A stretch of 55,604 nt of DNA from Acinetobacter phage vB_AbaM_3098, in the sequence record PV081573.1; one strand, written 5' to 3'. The notes beneath the pieces are model-generated. The model saw only the letters and a program-made list of their open reading frames with translations, did no database searches and had not been told where the DNA came from. Numbering within the stretch: the first letter of the stretch is position 1; each line of letters opens with the position of its first letter. A program made the translations under genes and the position numbers. Positions 1 through 55,604 of this stretch are shown piece by piece.

Positions 1-13
1 GAGCAATTATTAA

Positions 14-1051
14 ATGAAAATAACTGACATCTTGAATTTGAATAAAAGTTCAAGCGTTGAGTTAGTTAATAAGATAAATGAAGAGCTTTCAAAGTCTCCT
101 AAAGATTTAGTGATTATCTTTCTACTTAGTGTATTCTATGTTAATAGATACTCTAGACTAAACCACAATGTCACTAAAGAGATGCTACCAGAATTGGCTG
201 TATCTCTTTTTGTAGATATATTTGGCAAAAAGAAAGTTACTATTAATGAACTTGGAGCATTTGTCCGAAGCGAAATCTGGGGAACTTATGAGAAAGTAAT
301 AGCTCATAGAATTGACACAGATGAACCTTACGCAAGTCATTATGATCAGTATCATTTTACTGATGAAGAAGCAACTGAGAAAGCTGCTTTATTGGAATTA
401 GCAAGAAGTAAGATTATTGATCTAGCTCCTATCAGACTAGTTCCAATCATCAGGTATTATATTGATACTGGAATATTAGCAACTACAATGCTTGATAATT
501 CTGATAAGTTCTTGGTCTTAATGTTTTTACATAAATTAGGAGCTAGAATGACAATTAATTCAGACGGTATTGGAGATTTAATACCTAAGGATCCGAAAGG
601 TAAAGCCCTATTCTTAAGTTCACTTTGTAATAAAGATGAGAATTTATATATTCTTCTTAATCTATTTGGTGATCTAGATAAGCTGTTTATACTATCGGAA
701 CTCTTCGGAGGTCAACAAATAAAGATACCTACTCCAGATGAGTTAGTCACAACTATCGAAGATTTAGCAAAATCAAGTGATAAATTCAAAGGCAACGATC
801 CAGTGTCTGATGAGTTCTTGTCACTCTTTGTTGAGACAGACGTAAAATCTGCTGGAATCCAGTTATCTGTTTTGGATCACTTAAGACTGGCTCTGGACAT
901 GGAAAGTGTCACATATGAGAAAGTGCTGAGTAGATTAAATCAATCTCCTGAATCAAGAAAAGTTCTCCAGACTCTAACTTCAGAGCTCGGAGCAACCACA
1001 AATATCTTAGATAGAATTTCAAGAGTATCTAAGAACTCCCAAATCGGCTAA
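14..1051 (+). CDS. hypothetical protein (345 aa), first gene of the replication module
   Basis: Long ORF on the coding strand with ATG at 14; compact spacing to the downstream SSB gene; no motif recognised. Confidence 0.55.
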   Translation: MKITDILNLNKSSSVELVNKINEELSKSPKDLVIIFLLSVFYVNRYSRLNHNVTKEMLPELAVSLFVDIFGKKKVTINELGAFVRSEIWGTYEKVIAHRIDTDEPYASHYDQYHFTDEEATEKAALLELARSKIIDLAPIRLVPIIRYYIDTGILATTMLDNSDKFLVLMFLHKLGARMTINSDGIGDLIPKDPKGKALFLSSLCNKDENLYILLNLFGDLDKLFILSELFGGQQIKIPTPDELVTTIEDLAKSSDKFKGNDPVSDEFLSLFVETDVKSAGIQLSVLDHLRLALDMESVTYEKVLSRLNQSPESRKVLQTLTSELGATTNILDRISRVSKNSQIG

Positions 1052-1111
1052 ACAGCTGTTAATTTGTAAGAAATAAGTCTTACACGTCTTAAAACTTAGT
1101 TAGGATTTAAA

Positions 1112-2098
1112 ATGAATTTAGACAAATTGAAACAAATCACAAGTAAACTAAGTGAAGAACAAGCTAAAGCAGGAAGTAATCACAATGGTGAATGGCCTTT
1201 AGTTTGCTTCCCACCTGATGGTATTTTCCGTGGTCGTTTTATCACTGACCCTTCTGGAGAATTATACGAGAAGTTCTTCCACTATGGTTACTTTGCAAAA
1301 GGTATTCGTGATCCTGAGACAGTTCCTAAGGATCAATTACCTGCTGATTTCCGAAATGAACTTCAAGAAGTTTCTAAGAAATTAGTTGAAAATAAAAAGT
1401 TCAGTCGTGGTCGTAAAACTGCATTCTTGGTTTACTTCTACATCACTGCAGTTGATAATCCTACTGAAGATTTCAAAGTAGGTAATCTAGTATGTTTAGT
1501 TGGTGATGGTCGATTTGCAAATGCGTTCAATGATGTACTTCAATCATTAATGAAAGATGCATCTGACAAACTTCTTAATTCTCTTTCTCCAGATAAGAAA
1601 GGTCCAATTATGGAAGTTAACATTGTTCGTGGTGCTCAAGGCAAATGCACAATCAGCCCTACGTTCTCTGAGTTGGATCCTTTAGTTAATTTAACTCCAG
1701 AACAGCAAAATCTTCCTGAAGCTGAACGTCAGAAGTTAATCGCAGAAGCTTTAGGTCCACGTGGTTATAAGCCACTTGCTATATCTTACATCAAACCTGG
1801 ATTTGATGCAGATAAATATGCAACTCTTCTTACTTCATTCAAAGAAGAACTAGCTGAAATTGAAGCTAAGAAAGCAGCAAAATCAGAAGGAACTCAACCT
1901 ACTCAGACTCAATCAAATGAGACGACAGGAACTCAAGAGCAGGTTCAGACAACTCAAACTGCTGAAACAGTTCAAGTTATTAACAAACCTGAAGAGACCT
2001 CAGTGGTTGCAACTGACTCAAATCCACAAGAAGTTCAACCTTCTGTAGTGGAAACTAAGACAGACAATCCTTTTGCTAAATTCAAACGTCAAGACTAA
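1112..2098 (+). CDS. ssDNA-binding protein, T4 gp32-like
   Basis: GEWPLVCFPPDGIFRGRFITDPSGELYEKFF resembles the T4 gp32 core (GEWKLKLDNAG..AVIRFLP); Q/T-rich flexible linker and charged C-terminal tail; RBS tagga; rho-independent terminator immediately downstream. Confidence 0.75.
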   Translation: MNLDKLKQITSKLSEEQAKAGSNHNGEWPLVCFPPDGIFRGRFITDPSGELYEKFFHYGYFAKGIRDPETVPKDQLPADFRNELQEVSKKLVENKKFSRGRKTAFLVYFYITAVDNPTEDFKVGNLVCLVGDGRFANAFNDVLQSLMKDASDKLLNSLSPDKKGPIMEVNIVRGAQGKCTISPTFSELDPLVNLTPEQQNLPEAERQKLIAEALGPRGYKPLAISYIKPGFDADKYATLLTSFKEELAEIEAKKAAKSEGTQPTQTQSNETTGTQEQVQTTQTAETVQVINKPEETSVVATDSNPQEVQPSVVETKTDNPFAKFKRQD

Positions 2099-2102
2099 AA
2101 TA

Positions 2103-2124
2103 AGGGGCTTCATGCCCCTTTTCT
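2103..2124 (+). terminator. rho-independent terminator after the gp32-like gene
   Basis: ggggc-ttcat-gcccc followed by ttttct. Confidence 0.7.
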
Positions 2125-2136
2125 ATTGGAATTATT

Positions 2137-2970
2137 ATGAATGTTTTAGATGGAAACTGGATGGTGGTGAGAAACTTCCATGCATCCAACAAAATGCAAG
2201 ATGAGTCTGGATTTTTGAATCATTGTCTTGGTTCTATCTTAAGGTTCGTCAAGAACAATGGATATAAGCCATTTGCAGTTGCTTGGGATCAAGGTAAATA
2301 CAGATACCGTGCAGACACCAAAGGTGTAGATTATAAAGGTGATCGAGTATACGATGACTCTTTTAAGGTTTGCTGGAATGTAATGGATAGACTCCGCCAG
2401 ATCTTACCTTCAATAGGAATCAAATGTCTCCAATTTCCTGGAATTGAAGCAGATGATATTGGATACTGGTGTGCATATACTCCAGAGCTGTCTCATTTCA
2501 AAGAAATCAACTTAATCTCTTCAGACCGTGACTGGTTCATTAGTATCAATGAAAGAACGAATGTAATTAGACCTCTAACTGGAGATAAGATCCAATTATA
2601 TTCAGAATCAATTTTAGAAGAAGAATTTGGATTATCTCACTTTGATGATTATCTTCTATATAAATCAATTGTGGGTGATGGTTCAGATAACATTCCAGGC
2701 ATTACACAAAGTGCCGCTTTGATCAAGGAATACATCTCAGGCTATAAGCTGTCTACTTTAGATGAAGAGATCAAGTCTAAGATGGAAGTGAATATTCACT
2801 TGATGAGACTGGATCGAATTCTGACTGATGAAGAAGTATGTGCTTCTTTGAAACAGCAACTCAACACTCCATTTGTAAAAAGACCACTCTCGTTACTTCT
2901 TCCTCCTAATTATCCAGTTTATTTTAATGGAATTATTGGGAAGTATATGAGAGAGCAAGGACTACTGTAA
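2137..2970 (+). CDS. RNase H / 5'-3' flap endonuclease (T4 rnh-like, FEN family)
   Basis: FEN motifs GIEADDIGYW (metal-binding acidic cluster) and VGDGSDNIPGI (helix-hairpin-helix GD.SDNIPG). Confidence 0.7.
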   Translation: MNVLDGNWMVVRNFHASNKMQDESGFLNHCLGSILRFVKNNGYKPFAVAWDQGKYRYRADTKGVDYKGDRVYDDSFKVCWNVMDRLRQILPSIGIKCLQFPGIEADDIGYWCAYTPELSHFKEINLISSDRDWFISINERTNVIRPLTGDKIQLYSESILEEEFGLSHFDDYLLYKSIVGDGSDNIPGITQSAALIKEYISGYKLSTLDEEIKSKMEVNIHLMRLDRILTDEEVCASLKQQLNTPFVKRPLSLLLPPNYPVYFNGIIGKYMREQGLL

Positions 2971-2971
2971 T

Positions 2972-5788
2972 ATGCAGAATAATATTTCGACTTTACCTTA
3001 CACAAAATATCTTACTACGGCAGACATTCATATTCATGATTATGTCCGTAATAACAAAGATGGATTTCGCTTAAAGCAATTCATTGCCTTAGCTCACCGT
3101 CTAGTTGAAATCGGCAAGCAAAATGAAGTTAAAGCTTTAGTTATTGCTGGGGACTTCACAGAATATGCAGTTCATAATCCAAATGTGGCTCACGCTATTT
3201 CACAGTTCTTGGAAATTGTATGTGCTGGATTTGAATGGGTTGGATATGTATTAGGTAACCATGATTTCAACACTAAGTTGGATTCTGGTCATTTCAGCAA
3301 CTCCGTCATTCCTTTATTATTCCCAGAAAATAAAGGTCATTACATGCATGAGAAAGTTGTAACTCTACCAAATGGTAGAACTGTAGCTTTCACAAACTGG
3401 CTTCCTGAGCAAGAGTGGAAGTTCTTTGAAGGTCAAGTTGATGTATTATTTGGACATATGTGTATTAGTTCGATGTTCGGACAATCATATGATCCTTCTC
3501 GTTATAAATTAGGTATTTTTGGTGATATCCATCAGCCTAATGAATTTGATAATGGAAAAACTTGGACAGTTAACGTTCCAATTCCATCAAAATTAGGTGA
3601 CTGCCAAAATGGATCTGTGTTATTAGTTGATACAGATGAGATGAAATGTACACGTATCTTAACTGAATCTGAAAATTTCAAATACATGAAAATGTATTAT
3701 GAAGATTCAGTTCCAGAAGCTGATAAAGATAATCCTTACTTGTTTAAGATTAAACGAGCTAGTAAGGAAGATCAAACTGCTAAGATGCATATTAATGTTA
3801 AGTCTGAACTTAATGTTGATTCTGTAATTGATAACGCAGTGCTGGCAGGTGGATTTACAAAGATTCACCAAGAAGTTAAAACCAAATTCTTAAATGAAGC
3901 TGATTGCACTCCTCTTGATTTCAACTTTGAATTGATCTCTATTGAGATTGAGAACTTCCGATCAATTAAACATTTTGACTATGATTTCCAGTCTGGACTT
4001 CTCTGGGTTAATGGTGAGATCGGTAGTGGTAAATCGTCTATGCTTCGTGCAATTAACTATGTTCTCACCAATAATGAAGAACCTCGTGATTGTTTGAAAG
4101 AAGGTGAGAAGAGTCTTCGAGTTGATTTAGCTCTCCGATATCAAGATCGAATTCATCGTATTCAAAGATCTTGGTCAGGAGGTCAAACTTTGAATTACTG
4201 GATCGATGGAGTTCAACAAGCTGCAACTTCAATTAAAGAAAGAAGTAAGCAAATTAATGATAACTTACCTTGGATTAGTCGTTTTAATCTATTGTACAGA
4301 AGTCAGATGAATCCTGGATTATTATCTCAATTTGGTTTTAATGACCGAATCAATTTGATTTCAGACATCTTAGGCTTATCTACAATTAGCGCTTACTTAG
4401 ATGCATCTAAGCGTTACATGGATTCTAAGTTCCGAGAATTGAAAGTAACTCAAGATGAAATTCAAGTTTGCCAGCAAGTTTTAGATAGTCATAAAGATTT
4501 CCATCAGGATCGATTAACAGAGCTTCGCTCATATGATCTGGAAAGTGCTGCCAAAGAATTTAATGAAACCAAGCAGAAAGCTAATGCTAAGCTTGAGTTA
4601 ATTAAAGACAAAGAAGCTAAGCACAGAGAGATCCAAAGACTTCAGAGCAACCTAGGTGAGGAAGTTACCTGTAATATAACAGAACAGGATAACGTTAATA
4701 ACCAACAGTGGTTGAATCAAGGTAAGCAAGTACTTCTGGAAACTGAAAAAGAACTTTCTAAAGTTGAATCTGATTTAGCTGGAGCTAAGCGTTCTCTGAA
4801 TAATGCTGAAGAGTCTTTGAGATCTATTAGGTTAAAAGAATCATGTCTCAAAGATAACTGCCCTACTTGTGGAACAACTCTAGATGTTGAGTCAAATAAC
4901 ACAGCTAGAGAGAATTTCAAATGGGAAATTCAAGATATTGAGAAACGTAAATCTCAGCATGAAGAAGAAATAATAGTTTATGAGCAAAAGCAGAATGAAC
5001 TAAGATCTACTATCTCTGAAATCAAAGCTGGAATTAGAGATTTAGAAGTAGCTGTTAAGGAATACGGAGATTATCTTATCAAGTCAAAAGCTTATACAGA
5101 TAATTTAAATCATCTTAACAAATTAGTTGCTGAGTATAATTTAGATCAAACTGATGTTTCTGAGAAAGAATCTCTTCTTAATCAGATTACACAAGCAGAT
5201 TCTAATCTTCAGCAAACTGCTCAACTAAAAGGTGAATTAATTCAATTAGAGCGCACTGAGAAGTTTATTGAGGAAAATAAAACTAAGGTTGAAAGTTTGA
5301 AAAATTCTATTTACGAACTTGAGATCGATGCTGAACTTTCCAGAAAATACTACTCGCTGTTCACAAATACTGGAGAAGTAACATCCAAGGTATTTGAAGC
5401 AGTTGCTAATATTCTTACTGATGATAATCTTAAAGTTACAACAGTTCGACAATTAGCTTCAGGTGAAACTCGAATTGACTTTGATGTTGAGTTTAAAGTT
5501 GACAATATCTGGATCAAGTATAATAACTTATCTGGAGGTCAGATGGGATTGGCAGATTTATTCTTCTTGAGCAAACTTCTCAAGATGAGTAATGGTGCAG
5601 GTGTGTTAATTCTGGATGAAGCTCTAGCTCACATCTCATCTACAATGATGGAAACTGCTATTGAAGAAATTCAAACTATCCCAGCTAACTTAATTATATT
5701 CGTTACTCACGTAGCTTCATTCCCACATTATCAATGTAAGATTGATGCTTATCGTGAAGCTAACACAACTAGATACGTGGTGAACTAA
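2972..5788 (+). CDS. single-chain Mre11-Rad50 (SbcD-SbcC, gp47-gp46-like) fusion: N-terminal phosphoesterase nuclease, C-terminal SMC-like ATPase
   Basis: N-terminal Mre11 motifs DIHIHD, AGDFTEY, LGNHDF, FGHMC, FGDIHQP. C-terminal Rad50 motifs: Walker A GEIGSGKSS, zinc hook CPTCG, signature LSGGQ, Walker B VLILDEA, H-loop FVTHV. Start overlaps the rnh stop (taaTATG). Confidence 0.8.
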   Translation: MQNNISTLPYTKYLTTADIHIHDYVRNNKDGFRLKQFIALAHRLVEIGKQNEVKALVIAGDFTEYAVHNPNVAHAISQFLEIVCAGFEWVGYVLGNHDFNTKLDSGHFSNSVIPLLFPENKGHYMHEKVVTLPNGRTVAFTNWLPEQEWKFFEGQVDVLFGHMCISSMFGQSYDPSRYKLGIFGDIHQPNEFDNGKTWTVNVPIPSKLGDCQNGSVLLVDTDEMKCTRILTESENFKYMKMYYEDSVPEADKDNPYLFKIKRASKEDQTAKMHINVKSELNVDSVIDNAVLAGGFTKIHQEVKTKFLNEADCTPLDFNFELISIEIENFRSIKHFDYDFQSGLLWVNGEIGSGKSSMLRAINYVLTNNEEPRDCLKEGEKSLRVDLALRYQDRIHRIQRSWSGGQTLNYWIDGVQQAATSIKERSKQINDNLPWISRFNLLYRSQMNPGLLSQFGFNDRINLISDILGLSTISAYLDASKRYMDSKFRELKVTQDEIQVCQQVLDSHKDFHQDRLTELRSYDLESAAKEFNETKQKANAKLELIKDKEAKHREIQRLQSNLGEEVTCNITEQDNVNNQQWLNQGKQVLLETEKELSKVESDLAGAKRSLNNAEESLRSIRLKESCLKDNCPTCGTTLDVESNNTARENFKWEIQDIEKRKSQHEEEIIVYEQKQNELRSTISEIKAGIRDLEVAVKEYGDYLIKSKAYTDNLNHLNKLVAEYNLDQTDVSEKESLLNQITQADSNLQQTAQLKGELIQLERTEKFIEENKTKVESLKNSIYELEIDAELSRKYYSLFTNTGEVTSKVFEAVANILTDDNLKVTTVRQLASGETRIDFDVEFKVDNIWIKYNNLSGGQMGLADLFFLSKLLKMSNGAGVLILDEALAHISSTMMETAIEEIQTIPANLIIFVTHVASFPHYQCKIDAYREANTTRYVVN

Positions 5789-5867
5789 ATGGCTATTGGT
5801 GAAATTCCGTTTTATTTTATGGTAGGCGGAGGTCTACTTTGCTTGCTACTTTATATGATCTAGAATA

Positions 5868-5890
5868 AGGGAACTTCGGTTCCCTATTTT
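5868..5890 (+). terminator. rho-independent terminator
   Basis: agggaac-ttcg-gttccct followed by atttt. Confidence 0.65.
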
Positions 5891-5901
5891 AACGAAGTAA
5901 A

Positions 5902-5945
5902 AAGCTGTTTCTTAAACATTCTTAAAACCTGTTAAGTTGTGGGCG
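5902..5945 (+). promoter_or_regulatory. bipartite conserved intergenic motif (AAGCTGTTTCTTAAA ... AAAACCTGTTAAGTTGTGGGCG) with downstream GC hairpin; putative phage promoter
   Basis: Copy of the recurring motif pair, here with about 24-bp spacing between the CTGTT cores, followed by hairpin gcggg-cgaga-cccgc; about 40 nt upstream of ATG 5985. Confidence 0.45.
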
Positions 5946-5984
5946 GGCGAGACCCGCTGTGTTCTGTCAACTAGGAATTATATC

Positions 5985-6308
5985 ATGTATCATTTAACAA
6001 AAACTTCTAACGTTAGCTCTATCTTAGAGTTTGGCTTAACTCCAAATGAAGAAGGATGTATTTATCTTTCCACAGATTGGAAAGATATAATTGACTGTAA
6101 TTATCTTCCCGAATTATATGATGAAGATAGTTTTTCAGTTCTTTTGGTTAATTCAAATTCTCTAAATCTAGAGCAAGATCCTGAATTTGATGATGCGGAT
6201 CTTGCTTTTATTTGCAGAACTACCATAACTCCAAATAATATTTCCTTAATTGGAAATTATAAATTTTGTGGAATGCGTGGTTCACAAAAGCTGTTTAAAA
6301 AGATTTAA
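5985..6308 (+). CDS. hypothetical protein (107 aa)
   Basis: ORF downstream of the conserved promoter-like motif at 5924-5945; RBS aggaa; the track start at 5937 is a TTG inside the motif. Confidence 0.5.
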   Translation: MYHLTKTSNVSSILEFGLTPNEEGCIYLSTDWKDIIDCNYLPELYDEDSFSVLLVNSNSLNLEQDPEFDDADLAFICRTTITPNNISLIGNYKFCGMRGSQKLFKKI

Positions 6309-6336
6309 ATGGTGATTAACACTCTTAACTGCCTCT

Positions 6337-6360
6337 AAAAGCTGTTAAGAGTGTCGCAGG
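6337..6360 (+). promoter_or_regulatory. variant of the conserved motif (AAAAGCTGTTAAGAGTGTCGCAGG), putative promoter
   Basis: Similar to CCTGTTAAGTTGTGGGCGGG; part of an 11-bp inverted repeat (acactcttaac/gttaagagtgt). Confidence 0.3.
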
Positions 6361-6368
6361 AGAATCAA

Positions 6369-6638
6369 ATGAGTACAGAATACACAATTCTGAAAGCAGG
6401 TCCAATAGAACTTTCAATTGACGAGAGCTCAAATAAATTTGAAATTTCATGTGGAGATCACTCTACATTGGATAGCACTTGGTTATATACTAATTCTGAA
6501 TTAACGGAATCTGATTTATGTCAATTAGCCGAAAACATATTAGCAGTTGCCAGTTATTGGAATTCTGATCTAGTCGAAGAATTCATAACCAAACTTGCAG
6601 CAAAATCAGATCCAGAAAATAAACCGATTATTAAATAG
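6369..6638 (+). CDS. hypothetical protein (89 aa)
   Basis: ATG at 6369 preceded by aggag; upstream promoter-like motif/hairpin 6318-6360. Confidence 0.5.
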   Translation: MSTEYTILKAGPIELSIDESSNKFEISCGDHSTLDSTWLYTNSELTESDLCQLAENILAVASYWNSDLVEEFITKLAAKSDPENKPIIK

Positions 6639-6646
6639 GAATTAAG

Positions 6647-8623
6647 ATGTCTGAAATTAAGATTTCGAAATTAGAATTTCCAGAGAACGTTCGCAAATTA
6701 ACAGGAATGTACCTTGGTGTAACCGACAATTTCACGACTCCATTACGTGAGATTATAAATAATTCAACAGATGAAATGTTGAATGGCCACGCTAACTGGA
6801 TTCATATTATTAATAAAGAATCTCATAAATTAGTAGTGGATAATGGTCGTGGATTACCAGTTTACTGTGATGAAGATGAGCCAAATAAAACTATTGCACA
6901 TGTAACCATTACTTCATTACACTCTGGTTCTAAGTTTGTAGAATCTTCGGAAATTACATCTGGTATTCATGGCTTAGGTGCGTCTGCTACATCTGCAGTT
7001 TCTAAGAAATACTATATTGCTGTAAATCTCAAGAAGAAAGATTTAAGCACAACTTTACCTTGGATCCAAGAAGCTGCGAAGTCTCTCGAAAATCCTATTT
7101 ACCTTCTCTGTTGCGAAGAAGGTTATTATGTTGAAGATATTGTTCTTGATGGAGTTCTACAATTATCTGAGCACATGGCTAATGAAGAAATTCCTTCAGA
7201 CTTCTCTACAGCTGTGTACTTCGAACCAGATACTGAGATTTATACTTCAGGTAAGGCTAAGGTAAGTTTGCTTCCTCTTCAGATTATTCTGGCACGTAAG
7301 GAAGGTCTTCAAATTACTTTGAACGGTAAATCTATCGACAAATTTGACTTTAATGTTGAAGTTGCGAAAGGTGCTAATCTGTTCTTAGATAAGAAAGTTG
7401 ATTTTGAATATAAGTTTAATCCACAGCTTGAAGTATCTGGCAGTATCGCATTTGACAAAGATGCAATGGGTTATAATAACGTTACTTTGATCAACTTGAT
7501 TGAGAACACTCAAGGCGGTTACTTAGAGCGTAAAATCTGTCAAGCTCTAGGGATGGCGTTCAATCAAATGAACAATGCTGTTTCAGTTCCAGACGCTAAG
7601 TTAGGCTTGATCTTATTCAACAGTTCGTTCAGTTCATACAAGTTATCATTCTCTTCTCAGACTAAGGAAAAGTTAACTAATCTAGGTGAAGTTTCTCTAG
7701 ATCAAGTTAAGAAACGCTTGACTGCTGAAGGAGTTCCACCAGAACAGATGAATGAAGTTGCGTCTAAGACCTACTTATTCGATGAGCAATTTGTTGAAGG
7801 ATTAAGAGATTACTTCCTTGAATTAATTAAAGAGAATCGTGCTTATTTTGACGCTGTGATCGCTAAGATTGTAGAATACAAACGCACTATGAATAAACTC
7901 TCTAACCAGAGTTATATCGAATCTAAATTAATCATGGGTGACTCTGAACGAGATCGAGCTCGTCAATCAGCAGAAATGGCTCGTGTATATGAAGCTCGTT
8001 CTAAAGATTTCAAAGCTCGCGAATTGTATGTAACTGAGGGTGTATCTGCATCTGGCCACTTAATTAAGTTACGCAATAAAGATTTCCAATCAGTTCTACC
8101 TCTACGTGGTAAGTTGAAGAACTCTATCAACCTAGATTCAATGGATCTTGTTGAGAATGGTGAGTTGCTTGCAATCATCAATACAATCGGATGTGGTATT
8201 GGATCTCTGACAGATATTTCAAAATCACGTTACGGTAAAGTTATCATCACTACAGATGCTGACTCTGACGGACTTCACATTAGTAACTTGATCTTGGCTG
8301 TATTCCTTAAACATTGCCCAGAGTTAGTTGAAGCTGGTATGTTATATAAGTTAGATACTCCGTACTACTTAGTTGACGGTAAGCATTACTTCTACGCTAA
8401 TGAGAAAGATAAGATCGATTTCAATAAGAGCAAGGTAATCAAGTTGAAAGGACTTGGAGCTCATAGTGAGGAAAGTGCTAAACGATTCATGCTGTCATCT
8501 GAGAGAAGATTAATCCAGATTACAATTGATGACGACCCTGAAATCCAACAAGAAGCTGAAACTTTGTTGTATTCTCCACTCTCTCGCAAGAACTTAATGA
8601 TTGAACTAGGCGTTTTAGCTTAA
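6647..8623 (+). CDS. type II DNA topoisomerase large subunit (GyrB-like ATPase + TOPRIM; T4 gp39/gp60-like)
   Basis: TOPRIM motif ELYVTEGVSASG...PLRGKL; DxD motif TTDADSDGLHI; N-terminal GHKL-like ATPase region. Confidence 0.8.
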   Translation: MSEIKISKLEFPENVRKLTGMYLGVTDNFTTPLREIINNSTDEMLNGHANWIHIINKESHKLVVDNGRGLPVYCDEDEPNKTIAHVTITSLHSGSKFVESSEITSGIHGLGASATSAVSKKYYIAVNLKKKDLSTTLPWIQEAAKSLENPIYLLCCEEGYYVEDIVLDGVLQLSEHMANEEIPSDFSTAVYFEPDTEIYTSGKAKVSLLPLQIILARKEGLQITLNGKSIDKFDFNVEVAKGANLFLDKKVDFEYKFNPQLEVSGSIAFDKDAMGYNNVTLINLIENTQGGYLERKICQALGMAFNQMNNAVSVPDAKLGLILFNSSFSSYKLSFSSQTKEKLTNLGEVSLDQVKKRLTAEGVPPEQMNEVASKTYLFDEQFVEGLRDYFLELIKENRAYFDAVIAKIVEYKRTMNKLSNQSYIESKLIMGDSERDRARQSAEMARVYEARSKDFKARELYVTEGVSASGHLIKLRNKDFQSVLPLRGKLKNSINLDSMDLVENGELLAIINTIGCGIGSLTDISKSRYGKVIITTDADSDGLHISNLILAVFLKHCPELVEAGMLYKLDTPYYLVDGKHYFYANEKDKIDFNKSKVIKLKGLGAHSEESAKRFMLSSERRLIQITIDDDPEIQQEAETLLYSPLSRKNLMIELGVLA

Positions 8624-8635
8624 GGTAATAATGTA

Positions 8636-9898
8636 ATGACTACTCACCAAATTGCAGTTTCTGATTTCCTTCGAAATAACTATGGGGATTATGGTAGATT
8701 TGTTAACTTAAATCGTGTAACTCCAGGCGTGGATGGACTAAAGTCCGTTCAGCGCCGAATACTATTTGCTCTTAATGAAGAAGCAAGAGGTACACTAATC
8801 TCTACAATGAACGCTATTGGTAAAACTCTTACATATCACCCATTCGGTGATAAATCGTGTGAGGGAGTTATCAATGACATGGCTCGTGTAGGTATTCTAG
8901 AATCTCAAGGTGACTTTGGAGCAATGCTGATGGAGAATATTCCTGCAGCTGCTCCTCGTTACACCAAGGTAGGTTTGAGCAAAGAGAAAGCTGCACAGAT
9001 GTTTAACTTAATTAACTTCGTTCCTAAAATCGAAGGTGAAGAGTTAATCGAACCTATGTACATTCCAGTCCCAGTGCCTTTTGCACTTGTTACTGGTTCA
9101 TTATGCTGGGGTCTAGGCATGCTGGATAAAATTCCTGCATTCCGCTATGAGTCTATTTTAGCTGCATTCAAAAATGATGATCCAAGTTTACTTGAGTCTC
9201 AATACGGCTACATTATGGATAAGTCTAAGTCAGAATTAGACAAACTCTGGAATGAAGGTGAAGGTCGAATTCATCTGTCATATAAAGTTTCTCGTGTAAA
9301 TAAAGATGAAATTCTTATTTCTGGATCAGGTGAATTGTTCACACCTTCAATTGAAACTTTCAAACCATTGCAACTTGATGGTCAGATCAAAGTTTCAGAT
9401 GAATCTGACTCAAGTGTAAATATACGCATTACACGTATCTCAGGTGCTCGTAAAGTTGATATGGACGAAGTGTTCGAAGATGCTAAACGCATTGCAGTTC
9501 ACAATCGTAAGTACACTATCCGAATGAGCTTGAATGATAAAGCTCGACGAGTAAGTATGAAAGCTTGGATTGAAGCTTGTATGGCTTTGTATAACAAAGC
9601 TTTCAATGAATCTAAAGAACATAGAATCAAACAAGTTGAGAAATCAATTGAAGTTCTTACCATTCTTCCAGAGATTGGTAAGTTGGTAATTGCTGGGAAG
9701 TCAGATGAAGAGATCCAAGAAGCTGTTAAAGTAGATCTCGAGATTGTGAAAACCGCAATTAAGAAACCTGTATCAATGCTTCGTAGAGCTTCATTTGAAG
9801 CTGAGATCGAGAAATTGAAATCTGAACTGGAAGATATTAAGAAGTCAACTATCGAAACTGAAATTGATAAGTTTGCTGAAATCTTCTCGAATCTATAA
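8636..9898 (+). CDS. type II DNA topoisomerase subunit A (GyrA-like breakage-reunion subunit; T4 gp52-like)
   Basis: PGVDGLKSVQRRILFAL matches the GyrA/ParC N-terminal motif (DGLKPVHRRVLYAM); terminator follows. Confidence 0.8.
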   Translation: MTTHQIAVSDFLRNNYGDYGRFVNLNRVTPGVDGLKSVQRRILFALNEEARGTLISTMNAIGKTLTYHPFGDKSCEGVINDMARVGILESQGDFGAMLMENIPAAAPRYTKVGLSKEKAAQMFNLINFVPKIEGEELIEPMYIPVPVPFALVTGSLCWGLGMLDKIPAFRYESILAAFKNDDPSLLESQYGYIMDKSKSELDKLWNEGEGRIHLSYKVSRVNKDEILISGSGELFTPSIETFKPLQLDGQIKVSDESDSSVNIRITRISGARKVDMDEVFEDAKRIAVHNRKYTIRMSLNDKARRVSMKAWIEACMALYNKAFNESKEHRIKQVEKSIEVLTILPEIGKLVIAGKSDEEIQEAVKVDLEIVKTAIKKPVSMLRRASFEAEIEKLKSELEDIKKSTIETEIDKFAEIFSNL

Positions 9899-9922
9899 GA
9901 AGGGTTAATCCCCTTCTTTTCT
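9898..9922 (+). terminator. rho-independent terminator after the topoisomerase genes
   Basis: agaaggg-ttaatc-cccttct followed by a T-run. Confidence 0.65.
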
Positions 9923-9936
9923 TATTGGTATAAATA

Positions 9937-11427
9937 ATGACAAAACCTAAACTTAAAATTGGTCTAACTTGCAATGGCGGAATGATTCGTGGTATCTTCA
10001 AGGAAGAGATGAGTCACGCTAACTCCGCCGTACTTGACAGCGTAATCTATAAAATGTTTGATAGATTATTTGACTGTACTTTCTATTTACTCAAACCTCT
10101 AGCTTCGAAAACTACAGAGAAGATTTTGGTTAAGAAGCAATCTGAGGGAGATGAGTTTGCTAATCGTTTTGAAATGACATTTAAGAAAGATCTGTCAGAG
10201 TATCCGAAGCATCTTGATATTATATTTGCAGGTCAAGGTCCAGATGTATTGCTGATGACTGGTAAATTCCAAGGTGGAAAATATACTCATGCATTTAGCT
10301 ATTTCTACACTCTAGCTATGTATCCAGAAACACCTGTATTTGCAATTCAGACTGATTTTGTTACATATTTTCCAACTCCGGAAAGCTATGCGCACGGCAT
10401 CTTCCCAGCCATGTTTCCGAACCTCTTCGCAAATCGAGGGATGTTTATAGTTCCGATGGGGACAACGCCCCAAGACCATGAGCTCTTCTACTGCAAACGT
10501 GGTGCAAACAGCCTTCCTAGTCATAACTTCATGCATACTTCTGTAGATCAGCAATTTATGATCGAACCTCCTACTGAAGATGAGATGCTTCCAATACCAG
10601 AAACTTGTGAAGGTGTTGCATTTGCAGGTAAGGATAGAAGTCAAGGAAGTAGACTCTGGCAGTTTATTTTAGCATCTAAAGGTTCACCTTCAACTCCATT
10701 TAAGTTGATTGGAAAATGGACTGCACCTGCTACTGTTGCATTAATTGAAGCGAACAATGTTGGTAACTTAACTTATACAGAGAAAGCTGTAGATCATGCT
10801 GAAGTTCTGAGAGAATATAATAAACACGGATTTACACTTTATATTAGTTGTAAAGAGTATCGCAACTGTTTTACTATTACTTCTCGCTTCATGGATTCAC
10901 TTAAAGCTGGAGCTGTTCCTCTAATCTGGCATGAAGAAGCTGAGACATTCAAACGTTACTTTGATCCTCAGTTTGTTAACTTGATAACCGTAAATGAAGC
11001 CAATATTGACGATGTTCTTTATAATCTCCAGTCAAAAGAAATTAGAACTAAAGTTATTAATTATTTCTTAGATGCTTACAGCTTGTATCACACACTGGTT
11101 ATTAATGAAATTGAATCTATCATTAAGAATGTAGCTGCTAATGCAGATGAATTATACACTCCAATGGACACTAAAGCTACAGCTTTAGCTATTAAGAAAT
11201 TCATTTTGGAGCGTGGTAAATCAACTGAAGATCAAGTTAATGAACATATTAAATCAACCTTTCAACATGTTGGTAAATCATTCTGGGAAATTGCTAATGC
11301 AAATGTATACCAGACTAAAGTTGCACTTGGTTTATTCAACATGAATAAGAACAAGGAAAGCTGGGATGATTTAGCTGAGCATGAGAGAGTTGAAATTACA
11401 CGTTTGATGAACTTCCTCGGGAAATAA
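9937..11427 (+). CDS. hypothetical protein (496 aa), first gene of the sugar-modification cluster
   Basis: Long ORF; followed by a perfect 24-nt palindrome terminator; no diagnostic motif seen. Confidence 0.55.
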   Translation: MTKPKLKIGLTCNGGMIRGIFKEEMSHANSAVLDSVIYKMFDRLFDCTFYLLKPLASKTTEKILVKKQSEGDEFANRFEMTFKKDLSEYPKHLDIIFAGQGPDVLLMTGKFQGGKYTHAFSYFYTLAMYPETPVFAIQTDFVTYFPTPESYAHGIFPAMFPNLFANRGMFIVPMGTTPQDHELFYCKRGANSLPSHNFMHTSVDQQFMIEPPTEDEMLPIPETCEGVAFAGKDRSQGSRLWQFILASKGSPSTPFKLIGKWTAPATVALIEANNVGNLTYTEKAVDHAEVLREYNKHGFTLYISCKEYRNCFTITSRFMDSLKAGAVPLIWHEEAETFKRYFDPQFVNLITVNEANIDDVLYNLQSKEIRTKVINYFLDAYSLYHTLVINEIESIIKNVAANADELYTPMDTKATALAIKKFILERGKSTEDQVNEHIKSTFQHVGKSFWEIANANVYQTKVALGLFNMNKNKESWDDLAEHERVEITRLMNFLGK

Positions 11428-11434
11428 GACAAGA

Positions 11435-11466
11435 AGCTGTTTAGATATCTAAACAGCTCATTTTGG
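11435..11466 (+). terminator. palindromic hairpin / weak terminator
   Basis: Perfect 24-nt palindrome agctgtttagatatctaaacagct followed by cattttgg. Confidence 0.45.
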
Positions 11467-11467
11467 A

Positions 11468-12595
11468 GTGCAAATGAGAAAATTAAATATCTTAGTTATT
11501 GCTGATAACTATGTACCATTGCTGAAAGATAAAGTAATGGGTGGAGCAGAACGAGTTCTAATGGAGCAAGTAGACGTTCTGGAAAAGTTTGGTCATGATA
11601 TAATTGTCATTTGTCCAAAGGATTCAAATCTTAATTCAATGTGGTCAATAGACGAATTCTCTAAAAATTACTATCTGAAAGATGGAGTTAAACCGCCTCG
11701 TAATTTAAATCAGCTTACAATTAAAGCCATTGATGCTCTTACTCAAATGGACACTAAGCCAGATTTAATTATTAATCATCATAAACAAGCATCTGTAATT
11801 AAACATTTAGCAACACTTGCTGGTAAATTTAAGATTGTATCTCATATTCACAATGCACCTATCTTCGGCATGTTAAGTGTTGCAACTAATAATGCATATC
11901 TTGAACTTGCCAGAGCTGGTGGGATTAACCTAGGTGTGTCTGGTTGGTGTACTCGAGTGAATAACCAGATGACTCCGCATTGTGTTACTGACACTTTAAT
12001 TATGCAAATTGCACGTGAGCGTTTTCAAGTTAAAGAGCCAACAATTCAATCTATTGCTATTAGTAGATTTGTCGATATAAAAAATTTACATTGGTATGCT
12101 TCTTTATTAAAAGAAGAGAAAGTTACTGGTAATCTAGTTGGATATGTGGAAGATCAAAATGATAAATATTGGAATTCTACTTTAAAGGATCTAGTTCAAA
12201 ATCAACCTTTCTGGAAATCAGATCTTAACTACCAACAGACTATGGATTTACTTGCTTCCTCTTTAGTGTATGTCCAAACATGTCATCTGGAAACTTCAAG
12301 TTGTACTCAATTTGAAGCTGCTCAGCGTGGAGTTCCTTCTATTGTCTGCACAAAGAGAAATGGTCACGGATCTTTCGAAGGTTCTTTCTTACCTGAATTA
12401 GCTTATTTAGAAGTTGATACTTATCGTTTAGGTTGGGATAGAATTTCTTCTGAGTTAAATAAAGTAATAGAGGGTGTACCATTTAATCTGGAAGCTAGAC
12501 AGAGCTTGGCAGATTATATCTACGATAACTTCAATGAAGAAAAGTGGATGGAAAATTTTGAAGCTGTACTTGTGAAATGGTTCGGAGTAATTTAA
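11468..12595 (+). CDS. glycosyltransferase (GT-B fold, GT4-like)
   Basis: N-terminal LNILVIADNYVPL..GGAERVL typical of the GT4 N-domain; C-terminal E..FEAAQRGVPSIV E-x7-E-like motif. Confidence 0.55.
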   Translation: MQMRKLNILVIADNYVPLLKDKVMGGAERVLMEQVDVLEKFGHDIIVICPKDSNLNSMWSIDEFSKNYYLKDGVKPPRNLNQLTIKAIDALTQMDTKPDLIINHHKQASVIKHLATLAGKFKIVSHIHNAPIFGMLSVATNNAYLELARAGGINLGVSGWCTRVNNQMTPHCVTDTLIMQIARERFQVKEPTIQSIAISRFVDIKNLHWYASLLKEEKVTGNLVGYVEDQNDKYWNSTLKDLVQNQPFWKSDLNYQQTMDLLASSLVYVQTCHLETSSCTQFEAAQRGVPSIVCTKRNGHGSFEGSFLPELAYLEVDTYRLGWDRISSELNKVIEGVPFNLEARQSLADYIYDNFNEEKWMENFEAVLVKWFGVI

Positions 12596-13722
12596 TGAGA
12601 ATTTTATTAGTTCATTCTTACTTCCATTATCTGGAAGATTTAGATAAACCTGCAGGTGGAATTGAAACTCATACAGCTGGATTATATAGAGCTCTAACTG
12701 CACTTGGTCATGATGTTACTATAGCTGCAACTAGAGATTCTAGACTTCCTCTACATATTAAATTTGTTCCAATCGACAACATTTGTAAGGATTCTACTAA
12801 AGGTAGATATTCCCAAATTGCTGGATATGAGTATATTTATTCTAAAATCCAGGATGGAGATTTTGATTTAGTAATTAATAACAATCCATCTTTCACAGCT
12901 TTCCGAAACCTAGATATAATTTGTGAGCAAGAGAATATTCCTCATTTCTTCTTCGTTCATCATATCATGGATGACATTTCTACTAAGAAAAACATTCAGA
13001 TTCTTAATGAATCTTCTGCTAAAGTTATCTGCGTAAGTGGTTATATTGCTGATCAAATTCGAGAGAAAGGTTTCAATAAGCAACGTGTTGTACTTAACTC
13101 AAACTTCGCTGAACCTTCAGTAGCCTATATTGGAGCTGAGCGTGGAGAGGAGGTTCCTGATGGTCAGTTCATAGTTTCAATGGCTTGTAGAATTGTTAAA
13201 GCTCGTGATGTCTTATTTGCTATTGAGACTATTCTAAATGAAACTGATTTCTGTATCAAGATTATTGGAACTGGGGTTAATCATCCATCAGAACTTGATT
13301 ATCACAATAAAGTTCTAGACCTAGCTATTAGAAATCCTGATCGAGTTTGGATTAAGGGTCGCTTAGATCAAGAGAAAACTTGGAGAGAGATAGCCTACTC
13401 TGACGTGTACTTGAACTTATGTACTCATGAGGCATATGGTCTATCTGTATTCGAAGCTCAGAAGATTGGTATTCCTGTAGTCTATGCTTATAAAGGTCGT
13501 CATTGTGGTCCAGCTAATATTGTTAATGTAAATACAGGTACAATTGATACTGGTGCAGCTGTTGACTTTGCTGGACTAAACCAGAAAGCTAGAGCTAAAG
13601 CTTTAGTGGAAGCTATTGAGTATACTCGAGGTTTGAGTAAGAAAGCTATCTGGGAGCAGGTTAATGAGTTTAACTCCCCACGCATCTTTGCTGAGCGACT
13701 ACAAGAAGTGCTAGGACTGTAG
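12577..13722 (+). CDS. glycosyltransferase family 4-like
   Basis: MRILLVHSYF..PAGGIETH N-domain; C-terminal EAYGLSVFEAQKIGIPVV (GT4 EX7E motif). Confidence 0.65.
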   Translation: MVRSNLMRILLVHSYFHYLEDLDKPAGGIETHTAGLYRALTALGHDVTIAATRDSRLPLHIKFVPIDNICKDSTKGRYSQIAGYEYIYSKIQDGDFDLVINNNPSFTAFRNLDIICEQENIPHFFFVHHIMDDISTKKNIQILNESSAKVICVSGYIADQIREKGFNKQRVVLNSNFAEPSVAYIGAERGEEVPDGQFIVSMACRIVKARDVLFAIETILNETDFCIKIIGTGVNHPSELDYHNKVLDLAIRNPDRVWIKGRLDQEKTWREIAYSDVYLNLCTHEAYGLSVFEAQKIGIPVVYAYKGRHCGPANIVNVNTGTIDTGAAVDFAGLNQKARAKALVEAIEYTRGLSKKAIWEQVNEFNSPRIFAERLQEVLGL

Positions 13723-13741
13723 CTGTCTCTTAAGAAGCTTT

Positions 13742-13763
13742 AAAACCTGTTAATTTGTGGGCG
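13742..13763 (+). promoter_or_regulatory. conserved motif AAAACCTGTTAATTTGTGGGCG with hairpin; putative promoter
   Basis: Motif followed by gggcg-tttactct-cgccc; 33 nt upstream of ATG 13796; partner AGCTGTCTCTTAA lies upstream. Confidence 0.45.
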
Positions 13764-13795
13764 TTTACTCTCGCCCCTTATTAAGGTAAATTAAA

Positions 13796-14152
13796 ATGTT
13801 TGATATGGATTCTATTGTAACAGATCTCTGCACTATGATCAATTGTAAGTCTCATCTTGATGAGATAAGCCAAGAGGTTCTAGATTTTATTAAGAAAAAT
13901 TCGGAGATTCCTGAAACCAAGCTTTACCGAGCTATTTGGGAATCTGATGAAGGCAAGACCGTCCTTAGTTATAGTGAGAATTCTGAATTTCTCAGATCTC
14001 AATATGAAAATGTGAAGATAGTTGAAATGGAAGAAGGAACCAGAGCTTTCTGTCTGTATAAATTCCTATTCTCAGAACTTACGGAATATGAGCTAGAAGA
14101 CATTACAGAATTACTAAATCTGGAGAAAGAGTGGCTTGTAGCTGTTTCTTAG
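13796..14152 (+). CDS. hypothetical protein (118 aa)
   Basis: ORF downstream of promoter-like motif 13742-13763; the C-terminal codons ..VAVS* are encoded by the recurring AGCTGTTTCTTAG motif. Confidence 0.5.
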   Translation: MFDMDSIVTDLCTMINCKSHLDEISQEVLDFIKKNSEIPETKLYRAIWESDEGKTVLSYSENSEFLRSQYENVKIVEMEEGTRAFCLYKFLFSELTEYELEDITELLNLEKEWLVAVS

Positions 14153-14161
14153 AAAGTATAA

Positions 14162-14184
14162 GAGCCTGTTCATTTGTGGGGGCG
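14162..14184 (+). promoter_or_regulatory. conserved motif GAGCCTGTTCATTTGTGGGGGCG with hairpin; putative promoter
   Basis: Motif variant plus GC hairpin; upstream of ATG 14227. Confidence 0.4.
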
Positions 14185-14226
14185 GTTGGCGCACCCACAA
14201 TGTGTTCTTATTATAGGAAATGTGTT

Positions 14227-14559
14227 ATGAATCTAGTTCAACTTCTTATCGAATTAGGCTTGGCTAAATCGTACAGCTACAAACTTCTTCTACCCCATCC
14301 AGATTGCAGACCTGCTGCTTTCATGAAATTTATGTTAGGTTCAGTACCTAAGCACGATACACTTCTGAGCACTAATGTAGAGTTAGAGAATTCAGAGGAA
14401 TCTGATGATTATTATGGCTTATTTACAGAGTATAATTCTCTGTCAGATAAGGTATTATTTAATTCTGCGTATGGTCCAATAGAAGCAGCTAAGACTGAGA
14501 CTCATCTGTTTGTCCTTACTAAACAAACTAACATTCTAGATAAAATTAGAATTGTGTAA
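14227..14559 (+). CDS. hypothetical protein (110 aa)
   Basis: ATG at 14227 with RBS agga; downstream of promoter-like motif 14162-14184. The track start at 14131 overlaps the previous gene and is unlikely. Terminator at 14571. Confidence 0.45.
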   Translation: MNLVQLLIELGLAKSYSYKLLLPHPDCRPAAFMKFMLGSVPKHDTLLSTNVELENSEESDDYYGLFTEYNSLSDKVLFNSAYGPIEAAKTETHLFVLTKQTNILDKIRIV

Positions 14560-14570
14560 TCCGTAAAATC

Positions 14571-14607
14571 GTCCTAACAGCTGTTTAGTTGTTAGGACTT
14601 TTTATTT
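14571..14607 (+). terminator. rho-independent terminator
   Basis: gtcctaaca-loop-tgttaggac followed by tttttattt. Confidence 0.7.
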
Positions 14608-14626
14608 ACCTAGGAATCAAAATAAA

Positions 14627-15289
14627 ATGATATTTAATCGTGATGACGAATCTGTTTTATTCGTTTCTGCACATCCAGATGACAGCGAAATTTTTGCTGG
14701 TGGAACTATCGCTAAATTAGTTGCTGATGACATTGATGTTCATGTGTTGTTATTATCTCAGGGTTCGAAAGGTGGTAAAGATGAAGTTCGTGTAAATGAA
14801 TTTCGTGATGCTGTGTTGAGCTTAGGTGTACCTGAACCAAATATCTGGTATAAAGACTTCCCAGACACTGTTTTCTATAATAACGAAGCTGAAATTGTAG
14901 GTGCAATTGAGTTTGTTATTAAGAAAATGCAGATCCAGACTGTCTTTACTCACCACCCTTTTGACACTCATCAAGACCACCGAGTTACTGCAAATGCAAC
15001 TTTAGCAGCTGCTCGTAATATCAAAAATGTACTTTTCTATTGCCCTTCTTGGCCATCTGGTCGCACTTCAGTTCCATTTCATAATGACTTTATTGTCAAA
15101 TTGAGTCAGGATAATGTTGAAGCTAAGATCAAAGCTTTGTATTGCTACAAGTCTCAGATTAAGAAATATGGAGCTGATGATTATGTTGGCACTCACCGTG
15201 CAATTTTGAAAGCTAACTCTTTAACTCTAACTGGAGATGTTAAGGGGAATGCAGAAGTGTTCGAAATCAATCGTGTAGTGTATGAGTAA
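14627..15289 (+). CDS. PIG-L/LmbE family N-acetylglucosaminyl deacetylase
   Basis: Signature SAHPDDSEIFAGGTI (AHPDDE motif) and HPFDTHQDH zinc-binding His cluster. Confidence 0.7.
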   Translation: MIFNRDDESVLFVSAHPDDSEIFAGGTIAKLVADDIDVHVLLLSQGSKGGKDEVRVNEFRDAVLSLGVPEPNIWYKDFPDTVFYNNEAEIVGAIEFVIKKMQIQTVFTHHPFDTHQDHRVTANATLAAARNIKNVLFYCPSWPSGRTSVPFHNDFIVKLSQDNVEAKIKALYCYKSQIKKYGADDYVGTHRAILKANSLTLTGDVKGNAEVFEINRVVYE

Positions 15290-15294
15290 TTAAT

Positions 15295-15663
15295 ATGAAA
15301 CTTAAATCAATCTTATTATCAGCAGCATTAATCTCTACTTCAGCCACAGTTGAAGCTGGAACTAACTGGTTTGAAGTAGCAGGTAAAGCTATAAATGCCG
15401 CTATTGACATTAAGCAAGGTAATGTAGATAAGGCAGTTAACAGATTTGCTAAGCCATATGTAACTCCAGAACAGTACGAAGCTGATCCCGATCGATATGC
15501 AGATTGGATTTATGTTGAACGCAAACGCAATATATTTAGTCCAGAATATTATGATCAGTGGTGCTCATATCCAATCCGTGCGAATGTTATTCAAATAGAT
15601 GCCAGCGAATTTCCAAAAGGTTGCCCTAAGTATCTTGCAGTTCATCCAAATGAGGCATATTAA
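15295..15663 (+). CDS. secreted protein with N-terminal signal peptide
   Basis: MKLKSILLSAALISTSATVEAG is a signal-peptide-like N-terminus. Confidence 0.5.
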   Translation: MKLKSILLSAALISTSATVEAGTNWFEVAGKAINAAIDIKQGNVDKAVNRFAKPYVTPEQYEADPDRYADWIYVERKRNIFSPEYYDQWCSYPIRANVIQIDASEFPKGCPKYLAVHPNEAY

Positions 15664-15696
15664 TGGTTAAATTTATAATGTTAAAATATGTGAGAT

Positions 15697-15981
15697 GTGA
15701 TTATGTTTATTGAAGACCTACCTCCCCATGTACAACGTATGATTGCTGAATACAATCAAGTTAAAGAAAATGTAAATAAAGCTAGTGCATTTCTGGCTCA
15801 AGAGCAGAATAGAGAAACCGCAGTAGCTGGAATTCCAGAAGATGAATGGAATGACTTAAGAGATCAAACTCAAGGTTACAGATTAGTGCTGCGTCACTTA
15901 GGAAGTAGATTAAAACGTGCTGGTGTTGATCTTGAGTCTTTCAGCGAAGACCATAACTGGATAATTGCAGCTCCTCTATAA
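15697..15981 (+). CDS. hypothetical protein (94 aa)
   Basis: ORF, coding strand. Confidence 0.4.
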   Translation: MIMFIEDLPPHVQRMIAEYNQVKENVNKASAFLAQEQNRETAVAGIPEDEWNDLRDQTQGYRLVLRHLGSRLKRAGVDLESFSEDHNWIIAAPL

Positions 15982-16017
15982 TAAGATAAAAAGCTGTCTT
16001 TTGTGAAGGAAGCAGAA

Positions 16018-16221
16018 ATGCGATCTAAACATTTAAAACAATTGTTAGTTGAAGCTTGGATTAAACTAACACAAACTGAGGAAAACTATATGTTACCAAT
16101 TTTAAATCCAATCGTTTCAAAACATTATGCAGCTCAAAAAGCTGGCATCTTAGCTCGTCAAGTTAAAGCTCGTGCTGCAAGTAAACGTGCAAAACAAGCT
16201 CGTAAGTTGAATCGTAAATAA
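16018..16221 (+). CDS. small basic protein (67 aa), possibly nucleic-acid binding
   Basis: ATG at 16018 with RBS aggaag; K/R-rich C-terminus ARQVKARAASKRAKQARKLNRK. Confidence 0.4.
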   Translation: MRSKHLKQLLVEAWIKLTQTEENYMLPILNPIVSKHYAAQKAGILARQVKARAASKRAKQARKLNRK

Positions 16222-16591
16222 AAACGTCTACCAGAGAAGAGCTTTGGTGGATTTAATTAAAGATTTCTTGGAGGGTTAGTAGATGAAATTTATTACTTTT
16301 CAGAGCTTTAGCACTGCCGACACAGGCACATGCAAAGAATGTGGAAATCCTAATCATATGCATAAGCCTTGGTGTAACAATTGGTAAACCAATCGTCTCT
16401 CTAATCGCCTCAAAAGCTGTTTAGGGTCTAAGAGATCAGAGAACCTGAATCTCTTCTTATTATATAGTTAAATTTAGATATAAGTTGTGAGTTGTACGAA
16501 CTCTCGTCTTCTTGAGGATTTGGTTATGAAATAAGCTCTCTAATCGGCTTAAAAGCTGTTTAAAGCGTTCACAACAAAGGAACAAATAATA

Positions 16592-16771
16592 ATGTTTGGA
16601 ATCTTGATTTTGCTTCAAGTGGTTCTAAATATTCCCTTAGTACCTATTGAAATAAAACGATTCCCTGAACCTGCATTCAGATACCAGTTTAACATCAAGT
16701 TGGGAAACTTTGAGTGGTTGAGAATGCAAGATGGTCAATACCATCAAGTAAGGGAACGAATGTTACAGTAA
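16592..16771 (+). CDS. small hydrophobic protein (59 aa)
   Basis: ATG preceded by aagga; located downstream of the repeated element CTCTCTAATCGGCTTAAAAGCTGTTTAAAGCGTTCA. Confidence 0.3.
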   Translation: MFGILILLQVVLNIPLVPIEIKRFPEPAFRYQFNIKLGNFEWLRMQDGQYHQVRERMLQ

Positions 16772-16911
16772 GGTCGCTGGGAATAATTTAAGACCAACTC
16801 TCGGCTAGGTGCAGTAGAACTGTTAAATTTTGCTCGACTTTTATCGGTGGACGTACAAACTCCACGCGCCTTAGAGCAGCCTAGCTAAACTATAAGTAAG
16901 CTCTTAACTGA

Positions 16912-16989
16912 GTTTACTTTTAGATGTGATCTAACACACTTTTACACTCCGGTATTTCAGTGCTGATTAGATTACATCTAAAAGTAAAC
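16912..16989 (+). repeat. long hairpin (about 23-bp stem, 32-nt loop) in the RNA-rich region
   Basis: gtttacttttagatgtgatctaa (16912-16934) is complementary to ttagattacatctaaaagtaaac (16967-16989) with one G-U. Confidence 0.6.
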
Positions 16990-17280
16990 ATTTAAGGATG
17001 ATATAGTCTTAATATGCTGGTTTGATTTGCCAGTTCAGACTTACTAAATTTCTAAATTGCCAAAGACTTCTGGAAGTGATTTAAACCGAGCAGGTGAAGA
17101 GAGTAAAGCCTCCTGACTGCATATCCAGAATAGGTTATTAGAAAGGTGTACGTGACGCTAGAATCAGGGATTTAAGTTTCAAGTTAGACATGCCACATGT
17201 ATGCAGAGTATCAGTCTGGTAAGCTGGTGCACTTCAAAGTTGTGATAATTTAGAAGTGCCGACTCTTTAATGATACCAGA

Positions 17281-17304
17281 AGCTGTTTAAAGTATGAGAT
17301 CACC
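17281..17304 (+). promoter_or_regulatory. conserved motif AGCTGTTTAAAGTATGAGATCACC; putative promoter for tRNA-Arg
   Basis: Contains both AGCTGTTTAAA and GTATGAG; about 105 nt upstream of the tRNA at 17409. Confidence 0.4.
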
Positions 17305-17408
17305 GAGAAGTGATAACTGACATTACCTTTAATTTTATGATTAAAGTCTTTTTGATTAATGTTTAGATACAGTTATCACTATCTTGTTGATTTCTTAGTT
17401 CACATTGC

Positions 17409-17482
17409 AGGGCTATAGCTCAGATGGATAGAGCATTCCACTTCTAATGGAATGGTCGTGAGTTCGAATCTCACTAGCCCTG
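17409..17482 (+). tRNA. tRNA-Arg (anticodon UCU)
   Basis: Perfect cloverleaf: acceptor agggcta/tagccct, D-stem gctc/gagc, anticodon stem ttcca/tggaa with loop cTTCTaa (anticodon TCT), T-arm gtgag-ttcgaat-ctcac, discriminator G. Confidence 0.85.
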
Positions 17483-17730
17483 CAATGTGAACTATTAATT
17501 AACATTAGACAGCCGATTTCGGATCGGTGACGTGGCTGAGAGAGTGAGCACAAACTGTTAGTACTTCTAGTAGAAGAACCACGTGACATCTCGGAAGATA
17601 GCGAGAAGTGGGTAGGTGTAGACTTCCCACTTAAAGCGAAATAGACTACATGTTGATTAGGCATGGCTTAATTAGGGTTGCAACCTTCTAACTGCTCAGG
17701 CAAGTGGTAAATAGCAACTGATATTTCCTT

Positions 17731-17773
17731 AGTTCATTTAGTAGATTAATCTTGATCCGCAGTCGAGATTAAT
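17731..17773 (+). repeat. 15-bp perfect hairpin immediately upstream of the HNH gene
   Basis: ttagtagattaatct-tgatccgcagtcg-agattaatctactaa. Confidence 0.55.
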
Positions 17774-17802
17774 CTACTAAATGTTCTACTGCGGAGGTTA
17801 TA

Positions 17803-18447
17803 TTGGAACACTTAGAACTGCCATTTGATAAAGATGGTATTTGGAAATTATATAATGATGATCTTGCTAATCTTAGCCATGAAAGATCAATGGGCAGAAA
17901 ATCTGCTGAATCAAAAGGTCATCCTTACTATGGTATATTGAGAGAACTTTACAACTATCCTCACTTTATATCCTTCTCTGGAATGCACAGTAGACTCAAG
18001 TATTCTAAATTGGCAACTGATTTCCCGAGAACATTAGAAGGTTTTATTGACTATATTGTCTACATGGGTCCAGTACCTTCTGGAATGGAGAGACCTGTAG
18101 CTGGCCGAATAGATCATTCTGTAGGTTATCTAAGAGGTAATTTTGCATGGCAAAGTGCGGAGGACAACAATAGAGAATCTGCACTAAGAAATCAAAAGAA
18201 TGGTAAGTGGTTAGGTTACCAGACATGCGCAGCAGCTGGAATGCAAGACTGGAATGACGGAGTAAGAAATTATAGACTTCAACCAGATGACCCAAAGATA
18301 AAAGAATTAAATTTAAACAAAGGTAGACTATATACTCCAGACGAAAGAGTACAATGTCCTCACTGTTTAAAAGAAGGCGGTATTAAGAGAATGAAACAAA
18401 TTCATTTTGATAAATGCTACTTAAAAGATTCCAGTAAAACGGAATAA
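17803..18447 (+). CDS. HNH-family homing endonuclease-like protein
   Basis: GRIDHSVGYLRGNFAWQSAEDNNRE resembles the HNH H-N-N core, plus a C-terminal CPHC..C motif; located in the tRNA/tmRNA region as in T4 seg/mob genes. Confidence 0.45.
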   Translation: MEHLELPFDKDGIWKLYNDDLANLSHERSMGRKSAESKGHPYYGILRELYNYPHFISFSGMHSRLKYSKLATDFPRTLEGFIDYIVYMGPVPSGMERPVAGRIDHSVGYLRGNFAWQSAEDNNRESALRNQKNGKWLGYQTCAAAGMQDWNDGVRNYRLQPDDPKIKELNLNKGRLYTPDERVQCPHCLKEGGIKRMKQIHFDKCYLKDSSKTE

Positions 18448-18459
18448 TCACTGTAAAGT

Positions 18460-18510
18460 TATAAGTTATTAAGGCTTTGTGGACATGGGTTCAATTCCCA
18501 TCTACTCCAC
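18460..18510 (+). ncRNA. ssrA: tmRNA acceptor piece (3' part of a permuted ssrA): T-arm plus acceptor 3' strand
   Basis: T-arm atggg-ttcaatt-cccat (18485-18501), then ctactcc + discriminator A + C (18502-18510). It pairs with the GGGGTAG at 18540 including a G3:U70 wobble, the alanine identity element. Confidence 0.5.
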
Positions 18511-18539
18511 ATTAATGAATTCTAAGAGTTTATTAATGT

Positions 18540-18720
18540 GGGGTAGTACTGGTTTCGACACAGAGTATATAGAGCTTGTAATCAGTGGGATTGAGACCCT
18601 AAGTTTCAAACTTAAATACAAAAGCTAATGATAGTACTTTTGGTACTCGTGCTCTAGCTGCTTAATTGCAGTTAGACTGAGTGGAGTTCGGAGGAGCTTT
18701 GCAACAGAAATCCTCCAACC
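18540..18720 (+). ncRNA. ssrA: tmRNA coding piece (5' acceptor strand, tag reading frame ANDSTFGTRALAA*)
   Basis: GGGGTAGTACTGGTTTCGACACAG matches the conserved tmRNA 5' end (E. coli GGGGCUGAUUCUGGAUUCGACGGG). Resume codon GCT at 18624 after caaaa. Tag ORF 18624-18665 encodes ANDSTFGTRALAA and ends ALAA-TAA. 3' boundary uncertain. Confidence 0.55.
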
Positions 18721-18959
18721 AATTAATTACGACAATTATCTTCGAAACTAGCTGTTGCCACTTCAAGGTGAAAGTCCTTAGTGAAACACAGCTTTATGGT
18801 TACTTAAAATAAGTATCTGAAGTTACGTAGATAGGATTCTGAAGTAAGTAGAGCGTAGAGGATAAAATTAGATTAGCTATCTATACGAATACTCTCCACA
18901 GTGGACTTAATCCATTGGACCGAGCTTATAGCATAAGAAGATAATTGTCGTAATTAATT
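18721..18959 (+). repeat. 23-bp perfect inverted repeat flanking a 193-bp segment downstream of the tmRNA tag region
   Basis: aattaattacgacaattatcttc (18721-18743) vs gaagataattgtcgtaattaatt (18937-18959). Confidence 0.65.
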
Positions 18960-19382
18960 AAGAGTGAATAATATGAAATTTATTTGCGTTAAATGCTCAC
19001 GTTCAATCTGGTTTGTTGATGAACTAGGTTGCTGTGGAAGATGTTCTGAAGATAAAACAGGATTCCCTACTGTATTTAAGTAGGGGCGTTTGCGACTGAG
19101 AGGAATTGGGTATTCTGCACTCTCTTTAATAAAAGTAATACCAGCAGTTTCAAGTCTGCTTTTAATATAGTCACTTCTTAGAGTGATCACGAATGAACTA
19201 GCGAATGTATTAGTCTTGCATGCCTTGTGTTGTACATTTGAATAGCTTTCAAGAGCCGATATTAATAATCAAAACTTGACCCAATTTCATATTGAAATAA
19301 TTTGTTAAACAATTAACAAGGATCGCAACCTTGATTGGGTGTACTGAAAGCACTATCAGATTATTTCAATATGAGATTAGTT

Positions 19383-19691
19383 ATGAAAAGTTCTGAAATT
19401 ATAAAGATCATTTCTGCAATACGAAATTCACATCCAGACTTAACTATAGTTTACACTGAAGGTCATTGTTTTGACTTTCATGTAATCCTTCGGACGATTC
19501 TGGGTAATGATAAAGTAGAGCTCTGGCATGATCATATTGAAGGGCATTTCTACACTAAAGTAGGAAATTACTGGTATGACATCAGGGGAATTCATTATAA
19601 AGTTTCCCAGAGTTGTGTAAAGTGTTCTTACTCTGAGTTCGCTCATAAGCCACATCGCTGGTCTAGGAACTCAGGAATAAAGATTAGGTAA
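19383..19691 (+). CDS. hypothetical protein (102 aa)
   Basis: ORF in the RNA-rich region; start uncertain (ATG 19335/19371/19383). Confidence 0.35.
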   Translation: MKSSEIIKIISAIRNSHPDLTIVYTEGHCFDFHVILRTILGNDKVELWHDHIEGHFYTKVGNYWYDIRGIHYKVSQSCVKCSYSEFAHKPHRWSRNSGIKIR

Positions 19692-19787
19692 CTTGGTAGA
19701 GTTGGTTGATTACACTGCTGAGTAAGCGAAAGCTGAAACGTGGCCATGTGAAGGCATGCAACGCAGGTTCGAACCCTGCAGTTATCT
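19687..19787 (+). ncRNA. tRNA-like element (possible degenerate or unusual tRNA)
   Basis: Perfect T-arm gcagg-ttcgaac-cctgc. A 7-bp acceptor-like pairing ggtaact/agttatc spans 101 nt. A D-arm-like gtag...ttac is present. No canonical anticodon arm could be folded. Confidence 0.25.
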
Positions 19788-20100
19788 AGTATTCACCTCA
19801 GCCTGAATCACACAGGTTCTGTTAGATCAGAGAATTAGAGGTCATGGAGATATTATGATTGCGCACTTGCTCTTGACTCCTTAGCAATTAAACAAGACAG
19901 TAAGAGACCAACGTCCTGTAAGTCTCAAAGTAGGATCGTACCTACAAGCGGTTAGCATTATTATGCTGTCTTATATAGGATTACTGCTGAAAACTCTGGA
20001 AGATTTTCTGTTCCCTTAGCTTAGAAGTAAAAGCACCCTGCTCATAACAGGAAGATCGAGATTGCAAAATTCTCAGGGGACACCACTTGTACCATCTCAA

Positions 20101-20141
20101 CCCAGCTAGGAATTCCCCTATTCACCTAGCTGGGTCTTTTT
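20101..20141 (+). terminator. strong rho-independent terminator in the RNA region
   Basis: 10-bp stem cccagctagg / cctagctggg followed by tcttttt. Confidence 0.7.
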
Positions 20142-20146
20142 ACTCT

Positions 20147-20321
20147 AGTTATTTAATAAGAGTATACTGTCGCTACACTGTCTGGTATTGGAAACTTATC
20201 GCGGAAGACAGTACGACTACCTCTAGGATTGAGTTTACTCTCCACCTTGCAAGACAAGTTAATGCGCTGTTTAACTTGAAGGTAAAATAGAGCAGTGGCA
20301 GTATACTCTTATTAAATAACT
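20147..20321 (+). repeat. 23-bp perfect inverted repeat flanking a 129-bp segment
   Basis: agttatttaataagagtatactg (20147-20169) vs cagtatactcttattaaataact (20299-20321); starts 6 nt after terminator 20101-20141. Confidence 0.65.
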
Positions 20322-20417
20322 ATTTTTATTGTCCTTTTTGGCTTTTTAATCGTCTCTGTAATGGCTCCAAAAGCTGTTTAAAGCGTTCAAGATAAGCCAC
20401 AATTAGTGAGTTTATTT

Positions 20418-20633
20418 ATGGGTTTTGGACTTGTATGTTTTACATTGACGGTTTGCTTAATAATTTATTTAGGCAAGATGATCGATTTTGAACCTGACAA
20501 TTTAATCTGGCTTAAGCTGGATGAAATTAGATATGTACAATATCTCTGTAGAATCTTGACAGTATTAATAATCCTGGATTTGTATTTCTTCATGTCTTGG
20601 ATTATAAAATTACTACTTAACTTATCTTCTTGA
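20418..20633 (+). CDS. small membrane protein (71 aa)
   Basis: Two hydrophobic segments; downstream of the third copy of the CTCTGTAATGGCTCCAAAAGCTGTTTAAAGCGTTCA element. Confidence 0.4.
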   Translation: MGFGLVCFTLTVCLIIYLGKMIDFEPDNLIWLKLDEIRYVQYLCRILTVLIILDLYFFMSWIIKLLLNLSS

Positions 20634-21019
20634 GTTAAGTCAGTATAGACAACTTAAGATGGCAGTAAACTGCTGAGCTTGCTTGCACATTAGCTCCCTC
20701 CGACTGTAAGAGAAGTGTCGGACACTCTCCATGAGTGAAACTGAAGCCCAATAGATGGCTGGATACGTTGACCACTTGCGTATTTCAGATGGGTAATTCA
20801 GGATGCGAGGTTACTTTAAGTGGGAAATAAGCCAATGGCGTGAAATGTGGCTGTAATAGCGACATGAGGGTAGGCTCGGGATTGGCGCAACCAATCCACC
20901 TAGCCAGTCAAGGGGGAAGAGTAATCTCACCTTTATCTATCTTTAGATAATAAACTAATCTTAGTTAATTAAGTGAAATTAACTAAGTGCAATTATCTTA
21001 ACTCAACTAAGTGAAGTTT

Positions 21020-21409
21020 ATGTACATTATAATCAATTACTTAAATAAAATAAAATGCAGTAACTTAAAACTAGAATCACATAAAGATGAGCTAATTTTA
21101 GTTAGACGTACTGGGCTTCAAAGCCCAGACTGTATTGTAGCTGTTATTGCACCCTTAAACAAGAAGGTCTTCAACATCTATTATGACTTCCAGAAACTAC
21201 CAACTGAGATAGACTGTAAGTTTGTATCTAATGTTAAATATGAACGTGTAAACGAATTCATTGAAGCTCTCTTCGGACATCTGGCGCATTCAGAGAAAGC
21301 TGTCTCATTAGAGTCGTGGCTTAAATGTGAGCGATTAAAGATTAAATCTATTCCAAGTCAACTTACAGAGTTGTATACTTCAGCTCTACATGAGGAAATG
21401 TTCCAGTAA
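21020..21409 (+). CDS. hypothetical protein (129 aa)
   Basis: ATG at 21020; upstream direct repeats AAGTGnAnTT x3. Confidence 0.5.
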   Translation: MYIIINYLNKIKCSNLKLESHKDELILVRRTGLQSPDCIVAVIAPLNKKVFNIYYDFQKLPTEIDCKFVSNVKYERVNEFIEALFGHLAHSEKAVSLESWLKCERLKIKSIPSQLTELYTSALHEEMFQ

Positions 21410-21672
21410 TGAGTACAAATAAGTTAGTCTTCTCTGGCTTAAATAGAGATCAAACAACAAGAGTTGAAATCTATATTAAAGTAATTAACGGAAGTCCTAT
21501 TAGCTATCTTGGAGTAGGAATTAATAATCAAACCCAGAATCAAGTAGCGAGTAAGGAAGAAATTATTCTAGAGGACTTACTTAAATGGGCAACTCGTTCT
21601 GGTATTAGATTTACATTTGATCAGGTAAATTCTATTAAATTAGAATATAACAAATTATTAGCTGTTTCTTAA
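21409..21672 (+). CDS. hypothetical protein (87 aa)
   Basis: ORF; the C-terminal ..LAVS* is encoded by the AGCTGTTTCTTAA motif. Confidence 0.5.
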   Translation: MSTNKLVFSGLNRDQTTRVEIYIKVINGSPISYLGVGINNQTQNQVASKEEIILEDLLKWATRSGIRFTFDQVNSIKLEYNKLLAVS

Positions 21673-21682
21673 ACACTCTCAG

Positions 21683-21703
21683 AACCTGTTAAGGTATGAG
21701 ACG
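21683..21703 (+). promoter_or_regulatory. conserved motif GAACCTGTTAAGGTATGAGACG; putative promoter of the leader-family array
   Basis: Exact AACCTGTTAAGGTATGAG core; 23 nt upstream of ATG 21726. Confidence 0.5.
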
Positions 21704-21725
21704 AAGACACAGTTGGAGATTTAAA

Positions 21726-22010
21726 ATGACTACACGTATAGAACAAATTCTAATCAAGCAACAAGGCTTAAAGTCTGTAAATGAATCAGCATTCAAAGAG
21801 CCTGATGAAAAAGAAGTTAAGGCTCACTATCTAAAATTATCCAGTATATCTGCAGATAATTACAAGGATAAACGAATTAACTTAGGTCCAGAACCAGACA
21901 CAATTTCTAAGTTTTCTAGAAATGGTTCTCACACTACTAAAATCAAGAACTGGATTAAAGAAGTTCATCAAACTCCAGAATACAAGAAAATTTTAGATAG
22001 AGCCAAATAA
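21726..22010 (+). CDS. leader-family protein 1 (N-terminal MTTRIEQILIKQQGLKSVNE|S)
   Basis: ATG at 21726 after promoter-like motif 21683-21703. Shares the conserved N-terminal leader with 9 downstream paralogs. The track start at 21696 is the ATG inside the GGTATGAG motif. Confidence 0.6.
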   Translation: MTTRIEQILIKQQGLKSVNESAFKEPDEKEVKAHYLKLSSISADNYKDKRINLGPEPDTISKFSRNGSHTTKIKNWIKEVHQTPEYKKILDRAK

Positions 22011-22059
22011 AGCTGCTCCTTCAACAATTAACAAATTTCAACGGAAATGTACATATAAA

Positions 22060-22521
22060 ATGACTACACGTATTGGTAAAATTTTAGAGATAAATGAATC
22101 TTTGTCAGAAGTTAATGAATCTGATTCCAGTTTAACAATAAACGGTAAGAATTATGCCGTTTCATTTATAAAAGGTGGAGATAGATATGAAGGTGTTAAC
22201 TATAGCTTAGTCCTTAAATCTAAGGAAGATATTTTAGTTTACCCTAGAATCTTCACTTACTCTGGCGGACAAAGTCAAGGTAGCTCTCGTAGTGAATCAG
22301 AGAACTTTTTAGAAGTTCTAGGTTATGGAGATACTGGCAATGGCTCTGGAGTAAAAGGTACTCCTAAGCCTTACTTAAGTAGATATATTGTTGATTTCCT
22401 AGAATCAGTTATCTCAGGTAAATCATATAATAAGGAAGCAGTAGCTAAATATGAAAGAATTAAGCACACTTTTTCACCTAAAGCAAAAGCTTCTGAAATT
22501 AAATCTGCAATCAGTTATTAA
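22060..22521 (+). CDS. leader-family protein 2 (MTTRIGKILEINESLSEVNE|S)
   Basis: Conserved N-terminal leader; conserved 5' UTR ttcaacgg..ataaaATG. Confidence 0.6.
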   Translation: MTTRIGKILEINESLSEVNESDSSLTINGKNYAVSFIKGGDRYEGVNYSLVLKSKEDILVYPRIFTYSGGQSQGSSRSESENFLEVLGYGDTGNGSGVKGTPKPYLSRYIVDFLESVISGKSYNKEAVAKYERIKHTFSPKAKASEIKSAISY

Positions 22522-22559
22522 CTGTTCTTTTTGAACAGTTTTCAACGGAGAAACATAAA

Positions 22560-22907
22560 ATGAGTACACGTGCAACAAATATTCTTTCAAAAATAACTGG
22601 TTCAGTTAACGAAAGCTCTCAGAAAGGGAAATCAATTAAGAGTGAACTAGAATTAGCAGAGTACGCTAGTGAGTTTATTAAGAAAAACAATATTAAAAGA
22701 GTTCCTGATCCTTTGTCTAACTACAAAGATAACTTTTTAACTCCACAGTGGAAGCGATCTGGTGCTGTATTAGGTTATAAATTACCAAAATCAGCAGGTG
22801 GTTTATTCTTAGGTTATTTCAACAGTGGTACTAAATCTGGAGTTGTGTTTGATACTCCTATTAGTGAGACTGAATTTCTTGCTCTAACAAGAAAACTTAA
22901 CGGATAG
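22560..22907 (+). CDS. leader-family protein 3 (MSTRATNILSKITGSVNE|S)
   Basis: Conserved N-terminal leader; conserved 5' UTR. Confidence 0.6.
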   Translation: MSTRATNILSKITGSVNESSQKGKSIKSELELAEYASEFIKKNNIKRVPDPLSNYKDNFLTPQWKRSGAVLGYKLPKSAGGLFLGYFNSGTKSGVVFDTPISETEFLALTRKLNG

Positions 22908-22956
22908 AGCTGTTCCTTCAACGATTTCAAAACAAATTTCAGTAGAGAAATATAAA

Positions 22957-23244
22957 ATGACTACACGTATTGGAAATATCTTAGAGAAGCGTGCTGGTTC
23001 AGTAAATGAATCAAAGATTGACCACCAGAAACTGGCTAATGATGCAGATTCAAACTATAAGCATTACGCTAATAAAGGTGATGAAAAGCATAGATTAATG
23101 GAAAGATTCAGATACCATTATCATTCTTCAAAAATAGAAGGAAAATCTGATTCAGATAAGGCTAACCACATTAAGAAAGCTAAAGCGGTTTACATTGATC
23201 TAGGAAAACCAGCATCTTTATCTAAAATGCACAATGATCTTTAA
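22957..23244 (+). CDS. leader-family protein 4 (MTTRIGNILEKRAGSVNE|S)
   Basis: Conserved N-terminal leader; conserved 5' UTR. Confidence 0.6.
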   Translation: MTTRIGNILEKRAGSVNESKIDHQKLANDADSNYKHYANKGDEKHRLMERFRYHYHSSKIEGKSDSDKANHIKKAKAVYIDLGKPASLSKMHNDL

Positions 23245-23270
23245 AGCTAGCTGTTCCTTCAGCGATTTCA

Positions 23271-23292
23271 AAGCCTGTTAATTTGTGGCGGT
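23271..23292 (+). promoter_or_regulatory. conserved motif AAGCCTGTTAATTTGTGGCGG; putative promoter of the RNAP fragment gene
   Basis: TTTGTGG variant; upstream of ATG 23335. Confidence 0.4.
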
Positions 23293-23334
23293 GGCTTGTC
23301 ACATTATAATATTATTTGTAATAGGGATTACATT

Positions 23335-24858
23335 ATGTCAAAAGTTCACGTTTCTAAAGATATGAGCGAAATCTATCGTCTTAAAGAAATGAAGATTCTT
23401 AAGATCACTTCTCCAGTTCGATTCAAAATGGAAAGTGGCTGGGTAGATACAACTGTTGGTCGTTTAATTATCTGGGATATTTCTGGTTATCTTCCAGACG
23501 ATTTCTTAAATAAGAAAACTATCAAGCATTTGATCACTCATATAAATCGTAACTTTGAACCTAAGGAAGCTGTACTTCGTTTAAAACGAATACAGCAAAT
23601 CGGCTTTGAAACTTCAACCCAGACTGGATTATCATTATGTTATGATGACTTCAAGTTTGATTTTGGTATTGATTTCAAGGCTGTAGAAGGTGAACTTTCT
23701 AAGATGTCTGTTGAAGAGCGATTAGAGTACGGCGATAAAATCATCAATGAAGCTACAGCTCGCTGGTGGAATGAAGTCGATAAAGCTAATCCACTTCGTA
23801 AGATGGGTGTATCTGGAGCTCGTGTAACTGATGCTCAGGTTCGTCAGATGATTGTAGCTAAGGGTCTCTTAGGTTCGATGACTGGTGAAATTGCACCTTA
23901 CCCTATTATGGAATCACTCACAACTGGTCTTAGTACATTTAACTACTTCCAGACAGTAGGTCCAGCTCGACGTGGTCTTGCAGATAACTACTTCGTAGTT
24001 CCAGCTTCAGGTTACTTTGCTCGACAGCTTGTAACAGTAGCTCGTGACTTGAAGTGTGTTGAGCATGATTGCGGAACTGTAAATACAATCTACGTTCCAA
24101 TTGAGTTTGGTCGAGGTCGACATGAACTTGGTAATGATGATGTCTTAACTAAGATGGATTTACAAGTTAGATCTGGTGAGATGATTAAAATGCGATCTCC
24201 AATTACTTGTGAATCAAGCAAGGGTGGAGTTTGCCAAGTGTGTGCAGGCTTAGATCCAGCTACTGAAGATTATTGGCGTATTGGAATGGGACTTGGAACT
24301 TGCTCAGCACAGCATATCTCAGAACCAACTACACAGTTAGGTCTTCGAGGTAAGCATACATCTGGATCGGTTACTCTAGCTTCAGCTAAGACTAAGGTAA
24401 GTAACACATTAGCAGATCTATTGAAATTGTTAGGTGGACGTGGTACTCACTTGATTGGACCTCAGTTAAGTGAGATAGATGGCTTTAATGATTATTATTC
24501 AAAAGAGAAAGACTGGTTGAAAGCTACAACTAATCTTCTTCTTAAAATGGAAAGTCTGGTAAGCGGAGCTGGTACGAGTATCGCATCTGTTCACTACGAG
24601 ATGATCTTACGTGGTTGTACTGATATCGTCAAGCAAGGTGACGGGACAATGGGTCTGCGTTCACTAGGAGCTCACGGTAAGGTTCAACCAACAACAGTTC
24701 ATGCATATGGCCGTAAAGTGCCTAGTTGGTTAAAACGATTAGGTTATGGTTATACGAATGAAGTTATCAAGACTGCAGCTACTACTCTGGAACCATCTTT
24801 AGGTGGATATCAAGAGCAGATTATTATGGCTCAGTTTGAACATCTTGAGGAAGCCTAG
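23335..24858 (+). CDS. multisubunit RNA polymerase beta-prime C-terminal fragment-like protein
   Basis: ITCESSKGGVCQVCAGLDP...GMGLGTCSAQHISEPTTQLGLRGKHTSGS matches the beta-prime trigger-loop/bridge region (E. coli ..[44 protein letters not shown]). ATG at 23335 downstream of motif 23271-23292. Confidence 0.55.
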   Translation: MSKVHVSKDMSEIYRLKEMKILKITSPVRFKMESGWVDTTVGRLIIWDISGYLPDDFLNKKTIKHLITHINRNFEPKEAVLRLKRIQQIGFETSTQTGLSLCYDDFKFDFGIDFKAVEGELSKMSVEERLEYGDKIINEATARWWNEVDKANPLRKMGVSGARVTDAQVRQMIVAKGLLGSMTGEIAPYPIMESLTTGLSTFNYFQTVGPARRGLADNYFVVPASGYFARQLVTVARDLKCVEHDCGTVNTIYVPIEFGRGRHELGNDDVLTKMDLQVRSGEMIKMRSPITCESSKGGVCQVCAGLDPATEDYWRIGMGLGTCSAQHISEPTTQLGLRGKHTSGSVTLASAKTKVSNTLADLLKLLGGRGTHLIGPQLSEIDGFNDYYSKEKDWLKATTNLLLKMESLVSGAGTSIASVHYEMILRGCTDIVKQGDGTMGLRSLGAHGKVQPTTVHAYGRKVPSWLKRLGYGYTNEVIKTAATTLEPSLGGYQEQIIMAQFEHLEEA

Positions 24859-24879
24859 TGCTTCCTTCTGGAGAATTAA

Positions 24880-25164
24880 ATGACACGAATTGCAAAGATT
24901 AACGCAATGGCTAAAGGCATTAGTGTTAATGAAGAACAAATTACAAGCCCAGATGATGCTGTAGTGCTTAAGAAATACGGTGCTACAGTTCCTAAAGGTA
25001 AGTTAGTTGGACGTTGCCCTGTAACTGGAATGGCTATTGTTCAACCACAGACACCTTTCCCACCTGATATGGGTAAATACAAATGGGAAGAAGATTCCAA
25101 ACTGTATAGAATCCCAGATGACTTAATTGACTCTATCGGAGGAAAATACAATGACGCAGACTAG
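24880..25164 (+). CDS. leader-family protein 5 (MTRIAKINAMAKGISVNE|E)
   Basis: Conserved N-terminal leader. Confidence 0.55.
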   Translation: MTRIAKINAMAKGISVNEEQITSPDDAVVLKKYGATVPKGKLVGRCPVTGMAIVQPQTPFPPDMGKYKWEEDSKLYRIPDDLIDSIGGKYNDAD

Positions 25165-25435
25165 AATTGGTAAAATCCTTGCATCTAAAGCTTCAACTCA
25201 AAACATTGATGAATCTCTTACTAAAAGTGTAGTAGATGAAGGTCAAGGAATGGGTTGTAAAGTTACTTCAGTTGCAGGTAAGACTGTAGTTAAATTAGAC
25301 GAGAACTGCTCTGATTCACAACGTAAAATGATTTCTGAAAAGTTGTCTAAAGGTGGATTTGTATTCTCTGAAGGTAGAAAGCAGTTTGCAATCGAAGATG
25401 CATCTGAAGCTGAAGTTGCAGAGTGCTTGAAGTAA
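25151..25435 (+). CDS. leader-family protein 6 (MTQTRIGKILASKASTQNIDE|S)
   Basis: ATG at 25151 with RBS ggagg; conserved leader; overlaps the upstream gene by 14 nt. Confidence 0.5.
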   Translation: MTQTRIGKILASKASTQNIDESLTKSVVDEGQGMGCKVTSVAGKTVVKLDENCSDSQRKMISEKLSKGGFVFSEGRKQFAIEDASEAEVAECLK

Positions 25436-25480
25436 AAGCTGTTTCTTAAGCATTGTTAAAACCTGTTAAGGTATGAGACG
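25436..25480 (+). promoter_or_regulatory. bipartite motif AAAAGCTGTTTCTTAAGC...AAAACCTGTTAAGGTATGAGACG; putative promoter
   Basis: Both motif halves present with about 24-bp spacing; palindrome agacgtct follows; 34 nt upstream of ATG 25514. Confidence 0.5.
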
Positions 25481-25513
25481 TCTTTGACGATTTACACCTT
25501 AGAGGATTACAAA

Positions 25514-25972
25514 ATGAACAATGCTTTGACAGTTGCACTTAACAGCCTTCCTAATTTGGCAACAGCATCACCTTGGGATGAGGTTACAATCGAGAAGGCT
25601 AAAAACTTCAAGGATGCTTCTACAATTCTGGATTTAGGTTCTCATCTAGATAACCTCACAGCTACTGGTAAGAATCCCGAAGACAAGATAGCTAAGATGG
25701 TTGATGTAGAATTCAATTGGGTTTCCATCCCGATGTCTTCTTATTACAACGATCTCTGGTTCGATCTTAAGAAATCTGAAATCCCTCCGTTGAAATCGGA
25801 AATTGCATCTGGCTCAAATATGTTAATCACACCAGAAGATTTGGTGAACATCTTGAATGTACAGAAAGATAAGGGATACAAGTTTCTTGTGAATGCCGAA
25901 GCTTCTCCAGTTGTGGTTAAGCATACTAAGACTCTAATTCTACAGGTTCGTAACTATACTGTGAATATGTAA
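25514..25972 (+). CDS. hypothetical protein (152 aa) inside the leader-family array
   Basis: ATG at 25514 with RBS agagga, downstream of promoter-like motif 25457-25480; the track start at 25484 is a TTG inside the motif region. Confidence 0.5.
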   Translation: MNNALTVALNSLPNLATASPWDEVTIEKAKNFKDASTILDLGSHLDNLTATGKNPEDKIAKMVDVEFNWVSIPMSSYYNDLWFDLKKSEIPPLKSEIASGSNMLITPEDLVNILNVQKDKGYKFLVNAEASPVVVKHTKTLILQVRNYTVNM

Positions 25973-25983
25973 GGAAAATAAAA

Positions 25984-26244
25984 ATGTCAAGAATCAAAGA
26001 TATCAAAGAAAAACAATCTGGCTTAGTTTCAGTAGATGAGTCAGCTAAGTCTAAGTGGTGGAAAACAGAAGGGAATTCGGATTCAATCGCTGTTTATAAG
26101 TTTAAGAAAGGTAATCAATACAGATATTTAGTTGGCTGGTTTACTCCCAAATCTGGTGAATCAATGGAAGATTTTCTGAAAAGAATTTCACCAACTAAGT
26201 ATGATTTAAAAGATCTTGAAGTAGACCCAAAATACTTAGCCTGA
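25984..26244 (+). CDS. leader-family protein 7 (MSRIKDIKEKQSGLVSVDE|S)
   Basis: Conserved N-terminal leader; RBS aaggaaaataaaaATG. Confidence 0.55.
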   Translation: MSRIKDIKEKQSGLVSVDESAKSKWWKTEGNSDSIAVYKFKKGNQYRYLVGWFTPKSGESMEDFLKRISPTKYDLKDLEVDPKYLA

Positions 26245-26256
26245 GGAAAAATTAAA

Positions 26257-26502
26257 ATGTCAAGAATTAAAAATTTATCTGAGAAGCAATCTGGCTTATT
26301 CATTGTTAATGAATCTAAGGCTGACAAAGCCGCAGCTAGATTAGAAGATATCTGGGATGCTATTCCTTCTGATAAGTCAAAAGCTAAAGCGTATCTGGAT
26401 AAACACAAGAAAGAAGTTCTTGCTTTAATCAATAGCTTTGAGCCAGATGAGTACAGAGCAGGTAATGCAGAATGGCGTGACGCTGAGAACTGGGGATATT
26501 AA
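26257..26502 (+). CDS. leader-family protein 8 (MSRIKNLSEKQSGLFIVNE|S)
   Basis: Conserved N-terminal leader; RBS gaggaaaaattaaaATG. Confidence 0.55.
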   Translation: MSRIKNLSEKQSGLFIVNESKADKAAARLEDIWDAIPSDKSKAKAYLDKHKKEVLALINSFEPDEYRAGNAEWRDAENWGY

Positions 26503-26798
26503 TGACAAGAATAGCAACACTTCTTGCTAAGACTAAGTCTGTAAATGAAGCTTTCTCACTTAGGAATTTACGTCAAGTTGTTTCTGGGGACACTCATAAT
26601 CTTTGGAAGAATGAATACTGTGATCTTATTGTAAGTGATAAAGATGGAAGTAAGATCGTAGATCAAATGTCAACAGTTGTGTCTGATATGGACTTGGCTA
26701 ATAAGTTTGCTGAGGAAATTGCAAGAGATTATTTCCCAGAGCAGGCTTCTGCAGTTGAGAAAGAAATCAAATCAATGTTAGTCTTGAACGAAGGCTAA
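26502..26798 (+). CDS. leader-family protein 9 (MTRIATLLAKTKSVNE|A)
   Basis: Conserved N-terminal leader. Confidence 0.55.
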   Translation: MTRIATLLAKTKSVNEAFSLRNLRQVVSGDTHNLWKNEYCDLIVSDKDGSKIVDQMSTVVSDMDLANKFAEEIARDYFPEQASAVEKEIKSMLVLNEG

Positions 26799-26854
26799 TT
26801 TTAAATTTAATTAACTGGGATGGATTGTAACGCCCAGCGCTCGAGATAAATAAA

Positions 26855-28078
26855 ATGAAGACTATTGTAAATGGCAGTGTAGTCTCTGTCAATGAAGCTT
26901 TTACAGATCGTATGACACAGTACATTGATGACAGAGCGATTGAATATCTTAAACAAAATTTACGTGAATCAAAAGAAACTGGCAAGAAATCTAAATACGA
27001 ATACTACTCTGATTTAGCAGACCGTGCTACTGATCCAGTAATGCGTGTATTCTATGAGTTCGCTATGCTTCTTCCAGAAGAGCAAGCTATGAACTTAGCA
27101 CGTGAATATTATCAACGTGAAATTCGCTCAGGTACAATCTCATATGACCAATACGAGTCAGAGAATGATGAAGGCGAAACTATGTCTGGAATTATGAATA
27201 CTAAGTTCTCAGTAAGTGCTGGCTTAGTAGATAAAGGTGTATTCTCAGCAATCGCTGCAGGTGAACGCCGTACTCCAGAACGTAATATGGAATTGAGTGA
27301 CTTATTTGAAAAATTATTCTTCACTTATCTTGAAGATGTAGGTCGTTTAGTTCTATGTGCAAGACTTGTGACAGGTTCAAGTACAGGGCGAGTTCGTAAA
27401 TCTGAAGCTGGTAAATTAGATTTATCAGAGATTATGCACCGCACTCCACCTGAATATGCAGAAGTATTACGTCAATACCAGAAAATGCTTGATGCAGGTA
27501 TTCCTGAAGATCAAATTAATGCGAAGAATTTACTTACTGGATGGAAGCCAACTGAAACTCACCCAGTGACAATCAAAGGTATTGCATCTCATACTGACTA
27601 CCGTGATGGACAAGCTGATCTAGAAGAAGGCATCCATATGATGGTAGGTGACGGATATCAAACTGTAGGTCAAATTAAAAAATTCTTCCACGTTAATGAA
27701 GAATTGATTACTTATGATGACGGTACTGATCTTGATGATGTAGACGAAGCTGCAGGTGATGATCGAAAGATTCTAAAAACAATCGAATTTATTTTGTCTG
27801 GTCATCCAGTTCGATACACTGATTTAAACAAAGCTCTGAAATTTGTTATTGCAGATAATATTAAGAGCAAATCTCCTATGCTTAAATCAAAATTATTTAG
27901 AAACAGAAAGCCGAAGTACATTCTTCAAGCTATGCTTAAGATGCTTAAGTCTGGTCGAGAAGAGCAAATCAAGCAAGTGCAGTTTGCAATTTTAGCTCCA
28001 GCTTTAACTCGTAATGCCAAAGCTAAGAAAATGCTAAATAACATTCTTAACTCTAAAGGCAAACAATTACTAAGATAA
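26855..28078 (+). CDS. leader-family protein 10, large (407 aa; MKTIVNGSVVSVNE|A)
   Basis: Leader with the SVNEA motif followed by a 390-aa body; lies immediately upstream of the tail-fibre genes. Confidence 0.55.
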   Translation: MKTIVNGSVVSVNEAFTDRMTQYIDDRAIEYLKQNLRESKETGKKSKYEYYSDLADRATDPVMRVFYEFAMLLPEEQAMNLAREYYQREIRSGTISYDQYESENDEGETMSGIMNTKFSVSAGLVDKGVFSAIAAGERRTPERNMELSDLFEKLFFTYLEDVGRLVLCARLVTGSSTGRVRKSEAGKLDLSEIMHRTPPEYAEVLRQYQKMLDAGIPEDQINAKNLLTGWKPTETHPVTIKGIASHTDYRDGQADLEEGIHMMVGDGYQTVGQIKKFFHVNEELITYDDGTDLDDVDEAAGDDRKILKTIEFILSGHPVRYTDLNKALKFVIADNIKSKSPMLKSKLFRNRKPKYILQAMLKMLKSGREEQIKQVQFAILAPALTRNAKAKKMLNNILNSKGKQLLR

Positions 28079-28112
28079 TATGAGGGCACCTAAGCCCTCC
28101 TCGGAGTTTAAA

Positions 28113-30350
28113 ATGATTGAACAAAAATCAAAAACATTTGAAGAAATTGCTGGAATTATAACTGAGCATCATCACGACCAGCAAACTGAAGATATTTCAA
28201 ATATTTTATTAGCTTTAAATACTGGTAAATTAATTCAAGCCTTTGACTCTACATTAGCTTCTAAGATAGGTGGATACCCTGTTAACTCAACAGTAGTCCG
28301 CAATGATGGTGTTGAAGTAATATCTACAATTGCTAATAACATTACTGATCCCAATATTAGTATGAATGGTTGGGAATTAAAATTAATACACACTAGCTTA
28401 ATAAATTATAACTGGGAACCTAAATTAAAAGGTTATCCATTAAATGCCCGTGTGATGCTTGACACTGGTGATATTGTTAAATCTACTGTGCCTAATAATA
28501 CAACAAATCCAAATTTAGATATGGCTGGATGGTTATTGGCAAACTCAGCTAGTGCTATTTTAGATAAGAGCGGTATAAGTCAACAAGAGGTTAATGACCT
28601 AACAGCGCACTTAGATGCATATTTAAAAGAAATGAATGTTCTTCCAAGTGAAGATATATCTCCGGTATTGAACCAAATAAAAGCAGACGGCATCAAAAAG
28701 TTACATGTTAAAAGTCGTGAATATATTGTTAATTCGTTGATTGAGTTCACTGAAGATTTCGAGTTCGTCAACGAGACTGGCACGGTATTTAATTTTGGAG
28801 ACACGGGTGGCTTCTATGCTTCTGGTTCTCACACACAGATAACAACTTTAGCTAGCGACATTGTAAAAAATCAGAGCCAATCTTTTGATGTTGCAGATGC
28901 GTCTCAAATTCAAAAAGGGGACTGGTTGGTTATCTACTGTACAGATGACTTTAGTTACTCACCGTATCGATACTACTACAGAAAAGGCGAATTTGTAGAA
29001 GTTGCTTCAGTAAGCGGGAACACTGTTAAGTTTTTCGGTAGAGCTTATGACAATTATCTAACCTCTGAAAATATCGTTATTCTAAAAGTTAATCCGATCA
29101 ATTTTAAGTTTAACTATCTGAAAACAGTTTCTACTGATAACAATCCTAATGTTCCATTAGTAATTGATTACGCCCGTAACTTTGAAACAGGGTATTTTGA
29201 GAATAAGGGTGGTAAATTTGCTGGACTTAGATTGCGCAGATGTTTTAATTTCAATATTGCTATTAACTCAGCTAAAAATAATGCACCAGCAAATACCTTA
29301 AACTATGGTATTCAGATTTCTAACTGCCAAAATTATAATTATTATGGTGGTAGCAACAATTCAACTCGTCATGCGGTCGCAATAGGCGGTGACGAAGATT
29401 TAGGTTGCGTGCCTTGTCGTAAGGGTTACATCTCTGGAGCAACCCTCCATAGTGAAACAGACACTTCTGGTTCAGATATGCACGGAAATGTTGAGCGCAC
29501 TGTATATGATCACTGTACAACAAATTACGCAACATTTGGCGCAGGTGATAACGAGTATGCCAACTGCGATATTTATGAGCGTGAGGGTCAAGGGTGTGTA
29601 CTTATTGCGGAGCCTAGAGGTGGTTTCTTCAAACTGACAAACAATAACTATTATACAAAAACACCATTAAATTCATGGTCGCTAGTTCATGGTATTATTG
29701 AAAAACAATTGCGTGAAGATTTGACAGTAAAACTGGATGGAGGGCGTATTAACGGTGTTGGTGGTGCATCAGCTGGTATTGTAACAATAAGACAATCTAA
29801 CGCTTTGAATGAAACTCTCACAAATAAAATAAATGTTCATATTACTGGAGGTGTATCTTGTGATTTTGATGCGCTTAGACACTGGGCGTGGGTTGAAGAT
29901 GGAACTATCGGTAGATACACTGTTCCAATCGGCTACATAATCGTTGATGATGTAGTTAATACGAAAGACACCGCAAATCCGTATTTAATCTATCCGAGTC
30001 AATCAACACTGGCTACTAATGTTAAAACTAGACAAATGTCGCAGCAAGGGGCTGTCTCAGTGACTTCTGCTGTCAATAACACAGCTACCCGCGCAAATGT
30101 TGTAAACTTAAAGTACAAGTATTCTAAAGCTCCTAATGTGATTGTTAGTGTTGGCAACTTGGTTGGTTCTGCATCATGGGATGCAACATTCTTTAATGAA
30201 GATATTAATGTTGAGCCTCTTCGAACACCGACCCCCGTCAACTCTTTAGTTGCAATAGATCAGGTTAGGCCAGCGGTGCTTTGGAATAAAAAAGTTGTGA
30301 CGCCAAAAACCTTTAATTTGTATTGGGAATCTGGAATACGTGAGATATAG
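28113..30350 (+). CDS. tail fibre / tailspike protein 1 (beta-helix type receptor-binding protein)
   Basis: ATG at 28113 with RBS ggag. N-terminal HHHDQQTEDI anchor motif shared with the two paralogs below. Repeated N.TNPN.D..GW motifs. Large C-terminal Gly/Asn-rich region. Confidence 0.6.
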   Translation: MIEQKSKTFEEIAGIITEHHHDQQTEDISNILLALNTGKLIQAFDSTLASKIGGYPVNSTVVRNDGVEVISTIANNITDPNISMNGWELKLIHTSLINYNWEPKLKGYPLNARVMLDTGDIVKSTVPNNTTNPNLDMAGWLLANSASAILDKSGISQQEVNDLTAHLDAYLKEMNVLPSEDISPVLNQIKADGIKKLHVKSREYIVNSLIEFTEDFEFVNETGTVFNFGDTGGFYASGSHTQITTLASDIVKNQSQSFDVADASQIQKGDWLVIYCTDDFSYSPYRYYYRKGEFVEVASVSGNTVKFFGRAYDNYLTSENIVILKVNPINFKFNYLKTVSTDNNPNVPLVIDYARNFETGYFENKGGKFAGLRLRRCFNFNIAINSAKNNAPANTLNYGIQISNCQNYNYYGGSNNSTRHAVAIGGDEDLGCVPCRKGYISGATLHSETDTSGSDMHGNVERTVYDHCTTNYATFGAGDNEYANCDIYEREGQGCVLIAEPRGGFFKLTNNNYYTKTPLNSWSLVHGIIEKQLREDLTVKLDGGRINGVGGASAGIVTIRQSNALNETLTNKINVHITGGVSCDFDALRHWAWVEDGTIGRYTVPIGYIIVDDVVNTKDTANPYLIYPSQSTLATNVKTRQMSQQGAVSVTSAVNNTATRANVVNLKYKYSKAPNVIVSVGNLVGSASWDATFFNEDINVEPLRTPTPVNSLVAIDQVRPAVLWNKKVVTPKTFNLYWESGIREI

Positions 30351-30553
30351 GAGCCACTTGTTAAAGCTTTTATTGTTTATAAGAAGTGCTATTGTAAGTA
30401 AAACTTATATAGGTTTAATCTATAGTGGATTTTTCTTAACATGATTCTGGAGCGGTTAAATTAGAGAATATTAATCTTTAAGTATTTGTAAATTAAAGTT
30501 TCCTAATTTAATACCTTAATTACATTAAATATCAAATTACAGAAGGTAATTAA

Positions 30554-32914
30554 ATGCCTGCACTTACATTACAATCAAGATTAACTACAGAAATGGCAGA
30601 AGTGCGTATTCCTGTAGAAGATCATGACAGACAAACACGAGACATACGTTTAATCGCGGATGTCGTTGAGTCACAAGATAAACAGATTCAACAGAATAAA
30701 CAAAGAAATTATGATCCTTTATTTATTGAAACTTATGGTGGATATGAGAAAGGCACTATATTGGTTTTGAGTAATGGACTAGAAGTAGTAGCTGTAAAGG
30801 ACAACGTTAACACCAATCCCAACAATGATTTAACTGGATGGGAAATCAAGAAAACAGATTTGTCTCAAATCTATGACAAAGAGGATGGCAAATCTATTTC
30901 CCAGAAATACGCTCTAGTTATTAATTCTATTGAAGATTTAAAGACTTATTCCAAAGGTAAGCCAGAGCAAGTGGTGTACGTGGAATCATATATTTTGGGT
31001 AAATCAGGAGGCGGTGGTTATTTCATACTTAAAACTGATTTCACAGATACTCCTGATGAAGTATACAGCTTCGAAGGTTTGGGTGGAATCTGGTTGAGAT
31101 ACGATTGGAAATCGCCTGATATTTATGATGCAGGTATTCTAGATTTAGCAGTAGATGTAACTGTTAAATTTAAATCTCTTCTTAAATCTACTTCAAAATA
31201 TCTAAAGAAATCAGTAATTTCTCTTAGAGCTCAAACTTTGAAGTTAACTGATCTAGAAATTCCATCTAACACTACTATTATTGATGGGGTTATGGATTTC
31301 TCCGCTTCTACTTCTATTTTAGCTGACAACAAATCTTACAATGGTTTTATCATTGGAGCAAATAGATTAAATAGAACCTCAAATCCAGGAGTATTTGCTG
31401 CTTATTCTCAACTAGATCAGCTAGAAAACATTGCTTTTGAAAGAGTAGGATTTAAGGTTCCACCTGCTGGCACTTACGGATTTTCTACAGATTTAATGTA
31501 TTTCCACAAGTTAAATGGATTTAAATTAAAATCATGTTATGGCTTAGATTTCAATTCAAACAGGATTGTAACTATCGCAGGAGGAATGGACGGCACTGTA
31601 ACTTCTAATGACATTCCTATGTTCAGTCTGATTGATCCAGTTAATGGTAGATGTGCTGGAATAGAAATTTCAGACAACCAATTTGACGCTGGTCATTCCT
31701 TCGGTGTCAATTCAGGAGGTCAAAGGTTAATTGTTCCAGCTATGCGATTAACTGGTTGTAGTGACATTAAAATTAGTAAAAATAACTTTAAAAATTTTAA
31801 TATTCCAATTTTAGTAGATGCTTATTGCAGAGATGCAGAGGCGTTCGACAACACTTGCTCTATCGATGACGAAGTGCTAGACATCTGGTTAAGTACAACT
31901 TCAAGAACCGATCAAGTTGGTTTGTACGGAGGTCAAGGTGCTTATAATATCAGATTCTATAATAACACCTTGAAAAATTTCATTAATAAAGCTATCATGT
32001 TGGAAGGAGTAAGCTACTCAGAGATTTACTCTAATATTTCAACTTACTCTGATTACGCCAAAACTTTAATTTCATCAACTTCTCTGTTCTACGGTATTCA
32101 ATTGAATTCCAATATTAGACAACACCCTTACACTTCTGTTGCAGGTGTACAGCATGTAAATGTTTACAATAACAGAATGATTGATGCCAAGTCTCCATTT
32201 ATAATGAGCAGCACTACAGCCTATTCAATGAAGAGTATAAGGGTAAATGACAATTCATTCGAATCAATTGGCTCTCAAATGGCAATGACAGTTAACAGAT
32301 GCTTCGATTCAGTTTTCACTAATAATAGATGCAAAGGCGGTTTGTCTATTGGAGAGGTAAAAGATTCTAGTTTCTCTTTGAATTCAATGCAAACACCTAG
32401 CAACTATGCTCTTTATTTGACAGGATCAGAAAAACTTAATTTAAGATTTCAAAATAATGATTTTGTTTGTGATTCTGGACCTGTTATTTACAACGGAACC
32501 ACCTCTGGTAATTTAATTGAATTACGCGGGGGTAAAATTCAAGCTAAAGATGGCACTAGTGCGGCTTTGCAAAATGGTGCTTCCGCTGGAGCTATTAGAG
32601 CTTATGATTTTACCAACGGTTTAGTTGAAATGAGGACTACTATTTCAGACAAACCTGTAAATTTAGCTGCAGCTGCTAGAGTGCTTCTAAGCCAAACTGT
32701 AACTGGTCTTAAAAATGGCTGGACTGCTAATATTAGTCTAGGTTCAATGGGAACTTTGTGGTCAGGGAGCTCTATTGATTTATCAATAAAAGCTGGAGTT
32801 AAAACAGACACTGTAGATATCTTAGTAAGAAATGAAAGCGCTGCCGCAGTCAACTTTACTCCTACTTTAACTGTAGAGTTCAAATCGTTCCTTAGTAATG
32901 TCTATACAAACTAG
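30554..32914 (+). CDS. tail fibre / tailspike protein 2 (pectate-lyase-like right-handed beta-helix)
   Basis: N-terminal EDHDRQTRDI anchor motif and VNTNPNNDLTGWEIKK motif shared with 28113; beta-helix repeat signatures (ISDNQF, SKNNFKNF, NNTLKNF, NNRCKGG). Confidence 0.6.
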   Translation: MPALTLQSRLTTEMAEVRIPVEDHDRQTRDIRLIADVVESQDKQIQQNKQRNYDPLFIETYGGYEKGTILVLSNGLEVVAVKDNVNTNPNNDLTGWEIKKTDLSQIYDKEDGKSISQKYALVINSIEDLKTYSKGKPEQVVYVESYILGKSGGGGYFILKTDFTDTPDEVYSFEGLGGIWLRYDWKSPDIYDAGILDLAVDVTVKFKSLLKSTSKYLKKSVISLRAQTLKLTDLEIPSNTTIIDGVMDFSASTSILADNKSYNGFIIGANRLNRTSNPGVFAAYSQLDQLENIAFERVGFKVPPAGTYGFSTDLMYFHKLNGFKLKSCYGLDFNSNRIVTIAGGMDGTVTSNDIPMFSLIDPVNGRCAGIEISDNQFDAGHSFGVNSGGQRLIVPAMRLTGCSDIKISKNNFKNFNIPILVDAYCRDAEAFDNTCSIDDEVLDIWLSTTSRTDQVGLYGGQGAYNIRFYNNTLKNFINKAIMLEGVSYSEIYSNISTYSDYAKTLISSTSLFYGIQLNSNIRQHPYTSVAGVQHVNVYNNRMIDAKSPFIMSSTTAYSMKSIRVNDNSFESIGSQMAMTVNRCFDSVFTNNRCKGGLSIGEVKDSSFSLNSMQTPSNYALYLTGSEKLNLRFQNNDFVCDSGPVIYNGTTSGNLIELRGGKIQAKDGTSAALQNGASAGAIRAYDFTNGLVEMRTTISDKPVNLAAAARVLLSQTVTGLKNGWTANISLGSMGTLWSGSSIDLSIKAGVKTDTVDILVRNESAAAVNFTPTLTVEFKSFLSNVYTN

Positions 32915-32921
32915 GTGAATT

Positions 32922-33449
32922 ATGTTCAACATTAAATTCGATTGGAAAACAGTTGGATTAGCAGTCTTGCTTTGCTTGGCTGCTTTCCTTACTTGGAAAT
33001 TTATTCACAATTCAAATAAAGTTGAAGATCAGAAGAATACTATAACTCAGTTAGAAGCAAAAATAAAGTCTGACAGAGAGTTATATAATACAAATATTAA
33101 TACTCTTCAATCCCAGATCAAATCTCTTAATGAGACAGTGGCACTAGAGAGGACATACAATGAAAATCTTAAAACACTGGAAAAAGTTATTGCTTCTAAT
33201 TCTGCTTCTAATTCCGGCTTGCTCGACGAGATTACCAAGCTCAGATATAGGAACAGTTCCGATACAGCTTCCACCGAAGACCTCATTCGACGAGTCGATG
33301 TTCTTAGTGGATCACTCGAAGAAGTATCAAGAGGTTACGGAGAAGCAGCGTCAGATCATTCGAGAGCTAAAGTAGAGTTCAGTAAGTGTAAGTCCTATCT
33401 GGATGAAGTGTACCGAATAGTTAATCCAGACAATAAAGAAGAGAAATAA
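32922..33449 (+). CDS. membrane-anchored coiled-coil protein (tail-fibre assembly/chaperone or spanin-like candidate)
   Basis: N-terminal TM helix VGLAVLLCLAAFLTW followed by coiled-coil heptads; sits between two tail-fibre genes. Confidence 0.45.
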   Translation: MFNIKFDWKTVGLAVLLCLAAFLTWKFIHNSNKVEDQKNTITQLEAKIKSDRELYNTNINTLQSQIKSLNETVALERTYNENLKTLEKVIASNSASNSGLLDEITKLRYRNSSDTASTEDLIRRVDVLSGSLEEVSRGYGEAASDHSRAKVEFSKCKSYLDEVYRIVNPDNKEEK

Positions 33450-33450
33450 T

Positions 33451-35559
33451 ATGTCATACATTACACCGCAATCGAAGACTTCAATTGAAATTAATAATCG
33501 TATTGCTGCAGTAAACCATGATGAGCAAACTGCTGATATCAAAGCACTATTAGACAAAGTAGATTTAGAGCCATCTCCTGATCTAACCTATACTGGAAAT
33601 CCTGCAGGTCCTACAGATGTACCAGTACCCGTTAATAAAGCTGGCAATTTTTCTTTGTGGTTTGATGCACTAATCCAGCCTATTATGAATTTAATTTCCA
33701 AGCAAAGTAAAGCAACTGGTATTTTAGACTCATCTGGCAAAACTCAGCAACAAATTAATGATGCTGTTCTAGGCGTCACTTACTACGCAGCCTTAGAAGG
33801 CTTCGTTCCAGATGACATTTCCAAAGCTACAGCGAATTCCCTAGCTTGGGTTAATTTGCAAAATAAAATGGTAAATGGAGATAGTGTCGTATTTGATTTG
33901 GGTACTTTTTATTTTAACGATCCTATTAACATTACTAAAATTATTAATATTGAAGGCAGAGAAAAACAGCACACTTTGTTTAAATTTAATAACCCTACTA
34001 ATGGCATTATAAGAAATGTACGAGGTGGTAGGCTATCTAATTTTACAGTAACTGGAACTAAAACTGCAGTTACACTTGATCCTAAAAACAAAATATTTGG
34101 CACCATTGGATTATACGACAAATATGATGAAGCAGCGTCAGCTGCTGGTTACATTGACACTTATAATGTAGTGTCAACTGGGTTCGACTGTGGTCGAGTA
34201 AATGCAACAGAAGGCAGTTCAACTTGGAATGGAGCTTACCGAGAAACTAGAGATTGCTGGTTCCGAAATAACCGTATAGGTTTGGTTTTCCTTAATGGAA
34301 GCACAGATGACAAATATTACGGTGGTATTGTAAGCGCAAATACAGAAATTGGAATCTGGTCTTACTCTACTACTGCGATGTATAATAACTGTAAATTTAT
34401 AGGGACTACTATTGAAGGTAATGGAATTTATGACCAATCTTTAGGTTATAATTCTTCAACTCCTTCTAAATGCAATATCTATGTTGGCGGAGTTGCATCT
34501 GTTTATCTAATTGGAAGCTACAATGAAAAAGCTCTAAATTTTATTGAAGAAGGCGGTCAATTATATAAAATAGGATGTCACAATCACAGTAACGCTATTG
34601 ATTTAACTAAGAATGGATATGTATTTTATTCTGGAATTAACTGGGGTAAATTAACTTTAGTTCCGTATTTCAATACTCTGGGCTCTATTTTATATCCTTT
34701 CACAGGAATCACTAACCCAGCAGTTCAATCTACTACGGCTAAAACTGTTAAATTTAGATCTACAGTTAACAACGGTGTTGGATATGCAGTTCGTTCTAGA
34801 TTAATTACATTGCCGTCTGGTATTTTAGCTGATTCTATTGGCGGTGAATATTTCAGATTAAAATATAAAATTAATTCTGGATACACAGCAAATGCTGGAT
34901 TAAAGCCTGTCGTTGAAATTTATTTCTACGCTAAAGATGGCAGTTACATGGGTCTTAGAACAGGTATCTGGTCAAATTACCAAACTCAATCTGGTAATGG
35001 CCAAGTTGCCGACATCAGCGCAATAGCTCCTTCTAGTGTATCTACAACTGCAGGTGCGTGGTCTATTAACAAAGGTCAGGAATTAAGTCATATTCTAGTG
35101 TCAATAGCATTCAAGAAGGGAGATAACTCTAATCCAGATTTTAGTTCAGATAATTTAGATATAGATATTTTCGACATGTCAGTTGGTTTCTTCGCTAAAA
35201 ATGAATATAACCTTACTCCTTTCAGACATGATACAGGTACAACTGAACAAAGACCTTTATTACAGTCTACTGACATTAACTACAGATATTTAGATACTAC
35301 TCTAAATAGGACTGTTATTTGGAATGGAACTGCATGGGTTAATGAATTTATCCAAGCTGATTTAACTGCAGGATTAACAGCTGGAACTTCAACTACTGCT
35401 AACTTATCTGCGATAGCCAATGCTATTAACACTACAGGTAAGCGGACAGGTTTAACAGTTCTGAATACAACCAACAATAAATTTTATATGGCTGTAGGTG
35501 GAGCTGCAGGGGACAACTGGATTTCAACAGATGGAAGTTCAACTCTAACCCCAGTTTAA
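33451..35559 (+). CDS. tail fibre / tailspike protein 3
   Basis: N-terminal VNHDEQTADIKALL anchor motif as in the paralogs; Gly/Asn/Tyr-rich beta-rich body; terminator follows. Confidence 0.6.
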   Translation: MSYITPQSKTSIEINNRIAAVNHDEQTADIKALLDKVDLEPSPDLTYTGNPAGPTDVPVPVNKAGNFSLWFDALIQPIMNLISKQSKATGILDSSGKTQQQINDAVLGVTYYAALEGFVPDDISKATANSLAWVNLQNKMVNGDSVVFDLGTFYFNDPINITKIINIEGREKQHTLFKFNNPTNGIIRNVRGGRLSNFTVTGTKTAVTLDPKNKIFGTIGLYDKYDEAASAAGYIDTYNVVSTGFDCGRVNATEGSSTWNGAYRETRDCWFRNNRIGLVFLNGSTDDKYYGGIVSANTEIGIWSYSTTAMYNNCKFIGTTIEGNGIYDQSLGYNSSTPSKCNIYVGGVASVYLIGSYNEKALNFIEEGGQLYKIGCHNHSNAIDLTKNGYVFYSGINWGKLTLVPYFNTLGSILYPFTGITNPAVQSTTAKTVKFRSTVNNGVGYAVRSRLITLPSGILADSIGGEYFRLKYKINSGYTANAGLKPVVEIYFYAKDGSYMGLRTGIWSNYQTQSGNGQVADISAIAPSSVSTTAGAWSINKGQELSHILVSIAFKKGDNSNPDFSSDNLDIDIFDMSVGFFAKNEYNLTPFRHDTGTTEQRPLLQSTDINYRYLDTTLNRTVIWNGTAWVNEFIQADLTAGLTAGTSTTANLSAIANAINTTGKRTGLTVLNTTNNKFYMAVGGAAGDNWISTDGSSTLTPV

Positions 35560-35572
35560 CGTTACAAATAAG

Positions 35573-35596
35573 CCCTGACTTCGGTTGGGGTTTTCT
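35573..35596 (+). terminator. rho-independent terminator after the tail-fibre genes
   Basis: ccctgac-ttcg-gttgggg (with GU pairs) followed by tttt. Confidence 0.6.
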
Positions 35597-35720
35597 CATG
35601 CCAATTTTAACTTCTAGTCGTTTTTAATCAGCTTATAAGCTGTTTAAATTAACATTTAAGAGGGCAGCAGGGGAAGAGTATATCTCCCTTTATTCTATTT
35701 TTATTTAAATTGGATTTAAC

Positions 35721-35984
35721 ATGATTTTAAACCTTAATGACTTAGACATTGCAATTGAACTAACTGAGATAGTTGCAATTAGAAAATTACCTAATTCTCT
35801 TGAAATTGTATTTAAGGGAACTTCAATGAAATTTAATTCAGATGATTTGCAAAATCCAAATGTAAATTTACAGCAACTGTATCAATGTATTAAATCAATC
35901 TGGATTCAGAACATAACTACACTTAAATCTGCTCCTTATGAGGTTGAGTTTATAAGAGGAACTCCAAAGAGGATTCAGAAATGA
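35721..35984 (+). CDS. hypothetical protein (87 aa)
   Basis: ORF. Confidence 0.4.
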   Translation: MILNLNDLDIAIELTEIVAIRKLPNSLEIVFKGTSMKFNSDDLQNPNVNLQQLYQCIKSIWIQNITTLKSAPYEVEFIRGTPKRIQK

Positions 35985-36211
35985 CAAATAGAATTCACCA
36001 AACTGGAGAAACTTACTGTATTTCAGATGAAGGAGGATGGCTCCCTGGAGTTTATGAATCCTGTGAAGTTGCAGAACTTGCACTGAAATACAAAAATCTT
36101 GATAATTGGAGATTCCTACAGAAGCTCCAAGATATAGCAAATGAAAATCCTGATGAAGATAAACGTGTAATTACCGAAGATTTAATCTTATCACAACTGG
36201 AGAAAATTTAA
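35981..36211 (+). CDS. hypothetical protein (76 aa)
   Basis: ORF, overlapping start/stop with neighbours. Confidence 0.4.
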   Translation: MTNRIHQTGETYCISDEGGWLPGVYESCEVAELALKYKNLDNWRFLQKLQDIANENPDEDKRVITEDLILSQLEKI

Positions 36212-36484
36212 ATGAAATTTGCATTATTAACTGTTGCAACTATGATTGCATTAGCGGGTTGCAATAAGAACACATATGAAAGCTCAGGCAAATATCTACT
36301 GCCAGATGAACTATCTGATTGTAAAATCTATGTACTGCAAGCGGATGGAATTGGAGAAACTCTAAATGTAGTTCGCTGTCCTAACTCTCAAACTGCGGTA
36401 AATTACCAAAGCGGTAAAATAACAACTAACACTGTCGTAATTGACGGTGAAACTTATCAGAAGGTTAATTATGAAGTTAACTAG
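36212..36484 (+). CDS. lipoprotein (90 aa)
   Basis: MKFALLTVATMIALAGC has a signal peptide with lipobox LAGC. Confidence 0.5.
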   Translation: MKFALLTVATMIALAGCNKNTYESSGKYLLPDELSDCKIYVLQADGIGETLNVVRCPNSQTAVNYQSGKITTNTVVIDGETYQKVNYEVN

Positions 36485-36923
36485 ATTTGAACGTGAATAC
36501 TGTAAAGCTAACGGTATAATGACTTGGGGTGGAATGCCTGAGAAATACGTAAATAAGAAGGAGGATGGAGAGTACGAGAATCCACTCGTCCAGTATCATT
36601 TCGAAGGATATAAGATGGGTGAGGGTCATCTGTCACTATCAAGTAGACTTTCAGCAATGGCAATTAATCTAGAAGAAAAGATTCAAGCTATTCTGGATAA
36701 ATGTGAAGTTGCTCCAGTATCTAACCTATCTAAATCTGGAAGTGGCATGTCAACCCAGACTGACTTTAATTTAATAAAGAGTCAGTACTCAAGATTATTT
36801 CCATTTGACGAATCTATAGATGATGTAGAAGAGTTACAATTCTATGTTAACTTCCTATTGGACTTTCAGGGAATGGTAATTCAAAGCATTACTGGATTGA
36901 AAAGTCCGCCTAAGAAACCCTAG
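36471..36923 (+). CDS. hypothetical protein (150 aa)
   Basis: ATG at 36471 with RBS agaagg; the track start at 36441 is less likely. Confidence 0.45.
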   Translation: MKLTRFEREYCKANGIMTWGGMPEKYVNKKEDGEYENPLVQYHFEGYKMGEGHLSLSSRLSAMAINLEEKIQAILDKCEVAPVSNLSKSGSGMSTQTDFNLIKSQYSRLFPFDESIDDVEELQFYVNFLLDFQGMVIQSITGLKSPPKKP

Positions 36924-36932
36924 GAGAATTTT

Positions 36933-37190
36933 ATGAGTTACTGGTTCAATGCCTCTGTTGAATTTAAGAACAATTGTGAATATCCTGAAGGTATAGTTAA
37001 GAAAGAAATTTCTAAATTAAATATTAAAGGAATGGGAACTAGAGTTGAAGGAGATATAGTATATATAGTCCAACAAGATCCAGATTATTTGCAGTGCTTT
37101 GAGTTGATTAAGAATTTGAAGTCAAATCATCTGGTATGTATGATTCACATTTCAAGTTTACATTGCGAAACACTGTCTACTCACAAATAA
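36933..37190 (+). CDS. hypothetical protein (85 aa)
   Basis: ORF. Confidence 0.4.
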   Translation: MSYWFNASVEFKNNCEYPEGIVKKEISKLNIKGMGTRVEGDIVYIVQQDPDYLQCFELIKNLKSNHLVCMIHISSLHCETLSTHK

Positions 37191-37246
37191 GACGAACAGC
37201 TGTTTAGTTGTAAGAAATACACACTTAATATCACTGGAGTAATATC

Positions 37247-37918
37247 ATGTCAATGAACAACTTATTTGCTAACTTAAACCAAAACTTCATGAACCAAATG
37301 TTCCGTCGAGTAGAAAATGTGGTTTGGGATTTAAGTACTGGCGCAGTTGGCATCTTAACTAAAGATGACTGTATCGCAACTTTCGACTTCCCTGCTCTTG
37401 AGCCAGTTAATGAAGATGCATCTGAAACTCCAGAACTGACTTGTGCAATGGATGGTCAGGTAACTTTAAATCCAATGGCAACGTTGTCTATGGCACTTCC
37501 AGCTTACGGTCAAAAGATTCCTGCAAATCAAGTTAAGCTTGGTGACATTGTGGTTAATAACCGTGGTGAAGCTAGTGGCTGGGTTTGTGAAATCAAGAAA
37601 AATGGTAGCTTTGGAATTCAGAAAACTGATGGCAATACAACTAACTTTAATCCTCCTAAAGTTAATGTAATTGGCATGGGCAATCAAGATGGCGTAATGG
37701 TAGTTCGTACATTGATGAGCACTTCTGGAACTGATCTTGGTGGTTTCAAAGATATGCTTATGCCAATCATGATGATGTCAGGAGGCAACCTAGATGAAAA
37801 TAAGCTTGACAAGTTAATGCCTATGTTGTTGATGGGTGGAATGAATGGCAGCAATAACAACATGATGCAAATGATGTTGATGATGCAAATGATGAATGGA
37901 AGTAAATCTCCTTTTTAA
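37247..37918 (+). CDS. hypothetical protein with methionine-rich C-terminal low-complexity tail
   Basis: C-terminus MLMPIMMMSGGNLDENKLDKLMPMLLMGGMNGSNNNMMQMMLMMQMMNGS. Confidence 0.5.
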   Translation: MSMNNLFANLNQNFMNQMFRRVENVVWDLSTGAVGILTKDDCIATFDFPALEPVNEDASETPELTCAMDGQVTLNPMATLSMALPAYGQKIPANQVKLGDIVVNNRGEASGWVCEIKKNGSFGIQKTDGNTTNFNPPKVNVIGMGNQDGVMVVRTLMSTSGTDLGGFKDMLMPIMMMSGGNLDENKLDKLMPMLLMGGMNGSNNNMMQMMLMMQMMNGSKSPF

Positions 37919-38073
37919 GTGCTAATTCTCGAGTAGAAGAGAAATTTAAATTTCAGGATAGAGCATTAGTCGAATTAAAGATTGATGCTCTTCGAGAATT
38001 AGCAACTTCATTCCAAAGATTATCTCTCAAATCTTTAGAAGGTTTAGATTCTATTGATATAGCAGTTGGAAGT

Positions 38074-38904
38074 ATGATTGAGGTAATCTTAGATTACAAT
38101 TTATATCCTGAAAAACGATGTCTTGTTAATCAAGATTTGAAAATCGTAGCTAAAATAAAAGCACCTAAAGGAAAGGCAGGTGTTTCATATGGTTGGCTAG
38201 TTAGACACTCTAAAAATGATTTTATGTTATACGAGAATGATGTAGCTCTCCGAGTTACTCATACTGTAGTTGGCATGAGATTTGGAGATTATTCTGACAA
38301 GTATAAAAATCTTCATGGACTTCATGTCCAGAAGCTTCTTTCAATGGGAACTGAAAGAGATCAAGTAGAGTTCAAACCTCAAATTGGTAATAAAGCAGAT
38401 CCATTAGCGGTAGTTCTTCAAGATAATTCAGGAGAGATATTTGGCTGGATGGCTAAGACATCTCCAGGAGCTGGCGATACAATTAAACATAGAAGCTGGA
38501 TTCATAAAGGAGTCATCAAGACTATTGTTAGCACAATAGACATGGATCCAGTTCAGAAGAGAGGTCAGGAGTCTGTTAAGGTTTATTGCACAGTAGAGCC
38601 AACTCACTTTATGGATGAGTTTAGTTATAACTCTAAGAAGTTGAGTGAGAAGCTTCGCAAGGAATCATTCCCTGTTGAAGCTTCCAGTGATGCTTATTAC
38701 ATAGGCAATCCTGAAACTATAAAGCCTAGAATTAGTTCTTGTGATCTATACGGAGCAGACTCCAACCCTTTTCATCGTTTATTAGATGAGAATGAAAACA
38801 AGAGAAGACAGATGCTGAGAGCTATGGCTGATCCAGACTATAGTGGCTCTGCTTCGATACCTGTAGATCCATTTGCTAACTTGGTCAAGCCTTGGGAGTC
38901 TTAA
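38074..38904 (+). CDS. hypothetical protein (276 aa)
   Basis: ORF. Confidence 0.5.
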   Translation: MIEVILDYNLYPEKRCLVNQDLKIVAKIKAPKGKAGVSYGWLVRHSKNDFMLYENDVALRVTHTVVGMRFGDYSDKYKNLHGLHVQKLLSMGTERDQVEFKPQIGNKADPLAVVLQDNSGEIFGWMAKTSPGAGDTIKHRSWIHKGVIKTIVSTIDMDPVQKRGQESVKVYCTVEPTHFMDEFSYNSKKLSEKLRKESFPVEASSDAYYIGNPETIKPRISSCDLYGADSNPFHRLLDENENKRRQMLRAMADPDYSGSASIPVDPFANLVKPWES

Positions 38905-38949
38905 AGCTGTTTCTTAAAGACTTCTAGAACCTGTTAAGGTATGAGGCGG
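38903..38949 (+). promoter_or_regulatory. bipartite motif AAAGCTGTTTCTTAAAG...GAACCTGTTAAGGTATGAGGCGG with hairpin; putative promoter
   Basis: Both halves present; hairpin ggcg-gttgt-cgcc; upstream of ATG 38988. Confidence 0.5.
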
Positions 38950-38987
38950 TTGTCGCCAAGTTCTTAACAGTGTTCGGAGTTTACATT

Positions 38988-39323
38988 ATGTCTACAGTTG
39001 AAATCTTAAAAGCTAATATCGAAGCTTGCTATTCTGATCTTAAAACAGTTCTTCATTATTGCCCAGTGCATCTTGAGAACTACGATATCCGATTAGGTTA
39101 TAAATCTTTTGAGAAAGAGGGAATGCCTGAAGTAAGAGTTCGCTGGAACAGTTGGCAGAAGAAGGTTGAGGTCAGCATGAGTAGTACAACTATGACAGCT
39201 GAGTCTATGTTAGAACTATCTAAGGTTCTGATGGAAATCTCCCAGAACATACAGATGATTGAGCATCGTCTTAGCACAGTTGAGGCTTTAAGAAATCAAC
39301 TTCTAGAACTTTCTCGTGCTTAA
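38988..39323 (+). CDS. hypothetical protein (111 aa)
   Basis: ATG at 38988 with RBS ggag, downstream of promoter-like motif 38927-38949; terminator follows. Confidence 0.5.
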   Translation: MSTVEILKANIEACYSDLKTVLHYCPVHLENYDIRLGYKSFEKEGMPEVRVRWNSWQKKVEVSMSSTTMTAESMLELSKVLMEISQNIQMIEHRLSTVEALRNQLLELSRA

Positions 39324-39330
39324 TCTACTA

Positions 39331-39352
39331 GGGAGCTTCGGCTCCCTTTTCT
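39331..39352 (+). terminator. rho-independent terminator
   Basis: gggagc-ttcg-gctccc followed by ttttct. Confidence 0.75.
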
Positions 39353-39366
39353 ATTGGAGAATCATT

Positions 39367-39651
39367 ATGAAACTAAGATTGAATCCTGCACTTATTGCAG
39401 AAAAGGAAGTTGTTCGCAAACATGGCATAATAAAAAGTTTACATTCTGGAATAAAGAATGGAATGTATTTAGCCACAGACACAATGGTTAAAATACAAAA
39501 TGTTAACTGGGAGGAATTCCAGAAGACATGTGCAACTGCTATATTCAGTGGAGTAGATGAGGGATTCGTTAAAGTTTATTTCCAGATGACTGAGTTTATG
39601 CACAAAGAAATTTACAAAGAGTGGCAATCTCAAACAGGAGTGAAAATCTAA
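39367..39651 (+). CDS. hypothetical protein (94 aa)
   Basis: ATG at 39367 with RBS ggag, after terminator 39331-39352. Confidence 0.45.
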   Translation: MKLRLNPALIAEKEVVRKHGIIKSLHSGIKNGMYLATDTMVKIQNVNWEEFQKTCATAIFSGVDEGFVKVYFQMTEFMHKEIYKEWQSQTGVKI

Positions 39652-39959
39652 TGAAATTAACTAATATATTAGCTGTAACGCTGATTTCTTTATCTACATT
39701 AACATATGCAGCTTCAGAAAAAGAAGTTAAAGTACCTCGTAAAATGACGGTATTAGATTTCTACCCTTCTCAGCGTCAAGTTCCTGCAGCTCGCTGGAAG
39801 GCAGTGCTTCGAGACAATACAACTGGTAAGGTAATCAGAACTGGTATTCTATGTAAATGGTTCAGAGCAGTTCCTGTAGAAAATGGTACTATAATCACAG
39901 TTCCATATAATCCTAAGACAAACGAATATGATGTATCTTGTGGTCATTTTGTAAAGTAA
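39651..39959 (+). CDS. secreted protein (102 aa)
   Basis: MKLTNILAVTLISLSTLTYAAS has a signal peptide. Confidence 0.5.
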   Translation: MKLTNILAVTLISLSTLTYAASEKEVKVPRKMTVLDFYPSQRQVPAARWKAVLRDNTTGKVIRTGILCKWFRAVPVENGTIITVPYNPKTNEYDVSCGHFVK

Positions 39960-39971
39960 GGTAGAATTAAA

Positions 39972-40826
39972 ATGAAATTAGTGTTCCGTAAAAGTCGTAA
40001 TGGTGAAGGTTTCGTTTCCAATATCAATGGCATAGTGGTCTTAATGAGAGATGGCAGCGAAGGTGAACATGATATTATGTTTACTGGAGTTGCAAAATCT
40101 GGTAAAGCTTTGTTCGCTAAGATTATTACAGATCAAGTAAAACGAGTTCAGTCTAAGGGATTCTCACGTGTAGGTCATATGTGTTGTGATAGTGCAGATT
40201 TCGTTGAATATGTTCAGTGGGCAGAAAAAGAAGTTTGGACTGAATTCACTCCTGGATTGTTGCACCAGCACTTGTATATTTCCAGTAACAATTTTAACAG
40301 AATAGCGCCTGTGTTAGAAGGTACTTTCTATATTACACTGTATAAAGGCGATTGGAAATGTGCTGGAGTTGAAGATTACACCTTGTTCAGAGAATTTGTA
40401 ACTAAGAACAAACAGTTCCTTGAATTCTTTGAGAAGAAACGATTCCACGTGGGTGACATTATTCAGACAGATTACTGGGGTCATCTGTTCATTTACAAGA
40501 TTATTTCAATGAATGAAGAATTCCCTTACGATAATATTGTAATTGAAGCTATACGAAAACAGCTTAGTAATAATGACCAAGAGCCTAACTGGACTACAAT
40601 GAATATTGGAGATGGACACGGTTATAAGAAGGTTACTTGCGATAGTAAAGAAGTTGTGCTTTCAAATGGAAAAAGAGTTCTGTTGGAGATTAAGCATGAG
40701 CAAGAATTATACTCTACAGCTAAAATACAAGCTGCTTTCCCAGAATTAGATATTGTGTCAGTTCCTTATTATGAGAATAAATCTTATGAAAGAATCTGGA
40801 CTAAAGCTGAAGGAGTTGTGTCATGA
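39972..40826 (+). CDS. hypothetical protein (284 aa)
   Basis: ORF. Confidence 0.5.
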   Translation: MKLVFRKSRNGEGFVSNINGIVVLMRDGSEGEHDIMFTGVAKSGKALFAKIITDQVKRVQSKGFSRVGHMCCDSADFVEYVQWAEKEVWTEFTPGLLHQHLYISSNNFNRIAPVLEGTFYITLYKGDWKCAGVEDYTLFREFVTKNKQFLEFFEKKRFHVGDIIQTDYWGHLFIYKIISMNEEFPYDNIVIEAIRKQLSNNDQEPNWTTMNIGDGHGYKKVTCDSKEVVLSNGKRVLLEIKHEQELYSTAKIQAAFPELDIVSVPYYENKSYERIWTKAEGVVS

Positions 40827-41122
40827 GTCTAGTTACAGCTATGTTTAAACCAGAAGGTCAACACTATAAGATAGTTTGCTTTGCTGGCATCAATCTCAAA
40901 CTGCAACTAGGGTTTGAGTGGTTATTTATGAAAGACGGAGTTCTTTATGCTAGTGTAGCTGAGCCTCATTATTCAGTAGACGAGAACACTGGCGAGTGGT
41001 TTTGGTTTGTATATGATTCTGACTATTGCGTAAAACAGATTACAGTTGGTGAATTCAAGTTTATTAACAATGGTACTGTAGATGAGACTAAAATTAAAGT
41101 TTACATCGGAGAAATGACATGA
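40823..41122 (+). CDS. hypothetical protein (99 aa)
   Basis: ORF with overlapping stop/start. Confidence 0.45.
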   Translation: MSLVTAMFKPEGQHYKIVCFAGINLKLQLGFEWLFMKDGVLYASVAEPHYSVDENTGEWFWFVYDSDYCVKQITVGEFKFINNGTVDETKIKVYIGEMT

Positions 41123-41358
41123 GCAAGAAGATAGTTATATCAGATTGCTCTTCATGTCCACATAAGGATCATCGAGGTGGCTTCGGTAATCCTTCGTATG
41201 TTCCAGTTTGTAGATTGAAAAATAAGAATCTGGGATATAAGAAGGAGGTCAATTCAAGAGGAACTGGAATCACAGCTGTATATGATGGCAAAATTCCAAA
41301 CTGGTGTCCACTTCCAGACAATATTGAATTAATTCCTATTAATGGATCTACTCTATGA
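41119..41358 (+). CDS. small Cys-containing protein (79 aa)
   Basis: CSSCPHKDH...VCRL...NWCP cysteine pattern. Confidence 0.4.
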   Translation: MSKKIVISDCSSCPHKDHRGGFGNPSYVPVCRLKNKNLGYKKEVNSRGTGITAVYDGKIPNWCPLPDNIELIPINGSTL

Positions 41359-41750
41359 ATACCATGTCTTCTATTGACCAATCCTCTTATTTTCCAATAG
41401 ATGGAAATGCTTCTGAATGGAACGGAAGGCAAATCGGCTATTTGATTGGCAGAGCTTACCAGACTATTGAACGACAAGTAAGTACCAATTCTGAATTCTA
41501 CAAATCTATAAGATATGAAGAAGTTAAACATAAGTTAATTAAAAATATTGGGAATGGAAAGAAATTCGTCCCTCAAGTTATACAGTTCAAAGTTAGAACT
41601 TTGATTATGTCAAAGGAGGACTGGATAACATATCTATTAACTAATAAGAACAAATTCCAACTAGACTTAACTAGACAGCTGAGAGCTGGATGGAATTATG
41701 AAGAACTTCGTCTTGAAGATAAACGTGTAATTTATGAGGAAAAGGAATGA
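41355..41750 (+). CDS. hypothetical protein (131 aa)
   Basis: ORF. Confidence 0.45.
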   Translation: MNTMSSIDQSSYFPIDGNASEWNGRQIGYLIGRAYQTIERQVSTNSEFYKSIRYEEVKHKLIKNIGNGKKFVPQVIQFKVRTLIMSKEDWITYLLTNKNKFQLDLTRQLRAGWNYEELRLEDKRVIYEEKE

Positions 41751-42007
41751 AAAAGTTTATATCAACATCAGTCTTCGCAGCTGCATTACTAATTGTAGGT
41801 GCATGCTCAAACAATAACGGTCAAGTGCAAGCTGAGCCAGATTACTCAAAAGATGTTCTTACTACATTAGAAAGCGGCACTAAACTCTATCGTTACATCG
41901 ATTGCGAAAATAGCGTGGCTGTGTACTTTATGAATAGCTCTCGGTCTGGCGTTGCGGTAGTTAATAATGTGGAATTAAATTTAATTAAAAAGAAGTGTGG
42001 TAAATAA
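41747..42007 (+). CDS. lipoprotein (86 aa)
   Basis: MKKFISTSVFAAALLIVGAC has a lipobox VGAC. Confidence 0.5.
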   Translation: MKKFISTSVFAAALLIVGACSNNNGQVQAEPDYSKDVLTTLESGTKLYRYIDCENSVAVYFMNSSRSGVAVVNNVELNLIKKKCGK

Positions 42008-42008
42008 T

Positions 42009-42437
42009 ATGCAAAATCCTAACATTAAATACATGAACAAACCTTCATTCCGTTTCTATGTTGACATCAGTAATAGAAATCCAAAAGAACTTCGTGACTT
42101 AGCTTTGCATCTGGCAAAGTTAGGAGCAATTAGCAGTTCGCATTCACACACTTTGAGAAAGTTAACTTCAGATGATCCTGAGAAGTTAGCAATTAAGTTA
42201 GGTAACCAACTTGTCAGAGGTGTGGAAAAGGATAAGAAATTAACTAAGTCTAAGTTCAAAAATCGTTTCTATCACATTCTGAAAGTAAGATACTTACCTA
42301 TTTATGATGCTTGGGAAGCTCAGGTTACTGACATGCGTGAATATAGTGAAGACGGAAATGTATACTGCCTTGACTATAACGTTATTATGCGAACTAAGAA
42401 ACTTGTGCCAGAAGACAAGTTTTGGACTCTAACTTAG
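42009..42437 (+). CDS. hypothetical protein (142 aa)
   Basis: ATG at 42009. Confidence 0.4.
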   Translation: MQNPNIKYMNKPSFRFYVDISNRNPKELRDLALHLAKLGAISSSHSHTLRKLTSDDPEKLAIKLGNQLVRGVEKDKKLTKSKFKNRFYHILKVRYLPIYDAWEAQVTDMREYSEDGNVYCLDYNVIMRTKKLVPEDKFWTLT

Positions 42438-42523
42438 TTTAGAAGCTGTTGTTTATAGTTGAACAATTATATGCATTTCTGGATGAGATGCATATTGTGG
42501 TTTAATTGTAATATGAGATTAAT

Positions 42524-42946
42524 ATGATTCCAGTAATGCAAGACAAATTCGGATATGGCGGTAATTGTATGAGTGCAGCTATCGCTAGTATGCTTAATAA
42601 AACTCTAGATCAAGTTCCTTATTTTGCTGAAGGTCTTACTGACCAGACTAAAGATGAAGAAAATGCTAAAATATTCTTTAACCGAATTAAGGAATATTTA
42701 GAGAAGCTAGGTTGCGAACTTCTCTGGTATCCATTAGATCAGAAAGATTTCAAAGAGAAGATTATTGATGCTGGAAGTTACTATTTAGTTTCAGGTAAAT
42801 CTCCTCGCGGTTATTCACATGTAGTTATTTATAGAAATGGTGAATTGGCACATGATCCTCATCCTGAAGGTGGCGGTGTTATTCCGGAACACGTGGGTGC
42901 ATTATTTTCATTAGAGAACTTAGTGAAAATAAGTGGAGAAATCTAA
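42524..42946 (+). CDS. papain-like cysteine peptidase candidate (C39-like fold)
   Basis: QDKFGYGGNCMSAAIASML resembles the C39 Q..CG.A.LAM catalytic Cys region; downstream His (YSHVVIY) and AHDPHPE. Confidence 0.35.
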   Translation: MIPVMQDKFGYGGNCMSAAIASMLNKTLDQVPYFAEGLTDQTKDEENAKIFFNRIKEYLEKLGCELLWYPLDQKDFKEKIIDAGSYYLVSGKSPRGYSHVVIYRNGELAHDPHPEGGGVIPEHVGALFSLENLVKISGEI

Positions 42947-43224
42947 TGAACATTGAAATAAGTAATAATGAAGATCTAACTAGAAAATATTTAGAAGAAT
43001 GGGTGGGTATTGCTCTTAATCAAGAGAAATATAACCCAGAACCATTTCCTAATATTACTGTAGGAGATGTCGTAACTAAGGAACATAATCCAGAGCTATA
43101 TGAGAAACTAAAAGACAAATTACATTGTCGTATAACTTCCGCTGAAATTCACACTAGAGATGATCTTGGAACTCCAACACATGTAACTTTCAAGTATGAG
43201 GAATTTAAAGATGCCAAAAAGTGA
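42946..43224 (+). CDS. hypothetical protein (92 aa)
   Basis: ORF. Confidence 0.4.
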   Translation: MNIEISNNEDLTRKYLEEWVGIALNQEKYNPEPFPNITVGDVVTKEHNPELYEKLKDKLHCRITSAEIHTRDDLGTPTHVTFKYEEFKDAKK

Positions 43225-43558
43225 CATAGTTTACAGATCTGTCTGGTTGGAGCCTGCACGTAGACTTCCTACAATGCTGCTAGATCCAATCCATCTTCAT
43301 TTAACGAAGATGACTGAATCAAGTGGTCGAATCATGTATGCTGTAATGGCAACTAGAACTGACCCAGAAGCTAAGGCATTTAATCCTATTTTAAATAGTT
43401 GGCAAGTGTCTGGTGGATATGATTGCCTAGAGCAAGTCTGGTTTAATGCAAGTTTATTTGCCAGATTCATTGGACATAGGATGGAGCAGATCAAATTGCC
43501 TGATAATTTAACTCCAGAAGAAATTGAATTGGTGAAAACATGCAGACACCTGAATTAG
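43211..43558 (+). CDS. hypothetical protein (115 aa)
   Basis: ATG at 43211 with RBS gagga. Confidence 0.4.
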   Translation: MPKSDIVYRSVWLEPARRLPTMLLDPIHLHLTKMTESSGRIMYAVMATRTDPEAKAFNPILNSWQVSGGYDCLEQVWFNASLFARFIGHRMEQIKLPDNLTPEEIELVKTCRHLN

Positions 43559-44016
43559 ACACATATGCCAAAGTTCTTCTCAACAGAGCTGAAAGAAATT
43601 TAAGGGATATGATTGAGAAAGAAGAGCGTGAAGCTAAGACTACTTATGAAGAATTCCTCGGAATGGTTAAGTTCGAGAATGGTAGAGCTTTAATTGGAGG
43701 TTATACTGCGTCTCTTATTGGTAGTGATCAATCTAAGAAGCCTTACTTTTATGAGGATATTAGCTTCACCTTAGTTATGAAATTCAAAGATCAACTTGAA
43801 AAAGATGGATACAGAATCATAACTCTGGATGAATCAACCAATTTCTTCAGAATCAAAAATAACAGATATATTTATCAGCCTAAGCAAAGCTTCAGAATCT
43901 GGCGTGAATTAAACCCAATTAAGTATGCATTGTATTGTTATTTAGGCTTAATTATTTCTATATTAATTATGGTTAGTGTAATAGTCTATCGCCAGTCCTT
44001 ATTAAATTTGAATTGA
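43540..44016 (+). CDS. C-terminally membrane-anchored protein (158 aa)
   Basis: C-terminal TM helix YALYCYLGLIISILIMVSVIVY. Confidence 0.45.
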   Translation: MQTPELDTYAKVLLNRAERNLRDMIEKEEREAKTTYEEFLGMVKFENGRALIGGYTASLIGSDQSKKPYFYEDISFTLVMKFKDQLEKDGYRIITLDESTNFFRIKNNRYIYQPKQSFRIWRELNPIKYALYCYLGLIISILIMVSVIVYRQSLLNLN

Positions 44017-44158
44017 GAATCTAATTAAATCATAGATATAAGATTGAGACAGTTACTGTTGATTCTCGTAATGACGAAATTTTAAACTTGCTCCCTTAAA
44101 TCATCTCAAGAGCTGTTTATATTGAAGAACAGCTCAACTACAACTGGAGTGAACACTT

Positions 44159-44800
44159 ATGTTCAAACAATTATGGCTCTCTATTAAGGGTGCATTCCGC
44201 AATACCGTTAATGAAAATACTGACCTTCGTACTGCAGGTCGTGAACACATTTATTCAATTAAGCAAAGCATTGAAGAAGTTCGTGCTCAACGCAATGCCT
44301 TAGCTGGGGATGGAATTTTAGCTGAACGTGAAGTTGAATCACTTGAAGCTAAAGTTAAAGAATTCACTGAAGCAGTTAAGTACTATAATAACACTAATGA
44401 CACAATTTTACGTGATAAGTCATATGAAAAATACAAAGAATATGAACTTAAGTTAGGTAAAGCACGTCAACGTGTAGCTGACATTAAAGCTCAGGTAGAT
44501 AAACTTGATGCTCAAATTGCACAGTTAGGCTCAAGCACTGACAATGCTAAATTCGAACTTGACAAAGCTGCATCTGAACAACTCGTAGGGAAAGCTTCCC
44601 ACAAAGTAGAGCAAATCCATTCTGACATCACTAATGGACCACTTGGCGGAGTTATCGAAACTGCTTCTCGTAAAGCTGCAACTGCTGAAGCTAGCCGTAT
44701 TGCACGTGAAGATAACGATGAGTCTAAACTTCTTGATTTCGCTAATGCAACTAAGGTGAAATCTATGGACGACATCCTTGGAGCTAAAAGTGAAGCTTAA
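44159..44800 (+). CDS. PspA/IM30 (Vipp1, ESCRT-III-like) family protein candidate
   Basis: N-terminus MFKQLWLSIKGAFRNTVNENTD..IYSIKQSIEEVRAQRNALAG parallels PspA [38 protein letters not shown]; whole protein is coiled-coil rich. Confidence 0.45.
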   Translation: MFKQLWLSIKGAFRNTVNENTDLRTAGREHIYSIKQSIEEVRAQRNALAGDGILAEREVESLEAKVKEFTEAVKYYNNTNDTILRDKSYEKYKEYELKLGKARQRVADIKAQVDKLDAQIAQLGSSTDNAKFELDKAASEQLVGKASHKVEQIHSDITNGPLGGVIETASRKAATAEASRIAREDNDESKLLDFANATKVKSMDDILGAKSEA

Positions 44801-45503
44801 GTCTATTATTCTAGGCGCTTTAATCAGCTTAGGTAGTTTAGCTACCTTCGCTGCTGTGCCAACCGTAGCTGAAGTAGAGTCAACGATTGCATCTGGTGAT
44901 TACACTAAAGCTAAGACTCAACTTAAAGAAGTTATTGCAAAGAATCCAGATTCTATTGTAGCTAATAAATACATGCTTGAAGTTCTAAGTATTGAATATG
45001 CTGGATCATTAAAGCCAAGTGTAGAATATAAGCTCTATGAAGCTAACCTTAATAAAGCTCTGGCAGATAAGGCTGAGAAAGCATATCAGAAAGCTCTAGC
45101 AGAACAAGCTAAAGCTGAACGTGAACGCAAACAGAAATTCTGGAAAGGTGTTAGAACTGCAATTAGTATTGTGGTAGTTATAGCTCTAATTTTCTTTTTC
45201 TGCATGTTTGCAGTTCCTAAGATTAAACAGCGTCAGGCTGAGATTAAGTTGAAGAAAGAACTTGAAGTCTGGAAGAGTAAAGCCACTGAAGATATGGTTC
45301 ATATCAATTCAGTTCTCAGTACTTACCTCGAGGATTCTCAAGGTTCAACTTATGTAAGTACCTATCGATTAGCGACACTTCTGAAAGAAGACAATTTGGA
45401 AGCTCTGGATGCAATTAAGAATAATGATTACAATAGATTAACTATTGAACGCCATATTCGAGATGCATATGGATTCTTCGACACACATGGAATTGAACAA
45501 TGA
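44790..45503 (+). CDS. membrane protein with signal peptide, internal TM helix and coiled coil
   Basis: Probable GTG start at 44790 with RBS ggag. Signal peptide MKLKSIILGALISLGSLATFAAV; TM helix ISIVVVIALIFFFCMFAV. Confidence 0.4.
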   Translation: MKLKSIILGALISLGSLATFAAVPTVAEVESTIASGDYTKAKTQLKEVIAKNPDSIVANKYMLEVLSIEYAGSLKPSVEYKLYEANLNKALADKAEKAYQKALAEQAKAERERKQKFWKGVRTAISIVVVIALIFFFCMFAVPKIKQRQAEIKLKKELEVWKSKATEDMVHINSVLSTYLEDSQGSTYVSTYRLATLLKEDNLEALDAIKNNDYNRLTIERHIRDAYGFFDTHGIEQ

Positions 45504-46174
45504 AAAAGTTATTAGCAATTGCGTTACTAGTATGTATGCCTCTTACTGCAGTATCAGAAGTATATGCTAAGAGTTCATTCTCATCTTCACGTTCATCTAG
45601 CTCAAATCGATTCTCTAGTTCATCAAGTCAATCTTCACGTTACCAGAGTGCTTCAGCTAGCTATAACTCAACTACATCTAAGCCTAGTTACACTGCATCT
45701 AAACCATCCAGTTCAACTACTTATACATATAGTAAACCTTCTTCAAGTTATAGTTCAAGCAGTTCGTCTCGAACTTCAAGTAGCTCTAATCGTTCACGTT
45801 CATATAGCAGTTCTCCGAGCTATCGTTCATCAAGTAGTTCATCTGGTTCAGGTGCAGCTACGGCAGCAGCTATTGGAGCAGTGGCAGCACTAGCAACTAC
45901 GGCAGTTATTGCAGCTTCTGAAGATGATGAGAATGATTACGATAATGAGGTTCAACGTGCTGAACAAGCTAGACTTGAAGCTAAGGCTCGAGAAGAAGCT
46001 CGTCAGGAAAAGCTAGCTGCTGAAAGAAAACGAAAAGATGAAGCTGCAGCAAAAGTGGCAGCTGAGAAGAAGGCTAAGGAAGACTGGTTGAATATGACAC
46101 CAGATCAACGAATGGCTATTCAAATTAAGAAAATGTGGATCGCGCCATGTAAAGAATGGATGTGTCAAAACTAA
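45500..46174 (+). CDS. secreted/membrane protein with roughly 110-aa Ser/Tyr/Thr-rich low-complexity region, a TM helix and a charged KEA-rich tail
   Basis: Signal peptide MKKLLAIALLVCMPLTAVSEVYA; then S-rich SSSRSSSSNRFSSSSSQSS...; then GSGAATAAAIGAVAALATTAVIAA; then a coiled-coil tail. Terminator follows. Confidence 0.55.
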   Translation: MKKLLAIALLVCMPLTAVSEVYAKSSFSSSRSSSSNRFSSSSSQSSRYQSASASYNSTTSKPSYTASKPSSSTTYTYSKPSSSYSSSSSSRTSSSSNRSRSYSSSPSYRSSSSSSGSGAATAAAIGAVAALATTAVIAASEDDENDYDNEVQRAEQARLEAKAREEARQEKLAAERKRKDEAAAKVAAEKKAKEDWLNMTPDQRMAIQIKKMWIAPCKEWMCQN

Positions 46175-46179
46175 GAATA

Positions 46180-46204
46180 AGCTTCCTCAGGGAAGCTATT
46201 TTAA
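46180..46204 (+). terminator. rho-independent terminator
   Basis: agcttcc-tcag-ggaagct followed by atttt. Confidence 0.6.
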
Positions 46205-46274
46205 CGCCAGAACAGCTCATGGAAAGTGTCGCCAAAAGCTGTTTAGCTTGTGATAGTGTAATAGAGTAAATAAT

Positions 46275-46538
46275 ATGAAATTAGTTATGGTACTTTACGT
46301 TAACGGAATTAGAACCGACAAAGAAGTTGATCTTAATCGTTTAAATGATATACTTTCTATTGAAGATTCTGAATATGAAATTGACCCTAGAAGCGAGTGG
46401 GCTCAGCAGGTAGGTGCATCTCAAGATCATCAAGAACTTCTGAAGTTAAACATAAGCGATATTCCACATGAATGGAAGATTGAAACTCAGTCTGAGCGTG
46501 GTGATGAACTTCCAGAAGGTTGGAGTAGAAACGAATGA
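46275..46538 (+). CDS. hypothetical protein (87 aa)
   Basis: ORF. Confidence 0.4.
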   Translation: MKLVMVLYVNGIRTDKEVDLNRLNDILSIEDSEYEIDPRSEWAQQVGASQDHQELLKLNISDIPHEWKIETQSERGDELPEGWSRNE

Positions 46539-46753
46539 GTATAGCTCAGCATACAATAGCAATGTTTCTGGCATTAACTGTATTTGTTACTTTCCTATGC
46601 GGATTGTCTGGTATAATTATAGTTAAGCACAAGACACTTGAAAGTTTCAAACCAATTCACATAATTATTTATGTTTGGTTATTCATCATGTCATTTGTAG
46701 TCTTAATAACTGTACTGCAATTTCTTGAAAGATTAAGATGGAGTACAATGTGA
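46535..46753 (+). CDS. small two-TM membrane protein (holin-like candidate)
   Basis: Two hydrophobic helices: AMFLALTVFVTFLCGLSGIIIV and IIIYVWLFIMSFVVLITVL. Confidence 0.4.
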   Translation: MSIAQHTIAMFLALTVFVTFLCGLSGIIIVKHKTLESFKPIHIIIYVWLFIMSFVVLITVLQFLERLRWSTM

Positions 46754-46977
46754 AATTATCTTCTAAAATTAGACTCGGATTTCTTGAGCATTTCTTTAAA
46801 GATAATAATCCTAAGAAAGAGTATCACTGTCTTAATACAGATGTGGTAATGTTTAGAACAGAACGTCCTAATGAAGTAGTTCTTCGAGTAAACAGAAATG
46901 CAGATCTCAAGATTCATGTTGTTGATCAAGATGGAGAAGTTCTAGCCTTAGTCAAAACTGGAGGTTTGCGTGAGTGA
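46738..46977 (+). CDS. hypothetical protein (79 aa)
   Basis: ORF. Confidence 0.4.
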   Translation: MEYNVKLSSKIRLGFLEHFFKDNNPKKEYHCLNTDVVMFRTERPNEVVLRVNRNADLKIHVVDQDGEVLALVKTGGLRE

Positions 46978-47257
46978 TTTATATGTTAGTTACGACAATC
47001 AAGAAAGAAATGTAATAACTGAACGTGATATAGTTCTGAATTCACAAATCTATCTTGAGCTAAGAGCTAGACTAGAAACTGTTCGAGATGAGAAATCTAA
47101 ATCTGACAAACTTGCAGCTGATAGACGAGCCCAGTTATGTGCAATTGAAAAAGAGATTTCTGATAATCATAGCTGGTCTCCTGAATACAGCGAAACCTCA
47201 GCTTTAGAAGCTGTAAAGGTATTAGTTAGAGACTATAATTATGAGCGAGAAAAATGA
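46970..47257 (+). CDS. hypothetical protein (95 aa)
   Basis: GTG start overlapping the previous stop. Confidence 0.35.
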   Translation: MSDLYVSYDNQERNVITERDIVLNSQIYLELRARLETVRDEKSKSDKLAADRRAQLCAIEKEISDNHSWSPEYSETSALEAVKVLVRDYNYEREK

Positions 47258-47604
47258 CTAGTCAGCCTTATGTTAAAGTCTGGGGTGAATGGCAACCTTG
47301 CAAATCTCCAGATAAAGTTGGAACTATGGAGCACCTTCGTTACTTAAGCAATGAACTTGATCATTATCTTAGGTTAGAAACTAAACCCATAGAAGAAGTT
47401 GCAGCTGAAATGCTTGCTAATACCCTGCATATGCTCCAACAAGTTAAGTTTGAAAGCGAATTAAGTTTTGAAACTTCAATGGAAGGTACAAAACTTAAAA
47501 TTAATATATTTGGAAATCCAACTCCAAATGATGTAAACCAATTAAGTTATCTGGGAGTAATATCAGATGAGCAAGCCTACAACTGGTTCAAATCCAGAGG
47601 TTAG
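47254..47604 (+). CDS. hypothetical protein (116 aa)
   Basis: ORF. Confidence 0.4.
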   Translation: MTSQPYVKVWGEWQPCKSPDKVGTMEHLRYLSNELDHYLRLETKPIEEVAAEMLANTLHMLQQVKFESELSFETSMEGTKLKINIFGNPTPNDVNQLSYLGVISDEQAYNWFKSRG

Positions 47605-48169
47605 AATTGCCGTAGTTGGATCTAGAGCTATGGAAATTCCTCGTTTTATTAAAGATAAGAAAGAGTTCTATCAGATCTGTATTAAGTTAGCTCAAGCCGG
47701 AGTAATCTTGCGTTCTGGTGGAGCTGAGGGTGCAGATCAAGTTGCTCAGGCTGCTTTCTATAGTGAGTATCTAGCTGGACGGGTTAACCCAGATCAGTTT
47801 GAAATTTATCTTCCTTGGAGTGGATTCTGCTGCAAAGCCTTTGGTTCGAAGTTCAATAAGTTTGTTCCAATTAGTCAGAAAGCAAAAGATATTGCTTGTG
47901 AAATACATCATAAAGGTAAAGCTTTAGCTACTGGGCTTGAATCGCATTTAGTATTGCACGCAAGAAATGTATATCAGGTACTAGGTGAAGATTTAAATAC
48001 CCCAGTTCAAGCTGTCTTCTGTTGGACTGAGACTGGCTTAGCTTCAGGTGGAACTGCTACTGCAATGAACTTAGCTGCATCTAGAGGTATTCCAGTTATT
48101 AATTTAGCCCGAGACGGATTTGAAAGATCACTTTCTAAATTAGAAGGTATTATAAATGCGAATAAATAG
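47567..48169 (+). CDS. DprA/Smf-like Rossmann-fold (SLOG superfamily) protein
   Basis: IAVVGSRA...LRSGGAEGADQVAQAA and GGTATAMNLAASRGIPVINL match the DprA motifs (GSR..., SGGARGID.AH, SGSL.TA..A...GR.V.AV). Confidence 0.5.
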   Translation: MSKPTTGSNPEVRIAVVGSRAMEIPRFIKDKKEFYQICIKLAQAGVILRSGGAEGADQVAQAAFYSEYLAGRVNPDQFEIYLPWSGFCCKAFGSKFNKFVPISQKAKDIACEIHHKGKALATGLESHLVLHARNVYQVLGEDLNTPVQAVFCWTETGLASGGTATAMNLAASRGIPVINLARDGFERSLSKLEGIINANK

Positions 48170-48440
48170 CAGTCCATCAGGACAATATACTGGTCATATG
48201 TGGTCTGGATTTACACTACGTGTGGCTCAGCTTGGAGTTCCATTCACTACTGGATCAGGCCAGCAAGGTTGTGTTTACAGTTTAACAGAAGTTATTTGTG
48301 ATAAAGTTGCAGGTGAAATCTGGGCATGTGAGACATTACTAGATAAAATCATCGACCAAATACCAAATGTAGTTGAGGCTCCTTGGCTCAAACCAGATTT
48401 TAAACAAAATTACACAGGATTATTTTCAAATGGTAACTAA
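48156..48440 (+). CDS. hypothetical protein (94 aa)
   Basis: ORF. Confidence 0.4.
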   Translation: MRINSSPSGQYTGHMWSGFTLRVAQLGVPFTTGSGQQGCVYSLTEVICDKVAGEIWACETLLDKIIDQIPNVVEAPWLKPDFKQNYTGLFSNGN

Positions 48441-49203
48441 CAAGACATCTCCATTAAAGCCACCTAAAGTAGGATTCGTTGCTGGTTGTATGGATTTATT
48501 TCATACTGGACATGTAATGATGCTGAAGGAGTGTCGAGAAAACTGCGATAAGTTGATTGTATTTCTCCAATCTAATCCTTCTATTGACCGCCCTACTAAG
48601 AACATCCCAGTTCAGACACTGGAAGAACGCCGTATTCAACTTGAAGCTTGTAAATATGTAGATCAAATAATTGAATACGATACTGAGTTGGAGTTATTTG
48701 GTTTAATCAAGAAATTGACAGATGATCATCCTAATTTGATTAGATTCCTAGGTGATGATTACCGCAACAAAGCTACTTACACAGGTAGTGGATTTAATAT
48801 TCCTGTTTACTTCACTTCTCGTAATCACGGTTATTCTTCAACTGAGCTTCGTAATCGTGTTATTATGGCTCGTAATCGAGTGTCAACTAAAGATATCAAA
48901 GGTCAGATCAAGAAAGACAATGATATTTACAGACTGATGGATAATACATCTCTGAAGAATTTGACAGTTAGTACAACTGAGCTGCATCCTAACCAGCATA
49001 CAACTGGACATAAACATGACGGTCTAGATGAAGTGTATATCATTTTGTCAGGTAAGGGTCGAATTGAACTTGATGGTGTATTCTTGGAAGTTGAGAAAGA
49101 TAACATCATTCTTATTAATGAAGGTGTTCATCATAGACTTTACAATGACAGCGCATCTGAAGACTTAGTTGCATTATGTATTTTCCAGAAATATGATCGG
49201 TGA
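48430..49203 (+). CDS. cytidylyltransferase-like nucleotidyltransferase fused to a C-terminal cupin domain
   Basis: VGFVAGCMDLFHTGHVMML is the HxGH nucleotidyltransferase motif as in TagD/CTP-glycerol-3-P cytidylyltransferase. C-terminal HKHDGLDEVYIILSGKGRIELDG...HHRLYN is a cupin two-His motif. Start 48430 or 48373. Confidence 0.55.
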   Translation: MVTNKTSPLKPPKVGFVAGCMDLFHTGHVMMLKECRENCDKLIVFLQSNPSIDRPTKNIPVQTLEERRIQLEACKYVDQIIEYDTELELFGLIKKLTDDHPNLIRFLGDDYRNKATYTGSGFNIPVYFTSRNHGYSSTELRNRVIMARNRVSTKDIKGQIKKDNDIYRLMDNTSLKNLTVSTTELHPNQHTTGHKHDGLDEVYIILSGKGRIELDGVFLEVEKDNIILINEGVHHRLYNDSASEDLVALCIFQKYDR

Positions 49204-49208
49204 TTAAC

Positions 49209-49568
49209 ATGTATGGTATCCCAATATTAACTGTTGTAAACACAGATGAAAATAAATTTAAAATATCTCTGACATTGACATTAGATCAAAGTTTGCAGAT
49301 AATAGCTCGTGGTACAAGTATTGATGAAACAAAATTAGACACTGTCGTTGCACTAGAAGTTAGAAGTGTAATTAGAGGTTCGTCTGACAGTGCTGTTCTA
49401 ATAGAATCAGACAGCTGGGGTGGTAAATACGAAATTAAAAGAATAGGAAGAAAGCCAATGATAGTTTTCACTCAAGACGAAAGTTATGAAAAGTTCTTCG
49501 AATTATCAACTCTTCAATTCAAAGTTCTAAGTAAAATTATTGAAATAGCTTGCGCAGGTATCGAATGA
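49209..49568 (+). CDS. hypothetical protein (119 aa)
   Basis: ATG at 49209. Confidence 0.4.
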   Translation: MYGIPILTVVNTDENKFKISLTLTLDQSLQIIARGTSIDETKLDTVVALEVRSVIRGSSDSAVLIESDSWGGKYEIKRIGRKPMIVFTQDESYEKFFELSTLQFKVLSKIIEIACAGIE

Positions 49569-49921
49569 AAAAGTATGGTGTATTAAAACGTGACTTCAAA
49601 GAATCAGCTGAAGGTGAAGTAATTCTAGAGGCTGGCCAGATAGTTCATATTAATAGTATTAGCGAGAAACCTGGATTTCTTACTCGATACTGGGTGAGTG
49701 TTGGTGATTATGAAACTGGCATGATTGACGATGATGTTGAGATATTGGAAAATGTCTGGATGCATGAACGTACTGCTACTTTCTATTCTCTAATATGCAT
49801 TGCTAATGAAAATTGCGAGAAGCCTGAATTCATTCCAACAGCTGTTTACAAATGCACGAAGGGTGTAATCTACGCCAGACCATTGTCTGAATTTAACGAG
49901 AAATTTCAAAAGGTAATATAA
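49565..49921 (+). CDS. hypothetical protein (118 aa)
   Basis: ATG at 49565 overlapping the upstream stop. Confidence 0.4.
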   Translation: MKKYGVLKRDFKESAEGEVILEAGQIVHINSISEKPGFLTRYWVSVGDYETGMIDDDVEILENVWMHERTATFYSLICIANENCEKPEFIPTAVYKCTKGVIYARPLSEFNEKFQKVI

Positions 49922-50139
49922 TGAAAATTTGCTTACTGTATACTTTACTGGCTGCAGCTGATTACCAGAGAGCTGTTATTAATTCTGGAGCTATCAAGTC
50001 TATTAACGGAAGAAAGCCTAAGCCTTCTGATATAAAATACACAGTTCGTAAAGATTATACAGTAAGCTTTGATGAACCTGCTTTTCATATAGGTTGGTCT
50101 GTATATGTAGATAGACTTAATAAGGAAGAAAGGAAATAA
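49921..50139 (+). CDS. hypothetical protein (72 aa)
   Basis: ORF. Confidence 0.4.
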   Translation: MKICLLYTLLAAADYQRAVINSGAIKSINGRKPKPSDIKYTVRKDYTVSFDEPAFHIGWSVYVDRLNKEERK

Positions 50140-50141
50140 AT

Positions 50142-50708
50142 ATGACTCTAACAGTTGTCACAATGGTGCCAGTTGAGCCAATTCCTGCAGTTCAGGTTAG
50201 TAACATTCATGAAATTGATTTCATATCTAATCTAAATAAATGGCTTGAAAAATATTATCTAACTTGTAGTTATTTAACTGAACATGTTTTTACTGGAGCC
50301 TTAGATCTTAGTGTGTCCAATAGCAATGGATATGTAAAAGATTTCACTATATTTGAAGGCGATTTTATATGCGTTAAATCATTAGGTTATACTTCTAGAA
50401 ATACAATTGAAGTTTACTCTAATTCCAAGACAGCTAAGGGAATTGCATTTCTAGGTGAAGTAACTGATGTGACTTCTCATCTGCAAGCTATGATTAGACA
50501 AAGCACTGCTGCACGTGAATACGAATGGGAAATCAAGAAGAATGTGATTCATCAACTAATTCATTTTGGCGAACTTCAAAGTGTCGAAAATGCAATTGAC
50601 AAATATGGTAAGTATCTTATTCCAGTAGGAACTAGAGATATACAAGTAACTCAAGATGACTTAGATTTAATTATTAACTCATTAAATCCAAATAGGAAAT
50701 TACATTGA
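50142..50708 (+). CDS. hypothetical protein (188 aa)
   Basis: ORF. Confidence 0.45.
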   Translation: MTLTVVTMVPVEPIPAVQVSNIHEIDFISNLNKWLEKYYLTCSYLTEHVFTGALDLSVSNSNGYVKDFTIFEGDFICVKSLGYTSRNTIEVYSNSKTAKGIAFLGEVTDVTSHLQAMIRQSTAAREYEWEIKKNVIHQLIHFGELQSVENAIDKYGKYLIPVGTRDIQVTQDDLDLIINSLNPNRKLH

Positions 50709-51265
50709 TGTTTAACATTAACGATAAAGTAGTGCTTATTAATACTCAGACAATTAACTGGCCTACTAAAGAGAATGATGCAATTCACACTGTATCATCA
50801 GTTGTTGAGAACAGTCTCGAAGGTCAAGTTATTGGCTTAGATAACGAGAAGTACTATGCGCGAGGGTTACCAGCGAGTTACTTTCGTTTAGCTACAGAAG
50901 CTGAACTTCTAGTTGGACACAGACTACCTGATGAATGGTCTGGGGCAGGATTCCCTATTTACCAAATGGAGCCTAAAGTTCCTGTTATTACTTCAACTAT
51001 GCAATATACTGGGTTAGATACTCATAGATTTGTAGCTGATTTAATTACTAACATCTTAATTCCTTCTAAGCATCAGATGGTTAATTGGAACTTGCTTGAC
51101 AGCACCACAGGAGTTGTTATTGACGCTAAAATCTCTAATGGCATGAAAACTAGGAATATCTACATTGGGGTTAATTATTATGTCTTCGTGGATAAAGACA
51201 ATATAGTTCGCACATTATCCGAGAGTGAAATGCTCTCTAAATACAAGGTAGTTGATGATGCGTAA
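50705..51265 (+). CDS. hypothetical protein (186 aa)
   Basis: ORF. Confidence 0.45.
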   Translation: MMFNINDKVVLINTQTINWPTKENDAIHTVSSVVENSLEGQVIGLDNEKYYARGLPASYFRLATEAELLVGHRLPDEWSGAGFPIYQMEPKVPVITSTMQYTGLDTHRFVADLITNILIPSKHQMVNWNLLDSTTGVVIDAKISNGMKTRNIYIGVNYYVFVDKDNIVRTLSESEMLSKYKVVDDA

Positions 51266-51611
51266 ATTTATATGGAGTATATTAGTATTTCTAAGAATAT
51301 TCAAGAAAGAAGAATGGCTATTCAGAGATGCTAAATTAGAGCATAGAGGTTTCATAAAACTAAACTCTGGAGACAAAATTGAAAATGAAATAATTTTATT
51401 TAATGGTCACAAATATTACAGGTTTTCTGCGTTTTACATTGACGAGTATGCTCAAGATATTACCATAACAAACTGTATTATTGAATATCAGCTGGAGAAA
51501 TGTTTTCTTCATTTAGGCTTTAGATACGCATTTATATTCTGGTGGGAATTAGTAGTTAAGAAGAATGATTACGTTAGATTTAGATCTGATGGAACTGTGG
51601 AGATCCAATAG
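51252..51611 (+). CDS. hypothetical protein (119 aa)
   Basis: ORF. Confidence 0.4.
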   Translation: MMMRKFIWSILVFLRIFKKEEWLFRDAKLEHRGFIKLNSGDKIENEIILFNGHKYYRFSAFYIDEYAQDITITNCIIEYQLEKCFLHLGFRYAFIFWWELVVKKNDYVRFRSDGTVEIQ

Positions 51612-51613
51612 TA

Positions 51614-52213
51614 ATGATGATTGATATTTCGCCACGTGGAAATGGCAAAACTACCCGTCTTATTGAAAGAGCTAAGCAGTTAGCAAGCACTTCAAAAGAG
51701 ACAATTGTAATTCTAACTCAAGCCTCACTGGCTGATTATTACAATAAGCAGAAGCTGCATCCTAATCTAGAATTCAGAGGTTATGGTAGTTTTGTTGGTG
51801 GAACTTTGGCAGGTAAGCCAAACAAAACTTTCATAGATAATTTAGACTTATTCTTTGCTTCTGTAAGAGGATCTTCTAAAACTAATGTAATATATGCTAC
51901 ATTAGAAAAGACAGAAGAGTGGAAGGAAATAACTTATGACAGTTTCCAGCCAGCCTATGATAAAGATAAATTAGTTCCTTTGGAAGCTAGCAAAGATGTC
52001 TCTGAACACAGAGTTGTAGTTCAGGTAATGCATTGGTGTAATGAAGTTAAACCTACTTCTGGATCACTTCTAAAGCGATTAAACTATCACGTTAGAAAGG
52101 AATTACATCCTAAATGGCTAGTTGATAAATTACTTGATGAAGAAACTGATAATGAGTACACAGCTTCACAAAGAGCTGCTTTAGTTTATAAATTAATGGT
52201 AAGTTTATCATGA
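51614..52213 (+). CDS. P-loop NTPase
   Basis: Walker A SPRGNGKTT near the N-terminus. Confidence 0.5.
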   Translation: MMIDISPRGNGKTTRLIERAKQLASTSKETIVILTQASLADYYNKQKLHPNLEFRGYGSFVGGTLAGKPNKTFIDNLDLFFASVRGSSKTNVIYATLEKTEEWKEITYDSFQPAYDKDKLVPLEASKDVSEHRVVVQVMHWCNEVKPTSGSLLKRLNYHVRKELHPKWLVDKLLDEETDNEYTASQRAALVYKLMVSLS

Positions 52214-52896
52214 CTGTAACTTCACAAATATTTGAATTACTCCAGAATAATACTGGATTTGTAAACCCCATTGACACTTCAGCCAGTGGAGCTTCTCTTA
52301 CTGAGTCAAGCCAAGCTCTTGATATTTTGATGAATGACCCAGCTAAGATGGCCCAACTTCAAGCTGGAGGTATTACAGTAACTCAACTTCAAGATTTGCA
52401 ATCTAAATTGAGTGAAGCACAGAATTCTTGCAATTCTCTTAACTCTTACGTAGGTGAGAACATTAGCCAGATGCAAACTAAGTTGTCTACAGCTTCGGCT
52501 TACACTGGCATAATGAAGAGAATGGGTCAAGCGGTTGAACCTTGTTCCGCATCTTCAAGTATTTTTGGTATTGCCTTAGGTCAAGGTGCACTTGTTATTT
52601 CTTCTATTGGAGAAACTGCAGGTGCTATTACTGATCTTGTCAACTCTGAGATTGAAAATGTCCAAGAATGGGTTCAGAAATTTAACGGACTAGTGGCATC
52701 TGTTGTTGCATTTCCAAGCAGTGTTCAGTCAATGATCAATGATGAAATTGCAGCATTTAATGATATACTGTCTACTTGTGTTAATGGAGCTTTCGCTTCA
52801 ATGATGGCAACTGTATTTGGTGAAGAATGTAGTAAAGCTGTCATTGGAACGTTAGCCTCACCTGAAATGCTAGACTTATTAAACCAGTTTGGTTAA
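52210..52896 (+). CDS. hypothetical protein (228 aa), Ser/Ala/Gly-rich
   Basis: ORF. Confidence 0.45.
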   Translation: MTVTSQIFELLQNNTGFVNPIDTSASGASLTESSQALDILMNDPAKMAQLQAGGITVTQLQDLQSKLSEAQNSCNSLNSYVGENISQMQTKLSTASAYTGIMKRMGQAVEPCSASSSIFGIALGQGALVISSIGETAGAITDLVNSEIENVQEWVQKFNGLVASVVAFPSSVQSMINDEIAAFNDILSTCVNGAFASMMATVFGEECSKAVIGTLASPEMLDLLNQFG

Positions 52897-52940
52897 AGCT
52901 GTTCTTTAAACAATGTAAAAACCTGTTTGTTTAGAGGCGG
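52896..52940 (+). promoter_or_regulatory. bipartite motif AAAGCTGTTCTTTAAAC...AAAAACCTGTTTGTTTAGAGGCGG; putative promoter
   Basis: Divergent copy; upstream of small ORF 52966. Confidence 0.35.
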
Positions 52941-52965
52941 TCTTTCAACAATCGGGAGAACTAAA

Positions 52966-53070
52966 ATGGAACTAGCTATCGTTATTTTTATTTACATTTT
53001 GATGTTCAATGCTTTCTTAGTATTGACTTTCTGGGGAACTTTTAGTTTCCTATTTGATAATGAGGGAGCC
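52966..53070 (+). CDS. small hydrophobic peptide (34 aa)
   Basis: MELAIVIFIYILMFNAFLVLTFWGTFSFLFDNEGA. Sits between promoter-like motif 52917-52940 and terminator 53064-53086, which overlaps its last two codons. Confidence 0.3.
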
Positions 53071-53086
53071 TAGGCTCCCTTTCTTA
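53064..53086 (+). terminator. rho-independent terminator
   Basis: Palindrome gggagcctaggctccc followed by tttctt. Confidence 0.7.
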
Positions 53087-53099
53087 GTGGATTTTAATC

Positions 53100-53348
53100 A
53101 TGACAGACATTATAAACAAACTTTCAGAACTTCTTGCTCATCAACGTCAGTTAGATTTGGAGCTTAAATCTAATGGCTGGGTAAATCCTTTAGATGAATT
53201 AACCGCATATACACATCCAGATTATCCTGAGGTTATTATCACAATTGAGATTTTACCAGAACCTCACTACGTGCTTTCAGTTGGAACTGAAGTTGTCAAT
53301 TTCCTATCATATGAATTTATGAATCAAGTATTGGAGTTATTAAAATGA
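53100..53348 (+). CDS. hypothetical protein (82 aa)
   Basis: ORF after the terminator. Confidence 0.45.
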   Translation: MTDIINKLSELLAHQRQLDLELKSNGWVNPLDELTAYTHPDYPEVIITIEILPEPHYVLSVGTEVVNFLSYEFMNQVLELLK

Positions 53349-53514
53349 GTTACCTAGTTACTAAAGAGGTTGAAGGCCATAAACAATACCTTTCTTCAAA
53401 GAATCTGGAAACAGAACCAGAATTCACTTGTAATATAGATGATGCTGTAGAACTTCATACAAAAGAATTAGCTAATGAGTTAGCAGAAGAATTTGAAGCG
53501 GAAGTTGAAGAAAT

Positions 53515-53862
53515 ATGATATATGTACATAACCAGAAAAATGGACCATTTGAATTTCCTACAGTTTACATAGGAAGACCATCTATCTTTGGTAATCCATT
53601 TGCACATAAGGAAGACACTTTAGCTCCAAATAAAGTTGTAACTCGTGATGAAGCTATATCAAGATATAAAGAATATCTGGAATTCAAATTGAAGGATAAT
53701 GATGAGCGATTTACAACTGCGTGGAATGACCTTCTTAGTGTAGCCAGATCTGGTAATCTGCATTTAGTGTGTTGGTGCAGCCCAAAGAAGTGCCACGGTC
53801 ACATCATCAAAGAATTACTGGAAGCAGAATTACTTAAGGAAATCAAACAGAAGAGAAGTTAA
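53515..53862 (+). CDS. conserved hypothetical protein (GNPF / CWCxxxxCHG motif, DUF4326-like)
   Basis: Motifs IFGNPF and HLVCWCSPKKCHGHII. Confidence 0.45.
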   Translation: MIYVHNQKNGPFEFPTVYIGRPSIFGNPFAHKEDTLAPNKVVTRDEAISRYKEYLEFKLKDNDERFTTAWNDLLSVARSGNLHLVCWCSPKKCHGHIIKELLEAELLKEIKQKRS

Positions 53863-53916
53863 CAGTAAATCTATTACTGTATTTAATTATTCTAATTCGC
53901 AATACTTTTTAGACGA

Positions 53917-53961
53917 GGTGTTGCTTAAACAATCTTAAAACCTGTTAAGGTATGAGGGCGG
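53917..53961 (+). promoter_or_regulatory. bipartite motif TGTTGCTTAAAC...AAAACCTGTTAAGGTATGAGGGCGG with hairpin; putative promoter
   Basis: Exact core plus hairpin gggcg-gaga-cgccc; upstream of small ORF 53991. Confidence 0.5.
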
Positions 53962-53990
53962 AGACGCCCATTTAATCTGGAGTTACAAAT

Positions 53991-54161
53991 ATGCAATACG
54001 CTATCTTTATCTACTTTTTCTTAATCTTTCTTTGTGCATTAGCAATGGCTTGGGATTACAACTACAATGTATATCCTAAATGCTCTAAGACTAAATTAAT
54101 GTCACGTTCTGAATATGAAGCTTTACTAACCAGAGCTACTTACGAAATGGAATGTGAATAA
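53991..54161 (+). CDS. small membrane protein (56 aa)
   Basis: ATG downstream of promoter-like motif 53937-53961; hydrophobic N-terminus. Confidence 0.3.
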   Translation: MQYAIFIYFFLIFLCALAMAWDYNYNVYPKCSKTKLMSRSEYEALLTRATYEMECE

Positions 54162-54259
54162 AATGCACATTGTTATTACAGCTTTTATCCTCTCATTAGC
54201 CTTAACCCTAATTGGTCTTGGGTTATTCCAAACATTAATATTCTTAGGTAATCTACAAA

Positions 54260-54646
54260 ATGTCAAATAAACAAGTAGTTAAATCACATCAAATTCGTGC
54301 TGGTATTACAATTTACAGAGCTCAGATAATTGGCGGATATGTAGAAACAATCCGAGTTGCTAGTAAACCATATATAGTTAATCTAGGAACTAAGGATTTG
54401 GCAATGTTCGCAGATGAATTTTGCTTCAGTGATATTTCAGATTTAAGATATAAAACTAATTTCTCATTAAAAGATGCTGGTATTATTCCTAATAGATATA
54501 ATATGGCTAAGACATTCCATAGCCACAAAGCAGCACAAAGATATCTTGATGAAGTAGTTAAGTCTTCAGAATATGAAACTCTAATGAAACGCCACAATCA
54601 ATTTATCGCAGATATGGATGATTTGGATTATGAATATGAGTCATAA
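54260..54646 (+). CDS. hypothetical protein (128 aa)
   Basis: ORF. Confidence 0.45.
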   Translation: MSNKQVVKSHQIRAGITIYRAQIIGGYVETIRVASKPYIVNLGTKDLAMFADEFCFSDISDLRYKTNFSLKDAGIIPNRYNMAKTFHSHKAAQRYLDEVVKSSEYETLMKRHNQFIADMDDLDYEYES

Positions 54647-54875
54647 AACTGAGAAAGAAGTCGACAAGCGCATTCAAGTTGTTATTGAACGATTAGCTTT
54701 GATTAAGGTTCGGAGAAATAAACGAAATGAGAAAAGCTAATTTTGTTTTTACTGTGTTCGCTGGAATCTTTACTGCATTATACTTTTGGATGACTCGACC
54801 AGCTGTCTTTACAGTGGAGGAAGCCGTTATCTGTGGAGTTATAATGGCAATGTTATTAACCCTTATTGATTTAGA

Positions 54876-55178
54876 GTGAACATGAAATCATACCTAATGA
54901 AAATTGAAGTACCTACTGTTCAATCGTGTGCAGTGTACGAAATGAAGACGATGATCAATGACAAAGTTCATCGTCAAGCTTTTGCCAATATAGCAGAACG
55001 TGAAATGTCTCAATCACCTGAAGATTTCATTAAGAGTGACCTTATTTCTGAGATTACACGTAAGCGTATTGTAGAAACAGTTAAGAAAGAGTTGCCTAAC
55101 TTTGTTAAATCAGGCACTGTCGTTACTAAGAAAACTAACAGAATACCTTCAATTCGCTTTACAGTTACACTTATTTAA
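54876..55178 (+). CDS. hypothetical protein (100 aa)
   Basis: ORF. Confidence 0.45.
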   Translation: MNMKSYLMKIEVPTVQSCAVYEMKTMINDKVHRQAFANIAEREMSQSPEDFIKSDLISEITRKRIVETVKKELPNFVKSGTVVTKKTNRIPSIRFTVTLI

Positions 55179-55210
55179 CCTTTGCGAAGGTTGTCCCTAG
55201 ACATATTTTA

Positions 55211-55579
55211 ATGGAAAATTTACCTATGAAATCAGTTTTAATGTCAATTTTAGTGCTAATTTCTGCACAAGCTTTCGCATCTGAAGACCAATTTGAGGAC
55301 GATTTTTACGCTAAAAACCGTGTAATGGTCTTGATTGACTCAAAACATAAAAAGGAAGTTTTGAAAATTTCTAAGGTTAATAAGATTGGTTTCATTGAAG
55401 GTAAGTCAGATCGCTTCGTAGAATGTGTAAATGGCGTTCCATATTTGAACAAAACGAAATACGATTCTGAGAATTTCCAATATATTGAGCGTTACGAAGT
55501 TGAGGCTGAGTGCTACTATGACGTGCCTGAGGGCACTTCTAGAATCACTTATCAATCCTCTTTCCCACGTCATTTTTAA
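55211..55579 (+). CDS. secreted protein (122 aa)
   Basis: Signal peptide MKSVLMSILVLISAQAFA. Confidence 0.5.
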   Translation: MENLPMKSVLMSILVLISAQAFASEDQFEDDFYAKNRVMVLIDSKHKKEVLKISKVNKIGFIEGKSDRFVECVNGVPYLNKTKYDSENFQYIERYEVEAECYYDVPEGTSRITYQSSFPRHF

Positions 55580-55604
55580 TCGCGCCATAAGCTGTTTAAA
55601 TTAA

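Follow-up and report, generated by a model that had tools for sequence, protein, structure and literature searches.

Does the DNA of Acinetobacter phage vB_AbaM_3098 analysed here (PV081573.1; 55,604 nucleotides, hereafter the window) encode a tmRNA and, if so, in which format and to what end? A preliminary description had read the locus as a circularly permuted, two-piece-type tmRNA gene. Our results uphold this core reading, which is supported by ARAGORN, by two covariance models, by ab initio folding and by covariation among homologues. We consider it highly probable that positions 18449 to ~18720 of the plus strand correspond to an intact, circularly permuted ssrA gene, forming an accessory cassette of a lytic-looking Acinetobacter phage.

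A permuted tmRNA ("tmRNA*") with the tag ANDSTFGTRALAA is called by ARAGORN, and RF04321, the general model of permuted tmRNAs, is matched over its full length (model positions 1-213) with 108 bits, compared to a gathering score of 47 (E 3.5e-20). The more specific RF01850 is also matched, with 88.9 bits and a gathering score of 84. The gene is AT-rich (36% GC) and all its elements lie on the plus strand, the acceptor piece coming first (18449-18509; RF04321 model positions 1-64, and MFE fold). This piece contains the upstream strands of helix P2 (18449-18453, 18463-18466, 18475-18477 and 18479-18481), the T-arm ATGGG-TTCAATT-CCCAT (18485-18501), the 3' acceptor strand CTACTCC (18502-18508) and the discriminator A (18509). 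After an intervening segment (18510-18539) comes the coding piece, which extends at least from 18540 to 18720 according to ARAGORN and Rfam, so that the T-arm and 3' acceptor strand do lie upstream of the 5' strand, as first described. The coding piece opens with the 5' acceptor strand GGGGTAG (18540-18546), followed by the D-loop-like TACTGGTTTCGA (18547-18558) and by the downstream strands of P2 (18559-18587); then come the pseudoknot PK1 (~18588-18610, with stem 1 assigned by eye only), the tag frame (18624-18665) and a post-tag hairpin (18690-18695 paired with 18711-18716).

The sequence elements expected of a tmRNA are found at the positions where they had been noticed. The 5' end GGGGTAGTACTGGTTTCGACACAG (18540-18563) is aligned by Rfam with the tmRNA consensus GGGGgUGaAaUGGuUUCGACggG. 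The tag frame, as delimited by ARAGORN, opens without a start codon on the alanine resume codon GCT (18624-18626), encodes ANDSTFGTRALAA in 13 codons and ends with ...ALAA, followed by the stop codon TAA (18663-18665). The acceptor stem is formed by 7 bp between 18540-18546 and 18508-18502, in which G18542:T18506 is the G3:U70 wobble.

When the region 18440-18725 is folded ab initio, its minimum free energy is -99.2 kcal/mol, compared to -64.2 +/- 4.8 for shuffled sequences (z = -7.4), and P2, the T-arm, the acceptor stem and the hairpin between the two pieces are all recovered. In this fold the intervening segment forms a hairpin that coaxially extends the acceptor stem, and both together make up a near-continuous helix of ~21 bp (arms 18502-18523 and 18525-18546, 22 nt, 86% complementary); the hairpin is thus present, and longer than initially indicated. 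As modelled, the precursor can adopt the structure required for two base-paired pieces. The preliminary description had considered that its own reading would be contradicted by a conventional T-arm and acceptor strand after the tag, and had not seen any; both were searched for with Rfam and with a T-loop motif scan. None lies after the tag, the sole other match to GGNTCRANTCC in the 55.6-kb window being located at 47585, and a one-piece tmRNA is ruled out on this basis.

Some features of the locus could nevertheless be those of a decaying relic, either host or donor DNA caught by chance or a tmRNA fragment of the attP type, from which no working tmRNA is made. The gene does not encode the CCA end: its sequence there is A-C-A-T, only the first C being templated, a point missed in the preliminary description. 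No convincing promoter or terminator bounds the gene, a scan having given fewer promoter-like sites than shuffled sequences, and its presence among related phages is patchy. The lack of a templated CCA is less worrying because the neighbouring phage tRNA-Arg(TCT), found by ARAGORN and Rfam on the plus strand at 17409-17483, also lacks an encoded CCA (G-CAA comes next); inverted repeats flanking this tRNA lengthen its acceptor stem. Each functional element of the tmRNA gene is intact, the gene is complete, unlike the 3' fragment found in attP sites, and the list of Pfam families for the window contains no integrase. Furthermore, seven diverged copies keep their helices by compensatory changes, and their tag frame remains open and encodes a canonical C-terminus. 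A relic is therefore very improbable.

The compensatory changes show that the structure is under purifying selection, the helices being kept in this way in 6-7 homologues. Across seven homologues, 76.6% of the cells pair, compared to 41-55% after a shift of the partner columns by 1-3 positions, and 14 pairs are altered on both sides. The acceptor stem and the T-arm are 100% paired in all seven, with three pairs each altered on both sides, and the G3:U70 wobble already pointed out is invariant (UG in 7/7). Stem 2 of PK1 is made of different sequences at equivalent positions: UUGAGA/UUUCAA in the window, UUGAUAG/CUAUCAA in phage BUCT628, AAAGA/UCUUU in L057 and L060, and CAAU/AUUG in L061 and L063. 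The post-tag hairpin likewise consists of complementary but differing sequences at equivalent positions in these same six genes, and the intervening segment diverges among homologues while its hairpin is retained. The homologous tags are ANDNVFGAKTLAA, ANDATYGATAIAA, ANDANYGATAIAA and AANDSFYGDYA(L/I)AA; all of them start with (A)AND and end with (A/L/I)AA, without any frameshift. Compared to a classic tag of 10 aa, those of this lineage have three additional residues, and an aromatic-Gly core, (F/Y)G, is conserved among them.

Pattern searches indicate how far the lineage extends. The looser pattern AATCACTGTAAA...TGGACNNGGNTT is found in four metagenome contigs, three of which carry genuine permuted tmRNAs (L061-L063), and has no match in IMG/VR. 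Two bacterial genome contigs matching it (L065 and L066) are not tmRNAs according to ARAGORN and Rfam, and this search of bacterial genome contigs revealed neither a bacterial donor nor a prophage copy. The lineage pattern TTCGACANNGNGTATATAG...GCTAATGA has no match in metagenome or genome contigs, and neither CAAAAGCTAATGATA...TAGCTGCTTAA nor GGGGNNGTACTGGTTTCGACACAGNGT has any in IMG/VR.

The assignment of the gene to a subtype, beta (RF01850) or alpha (RF01849), is ambiguous. The beta-type model is the best for the window and BUCT628 genes (88.9 and 94.3 bits), but only by a 5-10 bit margin over the gathering score of 84, and clan competition masks the window's own score with the alpha-type model. 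RF01849 is the best model for L060, L061 and L062 (65.6, 56.6 and 53.6 bits; gathering score 50). The betaproteobacterial two-piece tmRNA described by RF01850, the "third lineage" of permuted ssrA, shares its whole gene order with the window gene: P2 strands, T-arm, 3' acceptor strand, intervening hairpin, 5' acceptor strand, P2, PK1, tag and post-tag hairpin. The alignment runs end to end (model positions 1-331), and the loop of the post-tag hairpin, CUUUGCAACAGAAA, resembles the consensus of the model, CCUUGuuACcaAAg. In contrast, the window gene scores just ~5 bits over the cut-off, lacks the GC-rich terminal hairpin of the model and is AT-rich, and its close relatives score better as alpha-type. 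Its tag has 13 residues, whereas the beta-like tags found in IMG/VR, ANDERFALAA and ANDETFALAA, have 10. It is moreover borne by a phage whose host belongs to a clade for which permuted genes are not described.

This host was identified from the other genes of the window, which encode SbcC-like, topoisomerase II, RNA polymerase-like and tail proteins, all called genes being on one strand. The segment 28431-30460 is 91% identical at the nucleotide level to the tail gene of the A. baumannii phages AP22, SPB and TT23, and the replication genes are nearest to those of Acinetobacter phage Ab1-TPeters, with 79% amino-acid identity for topoisomerase II. Tail protein and replication genes thus point to Acinetobacter baumannii as the almost certain host. 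The suggestion that the gene form may hint at the host clade does not stand, because permuted genes are not described for the clade of Acinetobacter, the main clades with the permuted form being only Alphaproteobacteria, Betaproteobacteria and Cyanobacteria according to the tmRNA database paper (PMC11915505). A. baumannii has its own ssrA, which is highly expressed (PMC5320573).

To call such a phage copy unusual was an overstatement, as a survey of 18,146 phage genomes yielded 53 unique two-piece tmRNAs (Buchholz et al. 2022, PMC9004378) and dozens more are present in IMG/VR, where our pattern scan gave 53 viral contigs with a permuted junction, 49 of them with a permuted tmRNA called by ARAGORN. 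Two-piece phage tmRNAs are thus already published, and this gene is a further member. Like it, the genes of marine phages (OM43 phage Melnitz and pelagimyophages; PMC9004378) are complete permuted ssrA genes of lytic phages for which no SmpB is reported, and in Melnitz, as here, the tmRNA type is mismatched with the host lineage (PMC9004378). The marine-phage tmRNAs are, however, alpha-like, 50 of the 53 are marine or aquatic, and some carry a glutamine riboswitch in their 3' domain (PMC9004378); here the host is clinical or sewage Acinetobacter, the gene follows an HNH-like ORF and no riboswitch was detected by Rfam. Mycobacteriophages (Bxz1/cluster C1), Bacillus phage G and DS6A also have a phage-borne ssrA and no reported phage smpB (PMC4131195), but the tmRNAs of the mycobacteriophages and phage G are one-piece, with the standard unpermuted layout, and that of DS6A, unlike the window gene, has a tRNA-like domain only and no tag frame (PMC4131195). 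In the papers on Acinetobacter phages that were checked for tmRNA, including that on the temperate phage ABMM1, the term is confined to the ARAGORN citation and no tmRNA of an Acinetobacter phage is described; no Acinetobacter phage entries were found in the supplements of PMC9004378 and PMC11915505.

How could such a gene work in its host? Judging from its elements, the tmRNA region and its neighbours would be transcribed rightward as one precursor, which host RNase P would cleave 5' of G18540, and the 30-nt intervening hairpin would be thrown away. The upstream piece would be trimmed to A18509, and its CCA would have to be completed by the host CCA-adding enzyme since only A-C is templated; for this reason maturation would depend on host enzymes. 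The result would be an acceptor piece of ~64 nt joined to a coding piece of 180 nt or more by the 7-bp acceptor stem and by ~15 bp of helix P2. The complex would probably be charged with alanine by the host alanyl-tRNA synthetase, via G3:U70, and delivered by host SmpB and EF-Tu to ribosomes stalled on broken mRNAs. Translation would then restart at GCU 18624 and append ANDSTFGTRALAA, a tag with the AND...ALAA ends of the classic ClpXP/SspB degron. The phage would probably benefit in that ribosome rescue is maintained or boosted during host transcription shut-off and mRNA degradation.

Host SmpB would be needed in this scheme because no SmpB family is present among the 25 of 32 matched Pfam families listed (86 window ORFs, E <= 0.001), within a 55.6-kb window of a genome that is probably ~110 kb. 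For the same reason, the phage RNA would have to compete for host SmpB. It might accordingly act as a decoy or competitor, titrating SmpB or displacing the host tmRNA, with a phage-set tag of different fate or a damped host trans-translation as the outcome. The tRNA-like-domain-only phage tmRNA of the DS6A type is reported to resemble inhibitors of endogenous tmRNA (PMC4131195, PMC11915505), and the three additional residues and the (F/Y)G core of the lineage tags would also fit such a role. In contrast to DS6A, however, this lineage has kept its tag frame, PK1 and the ALAA terminus, an argument for selection on tagging as such, and the ends of the tag are those of the standard degron. A decoy is thus improbable, and ribosome rescue with tagging is the likelier function.

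The distribution of the gene is that of an accessory cassette, patchy among unrelated Acinetobacter phages. In Ab1-TPeters, the closest phage, which has no tmRNA, ~226 bp stand in place of the 2.36 kb of window positions 17484-19844; tRNA-Arg(TCT) marks the left edge of this variable region holding the tmRNA. An unrelated and apparently undescribed structured RNA is located ~0.9 kb upstream of the tmRNA gene. Among 111 Obolenskvirus-like records, BUCT628 alone has a related tmRNA copy, unannotated, at 39440-39724 of MZ593728. This is the closest DNA relative found, with 72% identity over ~290 nt and the same architecture (RF04321, 123.9 bits), and its tag ANDNVFGAKTLAA has the length and the AND..FG...LAA pattern of the window tag. 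BUCT628 is however an unrelated phage, a 45-kb Obolenskvirus, and its copy differs in encoding CCA and in lacking both the adjacent 214-aa ORF and the 23-bp inverted repeat considered below. That copy interrupts the locus of another conserved non-coding RNA, where a duplicated hairpin flanks it on either side. The tmRNA gene thus acts like a mobile cassette, with a layout unlike that of the host's own tmRNA.

A vehicle for such movement may lie next to it. The 214-aa ORF (17803-18447, plus strand) abuts the tmRNA gene, its stop codon falling within the conserved TAATCACTG at the start of the gene, and in three diverged phages the tmRNA is found directly 3' of this conserved ORF. Its product has a weak likeness to HNH endonucleases and may be an endonuclease of the HNH (beta-beta-alpha-metal) type with a CxxC...H..C zinc finger at its C-terminus; a protein-based search gave no relatives in IMG/VR. 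That it could be an SmpB analogue was considered and dropped, as it matches no SmpB profile and its fold appears closer to that of an HNH nuclease with a zinc finger. In a bolder scenario, which we regard as rather unlikely, the tmRNA would be the cargo of a small cassette moving between unrelated Acinetobacter phages, driven by this ORF as a previously unrecognised HNH-like homing endonuclease, and the foreign-format two-piece tmRNA with its extended tag would counter the flood of broken mRNAs and stalled ribosomes caused by host defences or host shut-off.

On its other side, the gene is followed by the 23-bp inverted repeat noticed earlier, and the repeat is perfect (18721-18959, plus strand; arms 18721-18743 and 18937-18959, 100% complementary), with 0.00 matches expected from dinucleotide-preserving shuffles. 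The arms enclose 193 non-coding nt, the whole unit being 239 bp, and the repeat begins 4 nt past the post-tag hairpin and ends 13 nt ahead of a 36-codon ORF (18973-19083). The preliminary description had proposed a long helix of the coding piece or an RNase III site. In a related reading, which we hold tentatively and with somewhat less than even confidence, it forms a giant 3'-terminal hairpin of the tmRNA precursor, cut by RNase III or stabilising the 3' end, by which the coding piece would acquire its 3' end and the downstream mRNA would be freed. The helix is long enough for RNase III, its position between the post-tag hairpin and the next ORF is suitable, and transcription is one-way with no terminator between. 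There is a resemblance between the left arm and the BUCT628 gene's 3' tail (CCAATT..CGAC), and the beta-type Rfam model also has a terminal hairpin, otherwise absent from the window gene. Against this, the repeat is not conserved: L060 lacks it and runs directly into an ORF, which begins ~20 nt beyond the post-tag hairpin. The 193-nt loop, moreover, has no significant structure (z = -1.3 and -0.3).

The repeat is indeed specific to its own lineage, and it could alternatively result from an event at the DNA level with no role in the tmRNA, such as an inverted duplication or the insertion of a small MITE-like element bounded by terminal inverted repeats, which we consider possible but doubtful. 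The perfect identity of the arms suggests a recent origin, the 239-bp non-coding unit is absent from the homologues, and the arm ends form the palindrome AATTAATT, which could mask a target-site duplication. No unambiguous target-site duplication was seen, however, and the element is present in a single copy in the window, without relatives in plasmids or in phage records beyond the tmRNA itself. Three matches to an arm 17-mer in IMG/VR are isolated chance matches with no similarity further out, and no Rfam family matches the element at E <= 5.

Phages are known to carry tmRNA genes now and then and, to our knowledge, the function of phage-borne tmRNAs has never been shown experimentally. As the BUCT628 copy is absent from its GenBank record, the number of such genes is probably underestimated. 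A gene that occurs patchily and has an endonuclease-like ORF next to it also hints at how RNA genes with a role in translation may spread from phage to phage. Finally, most two-piece examples are found in marine phages with hard-to-grow hosts, whereas the present one belongs to a phage of A. baumannii, a genetically tractable species with ssrA and clpXP that is the focus of much phage-therapy work. The processing, charging and use of a phage tmRNA, and the acceptance of a two-piece molecule by a host with a one-piece tmRNA, would thus become testable.

In the region 18300-19100, the two pieces of a circularly permuted tmRNA gene can be read directly on the plus strand. The T-arm (ATGGG-TTCAATT-CCCAT, 18485-18501) is followed by the 3' acceptor strand CTACTCC (18502-18508), the discriminator A (18509), a hairpin-forming spacer (18510-18539), the 5' acceptor strand GGGGTAG (18540-18546), then TACTGGTTTCGAC, and a tag frame (18624-18665) which opens on the alanine resume codon GCT at 18624, encodes ANDSTFGTRALAA and ends with TAA. 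T-arm, acceptor strands, spacer hairpin, resume codon and tag thus all lie where the preliminary description had placed them, and the G3:U70 alanine identity wobble that it had claimed is present as G18542:T18506 among the 7 pairs of the acceptor stem. The CCA is not templated, the DNA reading A-C-A-T, a detail absent from that description. ARAGORN, proposed there as a check, independently calls a permuted tmRNA with the same tag. In Rfam, likewise proposed, the general permuted model RF04321 matches over its full length (108 bits, E 3.5e-20, cut-off 47) and the beta-type model RF01850 reaches 88.9 bits (cut-off 84). In an unconstrained free-energy fold of 18440-18725, P2 (the helix joining both pieces) and the T-arm form, and the acceptor stem runs on into the spacer hairpin as one long helix; the energy is -99.2 kcal/mol vs -64.2 +/- 4.8 for shuffles (z = -7.4). 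A motif scan confirms the claimed absence of a T-arm 3' of the tag: no second T-loop motif is found downstream of it, the sole other one in the window being at 47585.

Homologues indicate selection on this structure. The tmRNA of phage BUCT628 (Obolenskvirus, MZ593728), which is unannotated, is 72% identical over about 290 nt, scores 123.9 bits with RF04321 and carries the tag ANDNVFGAKTLAA. Short assembly contigs recovered via the upstream ORF encode the tags ANDATYGATAIAA (L057-L059) and ANDANYGATAIAA (L060), and three metagenome contigs (L061-L063) encode AANDSFYGDYA(L/I)AA. Seven sequences were aligned with plain MAFFT and the pairing of the window's structure was transferred to them: 76.6% of the paired cells were complementary, vs 41-55% with partners slid by 1-3 columns, and 14 pairs were changed on both sides. 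Pairing is 100% in the acceptor stem, the T-arm and the outer P2 helix, and G3:U70 is invariant. Stem 2 of PK1, the pseudoknot before the tag, and the post-tag hairpin occupy equivalent positions and differ in sequence by lineage, yet remain complementary. In all homologues, the tag starts with (A)AND and ends with (A/L/I)AA. Kept helices and tag ends are, at the sequence level, the signature of a working gene; the compensatory changes and the preserved tag termini speak against a relic. Subtype assignment is ambiguous within the window's lineage: L060-L062 score alpha-like, BUCT628 and the window itself beta-like.

The permuted form had been taken as a possible hint at the host clade, which does not hold. 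The three main clades with permuted genes are Alphaproteobacteria, some Betaproteobacteria and Cyanobacteria (PMC11915505), Acinetobacter lies outside them, and the phage matches are to A. baumannii phages; because permuted genes are described for other clades, the form of the phage gene is uninformative on the host. A. baumannii encodes its own abundant ssrA (PMC5320573; 10.1101/2023.09.20.558655), which, on the established clade distribution, would be of the standard one-piece form. The strongest host indicator is a tail gene of the A. baumannii phages AP22, SPB and TT23, 91% identical in nucleotides to window 28431-30460. The corresponding tail-protein ORF (28080-30350) matches these 46-kb Obolenskvirus phages and the remaining genome is unrelated to them, which indicates mosaic exchange of a receptor-binding module among distant A. 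baumannii phages. Among cultured phages, Acinetobacter phage Ab1-TPeters (109.7 kb) is the nearest relative; nucleotide identity is 70-80% across much of window 1-13000, and topoisomerase II has 79% amino acid identity. The same phage is present in another assembly, since a 19-kb Logan contig (L056) matches window 11803-24447 with 100% identity.

Every ORF of 150 aa or more is on the plus strand; among the encoded products are topoisomerase II subunits, an SbcC-like nuclease, a tail protein, RNA-polymerase-like proteins, and tailspike and pectate-lyase domains. Some ORFs at 23296-24858 and nearby show RNA polymerase beta/beta'-like matches (Rpb1 domain), suggesting a phage-encoded multisubunit RNA polymerase. 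A 34-44-nt motif recurs intergenically with 88-91% identity (5903-5936, 21660-21703, 25437-25480, 38905-38948, 53916-53956), and an 88-nt direct repeat (78% identity) is found at 22007-22090 and 22904-22987; both resemble the promoter or regulatory repeats of phages.

The distribution of the gene resembles that of a mobile segment. Window 17484-19844 (2.36 kb), bounded by a common tRNA-Arg(TCT) and the next block common with Ab1-TPeters, stands in place of about 226 bp in that phage, where the equivalent interval holds tRNA-Arg and tRNA-Met and no tmRNA. The segment contains an unknown RNA, a 214-aa ORF, the tmRNA, the inverted-repeat element, a 36-codon ORF and a YunG-like ORF. Among 50,697 phage records, similar tmRNA DNA is found in BUCT628 only, and the tmRNA is absent from all of the other records with BUCT628 flanks (110/110). 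In BUCT628 the gene (L001, about 4001-4342), unannotated in GenBank, sits inside a conserved non-coding RNA locus. Two copies of the hairpin GACCGCCnnGAAAGUnnGGCAAC flank it, vs one in phage BP10 (L001 3978-4363; L072 about 1578-1598), and the doubled hairpin therefore marks an insertion, or a deletion in the other phages, bounded by direct repeats. The tmRNA gene is an accessory cassette common to unrelated Acinetobacter phages.

The 214-aa ORF (17803-18447) abuts the gene, its stop TAA beginning TAATCACTG, the conserved tmRNA-gene start. It has no sequence match in Pfam, PHROG or PDB, and its homologues (55% and 51% identity) are each directly followed by a permuted tmRNA. One attractive possibility is that a candidate HNH-type homing endonuclease moving with the tmRNA could account for the patchy distribution; in BUCT628 the tmRNA is present without this ORF. 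A near-perfect 49-nt palindrome, CATTTAGTAGATTAATCT...AGATTAATCTACTAAATG (17735-17783), 20 nt upstream of the ORF, may serve in regulation or as a cleavage site.

Downstream, the 23-bp inverted repeat noted earlier is perfect (18721-18743/18937-18959) and far beyond chance. The 239-bp unit that it delimits starts 4 nt past the post-tag hairpin and stops 13 nt short of a small ORF. The 193 nt between the arms are non-coding and show no significant structure (z = -1.3 and -0.3). Rfam gives no match for the unit, and none of its relatives turns up in phage records, plasmids or IMG/VR. As a part of the tmRNA the unit is not conserved, since in L060 an ORF begins about 20 nt past the post-tag hairpin. 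Its left arm is similar to the 3' tail of the BUCT628 gene (CCAATT...CGAC), which suggests ancestral tail sequence on the left and a later inverted copy of it on the right. A promoter and terminator scan found no terminator in the unidirectional transcript around the gene, and the 23-bp duplex is a plausible RNase III site or 3'-end hairpin. The main alternative is a MITE-like insertion. The small ORF MKFICVKCSRSIWFVDELGCCGRCSEDKTGFPTVFK (18973-19083, 36 codons), 13 nt after the right arm, shows a CxxC...CxxC zinc-ribbon pattern and no family match.

On the other side, within 17400-17492, tRNA-Arg(TCT) also lacks an encoded CCA, its discriminator G being followed by CAA, and is flanked by inverted repeats (CACATTGC/GCAATGTG) lengthening the acceptor stem; its precursor is thus designed like that of the tmRNA with its spacer hairpin. 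Between it and the 214-aa ORF lies a conserved non-coding element (about 17508-17730), with further copies at L001 3887-4000, L072 1480-1700, L071 1478-1870 and L070 7085-7225 (minus strand); the BUCT628 locus into which the tmRNA cassette is inserted is this element. Its 31-nt core, GGCTGAGAGAGTGAGCACAAACTGTTAGTAC (17534-17564), recurs with 97% identity in BUCT628 and BP10. Across the copies the core (26-31 nt, CUGAGAGAGUGAGCACAAACUGUWAG) is nearly invariant; a stem encloses it and two more hairpins flank it, one with the conserved loop GAAGAUAG. In SH-Ab 15599 (Ackermannviridae) the element, about 81% identical over 79 nt, directly follows tRNA-Asn, and one GC-rich IMG/VR contig contains an exact 22-mer of it. 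The element is common to the unrelated Acinetobacter phages BUCT628, BP10 and SH-Ab 15599. From four copies RNAalifold derives 27 predicted pairs, 17 showing compensatory changes; a search of Rfam at E <= 5 gives no family. The element probably represents a structured RNA family of phages that is so far undescribed, and may merit study of its own.

Phage tmRNAs have long been known from Bxz1-type mycobacteriophages, Bacillus phage G and DS6A (PMC4131195). Buchholz et al. (2022) found them in 402 of 18,146 phages; 53 of the 133 unique sequences were two-piece, 50 of these 53 being of marine or aquatic origin, and in phage Melnitz the tmRNA lineage was mismatched to the host lineage (PMC9004378). 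A 2025 tmRNA database holds 79 phage sequences (PMC11915505). A single pattern scan of IMG/VR found the permuted junction in 53 viral contigs, with an ARAGORN permuted tmRNA in 49; part of these contigs may carry prophage-border host genes. None of the papers checked describes a tmRNA in an Acinetobacter phage. Three features are new to a modest degree: Acinetobacter as host genus, the behaviour as a cassette accompanied by a candidate endonuclease, and a 23-bp inverted repeat specific to this lineage.

From these features we infer the following mechanism. The region would be co-transcribed with its neighbours and cut by RNase P on the 5' side of G18540, with loss of the 30-nt spacer. The upstream piece would be trimmed to A18509 and receive CCA from a host enzyme, while the acceptor stem and P2 would keep the two pieces joined. 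Charging by host AlaRS via G3:U70 would be followed by delivery to stalled ribosomes by host EF-Tu and SmpB, a family not among the 25 Pfam families listed, of 32 matched, for the 86 window ORFs. The ribosome would then append ANDSTFGTRALAA, a ClpXP-type degron. The likely benefit to the phage would be sustained or extra ribosome rescue during infection; as a minority alternative, the phage tmRNA could act as a competitor or retagging agent.

Follow-up and report, generated by a model that had tools for sequence, protein, structure and literature searches.

Within the window, the 55,604-nucleotide stretch of DNA from Acinetobacter phage vB_AbaM_3098 that was analysed (PV081573.1), positions 21726-28078 hold ten ORFs, nine of them small (81-153 aa) and one of 407 aa, that share an N-terminal leader pattern. 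Its consensus among these ORFs is M-(T)-T/S-R-I-x-x-I/L ... (S)-V/I-N/D-E, followed by S/A. The features of the region are given below, with an arrow at the boundary between leader and body.

21660..21703, + strand: bipartite, promoter-like intergenic box, AGCTGTTTCTTAA... then AACCTGTTAAGGTATGAGACG; precedes leader gene 1; repeat families D1, D4
21726..22010, + strand: leader gene 1, product of 94 aa with leader MTTRIEQILIKQQGLKSVNE↓S; mature form predicted at 74 aa, pI 9.5
22060..22521, + strand: leader gene 2, product of 153 aa with leader MTTRIGKILEINESLSEVNE↓S; mature form predicted at 133 aa, pI 9.2
22560..22907, + strand: leader gene 3, product of 115 aa with leader MSTRATNILSKITGSVNE↓S; mature form predicted at 97 aa, pI 9.7
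22957..23244, + strand: leader gene 4, product of 95 aa with leader MTTRIGNILEKRAGSVNE↓S; mature form predicted at 77 aa, pI 9.5
23335..24858, + strand: RNA polymerase (RNAP) beta' C-terminal fragment, 507 aa, without leader; Pfam Rpb1 domains 3-5, phrog_3015
24880..25164, + strand: leader gene 5, product of 94 aa with leader MTRIAKINAMAKGISVNE↓E; mature form predicted at 76 aa, pI 5.0
25151..25435, + strand: leader gene 6, product of 94 aa with leader MTQTRIGKILASKASTQNIDE↓S; acidic mature part
25514..25972, + strand: conserved ORF, 152 aa; intergenic box 25437-25480 upstream
25984..26244, + strand: leader gene 7, product of 86 aa with leader MSRIKDIKEKQSGLVSVDE↓S; mature form predicted at 67 aa, pI 9.4
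26257..26502, + strand: leader gene 8, product of 81 aa with leader MSRIKNLSEKQSGLFIVNE↓S; mature form predicted at 62 aa, pI 5.3
26502..26798, + strand: leader gene 9, product of 98 aa with leader MTRIATLLAKTKSVNE↓A; mature form predicted at 82 aa, pI 4.6
26855..28078, + strand: leader gene 10, product of 407 aa with leader MKTIVNGSVVSVNE↓A; end motif only
28080..30350, + strand: tailspike/depolymerase gene; abuts the array, structural genes continuing on the same strand

All ten start coordinates proposed in the sequence-only reading proved correct: a Shine-Dalgarno-like GGAG/GAGG/AGGA lies 6-12 nt 5' of each, and the same starts were chosen by an independent gene call on the identical public contig L011. 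That gene call likewise has 21726, not 21696, for leader gene 1 and 25151, not 25127, for leader gene 6, and it supplied the start used for the RNAP beta' fragment (23335). Leader gene 2 has two sites and reads MTTRIGKILEINE↓SLSEVNE↓S. For leader gene 6, a pI of 5.4 was computed on the residues after the later VVD↓E site. The genes had been described as consecutive, but the run is broken by the RNAP beta' fragment, which is 78% identical to an Ab1-TPeters protein, and by the 152-aa ORF. The 152-aa ORF possibly carries a divergent leader, MNNALTVALNSLPNLATASPWDE↓V (MTT...ASPWDE↓A/S in its orthologues), and its membership in the array is uncertain.

A 24-nt box occurs in five copies in the region (21660, 22011, 22908, 23249, and 25437), and the intergenic box at 23249-23292 precedes the RNAP beta' fragment. 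The 24-nt box belongs to a motif common between genes on the + strand, in the window as well as in the relative Ab1, and it also precedes genes without a leader. Since the motif is so widespread, the box is not specific to leader genes. The duplicated 5' UTR noted earlier is therefore a real repeat, but not one particular to the array.

The shared leader ending, (V/I)-(N/D)-E and then Ser/Ala, is real. The motif [VI][ND]E[SA] occurs at 3 of 14,167 internal positions (+ strand genes) whereas 10 of 87 genes have it within their first 26 residues, nine of these in the array, against an N-terminal expectation of 0.42 genes (binomial P ~2e-11). Arginine in the leaders is encoded by CGT in some copies and by AGA/CGA in others, and serine by TCN or AGT. 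Because of these synonymous codon-family switches, the conservation is placed at the protein level, with the peptide under selection. When leader genes of the window are compared with those of Ab1, nucleotide similarity begins at the ATG and ends at the E↓S codons. It is very improbable that the shared 5' coding segment represents a module for recombination or expression (initiation region plus box) that spread by duplication or gene conversion, with a peptide that has no targeting role. Such a module would fit the identity between 22053-22090 and 22950-22987 (92%) and between 25975-26042 and 26248-26315 (74%), ribosome-binding regions included, as well as the box repeated 5' of several copies; the box, however, also stands before leaderless genes, the peptide is preserved across the arginine and serine codon switches, and the divergent leaders MSRIKNLSEKQSGLFIVNE and MTRIATLLAKTKSVNE retain the peptide pattern only. 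The peptide motif is also found on the capsid protein, protease, and scaffold of relatives, and co-varies with them in Yersinia phage YerA41.

The relatives Acinetobacter phage Ab1-TPeters, E. coli phage IME392, and Ralstonia phage RP13 encode a gp23-family capsid protein (Pfam PF07068 Gp23) and a gp21-family prohead protease. The clade protease matches phrog_207 at E 1e-16 to 1e-20, compared with 8e-76 for T4 gp21. Its match to Pfam Peptidase_S77 lies under the curated threshold, and its hhalign alignment with gp21 (GTIGHD~GELNHP, VSTKAKG~VSSRGLG) is weak, with a probability of 3.3% and an E of 0.013. The capsid proteins of RP13, Ab1, and IME392 start with MNTKIKTLAEINE↓SS, MTKQLRTDFNSVDE↓A, and MTKQNIVLSNVDE↓A, respectively. 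I/V-(N/D/S/A)-E is present in the first 30 residues of 54 of the 68 closest capsid homologues (P0005-P0072), and most homologues show another (V/I)NE↓S-type site around residue 45-50. When a PSSM from capsid-protein N-termini only was applied to the 164 window ORFs, array genes made up six of the top seven. The coiled-coil scaffold part of the Ab1 and IME392 protease-scaffold proteins contains 9-10 h-(N/D/S)-E↓(S/A) sites, matching the processing of T4 gp22, which is cut into pieces, and the tripeptide NES is ~20-fold enriched in the Ab1 protein. In the proposed comparison with capsid and protease sites, the capsid protein, protease, and scaffold of relatives carry the same motif. The phage's own capsid protein and protease genes are both absent from the window, and all substrate-motif evidence comes from relatives, which counts against the capsid-targeting reading.

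YerA41, a more distant phage that belongs to the same broad phage group as vB_AbaM_3098, has small, unrelated bodies behind leaders whose front looks homologous (MSRIS-L...): MSRISDLNKKFE↓A, MSRISQLNKKFE↓A, MSKISQMNQKFE↓S, MSRISKLMNKFE↓A, and MNKLTRVGQVLKKFE↓S. These leaders differ in being shorter and ending in K-F-E↓A/S. The corresponding sites are KKYE↓S and QKKFE↓Y in the capsid protein, AKYE↓S, EKLE↓S, and DKFE↓S in the scaffold, and KME↓S and KLE↓S in the protease. At the sequence level, the leader ends (KKFE↓A type) co-vary with the capsid and scaffold sites (K-F/Y/L-E↓S). According to Table S2 of PMC7354516, g003, g004, g005, g006, g008, and g009 (101, 175, 157, 132, 136, and 113 aa) are late-expressed and particle-associated by LC–MS/MS. 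With these entries paired with leader-bearing genes by length and gene order, six of six leader-bearing proteins were detected in purified virions, a result that reports virion presence, not cleavage; contamination is possible, because the preparation also held replication enzymes (PMC7354516). The common leader is not mentioned in the passages of PMC7354516 and its supplement that were consulted. The YerA41 leader genes flank the terminase gene in a late head module, and protease and scaffold are separate genes, whereas these are fused in the clade of the window phage. The leader genes of the window lie beside an RNAP gene, and their promoter-like box also stands before non-structural genes, which makes late co-expression with head genes uncertain and counts against a capsid-targeting reading.

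A conserved leader with a variable body is also typical of RiPP precursors and of some secreted effector families. The leader could accordingly direct the proteins elsewhere (secretion, a membrane, another phage-built compartment) or serve a modifying enzyme, as in RiPPs or polymorphic toxins, but the chance of this is very slight. On inspection, the leaders are charged throughout (R, K, E) and have no hydrophobic core, twin-arginine motif, or lipobox; the bodies, at 62-393 aa, are far above RiPP core size, and no modifying enzyme or transporter gene was identified in the ~14 kb annotated around the array. Furthermore, the leader motif agrees with the clade's capsid maturation sites, and the YerA41 homologues are present in virions by the data of PMC7354516.

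The motifs of the relatives, the co-variation in YerA41, and the virion proteomics tabulated for that phage support the original proposal of a T4-type capsid-targeting propeptide with a prohead-protease site, and the conserved 14-21-residue N-terminus is quite probably such a propeptide. During prohead assembly, the leader front (M-T/S-(T)-R-I-x-x-I/L), which resembles the N-terminus of the clade's gp23-type capsid protein, would dock the protein on the scaffolding core. The leader end, (S)-V/I-N/D-E and then S/A, would be the site for the phage's gp21-family prohead protease. Removal of the tag would free mature proteins of 62-133 aa and one of 393 aa within the head alongside the DNA, and the leader proteins of vB_AbaM_3098 are presumably cleaved and packaged in this way. 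By analogy with IPI*, Alt, and other T4 internal proteins, the mature proteins would probably be ejected along with the DNA and exert an early action in the host. If loaded into the head, they are candidate injected host-takeover or anti-defence factors, a role suggested by T4 IPI*. As loading would need the tag alone, the bodies are proposed to be freely exchangeable, which would explain why three sister Acinetobacter phages carry almost completely different sets.

These sister phages are the window phage, Ab1-TPeters, and L009; the genes flanking the array are 73-78% identical among them. The bodies downstream of the leader are indeed unrelated, as neither BLASTP nor phmmer found similarity among the mature parts; the description of the members as paralogs does not hold, only the leader being common. 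All nine small array proteins are singletons at 90% identity among ~15 billion proteins, and judged by such searches the array bodies are ORFans. None has a recognisable function, a point against the capsid-targeting reading. The body of leader gene 7 is the only small one with an orthologue in a relative (L009). For leader gene 2, no homologues were found and the AlphaFold2 model is of low confidence. The family of leader gene 10 is all-helical and conserved in the clade. Its 33 representatives have N-termini that differ in length and sequence, with h-x-E always directly before the conserved domain, and residues 1-22 of the 407-aa protein are disordered in the AlphaFold2 model. Among the small mature bodies, five of nine are basic (pI 9.2-9.7) and four acidic. 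The acidic ones, unlike the basic T4 internal proteins, count against the capsid-targeting reading.

The evidence for targeting and cleavage would apply equally to prohead core or assembly components (T4 gp67/gp68-like proteins, scaffold accessories) without a host-cell role, which would be degraded, expelled, or kept as DNA-packing counter-ions after cleavage. Clade-wide conservation of the 407-aa member is expected of an assembly factor, and the five small, basic bodies are consistent with DNA binding in a phage group reported or inferred to have bulky hypermodified DNA, its RP13/YerA41-like members having hypermodified thymidine, present or inferred (PMC12686479). This alternative is nevertheless unlikely, as an almost complete turnover of small bodies in three sister phages is unexpected for assembly parts, and the nine singletons and four acidic bodies also speak against it. 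Assembly in T4 does not require the equivalent variable proteins, of which at least IPI* acts in the host (PMC9026906).

Besides YerA41, two further known systems can be compared with the reading as packaged internal proteins. In the giant phages of the phiKZ-like and SPN3US kind, many head-internal proteins lose N-terminal propeptides after Glu, redundant cleavage sites are possible in the propeptides, diverged gp21-type proteases (gp175/gp245) process the inner-body and ejection proteins, which are ejected into the host, and multisubunit RNA polymerases are encoded (PMC9026906, PMC5694885). Their motifs, however, are S/A/G-X-E and A-X-E and are not joined to any shared address tag that can be recognised, the inner-body proteins fall into paralogous families whose bodies are related, and the genomes are 2-3 times larger; no homology was detected in the present analysis.

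T4 internal proteins are diverse and conserve only capsid-targeting sequences of 10-19 residues, the front portion serving for targeting and the end for processing, where gp21 cuts after L/I-x-E (PMC9026906, PMC3012670). As in IPI, IPII, IPIII, and Alt, the array has a short N-terminal propeptide common to otherwise unrelated proteins, which ends in hydrophobic-x-Glu and then Ala/Ser according to the gp21 rule. The head is built by a gp23-family capsid protein and a gp21-family protease, the mature products, at 7-15 kDa, are small and in many cases basic, and the gene set is hypervariable among close relatives, as at the polymorphic internal-protein loci of T-even phages. In both, the DNA is modified, or inferred so, and glycosyltransferases are encoded by the phage. 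Leader and bodies differ from T4 in lacking evident sequence similarity to its proteins, the T4 targeting sequence being MKTYQEFIAE. The array leader is longer (14-21 aa), often has two sites, and resembles the clade's own capsid N-terminus; it also loosely resembles the T4 gp24 propeptide MAKINELLRE↓S. Further differences are the 9-10 genes instead of 3-4, with a gene for a phage RNA polymerase subunit lying among them, the fusion of protease and scaffold in the clade, and the RP13/YerA41-like lineage with its multisubunit RNAP. Sequence comparison strongly supports the array as a system of the T4 capsid-targeting-sequence and internal-protein kind, a new member in the RP13/YerA41-like phage group.

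All genes of the window are oriented on the + strand, and the array at 21726-28078 comprises nine ORFs of 81-153 aa and one of 407 aa. The ten start coordinates proposed in the sequence-only reading are all right: each is preceded by a Shine-Dalgarno-like sequence, and independent gene calling on an identical public contig gave the same ten starts. The genes had also been described as consecutive, which is not strictly correct, as two others break the run:

23335-24858, + strand, RNA polymerase (RNAP) beta' C-terminal fragment, without leader
25514-25972, + strand, conserved 152-aa ORF

Leader genes occupy three slots, namely before the RNAP gene, from the RNAP gene to the 152-aa ORF, and from there to the gene of the 407-aa protein (26855-28078). 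All orthologues of the 152-aa ORF contain MTT...ASPWDE↓A/S near residue 22 (the arrow marks a predicted cut), so this ORF may carry a divergent leader.

The leader follows the pattern M-(T)-T/S-R-I-x-x-I/L, a short variable stretch and (S)-V/I-N/D-E. The next residue is Ser or Ala in nine of the ten leaders and Glu in one. Two cleavage-type sites are often present per leader. Within the first 26 residues, [VI][ND]E[SA] is found in 10 of 87 genes, of which nine belong to the array (expected 0.42; P ~2e-11); internally, it occurs 3 times in 14,167 residues of the window's + strand genes. Outside the array, a 95-aa ORF (window 6351-6638, + strand; MSQENQMSTEYTILKAGPIELSIDESS) has SIDE↓S at residues 22-26 and lacks the M-T-R-I front part; the match could be fortuitous or point to an additional substrate.

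Leader arginines are encoded by CGT in some copies and by AGA/CGA in others, and serines by TCN or AGT. Therefore, it is the peptide that is conserved and not the DNA. A translated 5' repeat artefact was rejected on this ground, and an upstream overlapping frame as the source of the leader was likewise rejected. A Sec, Tat or lipoprotein signal would be marked by a hydrophobic core of at least 10 residues, a twin-arginine or a lipobox. Direct reading led to its rejection, as the leader is charged throughout and contains neither a hydrophobic stretch nor a twin-arginine or lipobox motif. RiPP precursors likewise combine a conserved leader with a variable body, and this reading was rejected because the bodies are far larger than RiPP cores, with predicted mature sizes of 62-133 aa for the small ones.

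The array proteins had been called paralogs. This does not apply to the mature bodies, between which neither BLASTP nor phmmer detected any similarity. Pfam and PHROGs yielded no family match and no functional domain for any array protein, tblastn of two mature bodies against 50,697 phage genome records found no match, and IMG/VR, scanned with the RNAP beta' fragment as anchor, yielded no related loci. In a search of ~15 billion proteins, each of the nine small proteins is a singleton at 90% identity. Joined as one query, the nine gave nothing at E <= 10, and this query missed even its own source proteins, which are present there, so its blank outcome does not point to absence. Five of the small bodies are basic (pI 9.2-9.7) and four are acidic. 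A single-sequence model of the 153-aa protein reached a pLDDT of 59 and the other models ~40, which is too poor for structure search.

The 407-aa protein belongs to a family of 33 representatives. A word-indexed search gave only three close relatives, and exhaustive HMMER searching was needed to obtain the family. Its N-termini vary in length and sequence, yet h-x-E always directly precedes the conserved part. In the AlphaFold2 model (pLDDT 66), residues 1-22 are disordered, and Foldseek searches of this model against BFVD and PDB matched only its own orthologues. By sequence and model, the family appears to behave like a processed protein.

The closest sequenced phage to the window is Acinetobacter phage Ab1-TPeters (Ab1; PP763253; 109.75 kb), followed by the E. 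coli phages IME392 and EP_H11 and Ralstonia phage RP13. These relatives belong to the RP13/YerA41-like group, which encodes its own multisubunit RNA polymerase, and in which hypermodified thymidine was measured in YerA41 and Carin-5 and inferred for RP13 (PMC12686479). Two glycosyltransferase genes in the window (11468-13722, + strand) and the thymidylate-synthase-like and nucleotide kinase genes of Ab1 (53180-54229) are consistent with the hypermodified-thymidine DNA that has been reported or inferred in the group.

The syntenic site of Ab1 contains seven leader genes, for example those starting with MTRISELVNKHNQVVPVEE↓A, MTRIGKLLEINESLKVEE↓S, MTTRIGKILEINESLSKVSE↓A and MSTRIGKILEINESLSNVNE↓S. 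A 128-aa leader gene at 22215-22601 (+ strand; MTRISQILDMKARLGDVNE↓S) is unannotated in the deposited Ab1 record, which instead shows opposite-strand ORFs there (minus-strand CDS0035; CDS0035/0036). A third phage, represented by the Logan contig L009, has at least five leader genes. The genes flanking the array are 73-78% identical across the three phages. The only small body with an orthologue among them is that of the gene starting at 25984, and in L009 only. Between window and Ab1 leader genes, nucleotide similarity starts at the ATG and stops at the Glu-Ser codons; therefore, the leader behaves as a separate module.

Relative to an Ab1-like genome, the window covers the first half, and the head genes sit in the other. 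Genes for a gp21-type protease and a gp23-type capsid protein were found in Ab1, IME392 and RP13, the phage's own copies lying outside the window. Neither its own capsid protein nor its protease was recovered; the closest capsid-protein candidate, the metagenomic homologue P0005, originates from a different sample. The capsid-protein family of the clade carries Pfam Gp23. The protease-scaffold protein (465-510 aa) falls in phrog_207, the family of the T4 prohead protease gp21, and has sub-threshold matches to Pfam Peptidase_S77. In a weak hhalign alignment with T4 gp21 (probability 3.3%, E 0.013), the GxxxH and VS(S/T)(R/K)xxG segments are paired. Neither the capsid protein nor the protease of Ab1 gave a match in a sequence search of PDB.

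The capsid proteins bear the tag at their N-termini, namely MTKQLRTDFNSVDE↓A in Ab1, MTKQNIVLSNVDE↓A in IME392 and MNTKIKTLAEINE↓SS in RP13. Of the 68 closest metagenomic capsid homologues (P0005-P0072), 54 show I/V-(N/D/S/A)-E by residue 30, and around residue 45-50 a further site of the (V/I)NE↓S type is present in most. Set side by side, the array leader MTTRIGKILEINES and the capsid-protein N-terminus MNTKIKTLAEINES are alike. A position matrix derived from capsid N-termini alone, applied to 164 window ORFs, placed array genes at six of the top seven ranks. In Ab1 and IME392, the coiled-coil half of the protease-scaffold protein contains nine or ten h-(N/D/S)-E↓(S/A) sites, and NES is ~20-fold enriched in the Ab1 protein. 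The T4 scaffold protein gp22 is cut into pieces, and this many sites are as expected if the scaffold half is chopped up in the same way. The comparison of capsid and protease cleavage sites with the leaders, recommended when the array was first noticed, thus shows that capsid, scaffold and protease share the motif in the relatives.

In the more distant Yersinia phage YerA41, six small genes flank the terminase gene and have the leader MSRIS-LNKKFE↓A/S. The sites in its capsid protein are KKYE↓S and QKKFE↓Y, those in the scaffold AKYE↓S, EKLE↓S and DKFE↓S, and those in the protease KME↓S and KLE↓S. The leader end has changed in step with the sites of the known protease substrates. By length and gene order, the six leader genes were equated with g003-g006, g008 and g009, which the entries of Table S2 in PMC7354516 give as late-expressed and particle-associated by LC-MS/MS. 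The same virion list includes replication enzymes, so some contamination is possible (PMC7354516). RNAP subunits of YerA41 are also reported there as particle-associated (PMC7354516 Table S2), and the RNAP beta' gene studied here lies inside the array without a leader.

A duplicated 5' UTR had been ascribed to several leader copies. The repeat is real, with five copies of a 24-nt box in the array region, but it is not array-specific. The AACCTGTTAAG box belongs to a bipartite motif, AGCTGTTTCTTAA...AACCTGTTAAGGTATGAG, which is found repeatedly between + strand genes in both the window and Ab1. The motif also precedes non-structural genes and is uninformative on the array specifically. A conserved intergenic motif, ...TTAAAACCTGTTAAG(G/T)T(A/G)TG(A/G)G..., lies at these positions in the window:

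5928, 13746, 14165, 21685, 23274, 25462, 38930 and 53941, + strand, intergenic motif

Ab1-TPeters (L003/L004) has it at many + strand intergenic sites. A GC-rich hairpin often lies downstream of the motif, and a second box, (A/T)(G/C)CTGTT(T/C)CTTAA, often ~12-25 nt upstream. The motif is not sigma-70-like and possibly serves the phage RNA polymerase as a promoter. No core-pattern match within the minus-strand structural module of Ab1 showed the consensus context. A late-promoter motif common to the array and this module could not be defined, as the module has too few intergenic regions.

Further features lie on either side of the array, the two RNA genes being located in a gene-poor stretch upstream of it:

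17409-17483, + strand, tRNA-Arg(TCT)
18408-18756, + strand, tmRNA (Rfam beta_tmRNA 88.9 bits, tmRNA_permuted 108 bits; ARAGORN tag peptide ANDSTFGTRALAA)
28080-30350, 30554-32914 and 33451-35559, + strand, three large tailspike/tail-fibre genes in tandem
32922-33449, + strand, Rz-like spanin gene between tail-fibre genes, with a nested ORF at 33160-33375

The three tailspike/tail-fibre proteins have an N-terminal ...HHD(Q/E)QT(E/R/A)DI... in common and differ in their C-terminal parts, suggesting that a common adaptor carries several receptor-binding proteins that can be interchanged. The first gene encodes a pectate-lyase-type depolymerase with ~91% DNA identity to the tail protein of phage AP22, which points to horizontal exchange with an unrelated Acinetobacter phage. 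The product of the nested ORF begins with a lipobox-like signal (MKILKHWKKLLLLILLLIPAC...), and the two reading frames look like an i-spanin/o-spanin pair.

The proposal that the leader is a T4-type capsid-targeting propeptide is supported by the motif in the relatives' capsid, scaffold and protease, the co-variation in YerA41 and the virion proteomics. The array proteins are probably loaded into the head and shortened there by the prohead protease. By analogy, at least some of them could be injected anti-defence or takeover effectors, although this is a tentative assignment. The T4 internal protein IPI* acts against GmrSD, and Alt acts by ADP-ribosylation. A more elaborate and rather doubtful scenario regards the tag as a copy of the capsid N-terminal propeptide. 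Any gene gaining the ~60-nt leader module would be loaded into the head, and with this tag Acinetobacter phages would have assembled 7-10 injected ORFan effectors into an arsenal with rapid turnover. A part of these effectors would neutralise host defences targeting hypermodified DNA, as in the case of IPI* and GmrSD. In this scenario, the RNAP gene embedded in the array and the particle-associated RNAP subunits of YerA41 hint that the locus might be a general "delivered with the DNA" module.

The small number of publications examined on this phage group do not describe the array. It would extend the T4 principle of "address tag plus interchangeable cargo" to another gp23-type myovirus lineage (RP13/YerA41/IME392/Ab1-like), in which the cleavage motif appears to co-evolve between cargo tags and capsid/scaffold substrates. 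A simple sequence rule could list the packaged proteins of RP13/YerA41-like phages. The nine ORFans of this A. baumannii phage, and other sets in its sisters, are candidate injected anti-defence or takeover factors that bear on host range in phage therapy. Foreign proteins have been loaded into T4 capsids by means of the T4 tag, and the ~20-aa tag of the array could serve the same purpose in capsids of this clade.

In T4, a capsid targeting sequence (CTS) of 10-19 residues directs IPI, IPII, IPIII and Alt into the scaffolding core. Targeting resides in its front part, and gp21 cuts at its end (L/I-X-E); freed of the tag, the internal proteins are ejected together with the DNA (PMC9026906, PMC3012670). 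The internal proteins of T-even phages are highly diverse, with the tag alone being conserved, and IPI* inhibits a restriction enzyme directed against glucosylated DNA (PMC9026906, PMC3012670). Like the CTS proteins, the array proteins combine a common short propeptide with unrelated mature parts, and their leaders end in hydrophobic-x-Glu, followed in nine of the ten by a small residue. The leader also loosely resembles the T4 gp24 propeptide MAKINELLRE↓S. The array proteins match no PHROG or Pfam family, which gives no homology to IPI, IPII, IPIII or Alt, and are therefore T4-like in their proposed working, not as members of a sequence family. The leader exceeds the T4 tag in length, frequently contains two sites and resembles the capsid N-terminus of its own clade. 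The array is larger than the T4 set and interleaved with an RNAP subunit gene, and the phage lineage is also different. A similar scheme, with different motifs, is seen in giant phages (phiKZ-like and SPN3US): phiKZ-like inner-body proteins form paralogous families cut at S/A/G-X-E, whereas the array bodies are non-paralogous and have V/I at P3.

Follow-up and report, generated by a model that had tools for sequence, protein, structure and literature searches.

The gene at positions 23335-24858 of a 55,604-nucleotide stretch of DNA from Acinetobacter phage vB_AbaM_3098 (PV081573.1; the whole stretch is referred to as the window) encodes a product that, judged from its sequence, is the C-terminal half of a compact bacterial-type RNA polymerase (RNAP) β′ subunit. 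This half is called β′C and the N-terminal half β′N. The compact phage β′ that they make up probably assembles on the β and α subunits of the host, a reading that we felt was about evenly poised. The gene and the features associated with it are as follows.

23249..23288, + strand: bipartite promoter-like motif AGCTGTTCCTTCA-N12-CCTGTTAATTTGTGG, ending 46 nt 5' of the β′C ATG
23323..23327, + strand: Shine-Dalgarno-like AGGGA, 7 nt 5' of ATG 23335, which favours this ATG over TTG 23296
23335..24858, + strand: β′C coding sequence, 507 aa, from ATG 23335 to TAG 24858, covering profile positions 492-1087 of the full-length β′ model
23959..24054, + strand: bridge-helix region GPARRGLADNYFVVPASGYFARQLVTVARDLK, residues 209-240, aligned to E. 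coli/Salmonella β′ ~778-810
24061..24249, + strand: second β′ Zn-binding site (Cys246, Cys292, Cys300, Cys303), aligned to bacterial DCGT and C...C..C
24307..24369, + strand: trigger loop AQHISEPTTQLGLRGKHTSGS, residues 325-345, aligned to β′ and free of any lineage-specific insertion
26855..28078, + strand: 407-aa protein, whose family adjoins the DNA polymerase A/β′ block in Escherichia phage vB_EcoM_IME392 (IME392) and metagenomic relatives

The 507-aa product was compared with profiles and with proteins of known structure. Among rpoC-type profiles, Pfam RNA_pol_Rpb1_5 (PF04998) gave a significant match, 53.6 bits against a cut-off of 28.5 (E 2.9e-14). Rpb1_3 (PF04983) and Rpb1_4 (PF05000) scored slightly under their cut-offs (27.9 vs 28.9 bits and 21.5 vs 24.8 bits, respectively), each in a region collinear with β′. 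The top matches generated by phmmer against PDB sequences were bacterial β′ chains (7xya_D, E 1.5e-33), with β′C residues 36-355 paired with bacterial β′ ~569-950. PDB sequences matching at E ≤ 1 numbered 86, and the best 60 of the 86 were all RNAP largest-subunit (β′/β″) chains. Salmonella and Acinetobacter RpoC aligned with β′C over its full length. In the alignment β′C spans E. coli β′ ~520 to ~1357; the SI3 insertion is missing, as is most of the jaw. A sequence-only reading of the window had proposed a stand-alone β′ C-terminal half, which is borne out by the Rpb1_5 domain, the PDB β′ matches and the RpoC alignment.

The open reading frame has an alternative start, TTG 23296, that would add 13 aa. 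This start was ruled out: it lies 8 nt past the promoter-like motif, it is not preceded by a ribosome-binding site, and orthologues use the ATG. Both the orthologue from Acinetobacter phage Ab1-TPeters and the database protein P0001, an identical 507-aa sequence in a public protein collection, begin at the ATG equivalent to 23335. β′C and the Ab1-TPeters orthologue differ by synonymous changes only at 167 codons and by non-synonymous changes at 110. Divergence by codon position was 0.48 at the third, 0.20 at the first and 0.13 at the second position. On this codon comparison the β′C gene is under purifying selection.

Two strings had been quoted in the sequence-only reading as a β′ signature. 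Both were found, CESSKGGVCQVCAG in the second Zn site and AQHISEPTTQLGLRGKHTSGS as the trigger loop. CESSKGGVCQVCAG occupies residues 292-305 and holds 3/4 cysteines of the Zn site (Cys292, Cys300 and Cys303), and the fourth, Cys246, lies in EHDCGT at residues 243-248. All four cysteines were invariant in an alignment of 19 family members. The trigger loop retains its catalytic Arg and His, and Q334, G339, K340 and H341 were invariant in the 19 family members. The bridge helix proper, GPARRGLADNYFVVPASGYFARQLV, comprises residues 209-233, and many of its columns were invariant in the same alignment. β′C also has the funnel/secondary-channel region and conserved C-terminal region H. A conserved [LIM]-x-E near the N-terminus might have been a protease site, but was dismissed as such, the same Glu occurring in bacterial β′. 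Neither a DxDGD motif nor a second β′-like ORF was found anywhere in the 55.6-kb window.

The β′N of this phage would lie outside the window, judging from relatives whose β′C is 78% and 50% identical. The complementary half with NADFDGD, which the sequence-only reading had suggested looking for, is a separate gene in the complete genomes of close relatives. In relatives, β′N carries a Zn finger, clamp helices, NRAPSLHR and NADFDGD. The last motif is NMDVDGD in IME392, and it is NADFDGD in Ab1-TPeters once a group I intron is removed. The Ab1-TPeters β′N gene is located just after DNA polymerase A, within the replication block, and β′N and β′C are adjacent in metagenomic contigs L010 and L011. 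A β′ profile run on the complete Ab1-TPeters and IME392 genomes identified one β′N and one β′C in each, and no second set.

The cut between β′N and β′C corresponds to E. coli β′ ~517, which is ~50 residues past the catalytic NADFDGD loop, and the site is common to 5/5 split genomes (β′ residues 515-518). The N-terminus of β′C, MSKVHVSKDMSEIYRL, pairs with bacterial β′ 520-535 and continues β′ from the end of β′N. The arrangement had been equated with the split subunits of phiKZ and AR9. This did not hold up, as the cut is at ~517 here, at ~636 in YerA41 and at ~580 in cyanobacteria, and some relatives are unsplit. The cyanobacterial position was obtained from RpoC2 alignment offsets; that the jumbo-phage β′ split site coincides with the cyanobacterial site is taken from a published report (PMC7598289).

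The nearest relatives, Ab1-TPeters and IME392, are ~110-116-kb myophages. Full-length β′C orthologues are present in Ab1-TPeters (XTJ53608.1, 'hypothetical protein'; 78% identity), IME392 (AXY86070.1, 'putative DNA-directed RNA polymerase beta' subunit'; 50% identity) and Ralstonia phage RP13 (ORF150; 39% identity). All three are stand-alone proteins of ~500 aa that lack SI3 and most of the jaw. The 'hypothetical protein' annotation in Ab1-TPeters can be corrected, as can the 'beta subunit' annotation of the IME392 β′N. The window protein has the properties of an IME392-type stand-alone β′C, namely ~500 aa, a start at ~520, no SI3 and a reduced jaw; among 1.84 billion representatives, ~10 clusters (50% identity) are of this type. 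Relatives with a β′C homologue are phages of 109.8, 111.4, 116.5 and 170.9 kb plus a 110.2-kb metagenomic contig. A phiKZ/AR9-like lineage had been proposed. The relatives are 110-171 kb and bacterial β′ outscores AR9 β′, which speaks against that placement; AR9 β′ matches β′C weakly (30% identity over 43% of the query, E 8e-16).

Unsplit β′ proteins of about 995-1190 aa also occur among close relatives. Vibrio phage Va2 QPB08552.1 (one 1192-aa polypeptide), Rhizobium phage RHph_Y65 gp335 (Kleczkowskaviridae; 1127 aa) and the metagenomic proteins P0038 and P0040 (~1014-1030 aa) belong to the same compact β′ family, at 32-39% identity, but are unsplit. The Va2 and Y65 proteins retain a jaw-like insertion, whereas the IME392-type clade has lost it. 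When compared with RpoC, β′ of phages without β showed 25-32% identity (237-517 bits), and β′ of YerA41 and Carin-5, which have their own β, 22-24% (203-214 bits). IME392 β′ favoured enterobacterial RpoC and Ab1/window β′ favoured Acinetobacter RpoC, a weak tendency involving two phages and few bits. In the literature consulted we found no description of β′-only phages or of an IME392-type polymerase, nor a functional study of any member.

By the sequence searches used, no recognisable β is encoded in the complete Ab1-TPeters and IME392 genomes, and the same is expected of the genome that contains the window on the basis of these relatives. The motifs GEME, RHGxKG and PSRM, searched as regular expressions, revealed no β in the window or in either complete genome. 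No β was identified in Ab1-TPeters, IME392 or the window using phmmer with the E. coli RpoB C-terminus (an approximate query), jackhmmer with YerA41 β, or an HMM built from 4 β sequences, whose best non-β match had an E of 0.17. The protein behind this match, a 486-aa IME392 protein, was rejected as β; it has an ETPDG-like string only, which is unconserved in the rest of its family. Eight conserved unknown families compared with a β profile using hhalign all gave ≤0.3% probability. YerA41 β and Acinetobacter RpoB were also run by tblastn against 50,697 phage records. This search recovered very divergent phiKZ/AR9-type β, produced no β in Rhizobium RHph records, and had no β among the matches listed for IME392-type phages, Ab1, RP13 and Va2. 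Pfam and PHROG searches with the ten largest unknown window ORFs generated tailspike, spanin-like and other matches, and zero RNAP domains. A Pfam scan that took in 129 ORFs from the window together with the remainder of Ab1-TPeters covered the best 25 families and is uninformative on a weak β. The idea that the phage encodes its own multisubunit RNAP of the phiKZ/AR9 kind was not upheld, the relatives having one β′ set and no β homologue.

The window has 7 copies of the bipartite motif, including the one ahead of β′C; six were identified by pattern and the seventh is a variant. The AGCTG element of the six pattern copies starts at about 5903, 13721, 21660, 23249, 25437 and 38905, and the variant (AGGTGTTGCTTAA...CCTGTTAA) lies near 53916-53948. 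CCTGTTAA was counted 9 times against 1.8 expected, and 9 was reached by no shuffle. Intergenic regions of Ab1-TPeters have the same bipartite motif. The copy ahead of β′C is of the same class as that preceding the topoisomerase genes. Sigma-70-like promoters showed no excess in 14000-30500 (49 vs 53.9 expected) or in 35650-55604 (64 vs 73.2 expected). We infer that the bipartite motif is a phage-specific promoter. The phage-specific promoter-like motifs that had been described across the window are real, with one directly 5' of β′C.

Three other explanations of β′C were weighed. The phage RNAP could be self-contained, with a cryptic β, diverged beyond sequence recognition, that supplies the second catalytic barrel and the lobes. 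We consider this rather doubtful. The β-like part of YonO or crAss-phage gp66 has diverged beyond sequence recognition. On this explanation four families found near β′, of 407 aa, ~155 aa, ~200 aa and ~220 aa, would be the missing subunits or specificity factors, and the families could indeed be novel polymerase subunits. All four are syntenic with β′ in IME392, RP13 and metagenomic contigs, the ~200-aa family is also found upstream of the unsplit β′ in Va2 and RHph_Y65 (Vibrio and Rhizobium phages), and the related phages YerA41 and Carin-5 do encode a β adjoining β′. However, the companion families have ≤0.3% probability against the β profile, match nothing in Pfam, and match no PDB chain in profile searches. 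The 407-aa protein, which has an N-terminal [VI]xE[AS] motif, has no Pfam, PHROG or PDB match and no similarity to the β profile. Its AlphaFold2 model is mostly helical (pLDDT 46), and with the model of the ~200-aa family (pLDDT 53) the two modelled families are predicted, at low confidence, to be all- or mostly helical and not β-barrel-rich. In the ~19-22 kb covered around β′ in Va2 and in Y65, the ~200-aa family was the only companion found. The ~200-aa family had no jackhmmer link to the Carin-5 'sigma factor'/YerA41_136; with hhalign the two were collinear, but at 3% probability (E 0.014). Simple searches do recover extremely divergent β of the phiKZ/AR9 type, which also argues against a cryptic β. 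Furthermore, β′ here is closer to bacteria than β′ in β-encoding phages, an asymmetry that is unexpected with an unrecognisable partner.

The remaining two explanations concern where β′C acts and whether it is catalytic. Neighbours of β′C in the window are small genes whose products share the leader M(S/T)TRIxxILE...VNE(S/A). This leader is similar to the capsid-targeting sequence of T4, which has 10 residues and an [LIV]-x-E cleavage site, in agreement with the earlier description of the neighbours as putatively capsid-targeted. In the window and in Ab1-TPeters, β′C lies within this T4-like leader-gene array, with same-strand tailspike genes downstream, and the phage head protease weakly matches the T4 gp21 family (Peptidase_S77, E 0.031). 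A virion-packaged RNAP had been suggested from this position; β′C would enter the capsid with the leader-bearing proteins and be injected for early transcription, as in phiKZ. The lack of a sigma-70-like promoter excess would also fit, and particle preparations of YerA41 contain RNAP subunits, but many replication enzymes too (PMC7354516). We regard packaging as very improbable. β′C itself is leaderless, and its N-terminus leads on directly from β′N. In IME392, RP13 and contigs L010-L012, β′C is in a block with DNA polymerase A, RNase H and β′N, and no leader array is present. Its relocation into the array distinguishes the window and Ab1-TPeters from the IME392/RP13 block, so the argument from position depends on a rearrangement peculiar to the Ab1-like lineage, β′C being beside DNA polymerase A elsewhere. 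The Ab1-TPeters β′N, moreover, is among the replication genes, and there is a single β′ set, whereas phiKZ and AR9 have separate virion and non-virion sets (PMC7598289). About as improbable, in our view, is a non-catalytic decoy or sponge, in which the β′ halves titrate host β, sigma or elongation factors and host transcription is shut off. No phage β was found, and a β′ that binds host β would anyway withdraw β from the host core. Against a decoy, a family with only 35-50% overall identity keeps the catalytic Asp triad (in β′N) without exception, along with the bridge helix, the Arg and His of the trigger loop, and the two Zn sites. The group I intron of the Ab1-TPeters β′N and an intein in a metagenomic β′ homologue, directly 3' of GKH in the trigger loop, sit exactly in catalytic motifs, and self-splicing restores exactly these motifs. 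Intron or intein homing into a motif is typical of essential active sites.

The preferred explanation is a hybrid of phage and host subunits. β′N and β′C together would form a catalytically competent β′, which most likely pairs with host β, α2 and ω, because no phage β is recognised and this β′ resembles bacterial β′ more closely than does the β′ of β-encoding phages. Acting at the bipartite, phage-specific promoters, the hybrid core would transcribe genes of the phage, probably those of the middle or late class. Its template is probably sugar-modified DNA, and small phage factors may assist it, for example the ~200-aa family upstream of β′. β′C would be made after infection from its own promoter-like motif and would not be packaged in the virion. 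Given the leader-gene and tailspike surroundings, β′C may be expressed late or even packaged. More tentatively, we propose that a group of 110-210-kb phages, with β′ split in IME392, Ab1-TPeters and RP13 and unsplit in Va2 and the Kleczkowskaviridae, may encode β′ alone and swap the host β′ on α2β. If true, the clamp, sigma docking, bridge helix and trigger loop of the resulting hybrid polymerase would have properties set by the phage, and such a subunit swap would be distinct from sigma replacement, covalent RNAP modification and a complete viral polymerase. Pairing of phage β′ with host β would be a new route to host transcription reprogramming and would offer a natural system for β′ function, with a minimal β′ lacking SI3 or jaw. 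Late transcription by a hybrid enzyme would remain rifampicin-sensitive. Should the partner turn out to be a cryptic β, the second catalytic subunit would here have taken on a new form that is unrecognisable.

Multisubunit RNAPs encoded by phages are so far characteristic of phiKZ- and AR9-like jumbo phages, which with their complete and highly divergent β/β′ sets do not depend on host RNAP. The β′C group consists of different, little-studied mid-sized phages with a compact, rather bacterial-like β′ that is sometimes split at its own site, and apparently with no β. The phiKZ and AR9/PBS1 polymerases resemble those of the window clade in that β′ is made as N and C polypeptides with the cut past the catalytic double-psi β-barrel, and these phages also have no annotated α or ω homologue. 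They have genomes >200 kb with two complete sets in which β and β′ are both split and highly divergent (PMC7598289, PMC7824862). The window clade, in contrast, has one set, no β, another cut site and a much higher similarity to bacterial β′.

YerA41 and Carin-5 are 145-155-kb phages with T-hypermodified DNA and, like the phages described here, a related DNA polymerase A (PMC12686479). In both, β′ adjoins a ~200-aa protein, which is labelled a sigma factor in Carin-5. The YerA41 β′ is also split, but at ~636 instead of ~517. Unlike the window clade, these two phages have a recognisable β (924-927 aa) directly after β′, and their β′ is less bacterial-like. Cyanobacterial and plastid RpoC2 resembles β′C in being derived from a β′ that is naturally split past the catalytic barrel, and RpoC2 chains, from their residue ~12-18, pair with β′C residues 58-255. 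The cellular RpoC1/RpoC2 split is, however, ~60 residues further downstream (E. coli ~580 vs ~517), and RpoC2 has a very large SI3 insertion where β′C has none.

The window has one long ORF at 23296-24858 (+); read from its internal ATG at 23335, the product, β′C, is 507 aa long. AGGGA lies 7 nt upstream of this ATG. The equivalent start is used by the orthologue in Acinetobacter phage Ab1-TPeters and by P0001, a 507-aa database entry of identical sequence, and the gene was taken as 23335-24858. The sequence-only reading had identified the product as a stand-alone C-terminal fragment of RNA polymerase β′, and this identification was confirmed. The Pfam profile RNA_pol_Rpb1_5 scored 53.6 bits against a cut-off of 28.5, with Rpb1_3 and Rpb1_4 slightly below their cut-offs. 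PHROGs matches were to 'RNA polymerase beta subunit' families and to a 1216-position unknown family. When all PDB sequences were searched with phmmer, the best matches were bacterial β′ chains (E 1.5e-33), and residues 36-355 aligned with β′ ~569-950 in three collinear stretches. The comparison with the Ab1-TPeters orthologue yielded 167 synonymous and 110 non-synonymous codon differences, and divergence at third positions was 2.4 to 3.6 times that at the first two. The gene is real and under purifying selection. The signature strings quoted in the sequence-only reading are present and belong to the first two of the following elements.

Cys246, 292, 300 and 303: second Zn site
Trigger loop: catalytic Arg and His kept
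Residues 209-240: bridge helix

The first residues of β′C align with bacterial β′ 520-535. In the full-length alignment there is no SI3 insertion, most of the jaw is missing, and region H is retained, reaching the equivalent of E. coli ~1357. The product is the C-terminal half of a split, compact, bacterial-type β′; taken alone, its identity is near certain.

Relatives were identified by tblastn of β′C against 50,697 phage records.

Acinetobacter phage Ab1-TPeters, 109,750 bp: 78.5% identity across 99% of β′C; 'hypothetical protein' in its record
E. coli phages IME392 (116,460 bp) and EP_H11 (111,373 bp): 50% identity
Ralstonia phage RP13, 170,942 bp: 39% identity
Vibrio, Rhizobium, Cobetia and Yersinia phages, 128-207 kb: 26-33% identity
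AR9 and PBS1: only 30% identity across 43% of β′C (E 8e-16)

Ab1-TPeters is syntenic with the window over about 1.9 to 45.6 kb. Because of this synteny and the sizes of the relatives, the window belongs to a ~110-kb myophage lineage and not to a jumbo phage; the lineage is not phiKZ/AR9-like. YerA41 and Carin-5, both with hypermodified thymidine, have a family A DNA polymerase in common with these phages (PMC12686479). The window has two glycosyltransferase genes, at 11468-13722 (+), and cytidylyltransferase-like, cupin and PIG-L deacetylase matches occur elsewhere in the window/Ab1-TPeters gene set. Such glycosyltransferase and sugar-nucleotide enzyme genes would be consistent with a sugar-modified DNA or virion, and modified DNA in the window's phage is plausible. 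Two RNA genes were also found.

17409-17483 (+): tRNA-Arg(TCT), about 1 kb upstream of the tmRNA
18408-18756 (+): phage-encoded tmRNA (Rfam permuted tmRNA RF04321, 108 bits; beta_tmRNA RF01850, 88.9 bits), called tmRNA* by ARAGORN with tag peptide ANDSTFGTRALAA

Neither a DxDGD motif nor a second β′-like ORF was found anywhere in the window. The sequence-only reading had noted that the product lacks the NADFDGD half. This complementary half, β′N, is a separate gene in the IME392 and Ab1-TPeters genomes. IME392 β′N (522 aa) contains an N-terminal Zn finger, GKxGxxRGNLLGKRVDYSGRS, NRAPSLHR and NMDVDGD. Its gene (23388-24956 in IME392 locus L002) is named 'putative DNA-directed RNA polymerase beta subunit' in the record, but it is β′N and not β. 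Ab1-TPeters β′N directly follows DNA polymerase A, about 17 kb past the point where synteny with the window stops. A 360-nt group I intron (Rfam RF00028, 66 bits; 20146-20505 in Ab1-TPeters locus L003, ~64145-64504 of the phage's record) interrupts it exactly between the NAD and FDGD codons. The exons are annotated as separate hypothetical proteins; the spliced product reads PFNADFDGDQMAIH. The two genes adjoin in the order β′N, β′C in metagenomic contigs L010 and L011, and β′C precedes β′N in IME392 and contig L012. Other relatives have an unsplit β′.

Vibrio phage Va2: 1192 aa
Rhizobium phage RHph_Y65: 1127 aa
Carin-5: 1083 aa
Several metagenomic relatives: 995-1150 aa

In the full-length alignment the N part stops at Salmonella/E. 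coli β′ 515-518 in 5/5 split genomes, and β′C picks up without loss where it ends, which points to one ancestral cut within the split clade. The YerA41 β′ is cut at ~636 by alignment, cyanobacterial RpoC2 starts near ~580 as judged from phmmer alignment offsets, and in jumbo phages the cut reportedly falls at the cyanobacterial site (PMC7598289). The proposed parallel with the jumbo-phage split subunits therefore stands in kind, β′ being divided between two genes, but not in origin, since the different cut sites indicate that the split arose separately. In Salmonella phage Arash, gp206 (4933-9510 of locus L016, 1525 aa) matches the β profile with a full-length score and has a further match, at residues 1021-1523, to positions 8-518 of the β′ profile; it appears to be β fused with β′N in one polypeptide.

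Throughout the family, in which overall identity is otherwise only 35-50%, there is conservation of the β′N Asp triad, the bridge helix, the Arg and His of the trigger loop, and both Zn sites. In addition, a metagenomic β′C homologue (P0034, 1019 aa) carries a ~500-aa intein directly after the trigger-loop GKH; the insert starts with Cys and ends in HN, followed by TSG. Two mobile elements, this intein and the Ab1-TPeters intron in NAD|FDGD, have thus homed exactly into active-site motifs. Homing elements of this kind tend to be retained in active-site codons that are indispensable, and a pseudogene or purely decoy role is unlikely.

In the complete Ab1-TPeters and IME392 genomes the β′ profile matches only β′N and β′C. 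No β partner was found there by motif regex, by phmmer with the C-terminal part of E. coli RpoB, or by jackhmmer with YerA41 β. An HMM made from the β sequences of YerA41, Carin-5, Arash and Acinetobacter gave a best non-β match of E 0.17, in a non-conserved string, and hhalign of eight conserved unknown families against the same profile gave ≤0.3% probability for all. Across the phage collection, tblastn with YerA41 β and Acinetobacter RpoB detected the very divergent phiKZ-, AR9- and phiR1-37-type β; it had no match in any of the ten Rhizobium RHph genomes, and the matches listed included no record of the IME392 type, Ab1-TPeters, RP13 or Va2. The relatives thus have a separate β′N, a single set per genome and no recognisable β. 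The β′ of the β-less phages is 25-32% identical to bacterial RpoC (237-517 bits), compared with 22-24% (203-214 bits) for YerA41 and Carin-5, which have their own β. Enterobacterial RpoC favours IME392 and Acinetobacter RpoC favours the Ab1/window protein, although the reciprocal effect is weak.

We propose that β′N and β′C together form an active β′, which most likely would assemble on the α2β of the host; the resulting hybrid core would act at phage promoters. For the statement as a whole, from the identity of β′C and the relatives' β′N without β to the active hybrid core, the chances seem about even. A cryptic phage β, diverged beyond the searches described, would supply the partner instead and is the main competitor, possible but distinctly less probable. 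The polypeptide could also be a non-catalytic decoy, which the conserved catalytic motifs and the intron and intein in active-site codons make the least probable explanation.

Slightly less improbable, though still very unlikely, is a virion enzyme, which had been suggested by the position of β′C in an array of at least nine small leader-bearing genes. The array spans 21726-23244 and 24880-26798 (+); 26855-28078, the gene of a 407-aa protein, was grouped with it.

Leader-bearing ORF starts (+): 21726, 22060, 22560, 22957, 24880, 25151, 25984, 26257, 26502

The leader, M(S/T)TRIxxILE...VNE(S/A), is a 10-residue unit ending in I-L-E and followed by [VI]-N-E, and it closely resembles the capsid-targeting sequence of T4 internal proteins and its L/I-x-E cleavage site. 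The Peptidase_S77 match of the Ab1-TPeters head protease was sub-threshold (E 0.031). The leader is absent from β′C. In IME392, RP13 and contigs L010-L012 the β′C gene is placed among those for DNA polymerase A, RNase H and β′N, and there is no leader array. Because the relatives place β′C by replication genes, its position in the window is a rearrangement of the Ab1-like lineage. With no leader, a rearranged position and a single β′ set, a virion polymerase is unsupported. A tailspike gene is found a few kb downstream of β′C on the same strand. It is apart from the main structural module, which Ab1-TPeters encodes on the other strand.

28080-30350 (+): tailspike with TSP_Ig-like and Gp49 pectate-lyase-like domains (phrog_13768, E 1e-239)

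The phage-specific promoter-like motifs noticed earlier were recovered as a bipartite ~40-bp motif, AGCTGTTTCTTAA-N12-CCTGTTAA(G/T)(G/T)T(A/G)TG, with seven copies in the window, all intergenic and on the + strand.

AGCTG element starts (+): about 5903, 13721, 21660, 23249, 25437, 38905
Near 53916-53948 (+): variant copy

CCTGTTAA occurs 9 times in the window against 1.8 expected, a count reached by no shuffle. The copy at 23249-23288 stops 46 nt upstream of the β′C start codon, and further copies precede topoisomerase genes and leader-array members. A G+C-rich hairpin often follows, and the motif is also present in Ab1-TPeters. No enrichment of sigma-70-like sites was found. The motif probably represents a phage-specific promoter class.

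Three uncharacterised families travel with β′, and no Pfam or PDB match was found for them.

26855-28078 (+): 407-aa protein; homologues right behind DNA polymerase A in IME392, L010 and L012
~190-240-aa family: L003 18244-18825 (Ab1-TPeters CDS0111); L002 22716-23372; loci L008 14210-14770, L014 5404-6135 and 6578-7234, L009 6658-7299
Third family: ~220 aa

The 407-aa protein begins MKTIVNGSVVSVNEA, and all members of its family (IME392, metagenomic contigs) share an N-terminal [VI]xE[AS] in the same place. In IME392, L010-L012 and Ab1-TPeters the ~190-240-aa family lies immediately 5' of β′N; in RP13, Va2 and RHph_Y65 (two copies in the last) no more than about 1.2 kb separates it from the β′ genes. 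It is thereby present near β′ in the β-less phages examined. AlphaFold2 models of the 407-aa and ~200-aa proteins were of low confidence and largely helical. Carin-5 and YerA41 encode a ~200-aa protein in the same place upstream of β′, annotated 'RNA pol sigma factor' in Carin-5; hhalign between it and the ~200-aa family gave 3% probability. The ~190-240-aa family is a candidate specificity factor.

GenBank already labels the IME392 and RP13 orthologues β′, so the bare identification is not new. A literature search, incomplete in coverage, found no paper on a β′ system of mid-sized, apparently β-less phages. Compared with the phiKZ/AR9 paradigm, these phages are mid-sized, their β′ is more similar to bacterial β′ and is split at a distinct site with unsplit sister genes, and β is apparently missing.
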